This document shows, one piece after another, positions 1-64,000 of a stretch of DNA of 64,000 nt; positions within the stretch are counted from its first letter, which is position 1; each line of letters begins with the position of its first letter. The stretch covers positions 64,457 through 128,456 of the forward strand of contig CANJIU010000009.1 of assembly GCA_947474365.1 (NCBI GenBank). The letters run 5' to 3'. The DNA comes from Opitutia bacterium. GTDB taxonomy: Bacteria; Verrucomicrobiota; Verrucomicrobiia; Opitutales; Opitutaceae. Under the pieces are notes generated by a model that ran no database searches, was not told where the DNA came from, and saw only the letters and a list, made by a program, of their open reading frames with translations. The position numbers and the translations under genes were made by a program.

Positions 1-1112
1 TTCGAACTGCTGTAGAGCCGCACGGCGTTTTCGGGCAGCGGCGCCTTCAGCAGGTCCGGGTCACTGGCCTTGATTTGGTCGCGATTGACCCAGATCCATC
101 CCTCGGTGCCGTCGAAACGAATCCCGTTGCGCTGCCCGTCGACCACGAGCTTGGAACCGGAGAAAGTCTCGTGGGTCGTGGTGTGGATGTTTAATTTCAC
201 CCCGTTCGCGTAGGTGTAATGCACTTCGTACTCGCTGAACGTGTTGTAGCCGCCCGGCAGCGGCGGGACGAGCACCTGGGATGACACTTCGCGCGGAGCC
301 AGCAGCCCGATCGCCCAATAAGCGATGTCGTTGTGGTGAGCGCCCCAGTCGGTCATCGTTCCGCCGGAATAGTCATACCAAAAACGAAAGGTCTTGTGGC
401 AGCGCTCCGGCACGTAGTCGACGAACGGCGTCTGCCCCTGCCAGAAATCCCAATTCAACTCCGCCGGCACCTCCGCCTTCGCGAACGGACCGCCCATCAT
501 CCCTGCCGGCAGCCAGACATTCGCCTCCCGAAGTTTCCCGATTCGTTCATTGCGGACCAACTCACAGGCGAGGCGGAAACGCTGGGAGCTGCGCTGCTGG
601 GTGCCGGTCTGCAGCACGATGCCGCTTTTTCGCACCGCGGCCACGAGCCACCGGCCTTCGTCGATCGTGAGCGTCAGCGGTTTCTCTGAATAGACGTCTT
701 TGCGCGCGTTCGCCGCGCCGAGATTCACCAGCGTATGCCAGTGATCGGGCGTGCCGTTGACGAGCACGTGCACGTCCTTCTGTTCCAACACGCGGCGAAA
801 ATCCGAATAAATCCGAGGCACCTTGCCATCCACGGTGAGCGTTTTCGCCGCTGCCGCCGCATGCTTCGCGTCTACGTCGCACACCGCGACCACCTCTCCC
901 CAGTTGGCGGCGCTCTGCGCGTCGCGCGTCCCCTGCCCACCGCAACCAATCAACGCCACCCCAGGCCGTTCGTTGGGACTGGGGCTCTTTTTCGCCGGAG
1001 CCTCCGCCGCGGCCAGCTGGCGCTCGACAAACCAGAAAGGCAGTCCGCTGGCCGCTGCGATCACACTGCAACGTTTGAGAAAGGAACGGCGGGAGACGTG
1101 AAACGATTTCAT
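1..1112 (-). CDS. Gfo/Idh/MocA-family NAD(P)-dependent oxidoreductase with Tat signal (RRSFLK). The C-terminus runs off the window edge.
   Basis: Reverse-strand translation from the ATG at 1112-1110 gives MKSFHVSRRSFLKRCSVIAAASGLPFW..., then a Rossmann GxGxxG region (ALIGCGGQG) and a Gfo/Idh-like C-terminal region. No stop before position 1, so it is absent from the ORF track. Confidence 0.7.
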   Translation of the reverse strand, partial: MKSFHVSRRSFLKRCSVIAAASGLPFWFVERQLAAAEAPAKKSPSPNERPGVALIGCGGQGTRDAQSAANWGEVVAVCDVDAKHAAAAAKTLTVDGKVPRIYSDFRRVLEQKDVHVLVNGTPDHWHTLVNLGAANARKDVYSEKPLTLTIDEGRWLVAAVRKSGIVLQTGTQQRSSQRFRLACELVRNERIGKLREANVWLPAGMMGGPFAKAEVPAELNWDFWQGQTPFVDYVPERCHKTFRFWYDYSGGTMTDWGAHHNDIAYWAIGLLAPREVSSQVLVPPLPGGYNTFSEYEVHYTYANGVKLNIHTTTHETFSGSKLVVDGQRNGIRFDGTEGWIWVNRDQIKASDPDLLKAPLPENAVRLYSSS

Positions 1113-1245
1113 CAGGGGAGGACGGGGCGAACAGCCGCCCGCTCCTGAAGCAAACGCGCCTGGGTGCGGTCGGTCAATGCCGGCCTGGGAGTTTGAGAAT
1201 CAACCGCGGCGCGCCCAGCAAAAACCCAGCCCGCCCGACCGCGGT

Positions 1246-2652
1246 TCAGCGCGCACCTTTCGCTGCGGCTGCGACCGCCACCCCGATGGCGAAGGCCATT
1301 CCCTGCTGCAATTTCGCGACGTCTGCCATGACCTTGCGTAGCCGGGAGCGCGCCTCCGGCAGGTCGTCGTTGATCGTTTTCAAGCAAGACCAAAGCTCCG
1401 CGCCCGTAGTCTTTTCGATTTCAAAGAGCCAGTCGCCGAGCCCGACGTCGCGAAACATTTCCGCCTTCACCGAATCGACCGGTTGCCGCACATGCAACGC
1501 GGGGGTGCCGTTTGCCAGCGCGATAATCGGGGAATGGCATTCCACACTCACGACGGCCCGCGCCCGGGCGTAAATCGAGGCCGCTTCATCCGGCAACCAG
1601 TAGCTGTCGCGCCAGACGACGTGCCGCTTCACGTCGTCCGGCAGCGGATCGACCAGCTGTTCCTTGGCCGTCTGAATCTCGTAGGTCATTTCCGGACAGG
1701 CGATCACCTTGCGTCCCGTGTTGCGCACCCAGAGCGTGATCATCTCGCGAAGCGGAGCGTGATCACTCGCGGCGGTTCGGTCGTTGATCGCATCAATGGC
1801 ATAGTCGCTCTCGTCGCGCGGCAGGTTCCGCACCCGGTAGTACGGCGTGTAGCGCAACCGCGGGACAACGCAGAGATAGTCCTCGTCGTTCAACCCATGG
1901 CGCCGGAGCCAGGCCCCCGCGCGTTTGTCGTCGCGCACGGCGATTGCAAACGCGCCTTCCGGGCCAAACTCCAGCCGGCCGGGACGCACCCCTTGCTGGT
2001 GCAGGAAACGCAGCGACAGGGAGTCGCGGCAAAAGATGAAGGCCGCGTTTTCGTAGACCGCGCGCGCGCCGAATTTCCGTTCAAACTCACCCGCCGGCAA
2101 ACGGTCGATTGCATCCTTCAAGTCGACGAGGGTTGCCCCGTCCGGCTTGGTCCTGCGGTCCGTAATCGGATCAAAAGCCGTCCCGAAAAATCCATACGGT
2201 CGTCCCGTCACGATCCACGGTTTGTAGGTGATCGCGTTTTTTGCCGGGGAAACAAAGAAATTCGCCGTTCGCCACGCTTCCGCCAGTTCGGGGGTCGACG
2301 CCCTCCCCTGCGCGTCGATCTCCCCTTCCGCAATCTTCAGACGCGGAAACGTGCGCAACAGCAATTGCCGCTCCCGCTCATGCAGGTGCCATGGCCAGAG
2401 CGTCACCTCCGCGTCCGGGAGATGTTCGAAAAACAGCCGGATCGTCCCCGGAACGCGTCCACTGTCCCCGATGTTTTCAAACTGGAGTGCCTCGCGGAGC
2501 AGAATATGCGGGCGCACCGCCGGCGAAGAGGTCGCAGCCAACGAACGTGCCGCCCCGACGCCAGCGAGCATCCCTCCCATTGCGATTGTCCCAAGGAAGT
2601 GTCGTCGAGGGGATAGCTGGCCGCGTAGGTGGAGCATGGTTTCAAACCGCAT
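1246..2652 (-). CDS. Tat-signal secreted protein, possibly polysaccharide pyruvyl transferase-like
   Basis: ORF 1246..2727. The likely start is MRFETM/MLHLR, followed by SPRRHFLGTIAMGGMLAGVGAA (twin-arginine signal). The ILLxxxxxxNIGDxG pattern resembles PS_pyruv_trans. Product call is tentative. Confidence 0.5.
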   Translation of the reverse strand: MRFETMLHLRGQLSPRRHFLGTIAMGGMLAGVGAARSLAATSSPAVRPHILLREALQFENIGDSGRVPGTIRLFFEHLPDAEVTLWPWHLHERERQLLLRTFPRLKIAEGEIDAQGRASTPELAEAWRTANFFVSPAKNAITYKPWIVTGRPYGFFGTAFDPITDRRTKPDGATLVDLKDAIDRLPAGEFERKFGARAVYENAAFIFCRDSLSLRFLHQQGVRPGRLEFGPEGAFAIAVRDDKRAGAWLRRHGLNDEDYLCVVPRLRYTPYYRVRNLPRDESDYAIDAINDRTAASDHAPLREMITLWVRNTGRKVIACPEMTYEIQTAKEQLVDPLPDDVKRHVVWRDSYWLPDEAASIYARARAVVSVECHSPIIALANGTPALHVRQPVDSVKAEMFRDVGLGDWLFEIEKTTGAELWSCLKTINDDLPEARSRLRKVMADVAKLQQGMAFAIGVAVAAAAKGAR

Positions 2653-2828
2653 AATCGGGGTGAAGGAAGAAATACCTGGCGTGAACTGCGAGCGCAGGGC
2701 AAAGCCGGCGCCGCCGCAAGTGCACAACGCGGATCCAAACTCATTTCGCCCCCCTCACGCGAGCTTGCGCTCAACCTACCACCCGCAACGCTCACGAAAT
2801 CTTTCCGACCCAGCTGAGCCGCCCCCAA

Positions 2829-4292
2829 ATGAAACGCACGCTCCTTGTATCCTTTGTCCTCTCGCTGCTCCTGCCCTGCTCCCGCGCGGCGAACGCGGCC
2901 CGCCCCAACGTTCTCTTCATCATCTCCGACGACCTCACTGCCACCGCGCTCGCCTGCTACGGCAACCCGATCGCACGGACGCCCAACATTGACCGGCTCG
3001 CCACCCAGGGCACGCGGTTCACGCGGGCGTTTTGCCAGGGAACCTACTGCGGGCCATCGCGTGCGTCGTTTATGTCCGGATACTACCCGCACGCGACTGG
3101 CGTGCTCGGTTATACCAGTCCGCGCGCGGCCATCGGAGAACGCGCGACCTGGGCGCAGCATTTCAAAAACGCCGGCTACTACACCGCCCGCGTCAGCAAG
3201 ATCTACCACATGGGCGTGCCCGGAGGCATCGAGGAAGGTGGCGACGGACGCGACCAGAACAACGGCGACGGCGCCGACGACCCGGCGTCCTGGACCGAAC
3301 GTTTCAACAGTCCCGGCCCCGAATGGAAGGCGCGCGGCGTCGGAGAAACCCTCGAGGGCAATCCCGACGGCAAAAAGCCCGTGGTGGGCGGAAACACGTT
3401 TGTCGTCGTCGAAGCCGAGGGCGACGACCTGGTCCATTCCGACGGCAAGACGGCCGCCAAGGCCGTCGAACTCATCTCCAAACACGCCGGGAACCCCTTC
3501 TTCCTCGCCGTGGGTTTTGTCCGGCCCCACGTGCCGTTCGTCGCTCCGAAGAAATATTTCGAGCCATTCCTGCCCTACGACAAGCTCACGCTCCCTCCGA
3601 AAATCCCCGGAGACTGGGACGACATCCCCAAGGCGGGCATCAACTACAAGACGAGCGTGAACATGAAAATGGACGAACGCCGGCAAAAGAAGGCGCTCGG
3701 GGGCTATCTCGCCTGCGTCTCCTACATGGACGCCCAGGTCGGCAAGGTGCTCGATGCGCTGACGAAGGCCGGACTCGACGACAACACGATCGTCATCTTC
3801 ACCAGCGACCACGGCTACCATCTCGGCGAGCATGATTTCTGGGCCAAGGTCAGCCTGCGCGACGAATCGTCGATGGTGCCGCTCATCATCCGCGTCCCCG
3901 GGAAAAAGCCGGCCGTCTGTCACTCCCTCACGGAACTCCTCGATCTCTATCCCACCCTTTCCGCCCTCTGCGGCCTTGAGGTGCCGGCACGATTGCAGGG
4001 CAAGAACATTGCCCGGATGTTCGACGACCCGGCCCATGTCGTGCGCGACACGGCCTTCAGCGTCGCGCCCTCGAGCAAAGGCTTCCTGCTGCGTGATGAT
4101 CGCTGGGCCTACCTTCAATACACCGAGAACGCCTCCGCCGGAATCGAGTTATTCGACGTCGTGAAGGACCCGAAACAGTTCACCAACCTTGCCGCCAAAC
4201 CGGAGTTCGCCGCGGTCGTATCGGACTACCAGGCCAAACTCGCGGCGAAATTGCGCGCCGTGCGCACGAACGATCTGGGTGCGAAGAATTAA
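2829..4292 (+). CDS. Sulfatase (formylglycine-dependent arylsulfatase family) with signal peptide
   Basis: Signal peptide MKRTLLVSFVLSLLLPCSRA. NVLFIISDDL plus a CxPxR fGly motif (YCGPSRASFMSG). Typical sulfatase length of 487 aa. Confidence 0.9.
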   Translation: MKRTLLVSFVLSLLLPCSRAANAARPNVLFIISDDLTATALACYGNPIARTPNIDRLATQGTRFTRAFCQGTYCGPSRASFMSGYYPHATGVLGYTSPRAAIGERATWAQHFKNAGYYTARVSKIYHMGVPGGIEEGGDGRDQNNGDGADDPASWTERFNSPGPEWKARGVGETLEGNPDGKKPVVGGNTFVVVEAEGDDLVHSDGKTAAKAVELISKHAGNPFFLAVGFVRPHVPFVAPKKYFEPFLPYDKLTLPPKIPGDWDDIPKAGINYKTSVNMKMDERRQKKALGGYLACVSYMDAQVGKVLDALTKAGLDDNTIVIFTSDHGYHLGEHDFWAKVSLRDESSMVPLIIRVPGKKPAVCHSLTELLDLYPTLSALCGLEVPARLQGKNIARMFDDPAHVVRDTAFSVAPSSKGFLLRDDRWAYLQYTENASAGIELFDVVKDPKQFTNLAAKPEFAAVVSDYQAKLAAKLRAVRTNDLGAKN

Positions 4293-4303
4293 GGCTCAGC
4301 CAC

Positions 4304-6403
4304 TCAGGGCATTTCATACAACTCGACCAAAGCGACGCCGGTCGTGTTTCCCACGCCGCTAACCTGTGCGGTGTAGGCGCCCGGGGCGAGGTTGATGATG
4401 AGTGCGGCATCCTGACTCCCCGCCGTCAGGGCAAACGCGCCCACTTGCGCGGAGCCACTCGTGATGGCCGCCGCATCGGGCGACCCACTCCACCCCGCAT
4501 TGCTTGCCAGCACGTTCGTCCCGGAACTCACGGTCAGCGTCGGCCGCGCGAGCGCACCCGTGACGCCGAATTGCGTCAATCCTGGGCCGGTACCGCGAAT
4601 GAGGACCCGTTTCGGCACGTTTCCCGTAATAAAAAAACCGGTGATGAGGGCGCCGTCGCCTGTGCCGGCCGTCGCACGGATCGCGGTATTGACGATCCGC
4701 TGATCGCGCGGAATTTCTCCGATGGTCGCATCATAGACCTCCACCATGCTGACACCGCTCACGCCACCCTGACCCGTGACCACTGCGGTGTAGGTCCCTG
4801 GCTCAAGGTCCAGCATGAGCGCCGCGTCGCGACTGTTATTCGCCAGAGGAAAGGCTCCAACCCGCGCGGCCGCCGCTGCGATTGCGGCAGAGGAAGCACC
4901 ACCCGCGGCGGGTGTGCCCCAATCATTGCCGACGGCCACGGACGTCGCGCCGCGGAAAACCTCCAAACGCGCGGCACTGAGCACGCCGCCAACTCCGAAC
5001 GTCGCAAGGGTCGGGCCGATCGCGCGCACGAGCACCGGCTTGGGCCGCGTCCCCGAAATGACAAAGCCTGCGATCAAAGTGTTCGCCGCCGTGCCCGTCA
5101 GGCTTCGCGTGGAGATGTTGATCAATTTGTCGAGATCCGAGCGGACATCACTGCTCCCCACAAAGGTCGCCGCCGCTCCGTTCGCCGGCGTCACGGTCGC
5201 TGAAAAAATCGACGTCGCGGCAGAAATCGTGCCCACCACGCGCGCATTTGCGGCCGTCGAGAGACTGACCACGCCGTCGGTGGAAACGGTGCCGACGCCA
5301 CCATCGGCCGTCGCACCCATAACGTTCACCAACAGAACCTCACCCTTGGCGCTCACGATCGCGTAGCCCTGCGCCGATCCGCCCACCATCCGCGTCGGAA
5401 AAAAGCCCGCCACCGCCGCCGTCACGCCGGTCCGGGCCGCAGCAGGTGCGATGAACGCGAGATTGATTCCGGAAACCGAGCCCTTGAGCGTGCCATCGGG
5501 CCCAATGCCTCCTTCGACGCGACCGCCGCCCTCGAGGTCCGCGGCAAATGAACCGTCGCCCGCCACCATGACGTCGCGACCGACGAGAGCCGTCCGCGTC
5601 GCATTCGCGAAACCCAGAAACACCCCGGTGCGATCTGTCCGAATGATGAGTGAGAAGGCGCCACCTTCGCTGCCAAAGGCACCAAAGTAAGTACCGTCAA
5701 TTGGAGCCGGACGGACGGTAAGCAACGCGGAGCTGGACGCAACGCTGCCGGCAACGTTGGTCACCACCACCTGATACGAACCAGAAACCGTGGCGTTCAC
5801 CACGTTGAGCGAGGCCGACGTGGCACCTGCAACGGCGATACCGTCCTTCTGCCATTGATACGACAGAGGTCCGGTACCAGAGGCGGCAACCGTCAACGTG
5901 GTCGACCCGCCGAAATCCACCGACTGCGCCACGGGCTGGGTCACAACGGCCGGAGCCTCGGGCTTGAAAACCGGCGTGACGGTCAGGACGGCAGTCGAAC
6001 TGGTCACCGAGCCATCGTTGTTCGAAATGGAAACCGTGTACGTCGCCGCATCGTTCTGCGCCGTTTTCTCCAGCGTGAGCGTCGGACTCTGCGCCCCCGC
6101 AATCACGGCCCCATTCTTGAACCACTGATAGAGGGGAAACTTGCCCGTCGCCGTAACCTCGAACGTCACACCGGCGCCTTCTACGACCGTGCGGCTGATC
6201 GGCTGCGCGGTGATTACCGGCGTTACCTGCGGTCCGCTACCATCGCCGCCACCCCGGCCATTGCCACCCCCCGAGCCGTTGCCTCCGTGACCACCCGCAC
6301 CACCGGAGACCGGAACCGTCTGGGCACTCACCCCAAACGTGACCAAGAAAAGAAGAGCGAGCCCACGGAAGAGGCGCCAAGGGGACGACAACGTGGGTCT
6401 CAT
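4304..6403 (-). CDS. Secreted multi-domain protein: Gly-rich linker, two Ig-like (I-set-type) domains and two ~120-aa C-terminal tandem repeats
   Basis: Start chosen at MRPTLSSPWRLFRGLALLFLVTFGVSAQ (signal peptide), ATG at 6403. Gly-rich linker GGAGGHGGNGSGGGNGRGGGDGSG. Two Ig-like domains with YQW(Q/F)K(D/N)G motifs. Two diverged repeats, each ending ...PG(A/T)YTA.V(S/T)G..G.(T/S)GV.(L/M)VE(L/V)Y. The upstream part of the six-frame ORF (to 6889) overlaps an intergenic repeat and is rejected. Confidence 0.75.
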   Translation of the reverse strand: MRPTLSSPWRLFRGLALLFLVTFGVSAQTVPVSGGAGGHGGNGSGGGNGRGGGDGSGPQVTPVITAQPISRTVVEGAGVTFEVTATGKFPLYQWFKNGAVIAGAQSPTLTLEKTAQNDAATYTVSISNNDGSVTSSTAVLTVTPVFKPEAPAVVTQPVAQSVDFGGSTTLTVAASGTGPLSYQWQKDGIAVAGATSASLNVVNATVSGSYQVVVTNVAGSVASSSALLTVRPAPIDGTYFGAFGSEGGAFSLIIRTDRTGVFLGFANATRTALVGRDVMVAGDGSFAADLEGGGRVEGGIGPDGTLKGSVSGINLAFIAPAAARTGVTAAVAGFFPTRMVGGSAQGYAIVSAKGEVLLVNVMGATADGGVGTVSTDGVVSLSTAANARVVGTISAATSIFSATVTPANGAAATFVGSSDVRSDLDKLINISTRSLTGTAANTLIAGFVISGTRPKPVLVRAIGPTLATFGVGGVLSAARLEVFRGATSVAVGNDWGTPAAGGASSAAIAAAAARVGAFPLANNSRDAALMLDLEPGTYTAVVTGQGGVSGVSMVEVYDATIGEIPRDQRIVNTAIRATAGTGDGALITGFFITGNVPKRVLIRGTGPGLTQFGVTGALARPTLTVSSGTNVLASNAGWSGSPDAAAITSGSAQVGAFALTAGSQDAALIINLAPGAYTAQVSGVGNTTGVALVELYEMP

Positions 6404-6500
6404 GAACGGAACAGGAGCATCGCGGGACGTTAAAACCGATTTATCCGAGGTCAAGGGAGGCCCCCTGCTGTCGTCTTTCTCCCTAATCCGTAGAAATTCA

Positions 6501-6640
6501 GTCGAGAGCGGAGAGCCGGGAGCTGAGAGCAAAACCAAACGGTGAACTTCGGTTTCGGGTCGGGCGGCGCGCGTGTCTGGTCTCGAGATTGGGCTCTCAG
6601 CTCTTCGCTCCGAGCTCTCGACTGCATGGTCGCGGCTAAT
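6501..6640. repeat. R1 copy 1 plus an imperfect inverted-repeat partner (gtcgagagc..agctgagagc / gctctcagct..gctctcgac), forming a long hairpin between the SGNH hydrolase stop and the Ig-like protein start
   Basis: Read directly from the sequence. Arms at 6501-6530 and 6593-6622. Confidence 0.65.
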
Positions 6641-7418
6641 CCGCCAGCCACCGCGCCAGCGGCAATTGCAGCCGCCGGATTTCCTGCGCTGCGAGTCTCG
6701 CAACCTGCCTAGCCCCGAACTCGCAATAATGGGTATTGTCCGCCGCACCTTTCGGATAGGCGTCATACTTGCCGGCCGGCAAATACAGGTGAAGCGCCTT
6801 GGAACCCTCCGGGCCGAGCGTGCACTCCAATTCCTCGGTCCGGGCGCGCAGATCAAGCAGCGGCACGTCCATCGCCGCAGCGACTTCACGGGTCACGTCC
6901 TGCCATTCGGACGGCGCGACCTCAAACCGGCCCGCCTCGCTCCAGCTTCGCCGCACGACAGAAGTGGCCAGCAGCGGAAACGCACCCTTGGCCCGCACTT
7001 CACGGATGAACCGCTCGAGATTCGCGCGATACGAACCACGAGGTTCGGTGTAACGTGAGGGATCATCCACCTTCGTGTCGTTCGTGCCGAACTGGATGAT
7101 CAGATAATCACCTTTGGCGATCTCGCCGATCACTTTGGCCCAAAGCCCCTGGTCGATGAAACTCTTGCTGCTCCGGCCGCTGCGTCCGTGGTTTTGTACC
7201 ATCGTCGCGTCCTTGAAATGCGCCGGGAACACTTGCCCCCATCCCACCAGGACGCGTTCCGGCGGATAGCTCGCCATCGTCGAGCCCCCAATCAGAAAAA
7301 CGCGCGGCGGCAATTCGACCGCGGCCATCCCGATCGTCGGAAACGCCCAAATACAAGCGACGCCTGCAAGCAGTCTCGCGAGCCATAGCCTGCGCAGGAA
7401 ATTAAGCGGGCGAGTCAT
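6636..7418 (-). CDS. SGNH/GDSL hydrolase, rhamnogalacturonan acetylesterase-like (CE12-like)
   Basis: N-terminal signal peptide. FLIGGSTMASY...GWGQVF aligns with the RGAE block YLAGDSTMA...GWGEYL. Length 260 aa. Confidence 0.8.
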   Translation of the reverse strand: MTRPLNFLRRLWLARLLAGVACIWAFPTIGMAAVELPPRVFLIGGSTMASYPPERVLVGWGQVFPAHFKDATMVQNHGRSGRSSKSFIDQGLWAKVIGEIAKGDYLIIQFGTNDTKVDDPSRYTEPRGSYRANLERFIREVRAKGAFPLLATSVVRRSWSEAGRFEVAPSEWQDVTREVAAAMDVPLLDLRARTEELECTLGPEGSKALHLYLPAGKYDAYPKGAADNTHYCEFGARQVARLAAQEIRRLQLPLARWLAD

Positions 7419-7440
7419 GGGAATTTTGCGTCGCGGTGGT

Positions 7441-10400
7441 TCAACGCGCCGAGGCGGGAATCAACCGGATTCCACGTACGTCGGCGAGTTCCCGTTTCAA
7501 GGGCCCATCCGGCTTCAGCTGAATGCGGTTCACGCCGCTGCGCAACACGAGCCGGCCGGAGGGTTGCTCGCGAAACGTCTCGTAGTCGCCCGTCGACGGC
7601 ACCTCGCCCCGCGTCCGGCTTCCCTCGGTTTCCACCACGAAGAAATCGCCTGCCGAATCATCGTCCGCCGCGAGATTCACGCGCACCTCGAAGGTTCCAC
7701 CGGACTCAAGCTCCACCGTCCACTCCGCGATGTCGGTGGCGACTGTCCAGGGAGCCAGCACGTCAAACACCTGCCGGTAGCCGAGCTTTTGCGCGTAGAC
7801 CACCGCCTTGCCGGCGGGAAGCAGAATCTCCCCCGACGGTATCGGCCGAAGCACGACAGCGGGGCCGGCGCCAGTTCCCTCTTTCTGGCCCGGAACGGCC
7901 GTGAGTTCCCCCGCGGTCCAGGGCAAGGTGCGGCCGCCGGTTTCGCGCCGGATGCCCGCAATCAACTGCGGCTCGACCACGCCCGCATCGTTCCCCCAGG
8001 CACGCCGGACATAACTGATGACCGCCGCCATCTTGTCGTCGTCGAGTATCCCGCTGGCGCCGAGGGCGGGCATGCTCAGATTCCACGTCTGTCCGCCGAC
8101 CGAAATGGGGCCGTACAGGCCGTGCATCACGATACGAGCGACCCGCTCGACGGGCCCCTTGACCCACTCGCTCGCGGCCAGTGAGGGCGCCACATTGGGA
8201 GCACCGCCACCGTGCCCCTGATGACAGGCAGAACAAATCGCGGTGTAGATTTCACGTCCCTCCTCCACGCGTTTCCTTTCCAGCGCGGAGAGCACCCGGG
8301 CTCCGGTATCCGCACTCGTCTCCGCGACCGCTCCCGGCCACGCAAACACCTCCAAGGCACGGTAGGCGACCTGGCGGAGCGAAGCGTCCGAGCCCCGCGC
8401 GAGGCGGAGCAGTACCGCCGGCTCCCGGGTTAGAGGCGCAGGCTTGACGCGTCGGCTCCCGGTTGGCGCGAACGTGGTCAGCGCCTCCAGCAATGCCTCG
8501 TGGTGCCAGGGCGCGGAACGTCCCGCCGTTTCCAACAGGGCGATCAGGGCGTCGTTGCGCGGCGCATCTCCGGCCTCCAGCACGCAGTGCACGGCCAGAC
8601 TGGCGATCCGCCGCTGCCGTGCGCCGAAGGTTGACTGATCGGCAAACGTGCGGAGGAGCGCCTGGAGAAATTCCAGCTCGCGCCCTTCCCTCCCCGACAG
8701 CGCAGCGACATCGAAGAGCGTATCCTCGCCGGCAATCGCCAGCGCCAACAGCAACGGCAGCGACTCCGGCAGCACCATCGCACTCGCCGTCAGCGTCGCC
8801 TGCAACCGGACGGACTCACTCCGATCCCGCCGGGCGGCGCCCAGTTTCGCGAGCAGGGTGGATTGTTCCGTTGCCGCAAGTCCTCGTTCACTCAGACGGA
8901 TCGCGGCTGCACGCACGCGATCATCGCCATCGCCCATCGCGGCGAATTTTGTCGCGGGGTCGAGGGCGCCGAGGCCGTCGAGAGCCCACAGGGCGTGCAA
9001 CCGCCCGAGCGGCGCGGAACCACGGCGTGCCTGTTCCCGCAATGGCGGCACCGCGCTGGGATCGCGCCGTTCCACCAGCAGGCGCTGCGCCGTCAGCCGC
9101 CACCAGCCCGTGGCGTCGCCGAGATGGGTGATCAACTCCGAGGAGCCGGCCTGATCGAGCCTGGGGCGGCCCCGTTCCACCGGGCGATCGTCACGCACGA
9201 CGCGGTAGAGGCGGCCCATGTCCCTGCCGGTATCAAGCTTTCGATCACGCACCTGATCGCTGATCCACGGCACCATGAAAATTACGTGCTCGATGATCCC
9301 GTGGTACATGTCGGCGACGTAGAGCGCCCCGTCGGGACCGACGCGCGCGTTGACAGGCCGGAAGCGTTCGTCGCTCGACGCCAGAAATTCCTGCTCGGCC
9401 GGATAAAAGCGCGTCGCATTCGGCCGGATGCCGCCGCTAAGCCGCAACCGGCCGATGAGATTGCCCCCGGCCTCGGGGACGAACACATTGCCCCGAGCCT
9501 CCTCGCCCAGCTGCTCTCCGTCGTAGTAACACGTGCCGGATGCGATGGTGTAGGTCTGCAGGCGGGCGTCGTCCCGCAGTTCCAAGGCACCGAGCGTGAT
9601 CCCCGGCGTCACGCGGATCGGAAAGACCTCCTGCGCCTCAGTGGCGATGTTCACGCTCACGCCCCCGGAACCGCGGCCACCGCGCGCCACAACCCGCGCG
9701 AGGTTGTGATTGCGCACCAGATACTCCGCCGGAATCAAATCGGCGTGCAGCGCTGAGTTCTGGTGGCAGGTCATGAACCGCCCCGTCTCGTCAAACGTGA
9801 CACCGAATTGCCCATGGCGAACCGTCTCCTCCTCGATGAATTTCCCCTCGAGCCAGCGGTGCCGTTTCGTCGAATCGGCACTGTGCAGCCAGTTGTCGAT
9901 GCCGTAGCGAAGCCCGTTCGCGGTGTGCTGCGGATTGCCCGCAACCCCCATCGTCCCCACCTCGGTGCGTCGATCACAGCGCAGGTCGCCGTCGGTGTCC
10001 TCACAAAACCAGACCTTGGGTGGCTCCTGCACCAGCACGCCTCCCTTCACAAAGGTGAGCGACCGTGGCATCACCAGCCGGTCGAGGAAAACCGTGCTCT
10101 TGTCAGCGCGGCCATCGCCATCGGTATCCTCCAGCACCACGACGCGGCAGATCGGATCGCCCTCGCCGCCACCCTTGATGTCGCGCATGTAGCCCTGGTA
10201 CTCGACGACCCAGATGCGGCCCGCCGGGTCAAATTCAAAGAAAATCGGATTCTGCACCATTGGCTCGGCCGCCACGAGTTCGACCCGATAGCCCGGCGCC
10301 ACCCGGAAACTGCGCAACGCCTCCTCCGGCGAAAGCGGCGGCGCCGGCGGCACCTTGATGCGCGAGAGGAGATCGGCGCCCTTTTCCCATTGCGCCGTTC

Positions 10401-10533
10401 CGGTCAGCATCGAGGGCGGCCGCGCCCGTGGGCGCTCGGGTGGCACCGACTGCGCTCGCGCGGGCCAACCCGCGGCGGCGAGACATAGCCCCGCGAGGAC
10501 GCAATACTCCGGCAAGAAACCGCGGCGCGTCAT
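7441..10533 (-). CDS. PVC-type membrane-bound dehydrogenase domain protein fused to HEAT repeats and a cytochrome c (CxxCH) heme-binding domain
   Basis: 1030 aa. Signal peptide MTRRGFLPEYCVLAGLCLAAAGWPARA. N-terminal soluble quinoprotein/sorbosone-dehydrogenase-like beta-propeller region. HEAT-like helical repeats. CSACHQGHGGG cytochrome c motif near the C-terminus. The architecture matches the Pirellula/Verrucomicrobium-type heme-binding and membrane-bound dehydrogenase families. Confidence 0.8.
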   Translation of the reverse strand: MTRRGFLPEYCVLAGLCLAAAGWPARAQSVPPERPRARPPSMLTGTAQWEKGADLLSRIKVPPAPPLSPEEALRSFRVAPGYRVELVAAEPMVQNPIFFEFDPAGRIWVVEYQGYMRDIKGGGEGDPICRVVVLEDTDGDGRADKSTVFLDRLVMPRSLTFVKGGVLVQEPPKVWFCEDTDGDLRCDRRTEVGTMGVAGNPQHTANGLRYGIDNWLHSADSTKRHRWLEGKFIEEETVRHGQFGVTFDETGRFMTCHQNSALHADLIPAEYLVRNHNLARVVARGGRGSGGVSVNIATEAQEVFPIRVTPGITLGALELRDDARLQTYTIASGTCYYDGEQLGEEARGNVFVPEAGGNLIGRLRLSGGIRPNATRFYPAEQEFLASSDERFRPVNARVGPDGALYVADMYHGIIEHVIFMVPWISDQVRDRKLDTGRDMGRLYRVVRDDRPVERGRPRLDQAGSSELITHLGDATGWWRLTAQRLLVERRDPSAVPPLREQARRGSAPLGRLHALWALDGLGALDPATKFAAMGDGDDRVRAAAIRLSERGLAATEQSTLLAKLGAARRDRSESVRLQATLTASAMVLPESLPLLLALAIAGEDTLFDVAALSGREGRELEFLQALLRTFADQSTFGARQRRIASLAVHCVLEAGDAPRNDALIALLETAGRSAPWHHEALLEALTTFAPTGSRRVKPAPLTREPAVLLRLARGSDASLRQVAYRALEVFAWPGAVAETSADTGARVLSALERKRVEEGREIYTAICSACHQGHGGGAPNVAPSLAASEWVKGPVERVARIVMHGLYGPISVGGQTWNLSMPALGASGILDDDKMAAVISYVRRAWGNDAGVVEPQLIAGIRRETGGRTLPWTAGELTAVPGQKEGTGAGPAVVLRPIPSGEILLPAGKAVVYAQKLGYRQVFDVLAPWTVATDIAEWTVELESGGTFEVRVNLAADDDSAGDFFVVETEGSRTRGEVPSTGDYETFREQPSGRLVLRSGVNRIQLKPDGPLKRELADVRGIRLIPASAR

Positions 10534-10540
10534 AGCTCAC

Positions 10541-13513
10541 TCAAAACCGCGCCTGGATGCCGGTCGAAATCGAGCGGGGGAACAGATTCGTCTGCGCACG
10601 GCGGTCCGCGCGATAGAGGCCCAGATATCGGCCGCGGTTCTCCTCGAAGAGATTAATCACGTCCATGAAGACATTGAGGTTTCTCGAAATCTTGAAGCGG
10701 GTGAAGAAATCGAATTGCTGGCGCTGCCCGACAAACTCCGAACTTGAGGGATCCGCGACGTTGAGCGTGAAGAGATGCGTCGAGGAAAAGTTCCACATCA
10801 GGCGCAGATCCCAGCGGCCGTAATTGTAGCTCACGCCGGCGTTGCCGGAGCGCGGGCGCATCTGGGTGAGGTAGTTCTTGAACGGCAGGTTGGTGACGAC
10901 GCCGTTGTAGTCGCCGGCGCTCGTAAGCACGGTCCAGTTGCCGGTCACGCCGAGGCCGCGCAGCAGCCCAGGGAGAAAGCTCAATTGCTGCGCGTAATTG
11001 AACTCCAGGCCCTGCACCGTGCCGTCGCCGGCGTTGACGCGGGTGTTCCCGGTCCAGCCCGCGTACGGGCTCAGGTCGAGGCCGAACTCGTTCCCGACAA
11101 TCTTGAACGAAGTGGCGGTGACGTAGTTCTTGATCTCCTTGCGAAACGCGCCGAGCGACACGACACCCACGGGCTTGAAGTAATATTCCACGCTCAGGTC
11201 GTAGTTGCTCGAGATCTGCGGTTTCAGCGCCGGATTGGAAAACGTGACCGCCTGGCCGAGGTCGTTGACCGAGAAACGCCCCACCAGATCAGAGAGCCGC
11301 GGCCGGCCGATCGTCGTGGAATAGTTGGCGCGGAACGTGAGATGCGCGACCGGCTCGTAGCGAAACTGGAGGTTGGGGAAAAAGTAGCCCTCGTCCGCCT
11401 CGACGGTCTTGAAGGTGGAGAAGCGAGCCTCGGGCGCGGTCACGCGAGTGTTTTCAAAGTAGGAGGTGAGCCGCGCCTGCGTCAGTTCATAGCGCAGTCC
11501 GGCGGTCATCTGGAGATTTTGCAGCCAGCGCACTTCACTTTGCAGGTAGCCGGCAGGGATGGTTTCCCGGGTGCGATAGTCGTTCTGCAGCGAGTTCGTC
11601 ACTGAGGTGTCGAGGTTCGCCGTGGTGGCGGGAAAATACGGAGCGTTGTAGGCAAACTGCACGGCGGGTCGCGCCGGGTTGCCGGACGGCAGATAACGGA
11701 TACCCGAATCCTTGAAGATCGCCTTGGTGTTGATCAGGGGTGTCGCCGGGTAGTGCCCGTCGACCCAGCCGTAGGTAAAGCTGGCGTCGCGGTATTGCGG
11801 GTAGCTGCCGGCCCCAAAGGTGCCGGTGATGGAGTCGGCGTCCCGGTCGCGATCCTCCTGCCGGATGCGGAAGCCCGTCTTGAATTTCACGGGAAACTTC
11901 CATTGGGCGAAATCCTTCGTCACATCGAGCTTGGCGCTCTTGATTTTGTCACTCGCATCCTCGTGGGTCCCGGTGAGCGCAATCGACAGCATGTTCGTGA
12001 ACTGATCCGCCGGCGGAGGGACCGCGCCGCCAAACGTGAGCGTCGGAAACTCCTTGCTCGCGCGGCGGTCATACGTGAAGGAAAAGAAATTGTTGCTGCG
12101 GCCGGTCGCCGACATCCGGTCGAGCGGACGGAAGGAGTCGGAATACGACAGGTCCCACGCGATCTTCACGATGCCGAGGTTGTGTTTGCCGTTGAGCTGA
12201 AAGCCCCACGTGTCGCTCGGCGTGTAGCGGAAATCGCGCTGGGACCGGTAGCTCGCGCGGCTGAAGACCCAGTAGTCCGTGGTCGACTGGGCGGTGTCGA
12301 TGACGTTGTTGTCGGTGTACTGCGGGCGAACCTGCTCCATGACATTGCGGAAGCGGGTCCAGCCGGCGGCAAACGTGAGGGAGGAGTCGCCCGACAGGCG
12401 GTAATCGAGCTTGGTCTGCAGGTTGGCCCGCTTGTTCATGTGGTACTCCTGGTCGGCGTAGACCAGCTGGCGGCCCGCGGTGGGGCTCGTGTAATTCCAG
12501 TTGGTCGCGAAGGTCGTGCGGATCGTCTGCAACCCGTCACCGACCTCTTGATACGCGCCGGTGACCGACACGCCGAGCTTCCGCCCGAAGAGCAGGAACA
12601 CATCCGAATAATCGATCGAGAAATGAGGGAAGATCGTCTTCCCGCTGCCCGAGGGGTCAAGGTGCCGGCCCATCGTCTCGTTGTAGGCGGTGGCGGCGTT
12701 GAGGATGATGGTGCGCCCGGTGCGGTCGAAACCGCTTCGCGTGCGCAGATTGACCACCCCGCCGAGCGACTCCGCGTCCATGTCGGCCGTCGGGGTCTTG
12801 ATGACCTCGACGCTTTCGATGGAATTCGACGGGAGTCCGCTGACCACCTGGACGCGCGAGTCGGGATTGGCGGCGGCGAACCGCGTGCCGTCCATCGTGA
12901 CCGTCGTGAATTCAGGCGAGAGTCCGCGCACCATGATCGCGTCGACCGCGGAACCGCCGTACTCGCCGACGATGCCCGGCAGCCGCTGGAGGAAGGTGCC
13001 GAGGTCGCCCTTCGCGATGTTGCCGTAGGCGTCGGTCGAAATCGTGTTCCCCACCGTGAGCGCCTTTTCCTGCCGCGCGATCGCGGCCGCGTTGCCCTCG
13101 CGCACCGCGGTGACCGCAAACGACTCCATCTTGTAGACGTCGGAGGTGAGGTTGAAGTCCTGCACCGCCGTGGCACCGGAGCCAATCTCGACGACGCGCG
13201 TCATCGGATCGAGACCCGGGTAGACGACCCGCACGGTGAGCGATCCCGCGCCGAGCCCCCGGATCGCGAATGAGCCGTCGCGCTCCGTGGCTACACTGCG
13301 ACCGGCGCCCACGATTTCCACGCTGGCGTCCTCGAGCGACGCGCCGGTGGCCTGGTTGGAAACGCGGCCCTGCAGCACCGCGGTGCCCGCGGCCGCGGCG
13401 GTCGAAGCGCCCGAAGCCTTCGGTCCGGGCTCAGCCGCGGGAAGCAGCGAAGCGCCCAGCAGGGCGAAAAACAACGGCAGTACCAGGCGATGATGGGTCA
13501 GCGAAACGTTCAT
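10541..13513 (-). CDS. TonB-dependent receptor with N-terminal carboxypeptidase-regulatory-like domain
   Basis: 990 aa. Signal peptide. CarbopepD_reg-like N-terminus (VLQGRVSNQATGASLEDASVEIVGAGRSVATERDGSF). Plug and beta-barrel. C-terminal aromatic residue (…GIQARF). Its stop lies 8 bp upstream of the start of the next gene (7441..10533). Confidence 0.9.
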   Translation of the reverse strand: MNVSLTHHRLVLPLFFALLGASLLPAAEPGPKASGASTAAAAGTAVLQGRVSNQATGASLEDASVEIVGAGRSVATERDGSFAIRGLGAGSLTVRVVYPGLDPMTRVVEIGSGATAVQDFNLTSDVYKMESFAVTAVREGNAAAIARQEKALTVGNTISTDAYGNIAKGDLGTFLQRLPGIVGEYGGSAVDAIMVRGLSPEFTTVTMDGTRFAAANPDSRVQVVSGLPSNSIESVEVIKTPTADMDAESLGGVVNLRTRSGFDRTGRTIILNAATAYNETMGRHLDPSGSGKTIFPHFSIDYSDVFLLFGRKLGVSVTGAYQEVGDGLQTIRTTFATNWNYTSPTAGRQLVYADQEYHMNKRANLQTKLDYRLSGDSSLTFAAGWTRFRNVMEQVRPQYTDNNVIDTAQSTTDYWVFSRASYRSQRDFRYTPSDTWGFQLNGKHNLGIVKIAWDLSYSDSFRPLDRMSATGRSNNFFSFTYDRRASKEFPTLTFGGAVPPPADQFTNMLSIALTGTHEDASDKIKSAKLDVTKDFAQWKFPVKFKTGFRIRQEDRDRDADSITGTFGAGSYPQYRDASFTYGWVDGHYPATPLINTKAIFKDSGIRYLPSGNPARPAVQFAYNAPYFPATTANLDTSVTNSLQNDYRTRETIPAGYLQSEVRWLQNLQMTAGLRYELTQARLTSYFENTRVTAPEARFSTFKTVEADEGYFFPNLQFRYEPVAHLTFRANYSTTIGRPRLSDLVGRFSVNDLGQAVTFSNPALKPQISSNYDLSVEYYFKPVGVVSLGAFRKEIKNYVTATSFKIVGNEFGLDLSPYAGWTGNTRVNAGDGTVQGLEFNYAQQLSFLPGLLRGLGVTGNWTVLTSAGDYNGVVTNLPFKNYLTQMRPRSGNAGVSYNYGRWDLRLMWNFSSTHLFTLNVADPSSSEFVGQRQQFDFFTRFKISRNLNVFMDVINLFEENRGRYLGLYRADRRAQTNLFPRSISTGIQARF

Positions 13514-13736
13514 GACGAATGAGGGGTGGCGGAAATGACGAGTACGGAGATAGGATCAGATCTTCCGCCGCGGTACAATTCCGAGAAAATGTTTCCGGAG
13601 CGGCGGTGCCCGCGACCACCCGCCGCCTTGGACATCGTTCCACGCCAGGCGCGGAGCGATCGGCGGATGCGGCGGCCCGGGCAAGCGTCCGCGACATCAC
13701 GGCGACAGGGGCCGGGCTTTTTCTTCGAAACGGGCA

Positions 13737-13791
13737 TTGACAGCGACCGGATCCGAATTTCATAGATTATGTAATTACATAAACTATGAAA
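13737..13791 (+). promoter_or_regulatory. Divergent promoter/operator: TTGACA -35-like hexamer, then a 34-bp AT-rich near-perfect palindrome overlapping the TetR start codon
   Basis: TTGACA at 13737-13742. Palindrome tttcatagattatgtaattacataaactatgaaa (13758-13791). Arms are complementary at 16 of 17 positions around a perfect tatgtaa/ttacata core. It is very AT-rich in a ~67% GC background and sits between the divergent TBDR operon and the TetR gene. Confidence 0.6.
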
Positions 13792-14385
13792 CCAACGGCC
13801 GAGCGTCGGACGGAGAATCGGGAGGCAATCCTGGATGCGCTGGCCGAAATTGTCGTGGCCAAGGGAGGCCTCGATTTTTCGGTTCAGCAGGTCGCCGACC
13901 GCGCGGGCGTCACGCACCGCACCGTCTACAACCACTTTCCCACCCGCGAGGCCATGCGCGAGGCGCTTGCCGTGCACGTCGAAGAGCGGCTGAGCCGCAG
14001 CCATACCCCGCCGGATGCCGCGGGTATCACGCTGGACGGCCTGCCGCAGATCGCCGCCGATTCCTTCGCGATGTTCGAGACCAATTCTTCGCAGATTCGC
14101 GCCTACGTGGTGCTCATGCTCGCGAGCCGCGGTTTTGCCGGAGTGATGAAAAAGCGCTCCGCCGAAATCCGGAAGGCGATCGAATCGCACCCCGAGTTTG
14201 ACGCCCCGATCTCGCCCCACGCGGTCGCCTCGGCCGTGCGCATGTTTTTCTCGGCCACAGGCTGGCACCTCTTGACGGAGCTTTACGGCCTCTCACCGGC
14301 CGAGGCCTCCGCGACCGCCCGTTGGGCCGCTCAATCCATTCTCGACGCCGCCACGAAAAAAGGTCCGAGGCGCCGGAAAAAATAA
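13786..14385 (+). CDS. TetR/AcrR family transcriptional regulator
   Basis: N-terminal HTH (FSVQQVADRAGVTHRTVYNHFPTREAM). Length 199 aa. Confidence 0.85.
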   Translation: MKPTAERRTENREAILDALAEIVVAKGGLDFSVQQVADRAGVTHRTVYNHFPTREAMREALAVHVEERLSRSHTPPDAAGITLDGLPQIAADSFAMFETNSSQIRAYVVLMLASRGFAGVMKKRSAEIRKAIESHPEFDAPISPHAVASAVRMFFSATGWHLLTELYGLSPAEASATARWAAQSILDAATKKGPRRRKK

Positions 14386-14403
14386 CCATCCATCCCACTG
14401 CTC

Positions 14404-16788
14404 ATGCCCACGACCCTCCCCCACCCGACCGCAACGATCCTCCCACTCGACTCCACCTCCGATGCCGCCGTGTGCGGCCAAAAGGCAGCTACCCTCGCCC
14501 GGCTCAAAACCGCCGGCTTTCACATCCCGGACGGCTTTGTGATTCCCGTCGGCGCTGAACCTGACCTCGAACACCTGCGCACCGCGCTCAATCAGATCGG
14601 TGCGGCCGCCTGGGCCGTGCGCTCTTCGGGCGTCGCGGAGGATCTCGAGGGCGCTTCATTCGCCGGACAATACGAGAGCGTGCTCGGCGTGAAGACCGTC
14701 GAAGAAGTCGCAGCGGCCATCGCTCGCGTGCGGACGTCCGGCAAGGCCGCGCATGTCGCCTCCTACCGTGGCACGCGCGATGACAACGGCCCGGGCGGCG
14801 TGGCCGTATTGGTCCAACGCCTCGCGAATGCTCGCGTGGCGGGGATCGCGTTTTCCGCCAACCCGGTGACCGGCGACGACGAAGTCGTGATCGAAGCCGT
14901 GCGCGGACTCGGCGATCGTCTGGCGTCGGGCGAACGCGACGCCGATCGCTGGATCGACGGCAAGACGGTGCGGGCTGTCGCCGACACCGGCGTGCTCGAT
15001 ACGCTGACGGCACGGAAAATCGCCGATCTTGCCCGCAACGTGGCGGCCAAGCGCGGCGGTCCGCAGGACATCGAATGGGCGATCGAGGGCGACAAGCTCG
15101 TGCTGTTGCAGGCGCGACCGATCACCGGGCTGCCGCAGGCCCCGAAGATCGAAATTCCGCCGGGTCGCTGGATGAAGGACACCACGCACTGGTCGGCGCC
15201 AATGACCCCGGCGGGAGCGTCGATTCTGCTGCCCGCGATTGAGGCTGGCTTGGCGGAAGTGCTGCCCGAGTTTGGCTTCCCGCTCGAGCGGCTCGCGCTC
15301 CGAACGTTCGGCCATGAAGTCTACACGCAGGAGATCGAGGTCGGCGGAAAACACAACCCCGGCTCTCCCCCTCCATGGTGGGCGGGCGCAATTGCGTTTC
15401 GCCTCGTGCCGCCGCTGCGCCGGCTGGTCCAGAACGCCGCGAGCGCCCGGCAAAAATTTGAGAGCTACCCCCGGGCGTGGAGGGAATCCCGGCGAAACGA
15501 GTGGGACCAGAAGATTGTTGCTGAGAGCAAGGTCGTCCTCACCACGATGAACGATGACCAGGTGTTGGATCACCTGCGCCACCTCATCGACGACGTCGTG
15601 GTCGCCGGAGTATTGGTTCACTTCAAACTGATGGTGCCGGACATGGTCGCGGTGCACGAACTCGCCGAGTTCTGCGAACAAAAGCTCGGCTGGAAAACGG
15701 CGCAAACCCTTGAGTTGCTCGCCGGACTTTCGACAACCGTCACTCAGCCCGCCAACGAGCTGGCCGAAATCGCCGAGCGGGCGGGCGCACCGGCGGTCGC
15801 CCACGGACTGGACGCGATTCGCAAGACCAAGGCCGGTCCGCAACTCGACGCCTGGCTCGCCCGCTGGGGCCTCCGCGTGATCGATTGCGATCCGGGTTCA
15901 CCAACGATCGCGGAATTTCCGGCGCTGGTGCTCGGCCTGCTTCGTCAGCCGCGAATGTCGTCGGCCGCACAAGAAAAAACGCGCCAGGCGACCGTGGCCC
16001 GCGCCCGGGCTGGACTCGATGAAAGCAGTCGCGCGCAATTCGACACCGTGCTGCGTGTGGCCGAGCTCGTCCATCCCACGCGCGAGGAAAACGTCCTCTA
16101 CACGCAGAGCCTGCCGCTCGGGTTGGTGCGCCGCGTCTTGCTGGAAATCGGACGCCGGCTCGCCGCCACTGGACAGCTCCGCGCCGCGGAGGACGTGGTG
16201 TTTCTCGAAGTTTCCGAAATTCGCGACGCCATGAAACGAAAGCTCGCCGGCGAAACTGCCGCCGCGCGGGTGAGTCGTCGTCGCGCCGAGCGCGCCTGGG
16301 CGCGCGCCCATCCGGGTCCCGCCTACCACGGACCGGCTCCCGTCGCACCACCGTCCGCGCGCGGCCTGCCGGCTCCTCTCCAAAGAGTCATCAAGGCGTT
16401 TCTTTGGGACATGCGGCATGAGGAGACGGTGGCGCAGCCTCCAGAAGCGGACGGCACGCTGCTCGGTGTCGGCGCCTCACCCGGTCGCGTCACCGGACGC
16501 GTGCGGGTCATTCGTTATGAGTCGGAACTCGTCGATTTCCAGCGCGGCGAAATTCTGGTGTGCCCGAGCACGCATTCGAGTTGGTCGGTCGTCTTCGCGC
16601 AGGCGGCCGCCCTCGTGACGGATCACGGCGGCGCACTCTCCCACCCCTCGATCGTCGCGCGCGAATACGGCATTCCCGCCGTCGTCGGCTCCGGATGCGC
16701 CACGGCGAAACTGGTGACCGGCCAAACGATCACCGTCGACGGCACGACTGGCCGCGTGGAGCCAGGCCCACGGGGGTCACATCGTTAG
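14404..16788 (+). CDS. PEP-utilizing enzyme family protein (PPDK_N ATP-grasp plus C-terminal mobile His domain), with rifampin-phosphotransferase / PEP-synthase-like architecture
   Basis: 794 aa. N-terminal ATP-binding region. C-terminal phospho-histidine swivel domain (DHGGALSHPSIVAREYGIPAVVG). Lies immediately downstream of the TetR gene. Confidence 0.8.
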   Translation: MPTTLPHPTATILPLDSTSDAAVCGQKAATLARLKTAGFHIPDGFVIPVGAEPDLEHLRTALNQIGAAAWAVRSSGVAEDLEGASFAGQYESVLGVKTVEEVAAAIARVRTSGKAAHVASYRGTRDDNGPGGVAVLVQRLANARVAGIAFSANPVTGDDEVVIEAVRGLGDRLASGERDADRWIDGKTVRAVADTGVLDTLTARKIADLARNVAAKRGGPQDIEWAIEGDKLVLLQARPITGLPQAPKIEIPPGRWMKDTTHWSAPMTPAGASILLPAIEAGLAEVLPEFGFPLERLALRTFGHEVYTQEIEVGGKHNPGSPPPWWAGAIAFRLVPPLRRLVQNAASARQKFESYPRAWRESRRNEWDQKIVAESKVVLTTMNDDQVLDHLRHLIDDVVVAGVLVHFKLMVPDMVAVHELAEFCEQKLGWKTAQTLELLAGLSTTVTQPANELAEIAERAGAPAVAHGLDAIRKTKAGPQLDAWLARWGLRVIDCDPGSPTIAEFPALVLGLLRQPRMSSAAQEKTRQATVARARAGLDESSRAQFDTVLRVAELVHPTREENVLYTQSLPLGLVRRVLLEIGRRLAATGQLRAAEDVVFLEVSEIRDAMKRKLAGETAAARVSRRRAERAWARAHPGPAYHGPAPVAPPSARGLPAPLQRVIKAFLWDMRHEETVAQPPEADGTLLGVGASPGRVTGRVRVIRYESELVDFQRGEILVCPSTHSSWSVVFAQAAALVTDHGGALSHPSIVAREYGIPAVVGSGCATAKLVTGQTITVDGTTGRVEPGPRGSHR

Positions 16789-17149
16789 CTGCTAGTTTGC
16801 AACAAATAGACGCGGAACGTCCGCAAGCGGATGAGGCATGCCGATTGGAATATCGGGAAGCGGGTCCGCGGACGCCGGGAGCCGGAGTCTTGGATCCCGG
16901 CGAACATCAATCGGCATGACCGGTCCGCTGCCCCGCGCCTGGTTTCGACGACGTGGGCGTCGCCGCTCCAGCAGGGCGCAGCAGAAATAGGGAGTAAGTC
17001 CGAGAGGGACGCCGACGCTGCCGATGTCACTCACGAGGTCGCCCCCCTCACCCCATGAGGTTCAAGAAGTCGCCCGGGATGAAAATGAAGGACCGCTTTG
17101 GCGTAAACGAGGGCACCCCTTCTTACGACCGCAGACCGACCGAAATCGG

Positions 17150-17235
17150 ACGGGCGAGACCGCCCTGCCGGCTCCATGCTATGTCTATGCTATGTCCATG
17201 CTGCGTCCCTTTATGGCGATTTCCGGCGACCAGCC
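17150..17235. repeat. R2 copy 1, in the 890-bp non-coding region upstream of glnD
   Basis: See 27050-27135. Confidence 0.75.
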
Positions 17236-17680
17236 CGGCGATCCCGGAGCCGTTGCCGAGACCAGATGCCGTAAAACACTCCATGGGCATGGCTTAGGTC
17301 GCCGGCGGCGCCGCGAGGGCCCACCTGTGCTCCCCTATTTTTCTGACTGAAAGCAGGTTAGCGGGCGGCATCCGTTCCTCCAAAGGAAGCGATTCCAAGT
17401 GCCGCCAACGGCGAGCGGGCAACGCGATCACCCCGTGGGAGTCGAAAAGGTAAGGGACGACTCGCTCTTTGAGCGGTCCGGGCTGCTTGTCGTGCGGACG
17501 GACGATTTCGGACGCCCCGGAGGTGCGTCCCTACCATCCAGAACTCGTTTTCGATGCATTAAGAGGGGCGCCACGCCCCCGTTTGCCGGCGACCTACCGC
17601 CCCGCGGTTGCGGGATTCCCAACTTGGGCGTTGAATGTTCGACGTCCGCCGTTCGAAGTTGCACGTTCGTCGTCCCACCC

Positions 17681-20488
17681 ATGCCCGCCCACATCGCACA
17701 ACGCGCCAACGAACTCCTCAGGTTCACCGGAGACGTGCCCATCCCGGCCCGGCTGGCGGCGTGCAAGGAATTCCTCAAGGTGGAGATGGCCGGGCTGCAG
17801 CAGCGCCACCGGGCGGGCGCGTCCGGGCTGAAGATTTGCCAGGAACGGTCGCAAATCATCGATGCCCTGCTCACGAATCTCTTCGACTACGCGCTGACGA
17901 CCTACGCCCAGACGCGCGGCATCCAGCCCGCTCCGGTGGCGTTGGTCGCGTTGGGCGGATACGGCCGGCGAGAGCTCTCGCCCTGGAGCGACGTCGACGT
18001 GATGTTCCTTTTCCCCACCAAGACCAAGCCGGCGGAGGCGAAACCGCTCCAGGAGCACCTCACGAACGAGATCCTCTATCTCCTGTGGGACTGCGGTCTC
18101 AAGGTCGGCCACTCGACCCGCACGATCGATGATACCTTCACCGAGGCCCGAAAGGAAATCCTCTCCAAGACCGCGCTCCTAGAGGCCCGCCGCATCTCCG
18201 GATCGGAGAAACTCTACGGCACGTTTTCGCAGGCCTACCGGAGCTACTACGCGAGCGAAAATCCGAAGGACTACATCGCAGCGCGGCTCGACGACCAGGC
18301 CAACCGCCGCGGGAAGTACGGCAACACGGTCTTCAACCAGGAGCCCGACATCAAGAACGGCGTCGGCGGGCTCCGCGACTACCAGAACGCGGTCTGGATG
18401 GCGCGCGTCAAACTCGACATCACCACCATCGACGAGCTCGCCACCCAGAGTTATCTGCGGGCGGACGACCTCGCGGCGTTTCAGCGCTCCTACGATTTCC
18501 TGCTGCGGGTGCGCAATGAGCTGCATTTCATGAGCGCCCGGGCGACAGACGTCATGAGCCTCGATCTGCAACCGCGGATTGCCGAGAACCTGGGCTACAC
18601 GGAAAAGGAGATGCTCCCCCGCGTGGAGCATTTCATGCAGGACTACTACCGGTCGGCGCAGACCATTTTCCGCGTCTCGAAACTGGTGGAGGAGCGGCTG
18701 GCTCTGAGCATCGGCCGCAACGGCAACGGCGACAAGCGCCCGTTTCGCGAGAGCCTGCTGGCAGCCCGTTTCCAGCGCGCGAAGCGCATCGACGGCTTCG
18801 TCCTGCGCGGTCGCGAGCTGGCGGCGGAGACGCCCACGGTGTTTCGCGACGACCCGGTGCGCATAATCCGTGTCTTCCGGCATCTGCAAACGCTGGAGGC
18901 AACGCTCGACTTCCACCTGGCGGATCTCGTCCGCACCTCGCTCCCGTTGCTCACACCGGCGGTGGCCGACTCCGCCGATGCGAGCGTGAGTTTTCGTTCG
19001 ATTCTCTCCGAGGCCGGCGCGGTGCATCCCATTCTCGCCAAGATGCACGAACTGGGTGTGCTCGGCCGGTTCATCCCGGAGTTCGACGCGCTCACCTGCC
19101 TGGTCCAGCATGAGTACTATCACCGGTACACGGCGGACGTGCATACGCTGAACGCCATCCGCGAGCTCGACCGGATTTACACCGAGGCGGAGCCCATCAC
19201 GTTGAAGTACCGGGCGGCGCTCCACGAGACCACCGACACCTCCCTGCTCTACCTGACGCTGCTCCTGCACGACATCGGGAAGGCCGAGGGGATCCGGGGC
19301 CATGCCGAGAGCGGCGTGCGGCTGGCGGAGCCCCTGCTCACGCGCTTCGGCGTGTCACCGGTGGATCGGGACCTGGTGATCTTCGTCATTAAAAATCATT
19401 TGGCGATGGCACGATTCTGGCAGAAGCGCGACGTCGATGATCCCAACACCGCCACTGCATTTGCCGAGCTGGTGGGAGACGCCGAGCGCCTCCGCTACCT
19501 TTACGTCCACACCTTTTGCGACGCCCGCGGCACCGCCGCCGATCTTTGGAACAGCTACAAGGACACGTTGCATACCACGCTTTTCCGCTCCACATTCGAG
19601 CGGCTGAAACATGGCGCCGAAGTCGACGCCGGTCTCCAGCAAAAGAAAAAAATGACCCAACAGGAGCTTATCGCCAAGACCATCCCCGGAATCAGTGCCG
19701 ACGAAATCAACGCGCACTTCGGCCTGCTGCCGGACCGCTATTTCATCCACACCGACGCCGATGAGATTGCCCTGCACATCCAGATGGTGAACCGGCTGCT
19801 CCGGTCGATTACGACGGCGGATTCGGTGGGGTCCCTCCGGCCTGTCATCGAGTGGAAGGATGACCTCAACCGTTCCCTCACGGTGGTGAACGTCGTGACG
19901 TGGGACCGCGCCGGCCTCTTCTACAAGCTCGCCGGCGCCTTCAGCGTGGCGGGCCTCAGCATCCTTGGCTCGAAGGTCATCTCGCGGACCGACCACATCG
20001 CCATCGACACGTTCTATGTCGTGGAACCCGGCCGCGGCCCCGTGCAAAGTGCCAGCGCCCAGGAGAAGTTCGCCAAGACGATTGAGGAGGCGCTCATCGC
20101 CAACCGCGATCTCCTGCCCGACATCATGGCCCAGGCCAAGAAGATCGCCGCGACCCGGTACCTTTCGACGTCGACCGGCGAGACGCTGCACAGCTCCTTT
20201 CCTCCGACGGTTGACGTTTATCACGAGCTCTCGATGGAGCGGACGATCGTGGAGGTGCAGGCTCGGGACCAAATCGGCCTGCTCTATCGTCTGGCCAAGA
20301 CCATGAGCGACCACAGCTTTGACATCACGTTTGCGCGCATCGGGACCGAGCGCGGCGTGGCGATCGACACCTTTTACATCGAAGGCGCGAATCACGAGCC
20401 GGTCGAGACGCCCGAGCGGCTGCATGCCTTGCGCGACGCACTGAACGAGGTCATCGCACCGGCGCCAGCGCCAGTCGCGGCCAAATAG
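17681..20488 (+). CDS. glnD: [Protein-PII] uridylyltransferase/uridylyl-removing enzyme GlnD
   Basis: Nucleotidyltransferase motif GGYGRRELSPWSDVDVMFLF. HD domain (LLHDIGKAEG). Two C-terminal ACT domains. Start moved to MPAHIAQRANELL (ATG 17681) because the upstream ORF extension is low-complexity. Confidence 0.85.
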   Translation: MPAHIAQRANELLRFTGDVPIPARLAACKEFLKVEMAGLQQRHRAGASGLKICQERSQIIDALLTNLFDYALTTYAQTRGIQPAPVALVALGGYGRRELSPWSDVDVMFLFPTKTKPAEAKPLQEHLTNEILYLLWDCGLKVGHSTRTIDDTFTEARKEILSKTALLEARRISGSEKLYGTFSQAYRSYYASENPKDYIAARLDDQANRRGKYGNTVFNQEPDIKNGVGGLRDYQNAVWMARVKLDITTIDELATQSYLRADDLAAFQRSYDFLLRVRNELHFMSARATDVMSLDLQPRIAENLGYTEKEMLPRVEHFMQDYYRSAQTIFRVSKLVEERLALSIGRNGNGDKRPFRESLLAARFQRAKRIDGFVLRGRELAAETPTVFRDDPVRIIRVFRHLQTLEATLDFHLADLVRTSLPLLTPAVADSADASVSFRSILSEAGAVHPILAKMHELGVLGRFIPEFDALTCLVQHEYYHRYTADVHTLNAIRELDRIYTEAEPITLKYRAALHETTDTSLLYLTLLLHDIGKAEGIRGHAESGVRLAEPLLTRFGVSPVDRDLVIFVIKNHLAMARFWQKRDVDDPNTATAFAELVGDAERLRYLYVHTFCDARGTAADLWNSYKDTLHTTLFRSTFERLKHGAEVDAGLQQKKKMTQQELIAKTIPGISADEINAHFGLLPDRYFIHTDADEIALHIQMVNRLLRSITTADSVGSLRPVIEWKDDLNRSLTVVNVVTWDRAGLFYKLAGAFSVAGLSILGSKVISRTDHIAIDTFYVVEPGRGPVQSASAQEKFAKTIEEALIANRDLLPDIMAQAKKIAATRYLSTSTGETLHSSFPPTVDVYHELSMERTIVEVQARDQIGLLYRLAKTMSDHSFDITFARIGTERGVAIDTFYIEGANHEPVETPERLHALRDALNEVIAPAPAPVAAK

Positions 20489-20515
20489 TTCGCGCGAGCC
20501 GCCTGCCGGCGACTT

Positions 20516-22351
20516 GTGCCCAGGCCGGATCCGCCCGCGGTGCGCCCGCCGGGGAAATTCTGGCCAAGGGCGGCGACGTCGCCAAAGGTTACACCCGTGC
20601 CTCACCGTTCCGCTCCCGTGTCCGGAAATTCCAATTACACCGTTCGCAGTCCGCATTACCCGGATTCCCGCGCCCTGCCCGCGCTCTACCGGCTCGCCTC
20701 GCTCGCCACGCGGACGGACGACGCCAAAATCGCGCTCGGGCAGATGCTGGAGCTGTTTGTCGCGACGTTTGGCGCGGATGCCGGCTCAATCGGACTCCTC
20801 AGTCCCGACACCGACCGGATCGAAACCGAAGTCCAAATCGGCACCGAGTCCGACAACTCCGCCGCATTTGGACTGAAGCTCGGCCACGGCATCACCGGAT
20901 GGAGTGTCCTCAACCGCCGCTCGCTGCTCGTGCCCGACGTCACCGTCGAACCGCGGTACATCGCCGTCCGGTCGTCGGCCCGCTGCGAGATGGCGGTGCC
21001 GATCCTCGACGGCGAAAACGTGATTGGGGTCATCGACCTCGAGAGCGACGCCACCGGCTGGTTCAAACCGGCCGACCTCGCGCTCCTGGAACACCTGACG
21101 GGGGAAACGGCAAGCGTCCTGCGCCGCCTTTGGCAGGTGGGTCATCTCAAAAGCAAGGCCAGGCAGCTCGAATCGTTGATTACCGCCGGGCAGTCGCTCG
21201 TGACCAAACTCGACCAGCAGGAACTGTTCGACACCCTCACGCGCGAGGCGCGCAACATGATGCAGGCCCGCGCGTGCGCCCTGTACTTGTACGACGCCGA
21301 GACCGACACCGTGCGGTGCGCCTCCCTGACCAATACGACGCTGACGCCGCCGCCCGCGGGGCCGCTCGCGCTCGGTTCGTGCCTCGTCGCCTCGCCCATC
21401 CACACCCGCCATTCCGTGTGGTTCCCCGACATCCAGTCGCCCGATTTCCGCGAGTTACTCGATCTCCCGGACGACCCGACCCTCCGCTCCGTGCTGGCCA
21501 CCCCGATGTCCTTTGAAGGCGAGGTGCTCGGGGTCGTCGCGATCTTCACCGACCAGATTCACCGTTTTGACAACGACGAGAAGCGCCTGTGTTCCGCACT
21601 CGCCAGCCTCGGCGCCGTGGCGCTGCAGAACGCCCGGCTCTATGCCCGCGTTTTCCAGAGCGAGGACGTCCTCCGGAAGAACGAGCGCCTCACCACGCTC
21701 GGGCTGCTGGCCGCCGAAATCGCCCACGAGATCCGCAATCCCCTCACCGTCCTGAAACTCCTGCACGGCGGGCTCGGCATCGACTTTGGCGAGGGAGATC
21801 CCCGCCGCACCGACATGCGCGTCATCGGCGAAAAGCTCGACCAACTGGAGGCGATCGTCACCCGCGTGCTCAGCTTTGCCAAGGCCCCGTCCAGCCTGCA
21901 TTCGCGCTGGTCCCTCACGGACATCATCCAGGACACCCTGGTGCTCGTCCGCCTCAAGCTGGCGCAGAGCAAGGTCAACGTGCACTTCGACCCGCCGCCT
22001 CGCCCGATCTTCGTCGACGCGCACAAGGCCCAGATCCAGCAAGTCCTGCTCAACCTCCTGCTCAACGCCACGCAGGCGATGCCCGAGGGCGGCACAATCA
22101 CCTTTACCCTCTCAACCGAGAACCGCCCCGGCGCGCACCACGTTTTCGTCGACGTCAGCGACACGGGATCGGGCGTCGCCGAGGCGATTCGCGAACGGAT
22201 ATTCGATTCGTTCCTCTCCGGCCGCCCCGACGGCACGGGGCTGGGCCTCGCGATCGCGAAACGCATTCTCGTCAGTCACCACGGCGACCTCGTGCTGCGG
22301 GAGACGAGCACCACCGGCACGACGATGCGGGTCACGCTCCCGCTTGCTTGA
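20516..22351 (+). CDS. Sensor histidine kinase with two GAF domains, HisKA and HATPase_c
   Basis: Two GAF-like regions. H-box AAEIAHEIRNPLTVL. HATPase G-boxes (DTGSGV, GTGLGLAIAKRI). The true start may lie downstream of 20516, because the N-terminal 40 aa look like translated intergenic sequence. Confidence 0.85.
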   Translation: MPRPDPPAVRPPGKFWPRAATSPKVTPVPHRSAPVSGNSNYTVRSPHYPDSRALPALYRLASLATRTDDAKIALGQMLELFVATFGADAGSIGLLSPDTDRIETEVQIGTESDNSAAFGLKLGHGITGWSVLNRRSLLVPDVTVEPRYIAVRSSARCEMAVPILDGENVIGVIDLESDATGWFKPADLALLEHLTGETASVLRRLWQVGHLKSKARQLESLITAGQSLVTKLDQQELFDTLTREARNMMQARACALYLYDAETDTVRCASLTNTTLTPPPAGPLALGSCLVASPIHTRHSVWFPDIQSPDFRELLDLPDDPTLRSVLATPMSFEGEVLGVVAIFTDQIHRFDNDEKRLCSALASLGAVALQNARLYARVFQSEDVLRKNERLTTLGLLAAEIAHEIRNPLTVLKLLHGGLGIDFGEGDPRRTDMRVIGEKLDQLEAIVTRVLSFAKAPSSLHSRWSLTDIIQDTLVLVRLKLAQSKVNVHFDPPPRPIFVDAHKAQIQQVLLNLLLNATQAMPEGGTITFTLSTENRPGAHHVFVDVSDTGSGVAEAIRERIFDSFLSGRPDGTGLGLAIAKRILVSHHGDLVLRETSTTGTTMRVTLPLA

Positions 22352-22373
22352 GCGCCCTCTCGCAACACAAGAC

Positions 22374-22583
22374 ATGACGCCAACCCCGAACTCCTCCGAG
22401 CAACTCGCCCGGCAGAAACGCACCGTGACGATTCTCGCCGTCGGCCTGATCCTCGGGGGACTGATCGTTCTGCTGGCGTTGAGCCGGATGCCGCTGCCGT
22501 TGCGCATCCTCGTCGGCCTGACGGATCTCGTCGGCGGCGCTGTATTGCTCTTGGTCGTACGCCAGAAATTCTCGGGGAAATAG
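22374..22583 (+). CDS. Small hypothetical membrane protein (69 aa, two predicted TM helices)
   Basis: MTPTPNSSEQLARQKRTVTILAVGLILGGLIVLLALSRMPLPLRILVGLTDLVGGAVLLLVVRQKFSGK. Hydrophobic. Sits in the longer ORF 21786..22583, which overlaps the kinase. Confidence 0.4.
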   Translation: MTPTPNSSEQLARQKRTVTILAVGLILGGLIVLLALSRMPLPLRILVGLTDLVGGAVLLLVVRQKFSGK

Positions 22584-22616
22584 CCCCACCACCGTCGCCG
22601 CCGAGCGGCGCGCAGG

Positions 22617-23189
22617 CTACGGTGTGCCCGCGGGCTGCACCTTCAGGTCCACCATCAGATCGGCGGCGATCTTCTCCAAGTCGGTCCGCAAGTCGGCGAG
22701 TTTGGCGGTCGGCGGCACAAACACCGTCGCGCGCGCCTGGAAGAGCATGCTGCCGTCCATGGGCGCGTTGACGCGCTCGGAGGCGAGTTCCTCCACGTTG
22801 ACACCGTGGGCCGCAAACACGCCAGAAACGCTGCGCAGGATTCCCGGTCGATCGGTGCCCACGAGTTCAACCGTGACCAGCGCCCCACCCTCCCCGGCAG
22901 CACGGCGGTTGCCGCCGCCCGTGGAAGCTCCGGGAGCCGCGGTCACGCCGCCCTCCGCATGGATGATCACACGCAGGCCGTCGACTTCGAGGGTTTGCAG
23001 CGCCGTGACGAGTTCGTCCCGCCGTTCGCGGGTCACCTCGACGCGCAGGATGCCGGCAAACTGACCTCCCAACCGGCACATCCGGCTTTCCAGCCAATTG
23101 CCACCGTGGTCCGCAACGCGGGTCGCCACCATTTGCACCAGACCGGGACGATCCGCCCCGATCACCGTCATCACGAGAGTTGCGAGCAT
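22617..23189 (-). CDS. ACT-domain protein (two ACT domains), glycine-cleavage regulator GcvR-like
   Basis: MLATLVMTVIGADRPGLV... (ACT) and LVTVELVGTDRPGILRSVSGVFAAHGVNV (second ACT). About 190 aa. Confidence 0.7.
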   Translation of the reverse strand: MLATLVMTVIGADRPGLVQMVATRVADHGGNWLESRMCRLGGQFAGILRVEVTRERRDELVTALQTLEVDGLRVIIHAEGGVTAAPGASTGGGNRRAAGEGGALVTVELVGTDRPGILRSVSGVFAAHGVNVEELASERVNAPMDGSMLFQARATVFVPPTAKLADLRTDLEKIAADLMVDLKVQPAGTP

Positions 23190-23263
23190 ACCGAAAACAC
23201 AACCTACCAAAGGCCCGCGGGCAATCCTCCATTAGCCAGGACGCGAGCGGCGCGCGCCGCGGC

Positions 23264-23878
23264 TCACTCCTCGAGTTCCACGTTCCAATACGCGACGTCG
23301 AGAAAGTCCTTCCACTGCTCGTGCTGCTGCGTGCCGAGCACGAGGGAGATCACCGGGCGCCATTTCGGTCGCACCGGCTTGCGAATCAAGCGCATGCTCG
23401 CCTCGTGGGGCAGCCGGTTCGCCTTGCGCGAATTACACTTGATGCAGGAGCAGACGATGTTCTCCCAGGTGGTCTTCCCGCCGTAGTCGCGCGGGATCAC
23501 ATGGTCGAGATTGAGTTGCTCGCGCGGCAGGATGCGGGAGCAGTACTGGCAGGTGTTCTTGTCCCGCTCGAAGACGTTGTTGCGGGTGAGCTTCAGTTCC
23601 TTGCAGGGCAGCTTTTCGAAAAACGTGAGCAGAATCACCCGCGGCAGGCGGATCAATCGGGTCGGCGTGCGCACCGCTTCGCGCGCGGCCCGCGGCGGGT
23701 TGTTCACCGAGAAATCGATCCAATCGAGCATCGAGAACGTGCGAAAATCATCGTCGTGATGATGCACCACCTGCGCATGCCCCCGCGCGAGCAACCCGAA
23801 GGCCCGTCGCGCACCAATGACGTTAACCGCCTGCCAAAGGCGGTTCAGCACGAGCACCGGTTGGTCGAGCGCTGCTTC
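23264..23878 (-). CDS. HNH endonuclease
   Basis: HNH motif CQYCSRILPREQLNLDHVIPRDYGGKTTWENIVCSCIKCNSRK. Start placed at MEAALDQPVL (ATG 23878). The upstream ORF extension is rejected. Confidence 0.8.
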   Translation of the reverse strand, partial: EAALDQPVLVLNRLWQAVNVIGARRAFGLLARGHAQVVHHHDDDFRTFSMLDWIDFSVNNPPRAAREAVRTPTRLIRLPRVILLTFFEKLPCKELKLTRNNVFERDKNTCQYCSRILPREQLNLDHVIPRDYGGKTTWENIVCSCIKCNSRKANRLPHEASMRLIRKPVRPKWRPVISLVLGTQQHEQWKDFLDVAYWNVELEE

Positions 23879-24298
23879 CATACTGGGACACGCCAATAAC
23901 GGGGCGCCCGACGGACTGTCAAGGATGCGGGCAATCCTTCGCGCGCGGCGGGTGCATTTCAATTCCTGGACACTGGGAGTCACGGCTCCAGCAGTTGCAC
24001 GGGATCGGACCGACGGCGTCAGACTGCCCCGTTTAACAGGCTCCCTCCCATCCTTGCGCCGGCGCAAATGACGCGAGCATCGGCGTGGGCAATGGCATCA
24101 GCGCCTTTTGGGCAGGTCGCACTCAAGGGCGACAAGCCGGGCACAGTGGTAGAATGCGTCAATCTGGGGCGGCGGCATTCCAGGGGACGAGCAGGCACGG
24201 TAACGTCCGTGATCCCTTCGTCCGCCCCATTTCGCATGAATGAACGACGATTCATCTCATCTCCGTCCCGACGCAAACCCGGTTAACCTTTTCACCGA

Positions 24299-24712
24299 AT
24301 GAAAACGACCTGCCTGCTCGCGCTCTTCGCCCTCGTCACCTTCTGCGGCGGATGTGCCACCGTCAGCCCGAGGGTGACCAGTGGAATTCGGATCAACCCG
24401 GAAGCCGTAAGCGACATTCTACCCGGGGTGACAACCCGCGCGGAGCTCATCCGTCAATTCCGCCAATGCTTTTTGGGGACACCGCAGTGGACATGGGATG
24501 CCGAGCGAGCGATTGCCTATACGTGGACCACGAGCAACGGGGCGACAGCGCGGTGGTATGGCAAAATCTTGTCGGTGCAGCAAACAGACTGGGCCCTGGG
24601 GATCGTCTTTGATTCATCGGACCGGGTGGTTCGCTACGATTTCTTCAAATCGTCGTCGTCGCCGGAGAAAACCCGCGAGGCCGTGGAGGCATGGATTCAC
24701 GCCAAGTCGTAG
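24299..24712 (+). CDS. Hypothetical lipoprotein
   Basis: MKTTCLLALFALVTFCGGCA lipobox-like signal. 137 aa. Codon usage is less GC-biased than the neighbours. Confidence 0.55.
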   Translation: MKTTCLLALFALVTFCGGCATVSPRVTSGIRINPEAVSDILPGVTTRAELIRQFRQCFLGTPQWTWDAERAIAYTWTTSNGATARWYGKILSVQQTDWALGIVFDSSDRVVRYDFFKSSSSPEKTREAVEAWIHAKS

Positions 24713-24805
24713 CAGGGGTGCGGCTGAGCTGATACCGCCCGAGACTCCGTCACCTCACGCGATCCGTTACCCTTGAAATCCGCGCATAAGGAAGTCGATC
24801 CCTCG

Positions 24806-25294
24806 ATGAACTCACTCCCTCGCTGCCCCCACGTCCGCACCGTTCTCACCGTAGTCGTCGCGCTCCTGTCCCTGGCTGCCAGTCGAGTTACCGCCGTCGC
24901 ACAGACCTTGCCCCCGGGGGCTTCGCTCCAGCCCTTTGCCTTCGCTTCTGCCCGAGCGGCCCTCCCCTCCTTTGCCACAAACAAAGAGCGCCATTTCGAC
25001 TCCGATGTTTTTCTGACCAGTAAGGGGAAAGTCGCACTCGTGATGCCCTGGGCTTTTAATGGATCGAATGCGTGGGTGCTTGGGTTGGTGGGAATTGAAG
25101 CCGCCCTCGTTCTGCACCAAGAAAATGTTCAAAAGCGCGAAGTCGCACGAATCGACGAACAGATTGGGATGGTTGCCCTCACCGACCCGACCCGGGCGAA
25201 AGTTTATCGAACCGAGATGGAACGCGCCATGGCTGGTCGATCAACCAACGTCATGCCAATGCGTGAAAGCTTTCGAGGCACCGTTAGACGATAG
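24806..25294 (+). CDS. Hypothetical secreted protein
   Basis: MNSLPRCPHVRTVLTVVVALLSLAASRVTAVAQ signal-like N-terminus. No recognisable domain. Confidence 0.45.
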   Translation: MNSLPRCPHVRTVLTVVVALLSLAASRVTAVAQTLPPGASLQPFAFASARAALPSFATNKERHFDSDVFLTSKGKVALVMPWAFNGSNAWVLGLVGIEAALVLHQENVQKREVARIDEQIGMVALTDPTRAKVYRTEMERAMAGRSTNVMPMRESFRGTVRR

Positions 25295-25425
25295 CGCGGT
25301 GGCGGTCGCTCGGCTGCGCGTATCTGACCCATGAGCCTGATGTTTGATGGGCCCCATGACCCGCATGGACATTCTCAGTCTTGCCAAGGGCGATGACACC
25401 ATCGCGCCTTGTTCCCAAACCAAGG

Positions 25426-25463
25426 TCGCGGGAGAATGGCAGGCAAAACATTCTCCCGCGACC
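25426..25463. other. Perfect 14-bp stem hairpin (gtcgcgggagaatg / cattctcccgcgac, 10-nt loop) in an unassigned lower-GC stretch
   Basis: Read directly from the sequence. No flanking U-run on either strand, so it is not a canonical intrinsic terminator. Confidence 0.5.
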
Positions 25464-25968
25464 CTCTGCTGTTCACCGATGGGTACGCGTCTCGTCGTGG
25501 TAGTTTATCCGAAAGGTGGGTTGAACCCGGTGCCCGTAGGTCGAGCGTGCTGTGGCAACGAGCGGTCCTGATGCACGGCGGATCGCAGCCTCTGACCGGC
25601 AACTCGAAACGTTTCGCGTCCCTCAGCCCGGGACCTTCAATCCACTCGACTTTGATCTACGCCAAACCTGGGTTGTCGTTAACCGAAATCCTGACACGCG
25701 CGTTTGACCGCCTCATGGATTGCACGAAAAAATCGCACCCCAAAACCTGCAATGCCATGTCTACGTTTTTTGGGGTATGTAGTCTGTAACACGCGGCGAG
25801 TTCCTGAGCTCCCGGAGGTGCAACGTATCCGACCAGCCAGTAGCGGAAGGGCTTGGTGATCGGTTTCGTTGCCGGAGTGGCGGATATATGAAGGGCTTCG
25901 GTGCCGAAGTCGATCATCTGGACCGGCACTTGTCTGAACTTGAAGTCTACGCCTGCAATGGTTGCCGG

Positions 25969-26841
25969 CTAGAGTTTGCTGACCACCGGGGAGACGGGCA
26001 GCGCGAGGTGCAGGCCGGAAATCCGGTTCAGGTCGATGCTGACTTCGCGCGCTTCATTCTCGGCGCGACCGTTGAGTGTCAACCGGAGCGGCGCCGGCGT
26101 GATGCGGAAAAAGAGGCTGCCCGTGACGGTCTGACCGGGCGCGAGCGAAAGCGGCAGGACCAGTCGGCGACGGGTGAATTCCTCCTCGATGCGGTGCTTG
26201 CTTCGGATGTTCATCGCCACGCTCCCGACGGCCACCACCGGCAGGGCAACCACAGCCGCGGTCCCGACGCCGACGGCTGCGGCCCCCGCAGTGGTCATCC
26301 CGCTGAAGAATCCGCCGCTCAACGCCCCCGCGACGGCGACTCCCGCGCCCGCGACCGTGCCCGTTCCCAGCAGCAGCATCGTCTTGGTCTGGTCGGCCGC
26401 GTTGCTCTGCCACCAGGTTTTGCCGGCGCGATCGAGCTTCCAGGGATCTTCACCGGGAGTCACAGGCTCGCTGTGGGCGCTCGCCAACGTGGCGGTCGAG
26501 ATGACGAGCGGTGCTTCGCCGCGATTCGTCAGCGAGACAATATATTCGTCCCAATAGGCCTCGCGCTTCCAGGAGCCGGGGCCTTGGTAAATAATCACGG
26601 TGTGCAAAGTGGCCGCGGCCAATGGCGGCGCCGTGGGAGCTGTCTCGGCGCTGGTAGATGGACCTGGATTGGCCGAAACGATCGGTGCGCTGGAAAGTTC
26701 CAGCGGCACGACAGCGGGCGTGGATTTGTCCGCGAGTTTGTAGCCCCGGGTGACACAGCCAGTGAGCGTGAGGAGGACAGTCGCGGCGCCGATAAAACCC
26801 AGGCAACTGTAAATGAAGGAAGACGCACGGCATGTTTTCAT
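25969..26841 (-). CDS. Hypothetical lipoprotein with Gly/Ala-rich TM-like segment
   Basis: MKTCRASSFIYSCLGFIGAATVLLTLTGC signal/lipobox. Pro/Ala-rich linker. Gly/Ala-rich hydrophobic stretch (GTGTVAGAGVAVAGALSGG...). 290 aa. Confidence 0.55.
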   Translation of the reverse strand: MKTCRASSFIYSCLGFIGAATVLLTLTGCVTRGYKLADKSTPAVVPLELSSAPIVSANPGPSTSAETAPTAPPLAAATLHTVIIYQGPGSWKREAYWDEYIVSLTNRGEAPLVISTATLASAHSEPVTPGEDPWKLDRAGKTWWQSNAADQTKTMLLLGTGTVAGAGVAVAGALSGGFFSGMTTAGAAAVGVGTAAVVALPVVAVGSVAMNIRSKHRIEEEFTRRRLVLPLSLAPGQTVTGSLFFRITPAPLRLTLNGRAENEAREVSIDLNRISGLHLALPVSPVVSKL

Positions 26842-26907
26842 GAAGGGAGCTTAGATGGGGTTGCCCTTCATGCGGGATACTGGGTCGAACCGGATCAGAT
26901 AGACGGG

Positions 26908-27015
26908 CCGGCCACGACCGGGACAGCCCGTGAATTGCTGCCCGCTGCAGCCGCGATCGGGACTATTTGTGAGCCGAGACTAACAATTCACGAAATAACC
27001 CGTTTGGCAGGCATC
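26908..27015. repeat. ~100-bp repeat unit A, with internal inverted repeat ccgtgaattg...caattcacg. Copy 1 of 2.
   Basis: Shares about 80% identity with 27690-27815: ..cccgtgaattgctgcccgctgc..ctaacaattcacgaaataacccgtttggcaggc vs ..tccgtgaattgctagcccgctgc..ctaacaattcacggatagacccttttggcaggc. Confidence 0.7.
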
Positions 27016-27049
27016 CTTTTGCCCCCGGAACGGCCGGAATCGAACGGAC

Positions 27050-27135
27050 GCGACCGCCCTGCCGGCTCCTTGCCGTGTCCATGCCGTGTCCTTGCCGTGT
27101 CCCTTCTGGGCGTTTTCCGGCTGCCGGTCCGGTTT
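27050..27135. repeat. ~90-bp dispersed intergenic repeat (family R2), copy 2. Contains three 10-bp tandem units (cWtgcYRtgtc).
   Basis: cgaccgccctgccggctccttgccgtgtccatgccgtgtccttgccgtgtcccttctgggcg matches 17150-17235 (gagaccgccctgccggctccatgctatgtctatgctatgtccatgctgcgtcccttt) at about 80%. Confidence 0.75.
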
Positions 27136-27212
27136 CCGGCGCCCCCGTTCTGGCCGAACCGCCACACGGCGAGTGCCGCCAGCCGGGCGACCGAGAGCCG
27201 CGGGGCTATGAT

Positions 27213-27268
27213 GATTGGGCTCTCAGCTCTTCGCTCTGAGCTATCGTCTGGCATCGTTCCGGCTCAGG
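27213..27268. repeat. ~50-bp dispersed intergenic repeat (family R1), copy 2
   Basis: gattgggctctcagctcttcgctctgagctatcgtctggcatcg matches 6586-6640 (gattgggctctcagctcttcgctccgagctctcgactgcatgg). Confidence 0.75.
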
Positions 27269-27391
27269 CAACGACCTGCAATCAGCGGATTGGCCTCGTT
27301 GGGCCGGCCGTGAAATCCGGGGTCGGGCGTCCTCTGGCGCCCTTTCGGACCTCCTCTCGTCCTTCACTACCGGTATACTGCCGGGATACTC

Positions 27392-27435
27392 ATCACCCAC
27401 AGATTACCCACACATCACCCGCACATCACCCACAG
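27392..27435. repeat. Tandem array of 4 x 11 bp (atcacccacag attacccacac atcacccgcac atcacccacag)
   Basis: Read directly from the sequence. Confidence 0.8.
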
Positions 27436-27689
27436 CGGTCGTTTCCCGCCGGGTGGAGCCGCCTCGCGCCCAACCGGGCCGCGCAGCACTGCTTCCCCCC
27501 GCATCCGGCAACCGCTCCGCGGCGGCAGCGCCGACGCCGTGACGCCATGTCGCTTTAACCTACCCACCACTATAACCTGCCTCGCCGCGCCGAGGAAGGG
27601 AAAGTTCGGCCCGAGCGTGCAAGTCGTTGCCGCGATCGAACCGTAGTACTTTTTTTGCCCCGCGCTCCAAACACGAAGCACGGGGCTGG

Positions 27690-27815
27690 CGACCGGCCCG
27701 ACCGGCGACCGGCCCGACCGGGTCAGTCCGTGAATTGCTAGCCCGCTGCCGCGACCGGAGCTCTTTGTGGCCATGGACTAACAATTCACGGATAGACCCT
27801 TTTGGCAGGCCGCAT
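27690..27815. repeat. Repeat unit A copy 2 of 2. Preceded by a tandem duplication of cgaccggcccgaccgg.
   Basis: See 26908-27015. Confidence 0.7.
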
Positions 27816-27905
27816 GGATGGCAGGCCGGGTTGCCGCAACGTCACGACTCCGTCGAGCGCATCCCGCCACGGGTTGCGCGCTGGAACGTTTCTAAAAGTC
27901 GCCGC

Positions 27906-27980
27906 AAACCCACGCGACGGGGCGTCTCGTACCCAGGGAATCGGATTCCGAACGGATCGAACTGGAGCGGCGACGCGCCC
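27906..27980. repeat. ~75-bp direct repeat (family R5), copy 1
   Basis: aaacccacgcgacggggcgtctcgtacccagggaatcggattccgaacggatcgaactggagcggcgacgcgcccg vs 28015-28092. Blocks aaacccacgcgac, ccggattccgaaYggatc and actggMgcggcga are conserved. Confidence 0.65.
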
Positions 27981-28014
27981 GATGACGCCCCAGCAAGTTG
28001 CGCAATAGCATAAC

Positions 28015-28092
28015 AAACCCACGCGACAGTGACGTTGCGTCCCCAGAAACCGGATTCCGAATGGATCAGACTGGCGCGGCGATGTCCGCCCG
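28015..28092. repeat. ~75-bp direct repeat (family R5), copy 2. Contains a perfect 9-bp stem hairpin ctggcgcgg/ccgcgccag.
   Basis: aaacccacgcgacagtgacgttgcgtccccagaaaccggattccgaatggatcagactggcgcggcgatgtccgcccgcgccag. Ends 20 bp before the helicase stop codon. Confidence 0.65.
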
Positions 28093-28111
28093 CGCCAGCC
28101 TCGAAAAGCAC

Positions 28112-29941
28112 CTACTCCGTCTTCGTCTCGTCGCCCGCGAGCGCGGGCTCAAGCGCGATGCCCTTGAGTTTGATTCCGGCGAGTTTCTTCACGATGAACT
28201 CCGCCTCAGGCTTGGCCACATCGGCCAGCGTGTGCCGCTGGTGAATGTCGATCGCCCCGACCACGGTGGCCGGAAGGCGGGTCACTCCCGCGATCTTCCC
28301 CACAATGTCCGCCGGCGTGACGAGTTGCTTGCGGCCAACATTGAGAAAGATCGTCGCCATCTCGGGGTCCCGTCCGGTTCGCGCTGGGCGTTCATACTTT
28401 GGCTTCCGGGACGACCCGGCTTCAAGGTCGTCCTCGGATGGCGTGGTCGTCTCGGACGGGAGTTCGGCAGCGGCGGCGCCGTGTGTACGCGCGACATCGG
28501 CCACCACCTCCTTGGGCGACGTGACGGCCTTGGCCCAGGCGGGCGCGGGCTTGGCGGAACGCGGCGCGGCCGGTACCGACGTCGGCGTCGCGGCGAACGG
28601 CGTGGCCGGGACGGGTGCACCCGGTTTCTTCCCGGTCGCCGAGGCGGCAGCCTGGCTACCCTGCAGGAGATGGATCAATGCCGAACAGATGTCCGTGCTG
28701 GCGTACCCCTGGTCGAGCAACCGATCGATCAGCTGGTCGTGGGGCTTGAACTCCTTCGCATCGAGCGTCGCGCGGATTTTTTCCACGAAGACGTTGGACC
28801 GGGCCGCGTCGACCTCGTCGAGCGATGGAATCTTTCCGCGCCGGATGTCGAGGCGAGCCCAGCGCACCATGCTCTGCAGTTTGTAGATCTCCTGGCCCGA
28901 CACGAAGGTGAAGGCCTGGCCCTTCCGACCGGCGCGTCCGGTGCGCCCGATGCGATGGGTGTAGTCCTCTGCATCGTTTGGCAGGTCGAAATTGAACACC
29001 ACCTCGAGGTCGTCGACGTCGAGCCCGCGGGCGGCAACATCGGTCGCAACAAGGAACTCGAATTTCCGCTCACGGAACTTCTGCATCACGCGGTCACGCT
29101 GCGCCTGGGAAATGTCACCATGCAGACGGTCGGTCAGATAGCCGCGCGAGTGCAGGTGCTCGTCGAGGTCGTCGACCATGATCTTCGTGCTGCAGAAAAT
29201 GATGCCATAGCGAAAGTCGTTCACGTCGATGAGCCGGGTGAGCGCCTCAATTTTCGACCGCCGGTCCACCTCAAAGTACGTCTGCTCCACCTGCGGGGCG
29301 TTTTGCGCGACGGACTCGATTTTGATCCAGGCCGGATCCTTCGAGTAGCGGGAAATCAGGTCCTGAATCGCCCGCGGGATGGTGGCCGAGAAAAACAGCA
29401 GCTGCCGCGTGGGCGGCACGGATTTCAGGATGTGCTCGATGTCATCGCGAAACCCCATGTCGAGCATGCGGTCGGTCTCGTCGAGGATCGCGAGCTTGAG
29501 CTGGTCGAGTTTCAGCGTGCCGCGCTCCATGTGGTCCATCACGCGTCCCGGAGTGCCGATGACGATCTGCACTCCGGCCGCCAGGGCGCGGAACTGCCGC
29601 TCGTAGCTCTGCCCACCGTAAATCGGCACGCCCGAGACGCCGCGCTTGAAGAGCGCGAGTTTGCCGAACTCCTCCGCCACCTGTACCGCCAACTCACGCG
29701 TCGGACAAAGGATCAGCACCTGCACGGCCCGAATCTTCGGGTCGACCTTCTCGATCGCCGGAATGGCAAAGGCCGCGGTCTTTCCCGACCCGGTTGACGA
29801 CTGTCCGACGACGTCGCGGCCGGTCAAGATCGTGGGGATGACGGCCGTTTGAATGGGAGAAGCCTCCTCAAATCCCATCTTCGCGACGGCTTTCAGGAGG
29901 TCCGGCGAGAGGCCGAGTTGATCGAACGGGCGTTTTTCCAT
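28112..29941 (-). CDS. DEAD-box ATP-dependent RNA helicase (DeaD/CsdA-like) with ~170-aa low-complexity C-terminal extension
   Basis: Start at MEKRPFDQLGLSPDLLKAVAKMGFEEASPIQ (Q-motif), ATG 29941. Walker A GQSSTGSGKT. DEAD box. SAT and HRIGRTGRAG motifs. Ala/Pro-rich tail and a C-terminal RNA-binding-like domain. The six-frame ORF extension to 30643 is rejected. Confidence 0.9.
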   Translation of the reverse strand: MEKRPFDQLGLSPDLLKAVAKMGFEEASPIQTAVIPTILTGRDVVGQSSTGSGKTAAFAIPAIEKVDPKIRAVQVLILCPTRELAVQVAEEFGKLALFKRGVSGVPIYGGQSYERQFRALAAGVQIVIGTPGRVMDHMERGTLKLDQLKLAILDETDRMLDMGFRDDIEHILKSVPPTRQLLFFSATIPRAIQDLISRYSKDPAWIKIESVAQNAPQVEQTYFEVDRRSKIEALTRLIDVNDFRYGIIFCSTKIMVDDLDEHLHSRGYLTDRLHGDISQAQRDRVMQKFRERKFEFLVATDVAARGLDVDDLEVVFNFDLPNDAEDYTHRIGRTGRAGRKGQAFTFVSGQEIYKLQSMVRWARLDIRRGKIPSLDEVDAARSNVFVEKIRATLDAKEFKPHDQLIDRLLDQGYASTDICSALIHLLQGSQAAASATGKKPGAPVPATPFAATPTSVPAAPRSAKPAPAWAKAVTSPKEVVADVARTHGAAAAELPSETTTPSEDDLEAGSSRKPKYERPARTGRDPEMATIFLNVGRKQLVTPADIVGKIAGVTRLPATVVGAIDIHQRHTLADVAKPEAEFIVKKLAGIKLKGIALEPALAGDETKTE

Positions 29942-30061
29942 TCCGCAAAGTGGGCCCCACGACCGGAAAAGGAGAGACAAAAGCGATCCCCTCCATTGGC
30001 ACCACCGACAAGATGGGTTCGACAGCCAGCCGTGGAAATGAAATCTCGGGAGGGTCAACCC

Positions 30062-30601
30062 ATGCCTGCCATCTGCAAATGCGGACAGGAAATCAACCTC
30101 GTCGCGTCGCTCGATGCCCTTTCGAGCCAGGTGATGGGGAGTTCGGGGATGTTCGTTGACACCTGCCGCGGTTGCGGGGAAACGACCGAAATCCGCCTGC
30201 GCAACGGCGGCTTTGAAACGGGATACTCGTATTTCGGCGGCAGCATGCATTTTGAAGCGATGCAGCGCGTGGGGGTGGCGGGCCTGAAGATCCGTGCGTT
30301 TGACCCCGATGACCTGGAAGTGACTCTCGGGGACCGGCGCTGGCTCTTCGGAATCCGGCACATCTCCCATCATCGTTTCGTCGTGTTTCCGCAGGCGTTT
30401 GTCGCCGGGAAGCAACTCGGAACGTTGAACTTCAAACAATGGGACGTCTCCGTCGCGCGCGTCGAACGGGGCGCCGAACGACTCGATCCCACCTCGGAGC
30501 TGGTCGTCACCGCGGGCGATTTCCTCGTTTTGTCCGGTCCGGCGCCGGCCTTGAACCGCGCCTGGAACTACATGAATGACGGGGACGCGATACCTCGTTA
30601 G
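30062..30601 (+). CDS. Hypothetical protein with N-terminal CxC...CxxC zinc-ribbon-like motif
   Basis: MPAICKCGQEINLVASLDALSSQVMGSSGMFVDTCRGCGETTEI.... 179 aa. Divergent from the helicase. No recognisable family. Confidence 0.45.
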   Translation: MPAICKCGQEINLVASLDALSSQVMGSSGMFVDTCRGCGETTEIRLRNGGFETGYSYFGGSMHFEAMQRVGVAGLKIRAFDPDDLEVTLGDRRWLFGIRHISHHRFVVFPQAFVAGKQLGTLNFKQWDVSVARVERGAERLDPTSELVVTAGDFLVLSGPAPALNRAWNYMNDGDAIPR

Positions 30602-31031
30602 CTCGCAGCCCGGGACATTCGGCGCGCTCGGGGACGAAATCATCCATCAAACCGCCCCGCCAACGGCACTTACGCGACCTACGTAACAGCGATGCTTGTA
30701 CGCGGTGCCGCGACACGCATTCTCCGACGCGTTCTTAGGATTTACACGCCTAAGCTGCCGCCGCTTCCTCGGCGACCAGCACGGGGGACCCAATTTTCCG
30801 TCGCCAGCACGAGCAATCGCGCAGGCGGCGGGCGGGGCGAACGGACGCGGGCAACCGCGGCCAAGGTGACTTCCTAGCACCGAGCCCGTCAGCTAACCTC
30901 GTCGGCAATGGGAAGGGTGATCCACTAGAGCGCCGCATTTGCGGATGTCTCCAAGGTCGCTCCAACGCAACCGCACCGTCGTGCACGTCGGGGAACACCT
31001 GTCGTGCGGGCGGCGCTTTCCAGACATCGCC

Positions 31032-32969
31032 ATGACCTCAGTCGTTCTCTCCCCGTCCGGTGCCGCGGCCCTGTTCGCGCACCTGTTCATCGTCGCCGTT
31101 TCCCTCTGTGCTCTGGGCCTCGCGCTTCGTCAGCAAGCGCAACCTTGGCGACTCGCGCTGGGTCTAGCGGCCGCCGCGCTCTGGCTCACGCCGCTGATTC
31201 TCGCCTCCGGCTGGGCCGAGCGAGGCCTGCTGCTGCTCGCGAGCCTGCTTCTGGCGCCCGGCCTCGTGGGCCTGGTCGTCATTCGCGAAAATCAGGTCGG
31301 CATCGTGATCAAGAAGTTCGCGTCGCGCTCACTGCCAGCCGGACAGCTGATCGCACTCGACGGCGAGGCCGGCTATCAGTCCGACACGTTGCCGCCCGGG
31401 CTCCATGCCGGGTACGTGTTCTGGCAGTTTCGCATCGTCAAGACGCCCATGGTCGAGGTTGCGCCGGGACAGATCGCGCTCGTCGTCGCCGCCGCCGGCG
31501 CGCCGATTCCTCCCGGACGCATCCTCGGTCGCGTCGTCGACTGTAACAACTTCCAGGATGCGCGCCGATTCCTGCTCGGCGACGGCGAAAAGGGCCGCCA
31601 GCTCGGGCTCCTGACCGCCGGCACGTATCGGATCAATCGCGCCCTGTTCGAGGTCATCACGGCCGACAACGCCCACGAACACAACATCCCGCCCAGCTAC
31701 CTCGAGCTCACGCACATCGAGCCTGACATGGTCGGGATCGTCACCACCCTCGATGGCCTGCCGATCGAAGGCGGCGAAATCGCGGGCGCGACCATCCCGG
31801 GGCATGACAACTTCCAGAACGCCCAGTCGTTTCTCGATCACGGCGGCCGGCGCGGACTGCAGGAGCAGGTGCTCCTTTCCGGCTCGTGGAACCTCAACCC
31901 GTGGTTTGCCGAGGTGGAACAGGTGCCGATGCTCAGCATCCCAATCGGCTCGGTCGGTGTCGTGATTTCCTTCGTCGGGCTCGCGCACCTCGATGTGAGC
32001 GGCGCCGAGTTCAAGCACGGCGATCTCGTCAACGTCGGCCACAAAGGCGTGTGGGTGTCGCCGCTCTACCCTGGCAAGCACCCGGTCAACACCCGCGTGA
32101 TGCGCGTCGAGCTCGTCCCGACGACCAACATCGTGCTCAACTGGGCCAACCGCACCGAGGCTCACCACTTCGACGAAAAACTCTCGTCGATCACCGTGCG
32201 CTCCAAGGACGGCTTCGCGTTCAACCTCGACGTCGCCCAAATCATCCACGTCGGCGCCCTCGACGCCCCCAAGGTGATCTCGCGCATCGGCTCGATGCAG
32301 AACCTCGTCGACCACGCGTTGCAGCCGATTGTGGGAAATTATTTCCGCAACTCCGCCCAACACCACACCGTGCTGGACTTCCTCAACGCCCGCAGCGACC
32401 GACAGGCCGAGGCGTCGGGCCACATCCGTTCGGCGCTCGCCGCTTATGACGTCCAGGCCATCGACACGTTGATTGGCGACATCACGCCGCCCGCGGAGCT
32501 GATGAAAACCCAGACCGATCGCAAAATCGCCGAGGAGGAAAAGAAGACCTACGAAATCCAGGAAGCCGCGCAACGTCAGCGCCAGGAACTCGTGAAGGCC
32601 ACGGCGCTCGCGAACATCCAACAGCAGATGGTCGACGCCGATCAGGGCGTGCGCATTGCCGAACTCCATGCCCAGTCCGCGATCCGCTCGGCGAACGGCG
32701 AGGCCGAGTCGACGAAGCTCCGCGCCTTCGGTGAAGCCGACGCCATCCGCGCCACCGGCAACGCCAAGGCCGAGGCCTACCGCGCCGGTGTCGAATCGCT
32801 CGGCGGCGCCAACTACACCCTGATGCAGCTCACGCAAACCCTCGCCGACAAGGGCGTGCGCATCGTGCCCGATGTTTCGGTTACCGGAGCACAGGGCGGC
32901 AGCGGCCTGCTCGACTCCATGCTCGCGCTTCTTGCGCGGGAGAAGAACGAAGGCACGAAGTCGGCCTGA
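31032..32969 (+). CDS. SPFH/band-7 family protein (flotillin-like) with N-terminal TM helices and C-terminal coiled-coil
   Basis: Start MTSVVLSPSG. Multiple hydrophobic helices, then the SPFH core. C-terminal EA-rich coiled coil (AEAYRAGVESLGG). No NfeD-like partner gene is adjacent. Confidence 0.75.
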   Translation: MTSVVLSPSGAAALFAHLFIVAVSLCALGLALRQQAQPWRLALGLAAAALWLTPLILASGWAERGLLLLASLLLAPGLVGLVVIRENQVGIVIKKFASRSLPAGQLIALDGEAGYQSDTLPPGLHAGYVFWQFRIVKTPMVEVAPGQIALVVAAAGAPIPPGRILGRVVDCNNFQDARRFLLGDGEKGRQLGLLTAGTYRINRALFEVITADNAHEHNIPPSYLELTHIEPDMVGIVTTLDGLPIEGGEIAGATIPGHDNFQNAQSFLDHGGRRGLQEQVLLSGSWNLNPWFAEVEQVPMLSIPIGSVGVVISFVGLAHLDVSGAEFKHGDLVNVGHKGVWVSPLYPGKHPVNTRVMRVELVPTTNIVLNWANRTEAHHFDEKLSSITVRSKDGFAFNLDVAQIIHVGALDAPKVISRIGSMQNLVDHALQPIVGNYFRNSAQHHTVLDFLNARSDRQAEASGHIRSALAAYDVQAIDTLIGDITPPAELMKTQTDRKIAEEEKKTYEIQEAAQRQRQELVKATALANIQQQMVDADQGVRIAELHAQSAIRSANGEAESTKLRAFGEADAIRATGNAKAEAYRAGVESLGGANYTLMQLTQTLADKGVRIVPDVSVTGAQGGSGLLDSMLALLAREKNEGTKSA

Positions 32970-33018
32970 ACACCCACCACGAGGGGACGGCTTTCGTGCC
33001 GTCCCCGCATCTCCCTCG

Positions 33019-35010
33019 ATGACTTCCATCCGCCACCTCTTCTTCGGTCGCGCCCGTTCGCTCGCCGAGCCGAACCTCTTCCATCAGGTCTCCCTCATCG
33101 CGCTTTTTGCCTGGGTGGGACTCGGAGCCGACGGACTCTCTTCGTCGTGCTATGGACCCGAGGAGACGTTCCGGGCCCTCGGCGCCAACCCACACCTTGC
33201 GATCTTCGTGGCCCTCGCCTCGGTCGTCACGATCGGCGCGATTTGCGCGAGCTATTCGCAGATCATCGCCCTCTTCCCGACGGGCGGTGGCGGCTACCTC
33301 GTCGCGAGCAAACTCCTCTCGCCCACCGCCGGCGTGGTGTCCGGCAGTGCCCTGCTCATCGACTATGTTCTCACCATCACGATCTCGGTCGCCAGCGGCG
33401 CCGATGCGCTCTTCAGCCTGCTGCCGCCAACCGTGCTCGAGTGGAAATTGCCGTTCGCGTTTGCCAGCATCGCCGGACTGACCGCCATCAATCTCCGCGG
33501 CGTCCGTGAATCGGTGACGCTCTGGGTGCCAATCTTCTTCATCTTTGTCGGCACCCACGCGTTCGCGATTCTTTACGCGCTCGGCAGTCATTCCTCCGGG
33601 CTGCCGGCGCTCGCGACTGCGACCGTGGACGAGGTCCATACCGTGTCGTCGCAACTCGGTTGGTTCGGATTACTCGCAGTGTTGCTGAAAGCCTACAGCA
33701 TGGGCGCCGGCACCTACACCGGTATCGAAGCCGTGAGCAACGGCCTCCCGATTCTGCGCGAACCGCGCGTCCAAACCGGCCGCCGCACCATGGTTTACAT
33801 GGGAGTGTCGCTCGCCGTCACCGTTGCCGGACTGCTCCTCGCTTACCTGCTCTACCGCGTTGAGCCGGTGGACGGCAAAACGCTCAACGCCGTTCTCCTC
33901 GAGAAACTCACCGCGGCATGGTCCCCGCGGGTCGGCGCTTCCTTTGTCTGGGTCACCCTCGCGTCCGAGGCCGCCCTGCTCCTGATCGCGGCGCAGGCCG
34001 GGTTTCTCGACGGCCCGCGCGTCCTCGCCAACATGGCCCTCGACCGCTGGTTCCCGACGCGCTTCGCCAACCTCTCGGATCGCTTCGTCACCCAGAACGG
34101 CATCCTGCTCATGGGCGGCGCCGCGCTCACGATGCTCGTCGTCACGCGTGGCGCAGTTGCCGTGCTCGTCGTGCTCTATTCGATCAATGTCTTCATCACG
34201 TTCACGCTCTCCCAACTCGGCATGGTGAAACATTGGTGGCATGTCCGCAGCACCGAATCCACGTGGCGACGCAAACTTGCGATCAACGGCTTCGGCCTGG
34301 CACTGACGACGTTCATCCTGATTTCGCTCACCGTCGTCAAATTCCACGAGGGCGGCTGGGCCACGCTTCTCGTTACTGGTGTCCTTGTCGCCACCGCGTT
34401 CGCGGTCAAACGCCACTACCAAAACGTCGGCACCCAACTGCAGCGCCTCGATAACCTCCTTGCCGGAGTGTCGCATGACGACGGCCAAAGTGCGGCAGCT
34501 GCCAAACGTGCCGCACCCCAGGCTCCGGACCCGCAGCAGCGCACCGCGATCCTCTTGGTCAACGGCTACAACGGGCTCGGTCTCCACACCGCGCTCCACG
34601 TCCCGCGACTCTTCGGCGACACGTTCAAAAACTTCGTCTTCATTTCTGTCGGCACGGTCGACGCCGGCAATTTCAAGGGCGCCGACGAACTCGCCGCGCT
34701 CCGCGCCCACACCGCCGCGGAAGCCGAGCGCTACGCCGCCTGGGCCCGCGCGCACGGCTATGGCGCCGCGACGCTCACGACCATCGGTCACGACGTCACG
34801 GGCGAAATCATGGCGCTCGCCGCGTCCGCCCGCGATCGATTCCCCAACAGCGTCTTCTTCGCGGGACAACTTCAGTTCGTCCGCGAGACTCGCCTCACCC
34901 GACTCCTCCACAACCACACCGCCTCGGCGCTTCAATACCGCTTCTTCGCCGAGAACTTCCCGTTTGTCGTCCTGCCGATTCGCGTCGGCACGACTGGTTT
35001 TGCTCCGTAA
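33019..35010 (+). CDS. APC-superfamily amino acid permease fused to a C-terminal cytoplasmic alpha/beta domain (UspA-like)
   Basis: Start MTSIRHLFFG. About 12 TM segments, typical of APC transporters (GADGLSSSCYGPEE...). About 200-aa C-terminal soluble domain (AILLVNGYNGLGLHTALHVPRL...FVFISVGTVD). Confidence 0.75.
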   Translation: MTSIRHLFFGRARSLAEPNLFHQVSLIALFAWVGLGADGLSSSCYGPEETFRALGANPHLAIFVALASVVTIGAICASYSQIIALFPTGGGGYLVASKLLSPTAGVVSGSALLIDYVLTITISVASGADALFSLLPPTVLEWKLPFAFASIAGLTAINLRGVRESVTLWVPIFFIFVGTHAFAILYALGSHSSGLPALATATVDEVHTVSSQLGWFGLLAVLLKAYSMGAGTYTGIEAVSNGLPILREPRVQTGRRTMVYMGVSLAVTVAGLLLAYLLYRVEPVDGKTLNAVLLEKLTAAWSPRVGASFVWVTLASEAALLLIAAQAGFLDGPRVLANMALDRWFPTRFANLSDRFVTQNGILLMGGAALTMLVVTRGAVAVLVVLYSINVFITFTLSQLGMVKHWWHVRSTESTWRRKLAINGFGLALTTFILISLTVVKFHEGGWATLLVTGVLVATAFAVKRHYQNVGTQLQRLDNLLAGVSHDDGQSAAAAKRAAPQAPDPQQRTAILLVNGYNGLGLHTALHVPRLFGDTFKNFVFISVGTVDAGNFKGADELAALRAHTAAEAERYAAWARAHGYGAATLTTIGHDVTGEIMALAASARDRFPNSVFFAGQLQFVRETRLTRLLHNHTASALQYRFFAENFPFVVLPIRVGTTGFAP

Positions 35011-35015
35011 ACGAC

Positions 35016-35870
35016 CTAAATCTTCAAATGCTTCAATAGCTCCCGCGTTTCCTCTTCCGGCAACGGGTCGCCATCGACTTCGAGAATTCTTCGCGCGAAC
35101 GGCTCCAACTGCTCCGCCGGTACCTCGACCGTCCCGCGCCCCTCGCGCCATTGGATGACCGGCAGTCCCCAGGCCTTGTTTTCGAGCACGACCCGCGCAT
35201 ACGCCCGCCGCATCGCGCGCATGGAGCGACGGGTTTCCTCGCCGGGCACAAAGGCCACGGGTTCTTCGACCGTTTGCGGAGGGCTGTCTGGCATGATCCG
35301 AACATGGGAAGACAGCTCGATCTGCGCAAGTCTCGGGACATCGGCGATCCGCAATTCCCCGTCTTCCTCCTCGGCGACAAGCTGAGGCCGGTCGCCGGTG
35401 TTGTCGTAAAGTCGCCAAAAATGAAGGAGCGGTCGATAATGTTCCATCAACAGCCGGATGCCCTTGCCGAATCGTCGCTGCTGCACGTCGTCGGGAATAT
35501 TGTGACCGCCTTTAACGACCCGGCTCCGCACGCGCAGGCGTGAGGTCTCCAAATCGCGAATCCACAGGAAATCGAGCCGGATGCGATAACCTACCGCTCG
35601 CATCTCCTCCAACATCGCCATATAGCCGTAGCTCGACAACGTCGTCTCGAAGGAAAAATCTTTCCGCTCCGTCGTCAGCTGCTTCAAACGGCGCACCATG
35701 ATTCGCCCGGCCTCGAATTCGGCCAACGCCGGATCGAAAGGCGATAGCCCGGCCGCGATCAAGTCCGCATTGACGAACTCACAGCGCCGCATTTCAGACG
35801 GCAGAAAGTCGCGCGCATACGTCGTCTTCCCCGCCCCATTCGGCCCCGCCAAGATGAAGAGATTTGGCAT
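35016..35870 (-). CDS. Zeta-toxin-like P-loop kinase / AAA-family ATPase with ~100-aa C-terminal extension
   Basis: Start MPNLFILAGPNGAGKTTYARDF. Walker A GPNGAGKTT. The zeta_toxin-like fold spans about 190 aa, followed by an acidic C-terminal extension. No epsilon-antitoxin-like ORF upstream (35871-36032). Confidence 0.65.
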   Translation of the reverse strand: MPNLFILAGPNGAGKTTYARDFLPSEMRRCEFVNADLIAAGLSPFDPALAEFEAGRIMVRRLKQLTTERKDFSFETTLSSYGYMAMLEEMRAVGYRIRLDFLWIRDLETSRLRVRSRVVKGGHNIPDDVQQRRFGKGIRLLMEHYRPLLHFWRLYDNTGDRPQLVAEEEDGELRIADVPRLAQIELSSHVRIMPDSPPQTVEEPVAFVPGEETRRSMRAMRRAYARVVLENKAWGLPVIQWREGRGTVEVPAEQLEPFARRILEVDGDPLPEEETRELLKHLKI

Positions 35871-36032
35871 GACCGAAAACAAACGGTTCGATCCGCCCGA
35901 TGCAACCGCGCGACACCTGGCCGCTTTCATTTTCGTGCCTTTCGTGCGTTTCGCGATTCAATTCCCCGAACTGTCCGACACTAAGCCGCCGCAACGAAAC
36001 TCTCTCCGCTCCGTTTGTCCGGATATCGCCCC

Positions 36033-37982
36033 ATGAATAGTCTCTTTCGTTTCCTCATCTTCCTCAGCGTCCTCCTCCCATGTGTTCGCGGCGCCACTCC
36101 TGCCCCGCGCCAAATGGAAGCCCTCGGTCGCGGCGTCGTCGCGCTAAAACTCGACGTCCACACGACCTTCGTCTCGTGGCGTGTGCTCGGCACCGATTCC
36201 GATGCGCTCGCCTTCAACCTCTACCGCGCCACTGGCAGCGACGCGCCGAAGAAGCTGAACCCCGCTCCGCTGCTCGTGAGCAACTTCACCGACACCACCG
36301 CCGACGCCGAGTCGGCGAACGCCTACTTCGTCCGCCCGATTCTCGCCGGTGTCGAGCAACCGCCGAGCGCGCGCTTCACCGTCACCGCGCATGCTCCCCC
36401 CCGGCCGTATCTCTCGATTCCCACGCGTACGCCGCCCGGTTATACGCTCAACGACTGCTCCGTTGGCGATCTCGACGGTGATGGAGAATATGAAATCATC
36501 GTCCACCTAACGGGTCGGGCGCGCGACAACTCGCAGGCCGGCGTCACCGACGAGCCACTGCTCCAGGCCTATAAGCTCGACGGCACCTTCCTCTGGCAAA
36601 TCAATCTCGGGAAAAACATCCGCGACGGCGCGCACTACACGCAGTTCATGGTGTACGACCTGGACGGAGACGGCCGCGCCGAGCTCGTCTGCAAAACGGC
36701 CGACGGCACAGTCGACGGAACCGGGAAAATCATCGGCGACCCCAACGCCGACTGGCGCACCAAGGGCGACGCCCCCGTCCCTTCGCGCGACCGCACCGGC
36801 AGCCGCACCACGTCCGACGGCAAGCGAGTCGCGTCGCGCGCCGGGTACGTCCTCGACGGCCCCGAGTTTCTCACCGTGTTCGATGGGCTCACCGGCAAGG
36901 CTCTCGCTACGACCAACTATCTTCCCGCGCGCGGCAAAGTCGAAGACTGGGGAGACTCGTATGGCAACCGCGTCGACCGCTTCCTCGCGTGTGTCGCGTA
37001 TCTCGACGGCGTCCGTCCGAGCGTCGTGATGTGCCGCGGCTATTACACCCGCACGACGCTCGTGGCGTGGGACTGGCGCGACGGCAAACTGACGCAGCGG
37101 TGGTTTTTCGACAGCGACAAGTATGGCCCCGCCGACGCCTCCAATCCCTATCGCGGCCAGGGCAATCACAACCTCAGCGTCGCCGACGTCGATGGCGACG
37201 GGAAGGACGAGATCATTTACGGTGCGATGTGCATCAACAGCGATGGCACGCCGCGCTACACGACCAAGCTCGGCCACGGTGATGCCTTGCACGTATCCGA
37301 CCTGGACCCGAACCGGCCCGGCCTTGAGGTCTTCGACATCCACGAAAACCCCAAGCACCCCTTCGGGCTTGAATTTCGCGACGCGAGCACGGGCGCGTTG
37401 ATTTGGGGCCAGCCCGGCGGCACGGAGGATTCACCCGACATCGGTCGCGGCTGCGCGATGGATCTCGATCCGCGTTACCCAGGTGCGGAGATGTGGGCCT
37501 CGGGCGGCCCGCGGGTGCGCGGACTCTACAACGTAAAGGGCGAAAAGATTTCCGAGCGCAATCCAAGCTCCTGCAACTTTGGCGTCTGGTGGGACGGCGA
37601 TCTCCTCCGCGAATTGCTCAACTCGAACCGCATCGACAAATGGAATTGGGAGACCGAAACCGAAACGCGTCTGCTCACCGCTGAGGACTGCGTCTCGAAC
37701 AACAGCACCAAATCAACGCCAGCCCTCTGTGCCGACATCCTCGGCGACTGGCGCGAGGAGGTCATCTGGCGCACCGCCGACAACCAGGAATTGCGCATCT
37801 ACAACACGACGATTCCAACGGAGCACCGACTCTACACCCTGATGCACGACCCGCAGTACCGGCTCGCGATTGCCTGGCAAAACGTCGCCTACAACCAGCC
37901 GCCGCATCCCGGATTCTTCCTCGGCGCCGGCATGAAGCCCGCGCCACGGCCGAATATCTCGTTGACCGCCGTGAAAAAATGA
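36033..37982 (+). CDS. Rhamnogalacturonan lyase, polysaccharide lyase family 11-like (FG-GAP / beta-propeller with DxDGDG Ca sites)
   Basis: Signal peptide MNSLFRFLIFLSVLLPCVRG. Repeated DxDGDG(R/K)xE motifs (GDLDGDGEYEII, YDLDGDGRAELV, ADVDGDGKDEII). 650 aa. Family call by resemblance to YesW/YesX-type PL11 enzymes. Confidence 0.65.
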   Translation: MNSLFRFLIFLSVLLPCVRGATPAPRQMEALGRGVVALKLDVHTTFVSWRVLGTDSDALAFNLYRATGSDAPKKLNPAPLLVSNFTDTTADAESANAYFVRPILAGVEQPPSARFTVTAHAPPRPYLSIPTRTPPGYTLNDCSVGDLDGDGEYEIIVHLTGRARDNSQAGVTDEPLLQAYKLDGTFLWQINLGKNIRDGAHYTQFMVYDLDGDGRAELVCKTADGTVDGTGKIIGDPNADWRTKGDAPVPSRDRTGSRTTSDGKRVASRAGYVLDGPEFLTVFDGLTGKALATTNYLPARGKVEDWGDSYGNRVDRFLACVAYLDGVRPSVVMCRGYYTRTTLVAWDWRDGKLTQRWFFDSDKYGPADASNPYRGQGNHNLSVADVDGDGKDEIIYGAMCINSDGTPRYTTKLGHGDALHVSDLDPNRPGLEVFDIHENPKHPFGLEFRDASTGALIWGQPGGTEDSPDIGRGCAMDLDPRYPGAEMWASGGPRVRGLYNVKGEKISERNPSSCNFGVWWDGDLLRELLNSNRIDKWNWETETETRLLTAEDCVSNNSTKSTPALCADILGDWREEVIWRTADNQELRIYNTTIPTEHRLYTLMHDPQYRLAIAWQNVAYNQPPHPGFFLGAGMKPAPRPNISLTAVKK

Positions 37983-38010
37983 AACGCAGGATCACGTCAC
38001 AACGAGTGGA

Positions 38011-38147
38011 GGGACCAAGAGACCAATGACCAAGAGACCGACAAGCCCCCTCGGCGCATCTCGGTTGCCGCCGTCCCAACGTCTCTTCGTCCCGCGGGAC
38101 CTTGGTCGTTTAGTCCCTTGGTCCCTTCGTCTCTTTGTCGTTTTTTT
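38011..38147. repeat. Nested imperfect inverted repeats (gggaccaag...cttggtccc, and gaccaag...cttggtc) ending in a T7 run. They overlap the start codon region of the next ORF.
   Basis: A1 38011-38019 pairs with B2 38117-38125. A2 38029-38035 pairs with B1 38101-38107. The ttttttt run is at 38141-38147. Confidence 0.55.
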
Positions 38148-38634
38148 ATTGGTCTCCGCTCTCACGTCATCCGCCCATGCGCACGATCCCCATGAAGCGT
38201 TTGCGACGGTCACGCTCCTCCCCGACCGTCTTGAACTGGAGATCACGATGGCGGCGTCCACAGCGCTCAAACTCATCGATCCCGACGGAAAGTTTCCTCC
38301 GCTCCGTCCGGAGAACATTGCCGAACATCGTCCGCGACTGACGCGTGAAGCAGAGCTGCTGTTCATCGTCACTTCTGAACGCAAGCCGCTCAAGCCGCTG
38401 AAGGCCGACCTTGAACTCACTCCGGAAAACGACCTTGTCTTCACCGTGAAGTATCCGCCGCCGACTGCGGGCCGGTTGCTGTTTTCCGCCGCCTTCCTGC
38501 GCCGACTTGGCGAAGGTTACGGAGGAATCATCGAGGTCAACGACCGGCACGGCCAAAACCTCGGATGGGAACAGCTCCAGTGGGCGCAGCCCAACTTCGA
38601 CCTCACGCTGCCTCAAGAAACACCCGCGAGATAA
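38026..38634 (+). CDS. Hypothetical secreted protein
   Basis: ORF with an internal signal-peptide-like segment RLFVVFLLVSALTSSAHA. The start codon is uncertain; the ATG at 38026 lies inside the inverted repeat. No recognisable domain. Confidence 0.4.
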   Translation: MTKRPTSPLGASRLPPSQRLFVPRDLGRLVPWSLRLFVVFLLVSALTSSAHAHDPHEAFATVTLLPDRLELEITMAASTALKLIDPDGKFPPLRPENIAEHRPRLTREAELLFIVTSERKPLKPLKADLELTPENDLVFTVKYPPPTAGRLLFSAAFLRRLGEGYGGIIEVNDRHGQNLGWEQLQWAQPNFDLTLPQETPAR

Positions 38635-38659
38635 TCCTGCAGTGCCCAACACCGGGCTC

Positions 38660-40786
38660 TCAAGCCGGCGGCAGTGTCATGCGAAACGACGCCCCTTCCC
38701 CTGGCGCGGATCGAACTGTGAGTGTGCCGCCGTGCAGCCGCACCAGCTCGTGCGCCAGGTACAGTCCCAGTCCGCTCGACGATTCCCCCAAGGTGGGTCG
38801 CGCTGAAAGGCGCATGAAGGGCTGAAACAACCGGGCCTGCTCCTCGGTGGAGAGCCCTGGGCCGGAATCGCGGACTTCAATCCAGACACCCGTGGGGTCG
38901 TGGCCCGAAGCGATCGTAACGCGGCCGTGAGTCGGAGTGTACTTGATCGCGTTGCTGACGAGATTCCCCAGCACCTGACCGATCCGCACTTCCTCGCCAC
39001 GCACTGGTGGAAGCGGTGACACGGGTTCTTCGACGGAGAAAATCTGGCGTTTTTGGCCGGCGCGCGTCCAATAATCCGATGCGACCTGGGAGACGACCCG
39101 CCCGAGCTCGACCTTTGCCAACCGCAGCTCAAGCCGACCGACGTCCAGGGCAGCGTGATCGATGAAATCATGAACCAGTTGAATCATCCGCACGGTTTCC
39201 GCACGCATCGAACCGGCGAGCGCCGTCACCGTCTCGGGCCGGCCCGACGATTCCTCCATCAATTGCGCAGCGCTGTTCAGCGTGGCGAGTGGCGCCTTGA
39301 GATCATGTGACGCAAAAACGAGCAGGCGGCTCTGCAGGGCGGCCGCGTTTTCGGCGGCATCGCGGGCAGCCCGCGTGTCGGCGGAGGTTTTTCGCTCGGC
39401 GCGGAGGCGTGTCCGCTGCACGACCACGACTGCTCCGAGCACGACCAGCACCATGCCCGCGGTGGCGGCATAGGCCAGACGCGCGACCCGAATCCGGGAC
39501 AATTCGGCGTTGGCGGCACGCAAGTCGGCCTCCTTGGCCCGAAGATCGGCGGCCGTCTGCGCAAGTTGAGCCGCGCGTGCCTGTGCCGCGGCGGCTTGGA
39601 TCTCGTTTTCCCGGCTGAGGCGCACGAGTTCCTGATCTTTCCGGACGAAATCATATTGGGCTTGGAGCTCGGCGGTGCGTTGCAGCGCGGCGCGGCCCGC
39701 AATCAGTTCGCGTTGCTTGAATTCCAGCCGGGCCGCCGCCAGCGCCGCGGGGAAATCACCCCGCGCCTCCTGCACTGCGGCCAATTGTCGGAAGACTCCC
39801 GCACGGAGTTCGGGTGAATCAATTGCCTCGGCATAGCCACGGGCTTCCTCGATGTGGCCGAACGCCTCCTCCCGGCGCCCGAGCTTGAGACAAACTTCCG
39901 ACAGGCAGCGCAGGGTTCCCGTCAATTTGACTTTGCCCCGCAGCGTCCGGCGTTGTGCGAGGATGGGCTGGAGCGCGGCGAACGCCTCCTCCACGCGTCC
40001 CTCCGCCAAGTCCAACATGGCGAGCTGTTGCTCGAGATCGGCGATGTCGGTGCGGTTTCCCTGCTCGCGTTTGATGGCGAGACTGCGCAGGTAGCCCTTC
40101 CGCGCGGCCGCGAGATCGCCCATCGATTCGGAAATCGACGCCAGGTTGTGCGCGTACATGGCAATCGCCGGCCGGTTTTCCCGCTGCTCACAATAAGCGA
40201 GCGCCCGTTGAGTGTACTCGAAGGCGCGCTTGAGATCGCCCAGCGAGTGGTAGCTCGCTCCGATTGCTGCCGCCGCCGTGCTTTGGGTGTTGGGAGAAAG
40301 TTTGTCGTCGGCCATCCGAAGGCTTCGCAGCAGGTAATCGATCGCCGAAGCATGGTCACCCGCCGCTCGGAGGTTCAACGCGTGACCATAGCAGGCGTTG
40401 AAGAGCAGTAGACTGTCCTTCTGCTTTTCGGCCGACGCCAGGGCATCGCGGGAATGGCCGAGCGCACTGGGAATGTCGTTCTGCCTTCGCGCGGCATGCC
40501 CCAGCATGAGCTCAGCATAGGCTTCGTTCACCGGATCTCCGGCGTCGCGCGCCGCCACGCGCTTCGCCTCCGCCGTCTCCTTCGCCCGTTTCGAATCGGT
40601 CAACACAACCTTCGCCATCTCCCTAAACCACCTCGGCAGCCGCGGATTGTCCTCGGTCGAAGCGTCGTCTGCGGGTTGTCCCACCAGCCGCAGCACCAGA
40701 AACATGAATCCGACCGCCAGGCACGCCGTCCTGCTCCCGCGTGACAACACGCCGGGCTTCCGAGGTTGGAGGTGGTGTCGTTCCAT
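38660..40786 (-). CDS. Sensor histidine kinase with periplasmic/TPR repeat region, coiled-coil, TM, HisKA and HATPase_c
   Basis: TPR-like repeats (AYAELMLGHAARRQND..., SLGDLKRAFEYTQRALAYCEQ...). TM helix AGMVLVVLGAVVVV. H-box LLVFASHDLKAPLATL. HATPase (DSGPGLSTEE, GLGLYLAHELVRLHGGTL). The start is probably at MFLVLRLVG (~40705). Confidence 0.85.
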   Translation of the reverse strand: MERHHLQPRKPGVLSRGSRTACLAVGFMFLVLRLVGQPADDASTEDNPRLPRWFREMAKVVLTDSKRAKETAEAKRVAARDAGDPVNEAYAELMLGHAARRQNDIPSALGHSRDALASAEKQKDSLLLFNACYGHALNLRAAGDHASAIDYLLRSLRMADDKLSPNTQSTAAAAIGASYHSLGDLKRAFEYTQRALAYCEQRENRPAIAMYAHNLASISESMGDLAAARKGYLRSLAIKREQGNRTDIADLEQQLAMLDLAEGRVEEAFAALQPILAQRRTLRGKVKLTGTLRCLSEVCLKLGRREEAFGHIEEARGYAEAIDSPELRAGVFRQLAAVQEARGDFPAALAAARLEFKQRELIAGRAALQRTAELQAQYDFVRKDQELVRLSRENEIQAAAAQARAAQLAQTAADLRAKEADLRAANAELSRIRVARLAYAATAGMVLVVLGAVVVVQRTRLRAERKTSADTRAARDAAENAAALQSRLLVFASHDLKAPLATLNSAAQLMEESSGRPETVTALAGSMRAETVRMIQLVHDFIDHAALDVGRLELRLAKVELGRVVSQVASDYWTRAGQKRQIFSVEEPVSPLPPVRGEEVRIGQVLGNLVSNAIKYTPTHGRVTIASGHDPTGVWIEVRDSGPGLSTEEQARLFQPFMRLSARPTLGESSSGLGLYLAHELVRLHGGTLTVRSAPGEGASFRMTLPPA

Positions 40787-40962
40787 TCGGGGAAAAAATT
40801 ACCCATCGCCACCTCTCGCTGGCAATCCACAACACCGGACGATCGAACCTCACGATTCACGGCGGAACCTCCCTGCAAAACAGGACTGACAAGCGCCGCC
40901 GTCACCGCGCATCGTTGCGTCCGCAATGCCGGACGCCCGTTAACCCAATCCCCTCCGCCCTC

Positions 40963-42255
40963 ATGAGTTCACTTCCATCTTCGAAACCCGGATCGCCAAA
41001 TCCCACCCGTCGCCACTTCCTTCGTCAACTCGCGGTCGCCGCGACCGCTGCCACCGTGCTGCCCCGCACCTTCGCAGCGCTCCCCAAGGCAAAGATCACA
41101 AAGATCAACATCTATCGCCCGCCGGTCCTCAATCTGCATTTCAACCAGAGCAACATGGTCGTCACGATCGAAACCGATCAGGCCGGACTGATCGGTGTCG
41201 GTGAAGGTGGAGCGCGCGACACGATCGAGCAATGTGCGATGCGGCTAATCGGCCGAAACCCATTCGACATCGAACGCTGCTGGCAGGACATGTACCGCTC
41301 GTGGTTCTACTCGCCCGGACGTGAAAAAATCCACGCGCTCGGCGCCCTCGATCTCGCTCTTTGGGACCTGAAGGGCAAAGCCCTCGGCGTTCCCGTCTAC
41401 GATCTCATCGGCGGGATGAACCGCACCTACCTCGAAACCTATCTCTCCGGCGGCGGCACCGGCACGCAACTGCAGGAACGCGCCCGCGCCACAATCGAGG
41501 CTGGCCACCGCGCGTTCCGGATGGACGCCGCCAGTCCAAACCCAAACGGACCCGTCACCGAGGCGGGGCCGTTGCCCGGTCCGATCTACAACACACACGA
41601 GCGCGTCGGCCAGGTGGCCAAAAACGCGAAGGACGTCCGCATCGGTGTCGGCGAGGCCGGTGACTGGCTGATCGACCTGCATCAGCGTTTCGACTACGCC
41701 GACGCGCTTCGTTGCTGCAAGCTGATCGAGGAATACGCGCCCTATCTCGTCGAGGACCCGACGCGCGACGAACAATTCCGCGACGACATTCCGAAGCTCC
41801 GCAAGATGACCAGCGTGCCGCTCGCCGCGGGCGAGGAATGGGGCCAGCGTTGGGATTTCCACAAGCTCGTTGAAAACAAGGATGTCGATTACGTGCGGTG
41901 CACGCTGCCCAATGTCGGCGGCATCACCGAGATGCTGAAAATCGCCGCGCTCTGCGAGACGCACGCCGTCGGCATCGTGCCGCACTTCACCGGCTCGATC
42001 TCGACCGCCGCGCTGGTGCATGCCCTCGGGCCGTTCTCCGGCCCCGTTCTCGTTGAGATTGGCCAAAACGTGAAACTGCCCGAGCACATCAGCGAAGGCC
42101 TGGATTTCCGGCGCGGCAAGATCTGGCCAACGAGTCGCCCCGGACTCGGCGTCACGCTCAATATGGAGCGGCTCACGCTTGTCACCGCAATTACAGATCC
42201 CGGCACGAAGCGCCCGGTGTTTTTCCGCCCCGATGGGTCGCAGACGAGTTGGTAA
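40963..42255 (+). CDS. Enolase-superfamily enzyme (mandelate racemase / D-galactonate dehydratase-like) with Tat signal peptide
   Basis: Start MSSLPSSKPGSPNPTRRHFLRQLAVAATAATVLPRTFAA (twin-arginine). MR-family capping domain and TIM barrel with a YLVEDP-type metal-ligand block. Confidence 0.75.
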   Translation: MSSLPSSKPGSPNPTRRHFLRQLAVAATAATVLPRTFAALPKAKITKINIYRPPVLNLHFNQSNMVVTIETDQAGLIGVGEGGARDTIEQCAMRLIGRNPFDIERCWQDMYRSWFYSPGREKIHALGALDLALWDLKGKALGVPVYDLIGGMNRTYLETYLSGGGTGTQLQERARATIEAGHRAFRMDAASPNPNGPVTEAGPLPGPIYNTHERVGQVAKNAKDVRIGVGEAGDWLIDLHQRFDYADALRCCKLIEEYAPYLVEDPTRDEQFRDDIPKLRKMTSVPLAAGEEWGQRWDFHKLVENKDVDYVRCTLPNVGGITEMLKIAALCETHAVGIVPHFTGSISTAALVHALGPFSGPVLVEIGQNVKLPEHISEGLDFRRGKIWPTSRPGLGVTLNMERLTLVTAITDPGTKRPVFFRPDGSQTSW

Positions 42256-42282
42256 GCGTCCAACGGATCCGCTCTTCCCGCC

Positions 42283-43623
42283 ATGGCTCCCCTCCACACT
42301 TTCCCTCTTTGTCGCTCCGTCGCCACCTCGTTCACCGCGGCGCTGCTCGCTGCCGCGGCTCTTGCCCAATCAGCTTCGCAGCCTCCACTCGATGCGATTG
42401 CCAGCGATCCGGCAAAACTCGGCTGGATGATCGGGTCTCCACCTCCGCACGACAAACTGATCAAGTTTTCCGACGGCTCCTTTCGCACGTTTCCGCAAAC
42501 CCGCTGGGCTTTTTCCCACCTCCGTGAATTTGTTCCCACTCGCGTGATCCCACGCGGCACCGGCCCAGTCTCGCCGCTCCCGCGCCACGAACGCACCGAT
42601 CTGGATGCGGTCACGTTTCTCCCGCTCGACCGCAAAGAGACCATGACGTGGGCGCAGTCCCTCCTCGCCAACTATACAGACGGGGTTCTCGTCCTCCATC
42701 GCGGGCGCATCGTCTACGAACGTTACTTTGGCGTGCTCACACCCGAGCGCCCGCACATCGCCTTCTCGGTCACGAAATCGTTTGTCGGCACGCTCGCGGC
42801 TGCGCTGGTGGCGGAGGGCGCGCTCGACGATCACGCGCCCGTCACGCGCTACGTGCCGGAATTGAAGCGCTCGGGTTTTGGCGACGCGACGGTCCGTCAG
42901 GTGATGGACATGACCGTCGGCCTCAAATACTCGGAAGTTTACGCCGATCCGAAAGCCGATCACTGGGATTTTACCCGGGCCGGCAACATGCTGCCACGGC
43001 CTGCCGGCTATCAGGGGCCGGACTCCTATTACGAGTACGTCGTCACCATCCCAAAGGAACGCGAGCACGGAGACCGCTTCGCCTATAAAACCCCCAATGC
43101 GAGCGTGCTGGGCTGGATCCTGCACCGCGCCACCGGAAAATCACTTGGCGACTTGGTGCAGGAACGCCTCTGGTCTAAACTTGGCGTCGAGCACGATGCC
43201 TATTTTACCGTCGATCACAGCGGCACCGAAAATGGCGGCGGAGGACTCAATCTCACCCTGCGCGACATGGCACGATTCGGAGAGATGATCCGGCTCGACG
43301 GGCGGTTCAACGGCCAGCAGATCGTCCCCAAAGCCGCGGTCGACGACATCCGCCACGGTGGCAACCGCGACCACTTTACCCTGGCGGGTTACAAGACCCT
43401 GCCCGGTTGGAGTTATCGCGACATGTGGTGGATCTCACATAACGAACATGGGGCGTTCGCGGCCCGGGGAATCCATGGCCAATGCATCTACATCGATCCG
43501 AAAGCCGAGATGGTCATCATTCGTTTCGCCTCCCACCCCATCGCCGCCAATTCCAATTTCGACGCCACCTCGCTGCCGGCGTTTCAGGCCCTCGCGAACC
43601 ATCTCATGGCGGCACCGCATTGA
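42283..43623 (+). CDS. Serine hydrolase, class C beta-lactamase / transpeptidase fold, secreted
   Basis: Signal peptide. S-x-x-K motif FSVTKSFVGTLAA. 446 aa. Confidence 0.8.
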   Translation: MAPLHTFPLCRSVATSFTAALLAAAALAQSASQPPLDAIASDPAKLGWMIGSPPPHDKLIKFSDGSFRTFPQTRWAFSHLREFVPTRVIPRGTGPVSPLPRHERTDLDAVTFLPLDRKETMTWAQSLLANYTDGVLVLHRGRIVYERYFGVLTPERPHIAFSVTKSFVGTLAAALVAEGALDDHAPVTRYVPELKRSGFGDATVRQVMDMTVGLKYSEVYADPKADHWDFTRAGNMLPRPAGYQGPDSYYEYVVTIPKEREHGDRFAYKTPNASVLGWILHRATGKSLGDLVQERLWSKLGVEHDAYFTVDHSGTENGGGGLNLTLRDMARFGEMIRLDGRFNGQQIVPKAAVDDIRHGGNRDHFTLAGYKTLPGWSYRDMWWISHNEHGAFAARGIHGQCIYIDPKAEMVIIRFASHPIAANSNFDATSLPAFQALANHLMAAPH

Positions 43624-43703
43624 GCGGGCGATTTCCTGACGTCCGTTGCCCGCCATATCGCCATTGACGCCGCCTCTCCCGCTCCCATTCCATCCGCGCA
43701 ACC

Positions 43704-44930
43704 ATGAGCACACCGCAACCGCGCCTCGATGATCTCCGCATCGAACGCCCGGAGAACACGGAAACTCCGTCGCGTGTATTGCCGTGGGGACTCACGCTCC
43801 TCGCCGTGGCCGTCGTCGCGGCAGCCATTTGGTGGTTCACCCGCCCCAAGCCCCCAGTCGTCCAAACCGCCGTCGCCCGAGAAGTCACCACCGCTGGCAC
43901 GGACCGCACCGTGCTCAATGCCTCGGGTTACATCGTCGCGCGCCGCGAGGCCACCGTTTCGTCCAAAGTCACGGGCAAGGTCGTCGTCGTCCACGTTGAA
44001 GAGGGACTGAGCGTGAAGGACGGTCAGGTGCTGGCCCAACTTGACGACACCAACGTCCAGGCCAGCCTCCTCCTCGCCCGCGCCCAACTCGCCGCCGCCG
44101 GAACTGCCCTTGAGGAATCGCGCGTGCGGCTGCGGGAGGCAGAACAGGAATTGCAGCGCCAGACCGCCTTGAGGAAAAATGGCGTGTCCGCCCAGGCCGA
44201 GTTCGATCACGCCGAAGCCTCGGCCCATGCGTGGAAGGCCCGTCTCGCCCAACAGCAGAGCGAGCAGACCGTCGCCGAACGCACCGTTGCCATCTGGCAG
44301 CAACAACTCGACGACACCATCATCCGCGCGCCGTTCGCCGGCATCGTCACTTCGAAAAACGCCCAACCCGGCGAGATGATTTCCCCGATGTCCTCCGGCG
44401 GATTCACCCGCACCGGCATCTGCACCATCGTCGACATGCAATCCCTCGAAGTCGAAATCGATGTCAACGAGAGCTACATCAATCGCGTCGTGCCGGGCCA
44501 ACCGGTCGACGCGACGCTCGACGCCTATCCCGCCTGGAAAATCCCGTGCAAGGTCATCGCCATCATCCCGACGGCCGACCGCCAAAAATCCACGGTGAAG
44601 GTACGGGTCGGCTTCAATCAACTCGATTCCCGCATCCTGCCGCAAATGGCGGTGAAGGTGGCCTTTCGCGAATCCGGTCCGCCCCCCGCAGCCGCAGCCA
44701 GCGCCAATCGCGGAGTGATCGTCCCCAAGGGCGCCGTGCGCAGCCGCGACGGGCGTGACGTGGTCTTTGTGATTCGTGACGACCGCGCCGAACGTCGCGC
44801 GGTCACGGTCATTGGGACGCAAAACGGTGACTCTACCATCGGAGCTGGAGTGTCACCCGGCGAAAAAGTCGCAGTCGACGGCCCGGATGACTTGGCCGAC
44901 GGCACCCGCGTGGCGGAAAAGAAGCTATGA
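43704..44930 (+). CDS. Efflux transporter periplasmic adaptor subunit (HlyD/MacA family)
   Basis: N-terminal TM. Coiled-coil hairpin and lipoyl/beta-barrel domains. 408 aa. Overlaps the next gene by 4 bp. Confidence 0.85.
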   Translation: MSTPQPRLDDLRIERPENTETPSRVLPWGLTLLAVAVVAAAIWWFTRPKPPVVQTAVAREVTTAGTDRTVLNASGYIVARREATVSSKVTGKVVVVHVEEGLSVKDGQVLAQLDDTNVQASLLLARAQLAAAGTALEESRVRLREAEQELQRQTALRKNGVSAQAEFDHAEASAHAWKARLAQQQSEQTVAERTVAIWQQQLDDTIIRAPFAGIVTSKNAQPGEMISPMSSGGFTRTGICTIVDMQSLEVEIDVNESYINRVVPGQPVDATLDAYPAWKIPCKVIAIIPTADRQKSTVKVRVGFNQLDSRILPQMAVKVAFRESGPPPAAAASANRGVIVPKGAVRSRDGRDVVFVIRDDRAERRAVTVIGTQNGDSTIGAGVSPGEKVAVDGPDDLADGTRVAEKKL

Positions 44931-45640
44931 GCACGAATACAAATGCCGCGAACGGCGATCCGTTGGTCCATGTCGAAGGCGTGGAAAAGGTGTTTCAACG
45001 CGGCTCGGAAAAAATCCATGTCCTCGCCCAATTGGATCTCACCGTGGGCCGCGGCGAGTTCGTTGCCCTCATGGGACCGTCGGGCTCCGGCAAGAGTACG
45101 CTCCTGAACCTGATCGGCGGCCTCGACCGTCCGACCAAGGGAAGCGTCAGCATCGCCGGTGACCGGGTCGACGAACTATCCGACCGCCAACTCGCCGGGT
45201 GGCGCGCCCGGCATATCGGTTTTGTCTTCCAGCTCTACAACCTGATTCCCGTGCTGACGGCGGAACGCAACGTCGAGCTCCCGTTGCTTCTCACCCACCT
45301 CTCCAAGGCCGAGCGGACCAAACACGTGGCGACCGCACTGGCGATGGTCGGGCTTTCCCACCGCGCCCGACATTTTCCACGCACGATGTCAGGTGGCGAA
45401 CAACAGCGCGTGGGCATCGCCCGCGGCATTGTGACGGACCCGACTCTCCTCCTGTGCGATGAGCCGACCGGCGACCTCGACCGCAAATCGGGCGACGAAA
45501 TTCTGGACCTGCTGCAGGCGCTGAATCGCGAGCAAGGTAAGACGATCATCATGGTCACGCACGATGCCCACGCTTCGGCCCGCGCGTCCCGGACGGTGCA
45601 TCTCTACAAGGGCCAGATCACCAGCGAGGCGGTGAAGTAA
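44927..45640 (+). CDS. ABC transporter ATP-binding protein (MacB/LolD-type)
   Basis: Walker A GPSGSGKST. Signature LSGGEQQRVGIARG. Walker B LLLCDEPTGDLD. Confidence 0.9.
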   Translation: MSTNTNAANGDPLVHVEGVEKVFQRGSEKIHVLAQLDLTVGRGEFVALMGPSGSGKSTLLNLIGGLDRPTKGSVSIAGDRVDELSDRQLAGWRARHIGFVFQLYNLIPVLTAERNVELPLLLTHLSKAERTKHVATALAMVGLSHRARHFPRTMSGGEQQRVGIARGIVTDPTLLLCDEPTGDLDRKSGDEILDLLQALNREQGKTIIMVTHDAHASARASRTVHLYKGQITSEAVK

Positions 45641-45660
45641 ACGGGCTCCCGCCGCTTCCG

Positions 45661-46809
45661 ATGAAATTCGCCCATCTCATCTGGGGAAACCTGACCCGCA
45701 AGAAACTGCGGACGTCGCTGACCCTCCTCTCGATCATCGTAGCGTTTGTGCTCTTTGGCTTGCTGTGCGCGGTCAAGCAGGCGCTCGCCGGCGGCGTGGA
45801 GATGGCCGGAGCCGATCGGCTGATCGTCCGGCACAAGGTTTCGATCATCCAACTGCTGCCCGAGAGCTACAAGGCGCGCATGGAACGGATTCCCGGGGTC
45901 GACCTGGCGGTGCACCAGACCTGGTTCGGCGGCGTCTATCAGGATCCCAAAAACTTCTTCATGCAGAACCCGGTGGTCATCGAAGAGTTTCTCTCGATGC
46001 ATCCCGAGCTGATCCTCGCCCCCGCGCAAAAGAAGGCGTGGTTGGAAACCCGGACAGGGGCGATCATCGGCCGCAAGACCGCGGACCGGTTCAAATGGAA
46101 GATTGGCGACAAGGTTCCGATCCTCTCCCCTATTTGGGGCCGCCGCACCTGGGAGTTCGACCTCGTGGGCATTTACGACGGTCGTGACAAAGGCAGCGAC
46201 ACGACGCCGATGTTTTTCCGCTACGACTACTTCGACGAGTCGCGGGAGGAGGGCCGGGGCAAGGGCCTCGTCGGCTGGTACACGATTCGCATCAAGGACC
46301 CCGCGCGAGCGGCGGAGATCGCGAAGCTCGTCGACCGGGAATTTGAAAATTCTCCCGCCGAAACCAAGACGGAACCCGAGGGCGCGTTTGCCCAGGGCTT
46401 CGCGCAGCAGATCGGAAACATCACACTGATCGTGGCCGGGATTCTCGGCGCGGTGTTTTTCACCCTCCTGCTCGTGACGGGCAGCACGATGGCCCAGACC
46501 GTGCGTGAACGCTTCGGTGAACTCGGCGTCTTGAAGGCGATCGGCTTCACCAATGGGCAGGTGCTCGCGCTGGTGCTCGCCGAGTCGTGCCTGCTCGCGT
46601 TGCTGGGTGGCGGCATCGGACTGACGGCCGTCTGGGCGTTCACCGCCCGCGGCGATCCCACCGGCGGAATGCTCCCGTTGTTCTATTTTCGACCGTCCGA
46701 TGTGATGCTCGGCGTGGCCCTCTGCATCGCACTCGGCTTAATCACGGGTATTTTCCCCGCACTCCAGGCCATGCGTCTCCGCGTGGCTGACGCCCTCCGA
46801 AGGATGTAA
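45661..46809 (+). CDS. ABC transporter permease, FtsX/MacB-like (MacB_PCD periplasmic domain + 4 TM)
   Basis: N-terminal TM. Large periplasmic domain. C-terminal FtsX-like TM bundle. 382 aa. Confidence 0.85.
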   Translation: MKFAHLIWGNLTRKKLRTSLTLLSIIVAFVLFGLLCAVKQALAGGVEMAGADRLIVRHKVSIIQLLPESYKARMERIPGVDLAVHQTWFGGVYQDPKNFFMQNPVVIEEFLSMHPELILAPAQKKAWLETRTGAIIGRKTADRFKWKIGDKVPILSPIWGRRTWEFDLVGIYDGRDKGSDTTPMFFRYDYFDESREEGRGKGLVGWYTIRIKDPARAAEIAKLVDREFENSPAETKTEPEGAFAQGFAQQIGNITLIVAGILGAVFFTLLLVTGSTMAQTVRERFGELGVLKAIGFTNGQVLALVLAESCLLALLGGGIGLTAVWAFTARGDPTGGMLPLFYFRPSDVMLGVALCIALGLITGIFPALQAMRLRVADALRRM

Positions 46810-46810
46810 C

Positions 46811-48010
46811 ATGGCCGGCCCCCTCAATTGGTTTTCCCAAGTCGGCTCGATCACCAAATTCGGGCTCATGAGCATCCCGCAGCGCCGCGGCGCGGTGGCG
46901 GCCACCGTCATCGGCATCGCCGGCGTCGTGGCCGTATTTGTCGGCGTCCTTTCGATCGCCGCCGGATTCAAGCGCGCCATGACCGCCTCCGGCTCGCCCG
47001 ACGCCGCCATCGTCCTGCGCAGCGGCTCGGACAGCGAGATGGTCAGCGGCTTCGGCCGTACGGAGACCCGCGTAATCGCGGATGCGCCCGGCGTGGCGCG
47101 CAATGCTCAGGGTCCCCTCTCCTCGGCGGAGTTGTTCGTGATCATCAACCTGCCGAAGCGTTCGACCGGCACCGATGCCAATGTGCCGCTGCGCGGGGTC
47201 GAGGGCGCCGCGATGGAAGTCCGCGATCAACTGAAAATATCGTCCGGCCGCATGTTCTCCTGGGGCCGCAACGAGGTCATCGTCGGCGCCGGCGCCGCGC
47301 GAGAATTTGCCGGCTTGGAAATCGGTTCGCAGATCAAAGTCGGCTGGGATACGTGGCCTGTCGTGGGAATCTTTTCCGCCAACGGCGGCATCGCTGAATC
47401 GGAAATCTGGACCGACGCCAAGGTGCTGCAAGGCGCTTACAACCGCGGCGAGTCCTATCAATCGGTTTACACGCGGCTCGCCTCGGCCGGCGCGTTTCAA
47501 CAATTCAAGGATTCGCTCACGACCAATCCCCAGCTCAACGTGAAGGTCATCCGGCAGTCGGATTATTACGCCGACCAATCGCAGACTCTCACGCGACTCA
47601 TCACGACCCTCGGCTACCTGATCGCGTTTCTGATGGCGGTTGGAGCAGTGTTCGGTGCGCTCAACACGATGTACAGCGCGGTCGCGGCCCGGACCCGCGA
47701 AATCGCGACGCTGCGCGCGCTCGGGTTCGGCAGCGGCGCCGTCGTCGTGGCATTGATGATCGAGTCCCTGGTGCTGGCGCTGCTCGGCGGTGCAGTCGGC
47801 GCGGGAATATCGTTTGCCGCCTTCAATAATTTCCACGCCGCGACGATGAATTGGCAGAGTTTCAGCCAGGTGACGTTCGCCTTTGCCGTCACCCCGCACT
47901 TGCTCATCCAGGGCGTCGTGTGGGCCGCGTCGATCGGGCTGATTGGCGGACTCTTTCCGGCGATTCGCGCGGCGCGTCAGCCAATTGCTGCGGCCTTGCG
48001 GGAGCTTTGA
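46811..48010 (+). CDS. ABC transporter permease, FtsX/MacB-like (second copy)
   Basis: Same architecture as 45661..46809. The start lies 1 bp after the previous stop. Confidence 0.85.
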   Translation: MAGPLNWFSQVGSITKFGLMSIPQRRGAVAATVIGIAGVVAVFVGVLSIAAGFKRAMTASGSPDAAIVLRSGSDSEMVSGFGRTETRVIADAPGVARNAQGPLSSAELFVIINLPKRSTGTDANVPLRGVEGAAMEVRDQLKISSGRMFSWGRNEVIVGAGAAREFAGLEIGSQIKVGWDTWPVVGIFSANGGIAESEIWTDAKVLQGAYNRGESYQSVYTRLASAGAFQQFKDSLTTNPQLNVKVIRQSDYYADQSQTLTRLITTLGYLIAFLMAVGAVFGALNTMYSAVAARTREIATLRALGFGSGAVVVALMIESLVLALLGGAVGAGISFAAFNNFHAATMNWQSFSQVTFAFAVTPHLLIQGVVWAASIGLIGGLFPAIRAARQPIAAALREL

Positions 48011-48020
48011 GGCCGTCGGC

Positions 48021-49346
48021 TCACTGCATCGGCAACTTCAGTGTCAGGCGTTCGCTCCCGCGAACGACGGTGACATCGACGGTCTCGCCGGCTTTCCGCG
48101 TTTGCAGCAGTCGGCCGATCAATTCGCCTTCGGAGGCGCGTCCCTTGAATTCGCCGAACGCCACAATAACGTCGTCCTTGAGAAACCCGACCTTTTTCGC
48201 GGTGCCATGCTTGTTGAACTGGCCGACACCCTTGACCTGCAGCGCCATCACACCTGCCGGCAGTCCGCGCTCCTGGCGCGCGGCGTCGTCCAGATCGGTC
48301 AATGAGAGCCCGCCAAAGGCCATCGCCCGCATCGACCACGTCCCCACCCGCCTCGAGATGTCGGAATGGTAACGCCAATCGCTCGAGAGTGTGAGCGAGA
48401 GAGTGACGTTCTTTCCTCCGCGCCGGACCACCGCGGGAAGTGACCCGGCTTCAGGCGCGCGGTGTAGCACCCAGGAAAAATCCGCAATCGAGATCAGCGG
48501 CTGACCGTTGAACGAGACGAAATCGTCTCCGGCTTGAAACCCGGCCGCCGCGGCAATTGACCGGGATGCCACCTCGCTGACCCGCGCCACCTGATCGGGA
48601 GCGAGCGAGAGCCCGATCGTCTCCGCCGCCGGCAGCGGATAGATCCGTTCGAGCGGCACAGGGTCGCCGCGATCGCGAAAGTAGGCGCGAAACGCCTCGC
48701 CTACCTGATGGCAATGCACGCAGCTCTGCACCACGTTGCCGCTCCAATTGAGGTCGCGACCGTACTTCTTTGCCAACTCGGGAATCTCAACCGGAGTCTT
48801 GAAGGGCGTCTGTCCGCCTTGTTTTCCAGCGAGGGCCGCGCGATTGGCCGGATAGTCGCGGTGCAAGGCCAGCGCGGCCTCAAGCGCCCGCCGGTAGCCA
48901 ATCGTCTCCTTCGCATCCGGGTCCGCCTGGTGAACCCACGAACCATAACGACCGTAGAGCGTGCCGTCGGCGTTGAAGATCAGCGTCGAAAACGACAAAT
49001 CGTAATCGAACTGAAAGCGGGCCAGGTCGATCGTGTTCGCGTTGATCAGACGCACGCACACGAACCGATCGAGCAGCGGCGCGAGCGCCGGTTCCTTCAA
49101 CACCTCGGCGTCAAGTCCGACGCACGCCAGACACGGCACGCAACGCAATACCACGAGCAGCGGTTTGCCGGTTTTCTTCGCCTCGGCGAAGCCGCGCTCC
49201 ACATCGTTGTAGAGCCATCGCGCGTCGTTCTCCATCGCCGCCTTGTCGCCGCGAACCGCGCCTTCGCGATCCTTCACTGCCGCGGCCTGGGCGACCGTGC
49301 ACCACGCAATGACGCTCAACGCCGCGATGACTCGGGTGGGTTTCAT
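48021..49346 (-). CDS. Secreted thioredoxin-like-fold protein with two C-terminal PDZ domains. Contains CVPCLAC and a CxxCH motif.
   Basis: Signal peptide MKPTRVIAALSVIAWCTVAQAAA. Trx-like region with CVPCLAC. QSCVHCHQVG (CxxCH). Two PDZ-like segments. Confidence 0.6.
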   Translation of the reverse strand: MKPTRVIAALSVIAWCTVAQAAAVKDREGAVRGDKAAMENDARWLYNDVERGFAEAKKTGKPLLVVLRCVPCLACVGLDAEVLKEPALAPLLDRFVCVRLINANTIDLARFQFDYDLSFSTLIFNADGTLYGRYGSWVHQADPDAKETIGYRRALEAALALHRDYPANRAALAGKQGGQTPFKTPVEIPELAKKYGRDLNWSGNVVQSCVHCHQVGEAFRAYFRDRGDPVPLERIYPLPAAETIGLSLAPDQVARVSEVASRSIAAAAGFQAGDDFVSFNGQPLISIADFSWVLHRAPEAGSLPAVVRRGGKNVTLSLTLSSDWRYHSDISRRVGTWSMRAMAFGGLSLTDLDDAARQERGLPAGVMALQVKGVGQFNKHGTAKKVGFLKDDVIVAFGEFKGRASEGELIGRLLQTRKAGETVDVTVVRGSERLTLKLPMQ

Positions 49347-49443
49347 GGCCCAAAATCAGGCTGATTCGCGGCCACCGCGCAACCACCCTCCGCGGCCGTG
49401 CTCGCACCAACGAAGCTGTGGCGCACCCGTCGCCCTGTTGATA

Positions 49444-50946
49444 TCACTCGTGACGACCGACGACCGCCTTCAAGCCGGTGACGGCGGGACCGACGTTCGG
49501 CGTCGCTGAAAGCGTCACCTTTTCGCCCTCGAACTTGAGCTGATAACGCATCGAAAACGGCGTGAGGTATCGCACCATGTCGATCGAAAACGTATCGGAC
49601 GCCGTCCAGGCGCCACTCGCCGCGATCGGTCCAGCCGACGGACCTCCCTCCAGGTCATCGCGATGCCACGTACCAGGGATCAGAGAGATGCGCTGCTCCG
49701 AGCCACCGATGGACACGGTCAGTTCCGTTGCCATCGAACCGACCGTCGAAGTCCGCAGTGAAAACGACTCGATGGCGTGCGTGTTCGCCGCCAGCACATA
49801 GCGCTTGCCTGAAACCGCGGCGGCCGCCGCGGCCGTTTCCACGGCAACCGGCGTCCGAAGCGAAAGCTCCTCCAACTTTCCCTTCAGTTTGGCGTGGGCC
49901 GCGGCATCCGCCGGCAACGCCGCCGATTGCAACACCGGCAGCAGCTTGTCCCACACGACGTTGAGCACACCCTGGAGATCGCGCGTGCCCGCCGTGATCG
50001 CGACGACCGTATCGTGCTGCGGAAAGATGATGCAAAACTGACCGTGCGCGCCATCGCCGCGGATCACGCCGTGGCGGCAACGCCAGAATTGAAAGCCGTA
50101 GCCCTGCTCCCAGTCACTCGTCGGCGTGCTGCCGTTGGACATCCAACGTGAAGTCGCACTGTCGACCCAGCCGGCCGGCACCAATTGTTTCCCCCGCCAC
50201 TGACCGCGCTGCAGATAGAGCTGGCCGAAGCGAGCAATGTCCTCGGTGCGAATGCTGAGTCCGAATCCGCCAAACGAGACGCCCTGCTTGCTCGCGTCCC
50301 AGGTCGGATTTTCGATCCCCAAGGGCTCAAATAAGCGCGGCCGCAGGTAATCCAAAATGGTCTGTCCGGTGACTTTTTGGACGATGGCCGAGAGCATGTA
50401 GGTCGCCGGCGTGTTGTAGACGAAGAACGTGCCCGGCTTGTGGGTGACCGGTAGCGCGAGAAATTTCTTCACGAGGCTCTCCTTCGACGCCCAGTCAATC
50501 TTCTGGATATCCTCCTGGTGCTGTCCCGTCGCCATCGTGAGGAGATCGCGCACGCGCATCGCCCGCAGATTGGTACTCAGCTTTTCCGGCGCTTCGTCCG
50601 GGAAGAACTTCAGCACCGGATCCTCGATGCTCAATTTTCCGGACTCAACCGCCAGCCCGACCGCCGTCGACGTGAAACTCTTGCTGAGGGAATACAATTC
50701 ATGCCGGTCTCCAGCCGAATAGGGCGCCCACCAACCTTCGGCGATGACCTGGCCGTGGCGGACCACCATAACACTGTGCAGCGCGTCGATTTTCTCCTCG
50801 GCGGCGGCCACAAAGCCGAGCAGGGCTCCGGACGAGACGCCCTGTGCTTCCGGCGTGCTGCGGGGCAACTTGAGTGACGTCGCGTTGGCGGCAAACGCGA
50901 CCGAACCCGCGCAAAAAAGGGAAAGGACGACAGGAAGTATTCTCAT
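49444..50946 (-). CDS. Serine hydrolase, beta-lactamase fold, secreted
   Basis: Signal peptide MRILPVVLSLFCAGSVAFA. S-x-x-K motif YSLSKSFTSTAVG. 500 aa with a C-terminal beta-sandwich-like extension. Confidence 0.8.
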   Translation of the reverse strand: MRILPVVLSLFCAGSVAFAANATSLKLPRSTPEAQGVSSGALLGFVAAAEEKIDALHSVMVVRHGQVIAEGWWAPYSAGDRHELYSLSKSFTSTAVGLAVESGKLSIEDPVLKFFPDEAPEKLSTNLRAMRVRDLLTMATGQHQEDIQKIDWASKESLVKKFLALPVTHKPGTFFVYNTPATYMLSAIVQKVTGQTILDYLRPRLFEPLGIENPTWDASKQGVSFGGFGLSIRTEDIARFGQLYLQRGQWRGKQLVPAGWVDSATSRWMSNGSTPTSDWEQGYGFQFWRCRHGVIRGDGAHGQFCIIFPQHDTVVAITAGTRDLQGVLNVVWDKLLPVLQSAALPADAAAHAKLKGKLEELSLRTPVAVETAAAAAAVSGKRYVLAANTHAIESFSLRTSTVGSMATELTVSIGGSEQRISLIPGTWHRDDLEGGPSAGPIAASGAWTASDTFSIDMVRYLTPFSMRYQLKFEGEKVTLSATPNVGPAVTGLKAVVGRHE

Positions 50947-51038
50947 GGGAGGGAGGCGGAGAGCGCCAAAAGGTCGGGACGATCTCCCCGGCAGGCAAGC
51001 GTGCGATGATCCGGCTCGCTCCGACTCGACGCCCTCTC

Positions 51039-51911
51039 CTACGGCGACAGCCGTTTTTTCGCGTCTTCGGGAACGTCGAACTTCGTCGTTCCAAGGTTCG
51101 TGACCGTGGTAGTGGCCGTCTGATGCACGATCACCTCGCGTTGTCCGGAAGAGGTTTCGATCGAAAGCTTACCCTCGAGTTTCGTCTCGTATTTCACAAG
51201 CACGCCCCCGCGCACCCAAAACCGAAACGAGCCGCTCGCGCTCAACGGGTTGATTTCATTTTGCCCGGCATGGACGAGCAGCAGCATGGCGGCAGTTTCC
51301 GTGAGCGGGCCGGAGACCACTTCGCCCTCCACCTTCATCTCCGTGTACCCGGCGATGATGATGCCGATTTCCTCATGCGGACGGCTGAGGGTTTTTTGCA
51401 GGTTGCTGTAGGCTGGCCGATTCGCGGGGTCATCATCCCGACCCGACGTACGGGAGCGACGACGCCCGCCCGGGCCGCCGGGTCCACCGTAGCCTCCCGG
51501 CCCTCCATACCCACCGGGACCACCATAGCCGCCCGGTCCGCGCCCCCGCCCCGTCCCATCGGCTGACGGAAGCTCGGACGGACTGCGCCAGCCATCGTCC
51601 GTCTGCACCACGAATTTTTCCGCGCCCTTGAAAACGGTGGTCGTAATGTTGTCGCTTGCCCCGCCACCACGCCCGGTGCTTCGCCGCACTGTGTTCACCA
51701 TCGGCATCGTAACCAGCGAATAGTCCGTCGCGCGCTCCGTCTGCCCGGTGACATCGTAGGTGCGCGCGTCGTCGACAATTGTCGTCTGCCACGAATAATT
51801 GGCCGCTTCGGGCAGCTTCATCGCGGCAACCACGGCAAGATCGGCCGGACCGGCAGCGAGGCGTGCAGCCGCCAGGGCAATCAGGGAAAGAATGGTCAGT
51901 GGAGATCTCAC
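51039..51911 (-). CDS. Hypothetical secreted protein with central (GYGGP)n low-complexity repeat
   Basis: Signal peptide MRSPLTILSLIALAAARLAAG. GRGRGPGGYGGPGGYGGPGGYGGPGGPGGRRRSRTSG, flanked by two globular halves. Confidence 0.5.
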   Translation of the reverse strand: MRSPLTILSLIALAAARLAAGPADLAVVAAMKLPEAANYSWQTTIVDDARTYDVTGQTERATDYSLVTMPMVNTVRRSTGRGGGASDNITTTVFKGAEKFVVQTDDGWRSPSELPSADGTGRGRGPGGYGGPGGYGGPGGYGGPGGPGGRRRSRTSGRDDDPANRPAYSNLQKTLSRPHEEIGIIIAGYTEMKVEGEVVSGPLTETAAMLLLVHAGQNEINPLSASGSFRFWVRGGVLVKYETKLEGKLSIETSSGQREVIVHQTATTTVTNLGTTKFDVPEDAKKRLSP

Positions 51912-52017
51912 GTGGGACTAACGCGCAGATAGACGGGCGCGACGCAAAGATGTTTCGGCGAACTCGCAGCGCGCGAGCGCCATTCCGCCGTGACGTCGCC
52001 CACTGGCAGGGCCAGGG

Positions 52018-53148
52018 TTGGCGCCGATGTTCTCCAGTTCCCCCAAGTATTCGACGCTCAGCCAGCAGGTGGCGAAGGAATTGGAACAGGCGATCCGCCA
52101 CGGGTTGCTCCGAGAGAGCCTGCCGGGCGAACGCCAGTTGGCCGAAACGATGCAGGTGAGCCGGAGGACCATCCGCGCGGCGACCGAGATCCTGCGGGAA
52201 CGGAAACTCGTGCAGACGGCGCATGGAAGACCAACGCGAGTCGTCGGCGTGCCCCCAGACAGGGACGAACCAGGCCCGATGCGCGTCATCGGCATGCTCC
52301 TGCCAAAACCTCTGGAAGAACTGAAGCCGTACACCACGGTCATCGATCATCTGCGCAGTAGTTTCTACCAAAACGGATACCGGCTGGACCTCCACTTTGG
52401 CCAAAGCTTTCTCTCGCGCCAGCCCGCCGCCGCCCTCCGGCGGCTCATCACGCGATTCCCCTGCGACGCATGGATCCTCACGTCGGCCAGCCGCGCCTGC
52501 CAATCCTGGTTCCACGCGGAGGGCATCATCACAGTGGTGGCTGGCACCGCCCACGACGGGATTCCCCTGCCAGCGGTGGACGTCGACATGTTCGCCACCT
52601 CCCGCCACGCGGCCACGGTCCTCCTGCGAAAAGGGCATCGCCGGATCGCGCTGGTATTGGAGCAATCAGACTGGGCGGGGCATCGCAAAACCGAGGAGGG
52701 CTTTTTCGCCGGCATCCGGCATTTTGGCGAAAACGCCACGGGCCAGCTGCTCCGCCATGGCGGCGACGTCACCGGATTGGAACAAGTGATCGCCCGCGCC
52801 CTGCAGGGACCGGCCGCTCCCACCGCGCTGTTTATTGTCAATCCCTACCACTACCTCGCCGTCGCTTCGATCCTGGCCGAACGCGGCTTGAAAGTACCGC
52901 AGGACATGTCGCTGCTCTGCCGCGACGACGACGTGTGCCTGAACTACCTGCCCGTCCGGCCAAACCGCTACGCCGGCAGCGCGGCGGACAACGCGCGGCA
53001 GATCTTTTCGATCCTGAGCCGCGCCCTGCGCCGCGGCCACACGGAAGAGTCGGCAAAGCCAATCCTGACTTTGCCGAAATTCCTCGAAGGAAAGTCCATC
53101 GCCGCCCCGCGCCCGCCCGGGCCGATGTCGCCAGGAGTCACGGGATGA
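52018..53148 (+). CDS. GntR-HTH transcriptional regulator with LacI/PBP1-type sugar-binding effector domain
   Basis: N-terminal GntR winged HTH (SQQVAKELEQAIRHGLLRESLPGERQLAETMQVSRRTIRAATEIL). C-terminal periplasmic-binding-protein-like fold. Confidence 0.8.
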   Translation: MAPMFSSSPKYSTLSQQVAKELEQAIRHGLLRESLPGERQLAETMQVSRRTIRAATEILRERKLVQTAHGRPTRVVGVPPDRDEPGPMRVIGMLLPKPLEELKPYTTVIDHLRSSFYQNGYRLDLHFGQSFLSRQPAAALRRLITRFPCDAWILTSASRACQSWFHAEGIITVVAGTAHDGIPLPAVDVDMFATSRHAATVLLRKGHRRIALVLEQSDWAGHRKTEEGFFAGIRHFGENATGQLLRHGGDVTGLEQVIARALQGPAAPTALFIVNPYHYLAVASILAERGLKVPQDMSLLCRDDDVCLNYLPVRPNRYAGSAADNARQIFSILSRALRRGHTEESAKPILTLPKFLEGKSIAAPRPPGPMSPGVTG

Positions 53149-53355
53149 GGGTTGTGCCCTTGATCGCCAGGACCGCGCAGGGCATTCACGTCGTGGTTCC
53201 ATTTACACGCTCGCCTGAATTCCTCCGCGGCAGGCGTTCCACCCAGGGCGCCCGGCAGAGGTATCAAAACGGTTCCAGGAGAATTCGCTTCCGCTGGAAA
53301 AACGGGGAAACGAAACTGCGTGACTCCCGGGAGGAATGAGAGCCGTAAAATCCGC

Positions 53356-54174
53356 ATGCCTCCTCAAATCCACCAGAAACTCCGTTTCATGAAGCTCCGC
53401 CCCAGCCGCATCCACCATCGCCTCCGCCAGGGGCACCATCCGGCCGTGCTCAAGCTCAACCTCGCCGACCCACGGGTGGTCGAATTGGCCTGCCTCGCGG
53501 GAACCGATGCACTCTGGTTTTGCATGGAACACGTGCCAGTCGACTGGCTGGCGCTGGAGGGACTGATCCGGGCCGCTCGCATCTACGACGTGGATACGTT
53601 GGTCCGGGTTGCCCGCGGCAGCTACAGCGATTACCTGCGTCCACTTGAGGCGGGTGCCACCGGCATCATCGTCCCCCATGTCGGCACACCGGAGGAGGCC
53701 CGGCAGATTGTGGAATGGGTGCGGTGTCATCCGCTCGGAAAGCGTCCGATGGACGGAGGCAACGTGGACGGTCAGTTCTGCCAGGTACCGCTGACGGACT
53801 ATATCCGCCATGCCAACAGCGAGCGGCTGATCGTCCTGCAGATCGAGTCACCCGAGGCACTGGACCGGGTGGAGGCGATCGCCGCCGTCCCCGGGTTCGA
53901 CATGCTGCTCTTCGGCCCAGGTGACTTCAGCTGCCGAATCGGCAAACCCGGCGAGCTTGATGCCCCGGAAGTTGTCGCGGCGCGGAAACGCGTTGCGTCC
54001 GCGGCGCGCCAGCACGGCAAGCATGCGATGACGGCCGGGCTCATTGCGCCGTTTGCCGACCTGCTCGCCGAAGGACACCGGGTGTTCAACATCGGCGCCG
54101 ATGTGATCGGACTCGGGGGATATTTTCACCAGCGCGTCGCCGCCTTCGGCCAGATGGTGGCAACAGGCTCCTGA
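53356..54174 (+). CDS. HpcH/HpaI-family aldolase (2-keto-3-deoxy sugar acid aldolase, KDR/KDGluc aldolase-like)
   Basis: Motifs LKLNLADPRVVELACLAGTDALWFCMEH and IVPHVGTPEEARQIVEWVRCHPLGKR. The start codon is uncertain (53320, 53356 or 53389). Confidence 0.75.
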   Translation: MPPQIHQKLRFMKLRPSRIHHRLRQGHHPAVLKLNLADPRVVELACLAGTDALWFCMEHVPVDWLALEGLIRAARIYDVDTLVRVARGSYSDYLRPLEAGATGIIVPHVGTPEEARQIVEWVRCHPLGKRPMDGGNVDGQFCQVPLTDYIRHANSERLIVLQIESPEALDRVEAIAAVPGFDMLLFGPGDFSCRIGKPGELDAPEVVAARKRVASAARQHGKHAMTAGLIAPFADLLAEGHRVFNIGADVIGLGGYFHQRVAAFGQMVATGS

Positions 54175-54509
54175 AGGAAACTTCCGCGGCTCTGGATTGC
54201 TCACTTGCCGCCGGCAACGCCGATTCCCGCGTCGCTCGTTTTTGCGTCAGGTTCCGCCCAACCCCAAGCTCACCCGGGCCCAGTGCCGCCGGTGGCCGCC
54301 ATTGCCGTCCCAATCGTTTTCCAAGGGCGTCGTGTGCTCCGCGCTTTCGACCAGGCTCACGGCGCGCCTCCGGCCGCGGGAGTGCTTGCGAAGGCTGATC
54401 GGATCCTGCCGCAGCTTGTTAGCCAGTTTGACCAGGCGCCCAATCCCGCTCAACTCCAAGGTCTGATCTGGAGCGAACCTCCGCCGCCAGGCCGTCACTT
54501 TTTTCGGAC

Positions 54510-55520
54510 ATGAAATTTTCACTCAGTCACATCGCGTATCTTGGCCTCGGCGGATTGTTCGCCGCCGCCTTGCTACCGATATCCGCCTTCGCTGCACCCA
54601 CCTCCGCCTGGCAACGCTTGGCCCCTTTGCCGGTCGGCAACGGCGGGTTTGTCAGCGCAGCGCTTGGTGGAAAAATCTTCATCGCCGGCGGCACGAACTG
54701 GAACGACGACACAAAATCGTGGCTCGACCAAATCTGGGCCTACGACCCGGCGCGCGACAGCTGGCAGGAAACCGGCCATCTGCCGGCCGCCCTGGCCTAC
54801 GCCGTAACGGGAACAGAAGGGGGAGCTTTGTGGTTCGCCGGAGGCAGCAGCGGAACGGCCACCCATTCGGTCTTGTGGAAAATGGAAGCGGGCGGCGCGG
54901 TCCGGCGCGTCGCAGCACTCGATATCGGATTCGTCTATGCGTCTGGGGCGGTCATCGGAACAAATCTATACTCAGTCGGCGGAAGCGACGATCAGGCCAA
55001 ACTTCAGCGCGTCACCAACGCCTTTCACGCCATCAACCTCACGACTGGTGTCATCACCCGGCTCGCGAACTATCCCGAGGCCGGACTCGCCACCGGCACC
55101 GCGGCCACCATCGGGGACCGGCTCTACGTTTTCGGCGGTGCGCGATGGGACCAGGCGAAGTCGACCGTGGTGAACCATTCCGCCGCGCATGTCTACTCAA
55201 CCGCCACGAAGACCTGGACCGCCCTGCCGCCACTTCCCCATCCGGGCCGTGGGATAACCGCGGTCAAACTCGACGCGCGGCACATTCTGATCGCTGGTGG
55301 CTATCGCAACGACGAGGTCGAATTCGTACGCGACGCCTGCGTTTACGACATCCAAACCGGAATCTACACTGCGACGTCGCCCCTGCCCTACGCCGCGATG
55401 GTCGCTTTGGTGCAAAGCGGTGACTGGCTCTACTGTCTCGGCGGCGAAGATCGCAAGAAGCACCGCACTGACGCGGCCTATCGCATCCGGTGGCGGGAAT
55501 TGCTCGGGCCGCAATCCTGA
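54510..55520 (+). CDS. Secreted Kelch-repeat beta-propeller protein, N-acetylneuraminate mutarotase (NanM/YjhT)-like
   Basis: Signal peptide MKFSLSHIAYLGLGGLFAAALLPISAFA. Repeated Kelch-like blades (GGKIFIAGG, GALWFAGG, NLYSVGG, RLYVFGG, ILIAGG, WLYCLGG). About 336 aa. Confidence 0.7.
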   Translation: MKFSLSHIAYLGLGGLFAAALLPISAFAAPTSAWQRLAPLPVGNGGFVSAALGGKIFIAGGTNWNDDTKSWLDQIWAYDPARDSWQETGHLPAALAYAVTGTEGGALWFAGGSSGTATHSVLWKMEAGGAVRRVAALDIGFVYASGAVIGTNLYSVGGSDDQAKLQRVTNAFHAINLTTGVITRLANYPEAGLATGTAATIGDRLYVFGGARWDQAKSTVVNHSAAHVYSTATKTWTALPPLPHPGRGITAVKLDARHILIAGGYRNDEVEFVRDACVYDIQTGIYTATSPLPYAAMVALVQSGDWLYCLGGEDRKKHRTDAAYRIRWRELLGPQS

Positions 55521-55549
55521 ACCGGCGTAACGGCAGACGGGCGGGAGTC

Positions 55550-57208
55550 TCAGTCGCGGTCGTAACCGATGCTCAGAACAACGTCCTGAAGCTTCAGGTC
55601 CGGCCCCGAGTCGTTTCGGGAGACTTCGATCCGGTTGGCGCCCCGCTTAAGCTGGGTTGCCTCAATCCGGAAGTCGGCCCAGCCCTCAACGGATTCGGCC
55701 GGGGGCAATGTCGCCCCATTGAGAGTCACGACCAGCGCCTTCACCTCTGCCAACCGGGGAAGATCCAAATGCAGACGGGCCTCCACCTTGCGTCCCGTTA
55801 TTGCGGGGGAGGTGAGGTCGTCGCCAAATTCCAACGTGGTGGCGTACGTCTCGGAGCGGCGCAGGGTCGCGGGGCGCGCCGGCACCAGAATCGGAATGGT
55901 CTGGTGGGCGGTGCCTCCAACAAGCCAGGAGTTCGGGCTGCCATCCAAATCCGTGACAAAGTAAAGTTTTCGCGTCGGGGCGAGCGCCACCGGATCCCCC
56001 AGCTCGCGCCACAGGGGCGATTCGCGATTAATGTCGTAGAGATTGAACACGTAGAGACCGTCCGCGCCGGCCGCCCAAGCCTTTGCCGCCCGCCCACGGT
56101 AGGCCTCGACCGAGGCCCGCTTGAAGCGCGTCTCCTTCAGCACCCGCGGGTCCGTAAGGCTTGGATACACGGGAACGTTGTACCGGTGGCCGAGCTGCAC
56201 GCCATATTCCCACGGGTTGAGGCGGAAATAGTCGGTCAACGCGACGAGGTCGATCAGCCCCGCGGAGAGCCAAGCCTCAAGGTCGAGCCCCAGGTCGCGA
56301 CAGAAACCGACCGAGTCCGGCACCCGAATTAGCGTGAGGATCGGGCGGCCGCGCTGCAAACCGACCTCCTCCGTCATGACTCGCACGCGACGCATGAGGT
56401 CCGTCATCTCGGTTCGTTCCCGATCACTCGCCCGGCCGCCGTGCGCCGTGCTGGGGAAGTAGCAAAGGTGCCGGAAAAAATCGAGATCCACCCCGTCGAC
56501 GTCATAGCCACGGCAGACCTCCTCAAGGTAGCTGAAGGCAAGCTCACGCACTTCCGCGCGGCCATAGTTTACGGAGCTCCAACGGCCGAACTTGGAACGT
56601 TGCGTGGGATTGCCCACAAGCCAGTCAGCGTGCGCCTCTTTGAGCGGTGGAAAGAGGAAATACGGCTTCTGCGGCGTGTGCGCCACGTCGTGGGTGTCGT
56701 TCATGCGCATCGACCAAAACGCTTCCATGCCGTTCGCGCGCGCGTACGTGCTCACGAGCCGGAGGGTGTCAGTGCCCTGCGCGATCAAGTCGCCCGTGAT
56801 GTTCCGCCGCTGCGGCTGGATGCCGTAGTCAGCTCCCTGCCGGGTGAGGATTTCACCCGCGGAGGTCCGGTGCGTAAAGAAACCGAATCCGGAACTGATC
56901 GTGCAATAGGCAACTGCGTCGACCTGCGAGCCCCGCAGCCCGGTCGTGCGCCGGTTGAGAAACCCCTCGGGCGTGACGGGGAGGTCACTCGGATAGTAGA
57001 GCGCGTCGCAACCGTCGTTGTTGGCGATCAGGCGGCGCGGCGCATGCGCCTGCTTCGACCGGGCGGCGCGGAGTTCCGCCAGGGTCGTGATGCGGGAAGC
57101 GGTCGCAGTTTCCGCTGGAACGGCGGCGCGCGCTGTCGAGGCAGGAGTCAACAGCCCAGCGCCCGCGAGCAAAACGGTCCGAACGAGACGCAAACTGGGA
57201 ACAAGCAT
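55550..57208 (-). CDS. Secreted TIM-barrel glycoside-hydrolase-like protein (GHL10/DUF4015-like). Function unknown.
   Basis: Signal peptide. 552 aa. Product call tentative. Confidence 0.5.
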   Translation of the reverse strand: MLVPSLRLVRTVLLAGAGLLTPASTARAAVPAETATASRITTLAELRAARSKQAHAPRRLIANNDGCDALYYPSDLPVTPEGFLNRRTTGLRGSQVDAVAYCTISSGFGFFTHRTSAGEILTRQGADYGIQPQRRNITGDLIAQGTDTLRLVSTYARANGMEAFWSMRMNDTHDVAHTPQKPYFLFPPLKEAHADWLVGNPTQRSKFGRWSSVNYGRAEVRELAFSYLEEVCRGYDVDGVDLDFFRHLCYFPSTAHGGRASDRERTEMTDLMRRVRVMTEEVGLQRGRPILTLIRVPDSVGFCRDLGLDLEAWLSAGLIDLVALTDYFRLNPWEYGVQLGHRYNVPVYPSLTDPRVLKETRFKRASVEAYRGRAAKAWAAGADGLYVFNLYDINRESPLWRELGDPVALAPTRKLYFVTDLDGSPNSWLVGGTAHQTIPILVPARPATLRRSETYATTLEFGDDLTSPAITGRKVEARLHLDLPRLAEVKALVVTLNGATLPPAESVEGWADFRIEATQLKRGANRIEVSRNDSGPDLKLQDVVLSIGYDRD

Positions 57209-57237
57209 GATCAGAATGGAATTTGCGGCACGGTCGG

Positions 57238-59490
57238 TCAGCGTCCACTCCCGGCCAGCGTGTTCGGCACCGACCAGCGAAGGCGCGCCAGATAGGCCGG
57301 CCCACTCTTGACTGTGCTCGCCACGGTGATCCAGGTCTCGTCCTCGCTGATCGCCGCCGCATCAAAGTTGCCAATATCCACGCCGCGCTCCGGCACCGCC
57401 ACCTGCTCGGTACCGCGCATCACGTGGAGTTTCTCGGGATCGACCCGCGCGATGAACAGCGGCGCGCGATGGCGCGGGATGTGGTCGTTGTTTGCTCCCC
57501 GCCGCGTATAAACCAAAAAAAGTCCCTCGCTGTGCGTCACCCACTTTTGATGGGTGTTATAGCTGCCAAGGTCGGAGCCGTCATCAAAGGTCCACGCCTT
57601 GACCGGCCCGAAGTTCAATCCGTCCTCGCTCACCGCGACGTACCCTTTCTGGTCGTTGCGAATCGTCAGGTAGTAGCGTCCTTGAAACCGGGTGATCGAT
57701 TTCTCGTAGAGGCCGCGCGGCACCTCGTGCGTCAGCTCCCGTCCGGCTCCGACGAACCGCAGTTCGCCGCCCTCAAATTTCATCCGCGCCACCGCGCCGC
57801 GGAAGGAGAATTTCCACTTCGCATCCGCCACCCCGGGCCCGACCGCATAAAAGGGAACCAGCAGCGAGCCGTCCCGCTCCACCAGCCATTGCCCGTGCAC
57901 CCCGTTGATGAAGTACCGGTCGTCCGGATGCGCCGGCAACGGGAGGATTTTCCACGGGGTCCATTTGTCCGTAACGGGATCGTAGCTGATCCACGCGGTA
58001 TCGCGGCGGTCGCCCATGCCGCCGAAACCTTTTTTTGTATACCGTACCGTGTGCCCGATGCCAATCACCCGGCGGGACGGTGCGTGCCAGCCAAGCGTGA
58101 TGTCGCAGACGCCCATGTTCGACTCGGGATCAAGCGGGCGCCAGTCGAGCCCCGGATCCAGTCGCGGCGCCGTCCACGTCCGCCCAACGTCGTCACTGCG
58201 CAGCGTGCTCAGGCCGGAGAAAAAATCGCTGCCGATCGCCCGCTGAATCGTCATCACCACCCGCGGCGCGCCGCCCGCACTCGGAATCGCAACCGCGCGG
58301 GGTTGAAACCAGCTGCCGCCCTCGGTCGCGGCCGGCAGCATTTCTCTGACGTCCAGCGTGTACGTCAGCGCCGCCCCGCCCTCCCGCCGAAGCTCATCCA
58401 AAGTCAGATTGATCACCCCCAGGTGGTATCGCTGGTGCGCGGGAATTCCATCGGCGTAGTACGACACGAGGATCCGGCCGCCGGGCATCTCGACCGCGTC
58501 GGGGTAACCGCAATCGCCGGTTTCGAGCGCCACCAGGCGCTGCGGTTTGGTCCACGTCCGGCCTCCGTCCCCGCTGGTGCGGGCATCGATCCCGCGATCA
58601 CCCGGCGTGCGGTTGCCGTAGGTCAGCAGGACGCGTCCGTCGCTCAATTTGAGGAGATGCGCCGACGAAACCGGCTTCACCCCGAGCGTCGTCACAGGCC
58701 GCCAGGTGAACGCGTCGTCGTCGGACGCGAAAATTTCGAGGTCGAGATGTTCGAAACGCCGGCTCGCGGCCAGCCAGCGCCCGCCGCCGAGGTGCAGCAT
58801 CGCCGCCTCCACATGCCGGTCCTTGACGATCGGGGCGAAATGCTTCCACGTGCGGCCGCCATCCCGGCTGCGCGCAGCATAGATGTTTCCCGTCTTCGGC
58901 TTCGTGAACGCGTAGGTGCCGGCGACCAAGTCACCGTTCGCCGCCAATTGAATGTCGCCGAACGGCACCTGCCAGCTCAGGCCCTCCACCGCCGGCAGTA
59001 CCGGACCCAATTGCTCCCAGGTTTTCCCGCCGTCGCGGGAAATCGCCCCGACCGTCTGAATCGTCCTGCTCTCGGCGTTGCGGCGCGGCGCAATCTTGTC
59101 CCAGCCGTTGCACAGCACGACGAGATCGCCGTCCGCATTCAGTCCGGCTCCATGGTTCATGCGCACCGTTTCCGGCGCGTGACGCGTGACCGTGCTCAGG
59201 TATTTCCAAAATCGCCTGTCCGCGCTGCCCCAGCACTCGACGTCCCCCTCGGTGAAACCGTGATTCGGCTGATTGAACACGATCGCAACCAGCGAGCCGT
59301 CCCGCAGGGCCACCACGTTCGGCCAGGCGCACACGTTGTCGATCGCGACCAGACGCCGTGGTATTCCCCCGGCCTGCAGGCTCGCCGGCACCTGGTCCGG
59401 CAATCCGGCCGGCAGCCCCGCGCCCAACGCGCGGCCAAGGCACATGACGATCAATCCGCGGCGTATCGCCCGCAGGAAAACGCGCTTCAT
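57238..59490 (-). CDS. Tandem BNR/Asp-box sialidase-like (BNR_2) glycoside hydrolase
   Basis: Start MKRVFLRAIRRGLIVMCLGRALGAG (ATG 59490). Asp boxes SRDGGKTWEQL, SRDGGRTWKHF, SGDGGRTWTKP and SDDVGRTWTAP. Two propeller-like halves. Its start codon lies 1 bp after the TBDR stop, on the same strand. Confidence 0.75.
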   Translation of the reverse strand: MKRVFLRAIRRGLIVMCLGRALGAGLPAGLPDQVPASLQAGGIPRRLVAIDNVCAWPNVVALRDGSLVAIVFNQPNHGFTEGDVECWGSADRRFWKYLSTVTRHAPETVRMNHGAGLNADGDLVVLCNGWDKIAPRRNAESRTIQTVGAISRDGGKTWEQLGPVLPAVEGLSWQVPFGDIQLAANGDLVAGTYAFTKPKTGNIYAARSRDGGRTWKHFAPIVKDRHVEAAMLHLGGGRWLAASRRFEHLDLEIFASDDDAFTWRPVTTLGVKPVSSAHLLKLSDGRVLLTYGNRTPGDRGIDARTSGDGGRTWTKPQRLVALETGDCGYPDAVEMPGGRILVSYYADGIPAHQRYHLGVINLTLDELRREGGAALTYTLDVREMLPAATEGGSWFQPRAVAIPSAGGAPRVVMTIQRAIGSDFFSGLSTLRSDDVGRTWTAPRLDPGLDWRPLDPESNMGVCDITLGWHAPSRRVIGIGHTVRYTKKGFGGMGDRRDTAWISYDPVTDKWTPWKILPLPAHPDDRYFINGVHGQWLVERDGSLLVPFYAVGPGVADAKWKFSFRGAVARMKFEGGELRFVGAGRELTHEVPRGLYEKSITRFQGRYYLTIRNDQKGYVAVSEDGLNFGPVKAWTFDDGSDLGSYNTHQKWVTHSEGLFLVYTRRGANNDHIPRHRAPLFIARVDPEKLHVMRGTEQVAVPERGVDIGNFDAAAISEDETWITVASTVKSGPAYLARLRWSVPNTLAGSGR

Positions 59491-59491
59491 G

Positions 59492-62400
59492 TTAAAACTC
59501 CCCCCGCAGGCCAAGCACATACTCGATGCCGTTGTCCCGATACTGGGTCGGACGGACATAGTCCGGCGCTCCCGGCGAGTAGGTCATGTTCCGATACAGC
59601 GCATTGGAAAGGTTCTGGCCGGACAGATGCAATGTCAGGCGCCGGGTCACGCGGTATTCGAGCGAACCCCCGACCAGGGTCCGCGGCGCCAGGCTCGTGT
59701 AGGTGCCGGCCGGGGTCGTGGCGTTGGCCGCCACCACGGCATTGCGCGGGCCGTTCGAATTCGTGACATTCACCTTCACCGCGAAGTTCGACCGGGCAAA
59801 CGAGGCGCCCCAGTTGACGATGCGCGTCGAATAACCCGCAAAGTTATCCGCCCCGGCGCCGCCCAGGCGCAAATGGGTGCCGTTGACAAACACGCCGAAC
59901 GACCGGGCCCACGTCGGCAACGCCGCGAACGGGCGAAACGACTGCCGCCAGCTCCACTCCAATCCGTCGATCACCGCGCTGTTCGCCGAGTTCTCCCGGG
60001 TGATGATCTCGTAGTCGCCGGTCAGCAGATCCGCCGGCAGCCCGTATTGCTCCAGCAGCGCCTGCGACGCGGGAATGCGGACCGAAGTGAAAAAACCCGT
60101 GATCTCCTTGCGAAAAGCGCTAACCGAAAAGGTCGCGCCCTTGTACTCGTAAGACTCGAGCGTCAGGTCGTAGTTGTCCGCCGTCCACGGTTTCAATCCC
60201 GTGTTGACCACCGTAATCGTGCGGGGCGCCACCGAGGGATCCGAAATCGACGTGCCGGGCGTGATGAAACTGAGATCCGGCCGGCCAATCGTCCCGGCAT
60301 AGGCGGCGCGCAGGACGAAGTTCGTCCCGAGGTTGTAGCTGGCATTTACGCTCGGATAGAAATCCTGGTACGTTTTTTCGGTGAACGCCGCGCGCTCCTT
60401 GAACTGCAGTTTCGCGAGCGCCAGTGCATCGGTCGTGATCAGGGTCGGACGCCCGTTGCTCCCGAGCGCAACCCGGCCCGCCGCGTCCTTCACGTAGGTG
60501 TTGCGGATGTCGTTGAGCGGCCCGAGCCCCTCGTCCGCGGTGTGCTCAAAACGGACCCCGGCGACAATCCACAGCCGGTTCTCCAGCGCTTTGACGTCGG
60601 TGCGCACGTAGCCGGCCGAGATGGTCTCATCCAGTTTCTTGGAGTTGTTGACCCGGTTCGTGTAGGCCGCCGAGTCGTTCAGCTGAAACCAGTCGGCATG
60701 CTGGCGGTACAGGTCATAGAGCTTGGTCGTGCTCAGCCAGTTCACCTTGAGGCCGCCATTGTACGATCGCCGCGCCGAATAGGAATCGGCACCCAGGTCG
60801 TAGGCGCCGACGAGCTGCCCGCCCGCGGCCGCCGGCGGCCGAAAGTTCCACGACAGGCTCTCCGTCCAGTTGTCGCGTTCCGTCTTCTCGACGGAAACGC
60901 CGGCCTTGAGCGTGAGCGGCAGCGCGGTGGCAAAGGTCCGGGTGGCGTTGGCCGCCGCCGCCCCGACCACGTTTTTGAAAAACATCCGGCCGCTCGCAGC
61001 GGTGTTGAGCGTGTATTGCCGAACATCGTACGGGTCGACGGCCGCCCCCGTGCGCGACTTCACCGTGAGGCGCGGCATCGTCATCGATCCGATGCCGTCG
61101 AGGCCCTGCGCCGACACCACCACGTTGGAGAGCGTCGCGGCCATCGTGCCAAAGGTCCCCTCGTCCACGTCGCTGAACAGGCGGCGCGCCTCCGAGTAGG
61201 ACGTCACCCAGTCAAACTTCCACTGGTCGCCCGCATAGGTGTGGCTGATCCGGCCGTTGAGCAGGCGCCGGTACTGGTTGATATTCTGGCCCGCCGTCAC
61301 CCCGAGGCTGCCGACGCCGGCGGCGGGGCCGTCCGTGAACTTCTCGCCGCCGGTCGCACCCGCGCCAAAATTGTAGCTGAAGACATTCTGGCGCGTATAC
61401 GCGTCCTGGAGCGACAGGTCGAAACGCGCCCGGAAAATGCTCCGGCCCGTCTTCCAGTCGGCGCCGACCGCCGCGATGTCCTTGGTGAAGATATTGATGA
61501 CGGAATTCAGCGTCCCCGATGTCTGGACCAGGCGCACGCGGTCCCAGGTCGGCGAGATATATTCGCGATCCTGATACCGCGCGTTGTGGGCGAGGTTGAA
61601 GGTGAATGCCAGCGCCGGGTTGACCGGCCGGCTGTAGCTCAAGTCGAATCCCGGCTGCACCGGCCGCATCGTCGTCTTGGCGTCCGTGCCGGCATACGGG
61701 TGGATTCCGTGGGGCAGGTTTTCCTGCCCGCCCTTGGCCTGGAGCGTCGCGAAGAAGTTGTAGCGGAACAACGGTGTGCTCCGATTGAATCCGCTCTTCG
61801 ACACCATGTTGATCGACCCGCCGACGGCGTTCGCCGGCAGATCCGGCGTGGGGACCTTCGTCACCTCGATGCGATCGAGATTTGCGGTGCTCGTGCCGCT
61901 GAAATTGTAGGCGCGCGACGCCGGGTCGTTGCTGGCGGCCTGCGCGCCGTCGAACATCACGAGCGTGCCACTCGACGACATGCCGCGCAGCCCGATGCCC
62001 TCCACCTCCCCGGTGGTGTTGTAGACGTTGCTCACTCCCGGGACGTAAGTGAGAAAATGACCGGGATTCGTGATGCCCAAATCGCCAAATTCCTCCATCG
62101 ACACGACGTTCTTGATGTTGGCCGCACTGCGTTGCTCGTGCAGTGCACTGCCCTGGGCCGTCAGTTCGCGCTCCTCCACTGTGAAGGCGGCGAGACGTAC
62201 GATGCCGGAGCCATCCTTCGACTGGCCGTCGAGCGACAACTCCATGTCCACCCGCACGGTCTGTCCGGCGCCAACGGTGACCACTCTCGACTGCGAGCCG
62301 AGACCGGTGAACGAGATCGTGAGCTCCGCACTGCCCGCCGGGACCGACGCCAGACGGAACGCACCGTTTTCATCCGTCGCCGCCTCGGTGTTCAGGCCTT

Positions 62401-62575
62401 TGACCGTCACCCGCGCATTATGGAGATAGTTGCCGCTGGTCGCGTTCAGCACGGTGCCTTGGATCACACCCGTACTCGCCCCCTGGCCGGACAAGGAAAC
62501 GGCGGCGGCTAGGGCGGACAGGCAGGCCAGCACTGGACGCCAGAGGGAACGGATCGGCAAGCAGGAGACGTTCAT
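59492..62575 (-). CDS. TonB-dependent receptor with CarbopepD_reg N-terminal domain
   Basis: Signal peptide MNVSCLPIRSLWRPVLACLSALAAAVSLSGQ. CarbopepD_reg region (VIQGTVLNATSGNYLHNARVTVKGLN). Plug and barrel. C-terminal ...LGLRGEF. 1027 aa. Confidence 0.9.
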   Translation of the reverse strand: MNVSCLPIRSLWRPVLACLSALAAAVSLSGQGASTGVIQGTVLNATSGNYLHNARVTVKGLNTEAATDENGAFRLASVPAGSAELTISFTGLGSQSRVVTVGAGQTVRVDMELSLDGQSKDGSGIVRLAAFTVEERELTAQGSALHEQRSAANIKNVVSMEEFGDLGITNPGHFLTYVPGVSNVYNTTGEVEGIGLRGMSSSGTLVMFDGAQAASNDPASRAYNFSGTSTANLDRIEVTKVPTPDLPANAVGGSINMVSKSGFNRSTPLFRYNFFATLQAKGGQENLPHGIHPYAGTDAKTTMRPVQPGFDLSYSRPVNPALAFTFNLAHNARYQDREYISPTWDRVRLVQTSGTLNSVINIFTKDIAAVGADWKTGRSIFRARFDLSLQDAYTRQNVFSYNFGAGATGGEKFTDGPAAGVGSLGVTAGQNINQYRRLLNGRISHTYAGDQWKFDWVTSYSEARRLFSDVDEGTFGTMAATLSNVVVSAQGLDGIGSMTMPRLTVKSRTGAAVDPYDVRQYTLNTAASGRMFFKNVVGAAAANATRTFATALPLTLKAGVSVEKTERDNWTESLSWNFRPPAAAGGQLVGAYDLGADSYSARRSYNGGLKVNWLSTTKLYDLYRQHADWFQLNDSAAYTNRVNNSKKLDETISAGYVRTDVKALENRLWIVAGVRFEHTADEGLGPLNDIRNTYVKDAAGRVALGSNGRPTLITTDALALAKLQFKERAAFTEKTYQDFYPSVNASYNLGTNFVLRAAYAGTIGRPDLSFITPGTSISDPSVAPRTITVVNTGLKPWTADNYDLTLESYEYKGATFSVSAFRKEITGFFTSVRIPASQALLEQYGLPADLLTGDYEIITRENSANSAVIDGLEWSWRQSFRPFAALPTWARSFGVFVNGTHLRLGGAGADNFAGYSTRIVNWGASFARSNFAVKVNVTNSNGPRNAVVAANATTPAGTYTSLAPRTLVGGSLEYRVTRRLTLHLSGQNLSNALYRNMTYSPGAPDYVRPTQYRDNGIEYVLGLRGEF

Positions 62576-62740
62576 GATGAATTCGGTTTGGACTGCATCC
62601 GGACTTCGCCCGGGTCGAGGGTCCGGAAGAAAGGGTGAATCGGGTGGAGAAAGCTTCGCCGCCCACGCTGAAATCAGAAGCGAATTTTTCTGGCCACATT
62701 ACGATACCAGTGCCCCTCTTTCTCAGGCAAGGGCGCCGCG

Positions 62741-63879
62741 TCAACCCCGCCCGGGAACCACGGATAAAATGAAATGCGTGGACGGCGCATCGCCCTGAAA
62801 CTGCACGCCTGCGTTTGAGCTGCTGCCGTTGCCGTCCTCGACCACCGCGCGCACGAGATGCGCCCCGAACCCGACGAGTGCCACCGGCAGGTCATACTGC
62901 CACTTTGTCGCTCCGTTCCATGCCCCGCCGACTGTGGCGGTGCCCCGGGAGAACCTCATCCACCTAGACCTTCACACTCCCACCGGCAAACCTCGTCGCG
63001 ACATTTGGCGTCACCCAACCCTGCAGCCGCACGATTTGATCGACGCGCACGGAGGGCCGCGCCGACGGCGGAATCGCTCCGAGCAACACCGTGCAGTCAC
63101 CCACAATCAGCGCATCAATCCACGCCGTGGGAGCCTGATACTTGAACTGCCGCACGGCCTGCCGGAGCGCATCACCAAAGTGCGTGCCGAATTTGGTGTT
63201 GTCCATGATCGTCACCGACAACTCCGCCTTGGCTCGTCGTTCTCGGATCCAAACTCGGCCCAAGTGGTGAGGATGAACTTCGGATTCAGTGCTCGTGCCG
63301 CCACCAATGCCGGAGAGAGCACCAACGTGGCGCCGGTCGCGCCCGCCACGTCGACGCCGTCCTTGCGCCACTGACACTGCGGCGGACTGCCGGTCGAGAC
63401 GACGGTGAGGACGACTCTTTCTCCCACGTTTGCGACGGTACCCGCGGGTGGAATGCATACGCGCCCGGCTGCGCCGGAAGCGTCACCAGTCAGATCTCCC
63501 TCGGAGCCACCCCCTCGAGTGGCAGATAGCTCAGGTGCGCCCCGTCTTGATCGCGCACCTCCAAAAAATAGCTGCCGCCCCAACGAACGTCGCCCGCGTT
63601 TGTCACGCTCGCCGCAAATTGAATCGTCTGCCCGATACGGCCGGTCGCGGGCAAATTGACAAAATTCCACGTCACTGCGTTGCGCGCCGCATGCAGCCGC
63701 GGCCCCAGCACGAAGAGCGCGATAACGATAAGAAAGGTGCGGCCGAACCGCCGTTTCAAACCGGGCATCGGTGGTGGGGAGCAGAAAGTGGGAGGGGCAT
63801 CTCCCAAGCACGGCGTCCGGAGCAAGCCTGCGCATCGGAAATGTGCGGCGGACTCACGCCCAATTCCTCCGACCGCCAC
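62741..63879 (-). pseudogene. Possible frameshifted remnant of a secreted Ig-like-domain protein. Four consecutive minus-strand ORF fragments in three frames.
   Basis: Fragments 63490..63879 (signal-like MPGLKRRFGRTFLIVIALFVLGP), 63212..63835 (Ig-like ...VVLTVVSTGSPPQCQWRKDGVDVAGATGATLVLSPA, resembling the YQWQKDG domains of 4304..6403), 62964..63458 and 62741..62959. No single intact frame spans the region. Confidence 0.3.
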
Positions 63880-63942
63880 CGTTTATGTTTTGCACCGGCG
63901 GGCACGCCCCCCCGGAATGCGGCGATCTTAACTTACCCGTCC

Positions 63943-64000
63943 ATGCATCTCACCCACCTCGCCTGCACCCTCTGCGGTCAAAAACACGACGCCAACGTCG
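63943..64000 (+). CDS. 5' end of an ORF (MHLTHLACTLCGQKHDANV...), truncated by the window end. Product unknown (N-terminal CxxC).
   Basis: ATG at 63943 followed by an open frame to the window end. Only 19 codons are visible. Confidence 0.25.
   Translation, partial: MHLTHLACTLCGQKHDANV

Follow-up and report, generated by a model that had tools for sequence, protein, structure and literature searches.

A repeat-rich gap beside a DeaD-type helicase gene of an Opitutaceae bacterium is probably a mosaic of palindromic elements and simple sequence repeats

The gap described here lies between two genes on the minus strand of a 64-kb window, the whole stretch of DNA that was analysed. On one side is a lipoprotein-type gene (25969-26841), whose product starts with MKTCRASSFIYSCLGFIGAATVLLTLTGC, carries the lipobox LTGC and belongs to no Pfam family. 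On the other is the gene for a DeaD-type helicase (Pfam domains DEAD, Helicase_C, DeaD_dimer and DbpA), which public contigs annotate with a length of 609 aa and which has its stop codon at 28112. The features of the locus are collected in Table 1.

Table 1. Features of the gap and of the insertion to which it belongs, in window positions.
Feature	Position	Strand	Details
Gene-free gap	26842-28111		1270 nt; between lipoprotein-type gene (-) and DeaD-type helicase (-)
Lineage-specific insertion, ~4.17 kb	23945-28111	n/a	from helicase stop (28112) to conserved HNH promoter block
Lipoprotein proximal upstream region (promoter / 5' UTR)	26842-26896	-	blastn to L011/L012
H copy 1, decayed, lower stem broken	26908-27015	+	80% to copy 2
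R2 unit	27006-27143	+	contains 3.3x11-bp array TCCTTGCCGTG at 27067-27102 (TRF)
R1 unit	27213-27264	+	core 27219-27246, 4-unit heptamer array
Two adjoining 11-bp tandem arrays	27366-27434	+	2.3x ACTACCGGGAT, 4.0x CATCACCCACA (TRF)
Unique non-coding stretch	27435-27687	n/a	without repeat, unusual fold or homologue
Perfect 2x16-bp tandem duplication GGCGACCGGCCCGACC	27688-27719	+	100% identical; adjoins left end of H copy 2
H copy 2, intact palindrome	27709-27815	+	arms 27720-27744 and 27775-27799, tail TTTTGGCAGGC
U75, two copies; 109-nt-period tandem duplication of helicase 3' flank	27905-28092	-	
GC-rich terminator-like hairpin, no U-tract	28068-28101	-	begins 10 nt past helicase stop

A preliminary description of this DNA had listed the repeats of the gap, and a find-repeats scan, TRF and a BLAST search of the window against itself recovered all of them, about where they had been placed and far beyond chance. 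The union of recognisable repeats comes to ~650 of the 1270 nt (51%), and the statement that the region is built almost entirely of repeats is therefore too strong; the unique sequence consists of 27265-27365 together with 27435-27687. The gap makes up 2% of the window, yet it holds three of the five sites at which TRF found tandem arrays in the whole 64 kb. The arrays in the gap (3.3x11, 2.3x11, 4.0x11 and 2.1x16 bp) are made of short units joined head to tail, as simple sequence repeats are.

The claim that the gap has no credible ORF was borne out. The difference in GC content by codon phase is at most 0.20 across the gap, compared with 0.3-0.5 in the flanking genes, and a Pfam scan of the internal ORFs returned no matches. 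For the ORF at 27415-27774 on the minus strand (119 aa), a search of 1.84 billion representative proteins returned no homologue but the ORF itself; it is annotated as a gene in some public assemblies. A search of Rfam, which the preliminary description had proposed, was run at the gathering threshold for the whole window and at E<=10 for the region, and its sole match in the gap was a chance snoRNA. ARAGORN found no tRNA or tmRNA, and we therefore dropped a tRNA-like reading of the motifs GGATTCCGAA and TTCGATTCC in the repeat units U75 and R2. A consensus scan for promoters and terminators gave no signal above that of shuffled sequences, and tblastx between the insertion and every locus retrieved yielded nothing beyond low-complexity noise (<=39 bits).

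The origin of the gap can be read from the gene order around it. In three relatives (L144, L146 and L147), whose helicases are 87%, 84% and 84% identical to that of the window, the helicase gene is followed by a gene for a 205-aa HNH protein and then by ACT, GAF-HisKA and GlnD genes, and the window has the same order. The helicase stop and the HNH gene are 96, 72 and 96 nt apart in these relatives, whereas in the window 4230 nt separate the helicase stop from the HNH start at 23881. A promoter-like block, CCTTGACAGTCyGTCGG...GTTATTGGCGTGTCCC, is kept upstream of the HNH gene in all four genomes, and homology to the relatives' spacer between helicase and HNH gene ends at window position 23944. 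The gap is therefore the helicase-proximal 1.27 kb, or arm, of a lineage-specific insertion of ~4.2 kb, which also contains the lipoprotein gene, a 137-aa ORF and a second gene-poor stretch (24713-25968). The remaining ORFs of the insertion matched nothing in Pfam or NCBIfam. Several freshwater metagenome assemblies from ENA and Logan contain the same sequence at 99.9-100% identity.

These spacings bear directly on an earlier suggestion, in which the gap serves the cold-shock-type helicase as a long structured 3' UTR. In favour of this, the gap lies directly downstream of the helicase gene on that gene's strand, and no U-tract follows the hairpin behind the stop codon. However, the orthologous helicases (84-87% identical) end only 72-96 nt from the conserved promoter of the next gene, nothing in the 1.27 kb is common to their loci, and excess structure in the gap is confined to H copy 2. 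We regard a UTR of this kind as very improbable.

The same comparison bears on another reading, in which a larger integrative element left the locus behind as a scar, or the locus is a hotspot of site-specific recombination, and the repeats are degraded attachment sites and element ends. The insertion is lineage-specific and sits exactly at the helicase terminator. In a further relative, L145 (helicase 84% identical), the content directly after the helicase is also different and includes an 800-nt gap with a 2.8x14-bp array; thus the helicase 3' flank is a repeated breakpoint. The junction sequence is, moreover, duplicated by U75, and the lipoprotein gene is found in unrelated contexts among relatives. 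Against such a scar, neither a transposase nor any of the marks of an integrative genomic island (an integrase among the ORFs of the insertion, a tRNA, or direct repeats from end to end) was seen, and the two U75 copies stand in tandem at one end instead of being divided between the ends. A scar or hotspot of this type seems unlikely to us. From the proposal of a recombination or integration hotspot there remain the insertion of 4.2 kb and the differing content of L145, but not an integrase, att repeats or a tRNA. The suggested comparison with related genomes did identify the helicase flank as a site of insertion (72-96 nt against 4230 nt), while the gap itself is not shared with L144, L146 or L147.

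At the other end of the gap, conservation follows the lipoprotein gene. Its closest homologue (L011) is 81% identical in amino acid sequence, and blastn against L011 and L012 aligns 25960-26896 at 84% and stops there, which corresponds to the gene and 55 nt upstream of it. These 55 nt are the sole part of the gap that is conserved in the closest relative of the lipoprotein gene. In L011 the neighbours on both sides are unrelated to those in the window; used as tblastn queries, its ankyrin and peptide-binding neighbours gave no match that would indicate a pseudogene. A role in gene expression is likely to be limited to this 55-nt upstream segment and to the hairpin that follows the helicase stop.

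The palindromic unit that we call H is ~90-110 nt long, with inverted arms of 22-25 nt that are ~36-40 nt apart. It is present twice, as had been described (26908-27012 against 27709-27810, 80% over 106 nt; E 8e-17 when the window was searched against itself). Copy 2 folds into a near-perfect hairpin of ~100 nt (-44 kcal/mol on the plus strand and -51 on the minus strand, z -3.6 and -5.4, respectively) with 25-nt arms of 84% complementarity. When 120-nt segments were folded in sliding steps along both strands of the entire gap, the one holding this copy was the sole outlier. Copy 1 folds with a z of only -1.5. Covariance models scored copy 2 at 112 and 91 bits and copy 1 at 100 and 74 bits.

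Both copies in the source 64 kb lie in this gap; no third one was found in the window or in ~250 kb of other Opitutaceae loci. A metagenome scan with both H arms produced one true relative (L133, 3240-3338), in which the arms GGGGTCAGGCCGTGAATTG...CAATTCACGGCCTGACCCC are perfect over 19 nt and the loop is unrelated to the H loops of the window. The covariance models added a degenerate copy in L133, 4 kb away, two copies in L150, one in L154 and a decayed orthologous copy in L151-153. Beyond the window there are hence six copies at four distinct loci, all in one Verrucomicrobiota lineage (L133/L150/L151/L154). We rejected matches to the H arms in viral contigs, which were unrelated phage coding sequence or chance, and weak covariance-model matches in L081 and L084, which are a different palindrome.

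One of the L150 copies (6196-6312) lies in a spacer of 313 nt, for which the equivalent spacer in L151-153 measures 34 nt, and the two are therefore an occupied and an empty site. The extra spacer DNA of L150 also includes other repeats. At none of the eight H copies, the ends of which are uncertain, is a duplicated flank visible that could be a target-site duplication. The loci retrieved yielded no transposase, beside an H copy or elsewhere.

In an alignment of the eight copies 82% of the cells pair, but 71 of 500 shuffles attain the observed covariation score, and the majority of the changes disrupt pairs. This pattern fits decaying copies of a DNA palindrome and not an RNA structure under selection. 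The arms show strong sequence conservation across two distant lineages and the loops differ, a combination that calls either for recognition by a protein or for a recent transfer.

Two copies, H copy 1 and one in L133 (L133a), are each followed at a distance of 50-170 nt by the start of a gene, with the element turned the same way relative to the gene both times. A role in cis might be suspected from this, but the cases are too few to say more. The arrangement is nevertheless one of the points in favour of reading the H hairpins, perhaps with the adjoining arrays, as cis-regulatory or small-RNA elements. These would act as RNA structure, for example in attenuation, in transcript stability or as a site where a protein binds, and would be transcribed either together with the lipoprotein gene or upstream of it. 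The z of -5.4 for copy 2, far better than shuffled sequence, and the conservation of the arms across lineages point the same way. However, even at E<=10 there is no Rfam match, and the substitutions in H break pairs instead of compensating for one another. Furthermore, the copy beside the lipoprotein gene is the decayed one, the genes downstream of H are unrelated (lipoprotein, AMP-ligase, none), and the closest lipoprotein homologue is wholly without H. We therefore rate a role as RNA as decidedly unlikely, and the non-coding RNA locus entertained in the preliminary description is not supported either: no part of the gap other than H copy 2 has an unusually good fold, and the family shows decay and not covariation.

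Among characterised elements, Correia elements of Neisseria and ERIC/IRU of enterobacteria are MITE-type imperfect palindromes of ~100 nt with conserved terminal inverted repeats, intergenic and dispersed. H resembles them as an imperfect palindrome of ~100 nt with inverted ends, in its decaying copies, and in having occupied and empty sites between relatives; it differs in that no target-site duplication can be defined and no parent IS is seen for H. The terminal inverted repeats, the length below ~300 bp and the occupied and empty sites are those of a MITE; dispersal over unrelated loci is seen in the L133/L150/L151/L154 lineage (four loci), while both copies in the 64 kb of the window share this one gap.

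The gap is also similar to clusters of BIME/REP elements, which are likewise intergenic mosaics of small palindromes with short motifs or flanks, vary between close relatives and break assemblies. REPs are self-contained palindromes of 20-40 nt, unlike H with its two separated arms. H lies outside the GTAG and CGTC REPs because it has neither tag; its arms begin with GGG(G)TCAG. Di Nocera et al. (2013, PMC3733652) report a high enrichment of GTAG REPs in Opitutus terrae. REPs of the GTAG type (GTAGCYGGGGCG...) occur in the L133/L150 lineage and are absent from the window, where the pattern GTAGCYGGGGCG...CGCCCC gave only a match at chance level.

A third likeness concerns the motif GGGGWSAS, which is reported for the inverted repeats (TIRs) that flank genes for RAYT-like 'TIRYT' tyrosine transposases (PMC3733652, section 16); such TIRs are also reported as dimers and clusters (PMC3733652). 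The H ends GGGGTCAG...CTGACCCC in L133 and L150 fit this motif exactly, GGGGTCAG being present at both ends of L133a, L150a and L150b. The H copies of the window fit it at seven of eight positions, copy 2 reading CGGGTCAG. In contrast to TIRYT TIRs, no Y1 transposase gene lies next to any H copy, and Y1_Tnp was absent from the called genes of the fetched loci. The likeness is thus a lead only, a match of an 8-nt motif. A bolder reading would make H the non-autonomous partners of an undescribed single-strand (HUH Y1) transposase system of RAYT/TIRYT type in Verrucomicrobiota. The recurrent pairing of palindrome and array, seen here and in the Chthonomonadales locus L081, would then arise from slippage at forks stalled by the hairpins, which would build mosaic spacers, and the gap would serve as an active landing pad and not be inert debris. 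We consider this improbable. The H family, ~100-nt palindromic elements common to two Verrucomicrobiota lineages, appears to be undescribed.

The other dispersed units, R1 and R2, do have second copies elsewhere in the window, as had been noted. For R1 this is 6587-6637 (86.5% over 52 nt of 27213-27264, E 2e-7). Two facing heptamer arrays form a 130-nt hairpin there (6499-6620, z -6.3), with this copy as one of its arms; the gap holds one arm only. The core of R1 in the gap consists of the units GCTCTCA, GCTCTTC, GCTCTGA and GCTATCG. A genome scan with this core found at least 115 loci in Acidobacteriota, Gemmatimonadota, Planctomycetota, Chthonomonadales, Verrucomicrobiota and others, and among the matches listed the core is a tandem heptamer array (GCTCTYN)n, for example GCTCTCA/GCTCTCG/GCTCTTG.

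We considered such arrays as 5'-UTR signals and rejected this because their orientation is unbiased relative to flanking genes. A crude orientation test on 128 arrays counted 39 against 43 downstream gene starts and 36 against 41 upstream gene ends, and the lack of bias argues for an origin at the level of DNA. The reverse complement of the heptamer, TGAGAGC, gives stop codons in all three frames and can confound orientation tests.

Intergenic heptamer repeats are a described phenomenon (MacGregor 2015, PMC4679880). The long-unit simple sequence repeats and heptamer direct repeats of that paper, and of the survey of prokaryotic simple sequence repeats summarised in it, resemble the arrays here, being intergenic head-to-tail arrays with units of 7-11 nt that are phylogenetically scattered and inside which contigs often end. 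The units are different, GCTCTYN and 11-mers here against TAACTGA there, and the arrays of the window lack a sense-strand preference upstream of start codons.

R2 has its second copy at 17112-17251 (74% over 140 nt against 27006-27143, E 2e-19), in another long gap (16789-17398), and no remnant of H was found beside it. The three 11-bp units of R2 are uniform inside each copy and differ between the copies, TCCTTGCCGTG against TCCATGCTATG (CCGTG against CTATG). Such uniformity within a copy is the signature of slippage and homogenisation. The predicted pairs of R2 show two to three double changes, which with two copies only are uninformative. Of the remaining arrays, the 4x11-bp one that had been described is found at 27391-27434 (TRF score 67), and the tandem duplication also reported before proved to be 2x16 bp.

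U75 likewise conforms to what had been described, a unit of ~75 bp present twice, the second time with a perfect 9-bp hairpin (27905-27981 against 28014-28092, 80% over 80 nt, E 6e-10). The copy distal to the helicase is without the hairpin, the paired segments of which, CTGGCGCGG/CCGCGCCAG, lie at 28071-28098. Over 28068-28101 the hairpin comprises 12 nt with 92% complementarity and is followed by UGAUCCAUUCGG. An intrinsic terminator would have a U-tract here, which is missing, and the consensus scan made no call. In the relatives, unrelated GC-rich hairpins occupy the same site after the helicase.

Assemblies are affected by these repeats. Eight short contigs from independent assemblies stop within them (at 27017, 27068, 27078 (twice), 27241, 27743, 27862 and 27886), and contig L149 ends at 27923, within U75. 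The contigs that span the arrays are all identical; several others stop inside arrays, which would mask variants.

Collectively, we consider that the gap is probably a mosaic in which MITE/REP-like elements are combined with simple sequence repeats, a weakly constrained filler in recently acquired DNA. Of the explanations offered at the outset, the cluster of MITE/REP-like elements is thereby the one to be favoured, in view of the dispersed, palindromic H with its presence/absence polymorphism and of R1 and R2 in other intergenic gaps. The mechanisms, transposition by an enzyme acting in trans and slippage, and the absence of a function are what we infer. In a model of this kind, an insertion of ~4.2 kb would have split an ancestrally tight junction between helicase and HNH gene, and the gap would yield no product of its own. 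Three processes at the DNA level may have built the gap and may still reshape it where selection is weak. Small non-autonomous palindromic elements would have inserted and then decayed, as suggested by one intact and one decayed copy of H, and R2 may be a further dispersed unit. Replication slippage would have made and homogenised the 7-, 11- and 16-bp arrays. Finally, a local tandem duplication with a period of 109 nt would have copied the flank that carries the helicase terminator.

The gap is ordinary bacterial intergenic clutter without sign of a new function, and the overall phenomenon is already known. It nevertheless provides a case, from a freshwater member of the Opitutaceae, of a compact junction (<100 nt) that has grown to 4.2 kb. 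It also illustrates how repeat mosaics fragment metagenome assemblies and yield spurious gene calls, two ORFs of the gap being called as genes in public contigs. The analysis further defines the family of palindromic elements shared by the two Verrucomicrobiota lineages. If the link to a Y1 transposase is true, the H family would extend REPIN/TIRtron-type systems to the Verrucomicrobiota.

Annotation of the public metagenome contigs (L006-L008) places two genes within the repeat-rich gap that separates the lipoprotein gene from the DeaD helicase gene. A search of 1.84 billion representative proteins for homologues of the longer ORF returned none but itself, and both gene calls are probably spurious, driven by GC-phase bias.

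The gene order DeaD helicase, HNH (205 aa) and ACT is kept in Opitutaceae. Upstream of the HNH gene lies a promoter-like block, TTGACA...GTTATTGG, which is strongly conserved between the window and the spacers of the helicase relatives L144, L146 and L147. In NCBIfam the HNH protein itself weakly matched the IscB and Cas9 HNH domains.

On the far side of the lipoprotein gene, a stretch of around 1.25 kb holds only weak or short ORFs, called inconsistently between public contigs; its GC content is lower (0.52-0.60) and it contains a perfect hairpin. Another long gene-free gap, flanked by the genes for a PEP-utilising enzyme and GlnD, carries the second copy of the repeat unit R2 together with a tandem array of its own. 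Using TRF on the whole window with a score of at least 50, the only arrays outside the studied gap were this one and a 16-bp array (CCTTGGTCGTTTAGTC). Elsewhere in the window, a c-di-AMP riboswitch is followed directly by an SPFH/Band_7 gene and then by an amino-acid permease family gene.

Coordinates of the features, in the window unless a locus is named
Feature	Position	Detail
119-aa gene call	27415-27774	minus strand
88-aa gene call	26988-27254	minus strand
Spacer with promoter-like block	23882-23944	
Gene-poor stretch	24713-25968	
Perfect hairpin	25424-25463	15 bp
Gene-free gap	16789-17398	
Tandem array	17173-17202	2.7x11 bp
Tandem array	38100-38143	2.8x16 bp
c-di-AMP riboswitch	30737-30922	plus strand; RF00379, 56 bits, E 2.6e-10
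SPFH/Band_7 gene	30939-32969	
Inverted heptamer arrays	6499-6620	hairpin, z -6.3
GTAG-tagged palindrome	L133 3092-3103, 6153-6164, 8582-8593	
GTAG-tagged palindrome	L150	five sites
Palindrome and arrays	L081 860-980, 5020-5400	

Among the heptamer-scan matches listed (L015-L129), intergenic tandem arrays of (GCTCTCA/GCTCTCG/GCTCTTG)n occur in many phyla (among them Acidobacteriota, Gemmatimonadota, Planctomycetota, Chthonomonadales and Verrucomicrobiota) and show no orientation bias relative to genes. Many of the Acidobacteria loci listed share the same 4-unit array within unrelated flanks. At some loci two inverted arrays form a long hairpin, as at one site in the window.

The Verrucomicrobiota lineage that carries relatives of the palindromic element H also has frequent copies (five in 21 kb) of a REP-like palindrome with a GTAG tag, GTAGCYGGGGCG...CGCCCC. 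This palindrome is absent from the window, where it matched at chance level only. In a Chthonomonadales MAG (L081), a palindrome, GGGCAATTCATGAATTGCCC, is followed by heptamer arrays (GCCTCTA/GCTCTCA) in a tandem mosaic that recurs several times, and this palindrome-plus-array architecture resembles that of the studied gap.

What the first reader, a model, noticed from the sequence alone, without database searches (positions are those of the whole stretch)
52018..62575. Polysaccharide-utilization-like locus combining a NanM-like Kelch mutarotase, a tandem BNR sialidase-like enzyme, an HpcH aldolase, a GntR/LacI regulator and a TBDR
Gene order:
- Plus strand: GntR-PBP regulator, HpcH/HpaI aldolase, secreted Kelch protein.
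- Minus strand: GH-like TIM barrel, tandem BNR_2 sialidase-like enzyme, TBDR.

NanM-like mutarotases and BNR sialidase-like enzymes normally work with DapA-family Neu5Ac lyases, yet the aldolase here is HpcH-type (a 2-keto-3-deoxy sugar-acid aldolase). Two readings are possible. The locus may process a different nonulosonic, KDO or KDN-like or deoxy-sugar substrate. Alternatively the locus belongs to the rhamnogalacturonan theme seen elsewhere in the window (CE12 esterase, PL11 lyase), with a KDR aldolase.
Basis: inference. Interest (0 to 1): 0.6.

Follow-up and report, generated by a model that had tools for sequence, protein, structure and literature searches.

The report
Sialic-acid-like sugar harvesting locus, unusual aldolase
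A soil or freshwater Verrucomicrobium (family Opitutaceae) carries a compact gene cluster that looks built to import glycans capped with a sialic-acid-like keto-sugar acid, clip that sugar off with two unrelated kinds of sialidase-type enzyme, and split it with a metal-dependent aldolase rather than the usual sialic acid lyase; the route has not been described, but the actual sugar is unknown.

Summary
All six genes are present at the stated coordinates with the stated domains.

- **The "GH-like TIM barrel"** is related to GH156, the inverting exosialidase family. It keeps that family's His acid and its Arg/Arg/Asn carboxylate clamp. The Asp base is inferred from a motif.
- **The BNR protein** really is two sialidase-fold propellers. 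The N-terminal one keeps a GH33-like Glu/Tyr pair.
- **The Kelch protein** is a cyclically permuted relative of NanM. The NanM catalytic Glu and Arg are invariant across 58 homologues.

The aldolase is a true class II HpcH enzyme, but it is not an equivalog of HpaI, GarL or RhmA.

Related Opitutaceae loci keep a core of regulator, aldolase, TonB-dependent receptor (TBDR) and the C-type propeller. The GH156-like gene, the N-type propeller and the Kelch gene come and go. HpcH aldolases from two other subfamilies sit directly beside GH156-like genes in two other Verrucomicrobia.

My best reading is a harvesting and cleavage locus for a 2-keto-3-deoxy sugar acid (ulosonic acid), probably not Neu5Ac. 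The rhamnogalacturonan reading is not supported, because the PL11 lyase lies 14 kb away behind unrelated genes.

The main caveat is that close homologues of the aldolase usually sit in oxidoreductase operons without sialidase-like genes, so the substrate remains open. I rate it a new variant of a known kind, of moderate interest.

The parts
52018..53148 (+). Transcription regulator with an N-terminal GntR winged-helix domain and a C-terminal LacI/PBP-type sugar-binding domain (AraR-type architecture). The gene caller on the source contig starts it at 52027.
   Evidence: Pfam GntR 1.6e-11 and Peripla_BP_3 1.5e-13. No NCBIfam equivalog is reached. Homologues of 59% identity (L086) and further GntR + Peripla_BP_3 regulators (L169, L171) sit next to the same TBDR and aldolase.
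53282..53291 (+). Copy 1 of the 10-mer AATTCGCTTC, about 100 bp upstream of the aldolase start. Tentative shared operator or promoter element.
   Evidence: The 10-mer occurs only twice in the 64 kb window. Both copies lie about 100 bp upstream of an operon start and point the same way relative to the downstream gene. This is a post hoc observation and was not tested for conservation.
53389..54174 (+). Cytoplasmic class II (metal-dependent) pyruvate aldolase of the HpcH/HpaI family, 261 aa, with no signal peptide.
   Evidence: Pfam HpcH_HpaI 3e-26. The best solved relatives are 4TV5 (2-dehydro-3-deoxyglucarate aldolase, 3e-28), HpaI, YfaU and GarL, and the EH, Arg, Glu and Asp active-site motifs align. 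E47, H48, R73, E153 and D179 are invariant in 25 homologues. It scores far below the NCBIfam cutoffs for HpaI, GarL and RhmA.
54510..55520 (+). Secreted six-bladed Kelch propeller. It resembles the NanM (YjhT) sialic acid mutarotase but belongs to the cyclically permuted type.
   Evidence: Pfam NANM 62 bits (cutoff 45) plus Kelch families. The E. coli NanM motif GEAKPGLRTDA (E228/R234) aligns with GEDRKKHRTDA (E313/R319). E313 and R319 are 2 of only 13 invariant columns among 58 homologues of 27-51% identity. The N-terminal signal peptide is read directly from the sequence.
55550..57208 (-). Secreted (beta/alpha)8-barrel protein related to GH156 inverting exosialidases. Candidate ulosonic-acid glycosidase.
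   Evidence: phmmer hit to PDB 6RZD (EnvSia156) at 7e-16; family profile 9e-24. R168, H173, R246 and N389 align with EnvSia156 Arg129, His134, Arg202 and Asn346 and are invariant in 26 homologues. The invariant NNDGCD motif (D65...Y71) has the same spacing as Asp14...Tyr20.
57238..58332 (-). C-terminal ('C-type') sialidase-fold six-bladed propeller of the 750-aa tandem protein. It has one Asp-box (SDDVGRTW).
58336..59490 (-). Signal peptide plus the N-terminal ('N-type') BNR_2 sialidase-fold propeller of the tandem protein. It has four Asp-boxes.
   Evidence: Pfam BNR_2 2.4e-22. PDB 5HX0 2e-10 and GH33 sialidases. For the full-length model (pLDDT 86) the Foldseek top hits are 5HX0, the PA2794 pseudaminidase and GH33. 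E228, R244 and Y329 align with the Glu, Arg and Tyr of B. thetaiotaomicron sialidase 4BBW, and together with R294 they are invariant or nearly so in 16 homologues. The Arg of the GH33 'RIP' motif is absent; the sequence there is AWP.
59492..62575 (-). TonB-dependent outer-membrane receptor with an N-terminal carboxypeptidase-regulatory-like domain. First gene of the minus-strand operon.
   Evidence: Pfam CarboxypepD_reg, Plug and TonB_dep_Rec_b-barrel. TIGR01782 TonB-Xanth-Caul scores 252 bits against a cutoff of 310. 73% identical receptors lie in the related loci L006 and L086.
62677..62686 (-). Copy 2 of the 10-mer AATTCGCTTC (read on the minus strand), about 100 bp upstream of the TBDR start.
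   Evidence: Tentative.

Best explanation
The locus belongs to an Opitutaceae (Verrucomicrobiota) bacterium. It harvests and cleaves a 2-keto-3-deoxy sugar acid (ulosonic acid) that caps or decorates an environmental glycan.

Proposed sequence of events (all steps are inferred, none was assayed):
1. The TBDR imports an oligosaccharide into the periplasm.
2. Two secreted enzymes of unrelated folds release the terminal ulosonic acid. One is the tandem sialidase-fold protein; its N-type domain has a GH33-like Tyr/Glu pair and so probably retains configuration. The other is the GH156-like barrel; its Asp/His dyad suggests it inverts configuration.
3. The periplasmic Kelch protein, like NanM, speeds interconversion of the anomers, so that an inner-membrane transporter encoded elsewhere receives the form it accepts.
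4. In the cytoplasm the class II HpcH aldolase takes the place of the class I lyase NanA. It splits the open-chain keto acid between C3 and C4 into pyruvate and an aldose or aldehyde-acid.
5. The AraR-type GntR/PBP regulator senses a sugar and controls both convergent operons.

The sugar is more likely a non-amino ulosonic acid (KDN, Kdo, Dha or a relative) than Neu5Ac. No genes for handling ManNAc are present, and the residues that hold the Neu5Ac glycerol tail in EnvSia156 are replaced throughout this family.
For: **Shown by tool results**
- GH156 relationship: E = 7e-16 and 9e-24. The His acid and the Arg/Arg/Asn carboxylate clamp are aligned and invariant.
- Both halves of the 750-aa protein have the sialidase fold. 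The N-type domain keeps Glu, Tyr and two Arg.
- The NanM Glu/Arg motif is present and invariant in 58 homologues.
- The aldolase has the HpcH catalytic residues.
- The three hydrolase or mutarotase proteins have signal peptides; the aldolase and the regulator do not.

**Linkage**
- Regulator, aldolase, TBDR and the C-type propeller recur together in L171, L086 and L169. TBDR, aldolase, GH156-like and N-type BNR_2 propellers recur in L006.
- HpcH aldolases only 27-34% identical to this one, and only 33% identical to each other, lie beside GH156-like genes in L007 and L008. In L007 the two genes overlap by 4 bp. This indicates independent recruitment.
- BNR_2 genes lie near 7 of 45, and Kelch genes near 4 of 45, long metagenome loci that carry close homologues of the aldolase. 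With the window and L006 added, BNR-linked aldolases number 9 on the tree.

**Inferred**
- The order of steps and the cell compartments.
- A non-amino substrate. EnvSia156 residues N15, S16 and Y135 contact O7-O9; the residues in their place here are G66, C67 and D174, which are invariant in the family.
- No nanA, nanE or nanK in the locus or among the window ORFs scanned.
Against: - The aldolase belongs to a tight subfamily (60-80% identity) that is widespread in Verrucomicrobia. Its usual operon is TBDR | GntR-FCD | GFO/IDH/MocA | DUF455-like | GFO-like | aldolase | three SDRs | AKR, with no sialidase-like gene within 10 kb in most loci. That pattern also fits an oxidative neutral-sugar pathway.
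- About 70 of roughly 75 loci fetched for GH156-like relatives share none of the other five genes.
- A relative with an 80% identical GH156-like gene (P0006) pairs the harvesting genes with MFS, amidohydrolase, GFO and aminotransferase genes and has no HpcH aldolase. The aldolase is therefore not an obligatory partner.
- The locus has no inner-membrane transporter and no downstream genes.
- The Asp14 equivalent rests on motif spacing, not on an alignment.
- One Arg of the GH33 triad is missing in the N-type domain. The catalytic residues of the C-type domain could not be mapped.
- The Kelch protein scores far below the NCBIfam cutoffs for NanM (71 against 416) and for the permuted family (59 against 243).
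- No activity was measured.
Confidence: 0.55

Rival explanations
1. This is an ordinary Neu5Ac sialoglycan locus. The sialidase-type enzymes release Neu5Ac, NanM-like mutarotation follows, and the canonical nanA, nanE and nanK genes lie elsewhere in the genome. The HpcH aldolase is either a redundant Neu5Ac lyase or is unrelated.
For: All solved relatives of the hydrolases act on Neu5Ac-type substrates: EnvSia156 and GH33. NanM is a Neu5Ac mutarotase. Only 64 kb of the genome was seen.
Against: The locus and the window ORFs scanned contain no class I lyase, epimerase or kinase. The residues that bind the glycerol tail in EnvSia156 are replaced. The aldolase is the conserved partner in relatives. 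The source is an environmental Opitutaceae bacterium, not a host-associated one.
Confidence: 0.1
2. This is a deoxy-sugar or neutral-sugar locus. The aldolase cleaves a 2-keto-3-deoxy aldonate such as L-KDR or L-KDF, made by dehydrogenase, lactonase and dehydratase genes elsewhere. The propellers and the barrel remove rhamnose-, fucose- or arabinose-type residues from pectin-like glycans.
Against: PL11 is 14 kb away, behind unrelated genes. The GH156-like protein keeps the clamp for a carboxylate on the anomeric carbon. The N-type propeller keeps the sialidase Tyr/Glu pair and two Arg. A NanM-type mutarotase is known only for sialic acid. The conserved operons contain no recognisable dehydratase or lactonase.
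Confidence: 0.13
3. This is a mosaic rather than a pathway. The minus-strand operon (TBDR, propellers, GH156-like) and the plus-strand genes (regulator, aldolase, Kelch) merely converge here and serve different substrates.
For: The orientation is convergent, with separate promoters. The GH156-like, Kelch and N-type propeller genes are each absent from some related loci. Most loci fetched for either family show no co-occurrence.
Against: The core of regulator, aldolase, TBDR and C-type propeller is kept through several rearrangements, including co-directional TBDR-aldolase-GFO-propeller in L086. HpcH and GH156-like genes are immediately adjacent in two other lineages. The two promoter regions share a 10-mer (weak evidence).
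Confidence: 0.08

Closest known systems
E. coli sialic acid accessory system nanCMS / nanXY with nanA (OM channel NanC, periplasmic mutarotase NanM, class I lyase NanA)
   Same: It has the same logic: an outer-membrane entry protein, a periplasmic Kelch-propeller mutarotase with the same Glu/Arg motif, and a cytoplasmic pyruvate-releasing aldolase as the first catabolic step.
   Different: - The entry protein is a TBDR, not a porin.
- The mutarotase is cyclically permuted and scores below the curated family cutoffs.
- The aldolase is a class II metal-dependent HpcH enzyme, not the class I DapA-family NanA.
- There are no nanT, nanE or nanK genes.
- The GFO/IDH/MocA enzyme found in relatives shows only generic 21-27% similarity to NanY.
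GH156 inverting exosialidase EnvSia156 (PDB 6RZD/6S00; PMC6254351, PMC6811678)
   Same: The (beta/alpha)8 catalytic core is homologous (E = 7e-16; profile 9e-24). The RMNDxH motif carrying Arg129 and His134, together with Arg202 and Asn346, is conserved. An N-terminal Asp...Tyr motif is probably conserved too.
   Different: - Identity is only about 25-30% over roughly 300 residues, and the N-terminal 100 residues do not align.
- The O8/O9-binding residues Asn15 and Ser16 and the O7-binding Tyr135 are replaced by Gly, Cys and Asp.
- The protein belongs to a separate, large clade from the PVC group and Armatimonadota (more than 897 proteins; most are about 718 aa and carry an extra C-terminal domain that this protein lacks).
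- CAZy membership was not tested.
GH33 sialidases, KDNases and the PA2794 pseudaminidase, plus the uncharacterised BNR_2 protein Dfer_1899 (PDB 5HX0)
   Same: Both domains have the six-bladed propeller fold. The N-type domain has Asp-boxes, the Glu/Tyr pair and two Arg.
   Different: - Two propellers are fused in one chain.
- The N-type domain lacks the Arg of the RIP motif.
- The C-type domain has one Asp-box, falls below the Pfam threshold, and its catalytic residues are not mapped.
- The nearest solved protein, 5HX0, has no known function.
Bacteroides thetaiotaomicron RG-II degradation (GH143 Dha hydrolase BT1020; Kdo and Dha side chains)
   Same: That system also releases small ulosonic acids (Dha, Kdo) from a plant glycan using a sialidase-like propeller with a Tyr/Glu pair (as described in PMC6811678; RG-II side chains in PMC12282258).
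HpcH-family sugar-acid aldolases (HpaI, GarL, RhmA/YfaU)
   Same: The fold and the catalytic Arg, Glu and Asp metal site are shared. All of them cleave 4-hydroxy-2-keto acids to pyruvate plus an aldehyde, which is the chemistry needed for any ulosonic acid.
   Different: Scores of 79-101 bits fall far short of the equivalog cutoffs of 369-441. The enzyme forms its own Verrucomicrobial subfamily. Its genomic partners are sialidase-type genes or oxidoreductases, not aromatic, glucarate or rhamnonate pathway genes.

Membership tests
GH156 (inverting exosialidases) | Significant sequence similarity to the EnvSia156 catalytic barrel | tested here: met
   phmmer 7e-16 over query residues 155-455; profile 9e-24.
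GH156 (inverting exosialidases) | Carboxylate-binding Arg129/Arg202/Asn346 and the His134 acid | tested here: met
   R168, R246, N389 and H173 are aligned and are invariant in 26 homologues.
GH156 (inverting exosialidases) | Catalytic base Asp14 | tested here: inconclusive
   The N-terminus does not align. The invariant D65...Y71 pair has the same spacing as D14...Y20. A structural superposition is needed.
GH156 (inverting exosialidases) | CAZy/dbCAN family assignment; exosialidase activity with inversion of configuration | not testable with these tools
   No dbCAN model and no assay were available.
GH33 sialidase (N-type domain) | Six-bladed propeller with Asp-boxes; Pfam BNR_2 above threshold | tested here: met
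   BNR_2 scores 80 bits against a cutoff of 31.4. There are four Asp-boxes. Foldseek hits are 5HX0 and GH33.
GH33 sialidase (N-type domain) | Tyr nucleophile with a Glu partner | tested here: met
   E228 and Y329 align with the Glu and Tyr of 4BBW. Y329 is invariant and E228 is at least 90% conserved.
GH33 sialidase (N-type domain) | Complete arginine triad, including the RIP-motif Arg | tested here: not met
   R244 and R294 are present. The RIP position reads A-W-P. R110 might substitute, but this was not shown.
GH33 sialidase (C-type domain) | Sialidase propeller fold | tested here: met
GH33 sialidase (C-type domain) | Catalytic Tyr/Glu/Asp and the Arg triad | tested here: inconclusive
   No usable sequence alignment was obtained: phmmer and hmmsearch against PDB gave nothing, and hhalign against the N-type profile gave 79% probability over 63 columns. 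Many Arg, Glu and Tyr residues are invariant, but none is mapped.
NanM / YjhT sialic acid mutarotase | Secreted six-bladed Kelch propeller | tested here: met
   Kelch Pfam families; NANM 62 bits against a cutoff of 45; a signal peptide is visible.
NanM / YjhT sialic acid mutarotase | Catalytic Glu and Arg (E. coli E228/R234 of the precursor; that these are the catalytic residues is from my memory of Severi et al. 2008) | tested here: met
   GE-x5-RTDA aligns with the NanM motif. E313 and R319 are invariant in 58 homologues.
NanM / YjhT sialic acid mutarotase | Curated family score (NCBIfam PRK14131, TIGR03547, or the permuted family TIGR03548) and colinearity with NanM | tested here: not met
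   Scores are 71.5 against 416, 65.9 against 256 and 59 against 243. The motif lies at the C-terminus here but mid-protein in NanM, so the protein is cyclically permuted.
HpcH/HpaI class II aldolase | Pfam family score, catalytic Arg and the Glu/Asp metal ligands | tested here: met
   92 bits against a cutoff of 25. The residues align with 4TV5 and HpaI. R73, E153 and D179 are invariant.
HpaI, GarL or RhmA equivalogs | NCBIfam equivalog cutoffs | tested here: not met
   101 against 369, 100 against 393 or 407, and 79 against 441.
Canonical nan (Neu5Ac) catabolic cluster | Class I lyase NanA plus NanE/NanK or AGE, and a sialic acid transporter | tested here: not met
   None was found among the locus or window ORFs scanned. 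The rest of the genome was not seen.
Rhamnogalacturonan utilisation locus | Contiguity with RG lyases or esterases and rhamnose catabolic genes | tested here: not met
   PL11 lies at 36015-37982, 14 kb away, with unrelated genes in between. The related loci contain no RG genes.
Bacteroidota-type PUL | SusC/SusD pair | tested here: not met
   A TBDR is present but there is no SusD-like gene.

The most novel reading that the evidence does not exclude
The HpcH enzyme is a dedicated ulosonate aldolase for a non-amino ulosonic acid. It could, for example, be the gene for 3-deoxy-D-manno-octulosonate (Kdo) aldolase, EC 4.1.2.23, which to my knowledge is an orphan activity, or a Dha or KDN aldolase. 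On the same reading, the GH156-related PVC clade (more than 897 proteins) and the C-type propeller family would be new Kdo-, Dha- or KDN-releasing glycosidase families. Together they would define the first genetically described route by which environmental Verrucomicrobia mineralise plant, algal or bacterial ulosonic acids.
Probability: 0.2. Interest if true: 0.75.

Novelty: new variant of a known kind. Interest (0 to 1): 0.55.

Why it matters
**Ulosonic acid turnover.** Ulosonic acids (sialic acids, KDN, Kdo, Dha, pseudaminic and legionaminic acids) are common in plant pectin, algal scales and bacterial surfaces. Outside host-associated Neu5Ac metabolism, their breakdown is almost unknown. 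This locus offers a testable candidate: a class II aldolase in place of NanA. It is repeatedly linked to sialidase-fold and GH156-like enzymes in Verrucomicrobia.

**Uncharacterised enzyme families.** The work flags a large GH156-related clade and a propeller family invisible to Pfam as candidate new glycosidase specificities. GH156 currently has only sialidase activity assigned.

**A practical starting point.** A cultured relative (Horticoccus) carries the core locus, so experiments are feasible.

Tried and rejected
1. **Gene neighbourhoods of 80 genome loci fetched with the GH156-like family profile**. Most share nothing with this locus. Recurrent neighbours are sulfatases (14 loci), GFO/IDH/MocA genes (12) and BNR_2 genes (10). 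The family as a whole is therefore not tied to an aldolase.
2. **Naming the oxidoreductases of the aldolase subfamily's usual operon with NCBIfam**. Only generic names came back, so no pathway could be assigned.
3. **Orthology of the relatives' GFO/IDH/MocA gene to E. coli NanY (YjhC).** Rejected: only generic Rossmann-fold similarity of 21-27%.
4. **Sequence-level classification of the C-terminal half.** phmmer and hmmsearch against PDB gave nothing meaningful, and hhalign against the N-type profile was weak. Only structure prediction resolved it.
6. **Literature searches** for HpcH aldolase with sialic acid, for Kdo aldolase genes, and for GH156 with Kdo or KDN in Verrucomicrobia. No description of such a pathway turned up. 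The library is open-access only, so absence is weak evidence.
7. **A shared operator.** One 10-mer is shared by the two upstream regions. The match was found post hoc, about 0.8 chance matches of the 12-mer screen were expected, and conservation in relatives was not established. It is recorded as a lead only.
Not found among the ORFs I scanned.
9. **Residue-level structural superposition.** Not possible, because model coordinates are not exposed.

Full report
**Observation**

The window has 64% G+C, so many shadow ORFs appear. Pfam and NCBIfam confirm the domain calls:
- a GntR HTH plus Peripla_BP_3 regulator (52018-53148, +);
- an HpcH_HpaI aldolase (+), whose real start is most likely 53389, giving the 261 aa called on the source contig;
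- a secreted Kelch protein (54510-55520, +);
- a 552-aa protein with only a faint GHL10 hit (55550-57208, -);
- a BNR_2 protein (57238-59490, -);
- a TBDR with a CarboxypepD_reg domain (59492-62575, -).

The plus- and minus-strand sets converge at 55520/55550, and the TBDR stop overlaps the BNR start. The window is identical to part of a 138-kb ENA metagenome contig. Beyond the TBDR lie only small ORFs, a PALP enzyme and a PMT_2 protein, so the locus ends there. The closest named relatives are Opitutaceae: Horticoccus sp. for the BNR protein at 78% identity, and an Opitutaceae MAG.

**The TIM barrel is GH156-related**

phmmer against PDB sequences gives one real hit. It is EnvSia156, the founding GH156 inverting exosialidase (6RZD), at E = 7e-16. 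A profile of 26 homologues raises this to 9e-24.

The EnvSia156 papers define five key residues: an Asp14 base, a His134 acid, and an Arg129/Arg202/Asn346 carboxylate clamp (PMC6811678). Mann et al. used the same five as the criterion for members that act on sugars carrying a C1 carboxylate.
- In the alignment, R168, H173, R246 and N389 occupy the positions of Arg129, His134, Arg202 and Asn346. The RMNDxH motif is identical. All four residues are invariant in the family alignment.
- The N-terminal 100 residues do not align. However, the invariant NNDGCDxLY motif places D65 and Y71 six residues apart, as Asp14 and Tyr20 are. This equivalence is inferred, not shown.
- The EnvSia156 residues that hold O7-O9 of the glycerol tail (Asn15, Ser16, Tyr135) correspond here to Gly66, Cys67 and Asp174, which are fixed across the family. 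That hints at a different exocyclic group.

The family is large: at least 897 proteins at 50-62% identity in Verrucomicrobiota, Planctomycetota, Lentisphaerota, Armatimonadota and WS1. Most members are about 718 aa and carry an extra C-terminal domain that this protein lacks. They are annotated at best as 'family 10 glycosylhydrolase'.

**The BNR protein is two sialidase-fold propellers**

*N-type domain.*
- Pfam finds BNR_2 only in the N-terminal half.
- The best PDB sequence hit is the uncharacterised Dfer_1899 (5HX0), followed by GH33 sialidases.
- In the alignment to the B. thetaiotaomicron sialidase 4BBW, E228, R244 and Y329 (numbered from the 59490 start) match the catalytic Glu, an Arg of the triad and the Tyr nucleophile. 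Together with R294, which lies where the last triad Arg would sit, they are invariant or nearly so in 16 homologues.
- The Glu-to-Arg spacing of 16 residues equals the spacing I recall for the Micromonospora sialidase (from memory).
- The RIP-motif Arg is missing; the sequence there is AWP.

*C-type domain.*
- It has no Pfam or PDB sequence match and only a blade-level hhalign match to the N-type profile. It carries one Asp-box.
- AlphaFold models of the whole protein (pLDDT 86) and of the C-terminal half (pLDDT 81, pTM 0.86) are all-beta.
- For the C-terminal half, the top 38 Foldseek hits are GH33 sialidases.
- Its catalytic residues could not be mapped.
- The domain also exists as stand-alone proteins of 413-452 aa, one of which NCBI calls exo-alpha-sialidase.

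'Tandem sialidase-like' is therefore correct.

**The Kelch protein is NanM-like but permuted**

PDB sequence hits are generic Kelch proteins, and the NCBIfam scores are far below the NanM cutoffs. BLAST against E. coli NanM, taken from the K-12 genome, aligns NanM GEAKPGLRTDA with GEDRKKHRTDA.

The NanM Glu228 and Arg234 of the precursor equal Glu209 and Arg215 of the mature protein. I recall these as the residues shown by mutagenesis in Severi et al. 2008. They correspond to E313 and R319 here. The motif lies at the C-terminus here but mid-chain in NanM, which fits the 'cyclically permuted mutarotase' family.

An exhaustive HMMER search followed by an alignment of 58 single-domain homologues at 27-51% identity shows only 13 invariant columns. 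E313 and R319 are two of them.

**The aldolase**

It is a genuine class II pyruvate aldolase. The catalytic Arg and the Glu/Asp metal ligands align with 4TV5, HpaI, YfaU and GarL and are invariant. It reaches no equivalog cutoff. It has no signal peptide.

It belongs to a tight subfamily that is abundant in Verrucomicrobia: more than 120 cluster representatives at 65-95% identity.

**Context in the window**

The PL11 rhamnogalacturonan lyase (36015-37982) is real. It is separated from the locus by a TPR histidine kinase, an enolase-superfamily protein similar to galactonate or mannonate dehydratases, two beta-lactamase-fold proteins, a HlyD/MacB ABC exporter and a thioredoxin-PDZ protein. No paralogues of the locus genes occur elsewhere in the window, apart from a second TBDR.

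**Comparative loci**

*Close relatives.*
- L169 (GH156-like 77%): TBDR, tandem propeller and GH156-like on one strand, facing an HpcH fragment and the GntR/PBP regulator. No Kelch gene.
- L171: TBDR and the C-type propeller alone, facing HpcH (77%) and the GntR/PBP regulator.
- L086 (Horticoccus-like): regulator, then TBDR, HpcH, GFO/IDH/MocA and the tandem propeller. No GH156-like or Kelch gene.
- L006 (Opitutaceae MAG): two TBDRs, four BNR_2 propellers, a GH156-like gene, HpcH (61%) and two GFO/IDH/MocA genes.
- The locus of P0006 (GH156-like 80%): BNR_2, TBDR, a 447-aa protein and GH156-like, facing Kelch, MFS, a 314-aa protein, Amidohydro_1, GFO, Aminotran_3 and DeoR. It has no HpcH aldolase.

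The conserved core is therefore regulator, aldolase, TBDR and C-type propeller. The GH156-like gene, the N-type propeller and the Kelch gene are exchangeable add-ons. The harvesting genes can also be paired with a different catabolic set, one that looks suited to an amino sugar.

*More distant relatives.* In two Verrucomicrobiaceae MAGs, HpcH aldolases of other subfamilies lie directly beside GH156-like genes. They are 27% and 34% identical to this aldolase and 33% identical to each other. In L007 the two genes overlap by 4 bp. In L008 the aldolase lies 680 bp from one GH156-like gene and abuts another GHL10 gene. If a genome holds a few HpcH genes among several thousand genes, immediate adjacency would be expected in roughly 0.1 of 75 loci. 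This is my estimate, not a computed statistic.

*Evidence against.*
- About 70 of roughly 75 loci fetched for GH156-like relatives share no other gene with this locus.
- Of 45 long metagenome loci that hold close homologues of the aldolase, only 7 have an N-type BNR relative and 4 a Kelch relative.
- The usual setting of the aldolase subfamily is TBDR | GntR-FCD | GFO | DUF455-like | GFO-like | aldolase | SDR x3 | AKR. These enzymes receive only generic names.
- On a neighbour-joining tree, the window aldolase sits inside this single subfamily, with BNR-linked members scattered across it.

**Mechanism**

The most economical reading is as follows.
1. The TBDR takes up an oligosaccharide.
2. The periplasmic tandem propeller and the GH156-like barrel release a terminal ulosonic acid. 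They would use two different mechanisms and perhaps act on two linkages or anomers.
3. The NanM-like protein equilibrates the anomers. NanM does this in the E. coli periplasm, where the inner-membrane carrier takes the beta-anomer (PMC8141875).
4. An unlinked transporter imports the sugar.
5. The class II aldolase cleaves it into pyruvate and an aldehyde.

Any ulosonic acid is already a 4-hydroxy-2-keto acid. That explains why a compact locus needs no dehydrogenase or dehydratase ahead of the aldolase.

Which sugar is involved remains open. KDN, Kdo or Dha would yield mannose, arabinose or a tetruronate respectively. The oxidoreductase-rich operons of the aldolase subfamily could process such products. 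None of this was tested.

**Comparison and novelty**

The system works like the E. coli NanC/NanM/NanA arrangement and like GH33/GH156 sialoglycan foraging. It nevertheless fails the membership tests for NanM equivalogs, for a complete GH33 triad, for HpaI/GarL/RhmA equivalogs and for a nan cluster.

I found no paper that links HpcH aldolases to sialic acid or Kdo catabolism. The library is open-access only.

I rate the locus as a new variant of a known kind, with interest 0.55. The functional theme is well supported. The substrate and the role of the aldolase are plausible but unproven.

Noticed in passing
window 53282-53291 (+) and 62677-62686 (-): The 10-mer AATTCGCTTC occurs only twice in the 64-kb window. 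Each copy lies about 100 bp upstream of an operon start (aldolase and TBDR) and points the same way relative to the downstream gene. In 2.3 Mb of fetched loci it occurs otherwise only in L050 and L120; L120 carries a homologue of the aldolase. It may be an operator for the GntR/PBP regulator.
   Followed up: partly
locus of P0006 (ENA ERZ1426853, 43.7-kb contig; no DNA available): A relative with an 80% identical GH156-like gene has the order BNR_2, TBDR, a 447-aa protein and GH156-like, facing Kelch, MFS, a 314-aa unknown protein, Amidohydro_1, GFO/IDH/MocA, class III aminotransferase and DeoR. It has no HpcH aldolase. Deacetylase, oxidoreductase and aminotransferase together suggest catabolism of an N-acetylated amino ulosonic acid. 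This may be an undescribed route.
   Followed up: partly
L122:3300-14996, L166, L110 and about 30 other metagenome loci: A conserved Verrucomicrobial operon surrounds close homologues of the aldolase: TBDR (~736 aa) | GntR-FCD | GFO/IDH/MocA (337 aa) | DUF455-like (441 aa) | GFO-like (331 aa) | HpcH aldolase | three SDRs (the first in the glucose 1-dehydrogenase subfamily) | AKR | an unknown 225-aa protein. Some loci also have an SSF transporter. I could not assign a pathway.
   Followed up: partly
family of window 55550-57208 (P0001-P0120; L004-L085): The GH156-related family is large and well conserved (50-62% identity) across Verrucomicrobiota, Planctomycetota, Lentisphaerota, Kiritimatiellota, Armatimonadota and WS1. 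Most members are about 718 aa and have an extra C-terminal domain of about 170 aa that the window protein lacks. Frequent neighbours are sulfatases (14 loci), GFO/IDH/MocA genes (12) and BNR_2 genes (10).
   Followed up: partly
homologues P0152, P0155, P0160, P0167-P0172, P0180, P0185, P0193: The N-type BNR_2 propeller is often fused to other modules in relatives. These include SMP-30/gluconolactonase-type lactonase domains, subtilase (Peptidase_S8) domains, and in one case a sulfatase plus SGNH hydrolase.
   Followed up: no
window 53145-53339 (+): A 64-aa ORF overlaps the regulator stop by 4 bp and lies just upstream of the aldolase. It is called as a gene on two assemblies (L001, L002). A 78-aa ORF occupies the equivalent position in L169. 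It has no Pfam hit and may be spurious in this GC-rich DNA.
   Followed up: no
window 23264-25900: This is the segment of lowest GC in the window (0.59, against about 0.64). It holds an HNH endonuclease (23264-24067, -) followed by about 1.8 kb with only short ORFs that have no Pfam hits. It may be a remnant of a mobile or defence element.
   Followed up: no
window 36015-38634 and 40741-42255: The PL11 rhamnogalacturonan lyase is confirmed (776 bits). The enolase-superfamily protein is nearest to galactonate and mannonate dehydratases (185 bits against a cutoff of 311). Its Pfam match begins only at residue 126 of the ORF as drawn, so the true start may lie later.
   Followed up: partly
window 4304-10533 (-): Two large proteins typical of the PVC group lie upstream of a second TBDR (10541-13513). 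One is an 861-aa protein with Ig-like domains. The other is a 1030-aa protein combining DUF7133, HEAT repeats and cytochrome c. A sulfatase (2829-4292) and a polysaccharide pyruvyl-transferase-like gene (1246-2727) are nearby. This may be a separate glycan locus.
   Followed up: no
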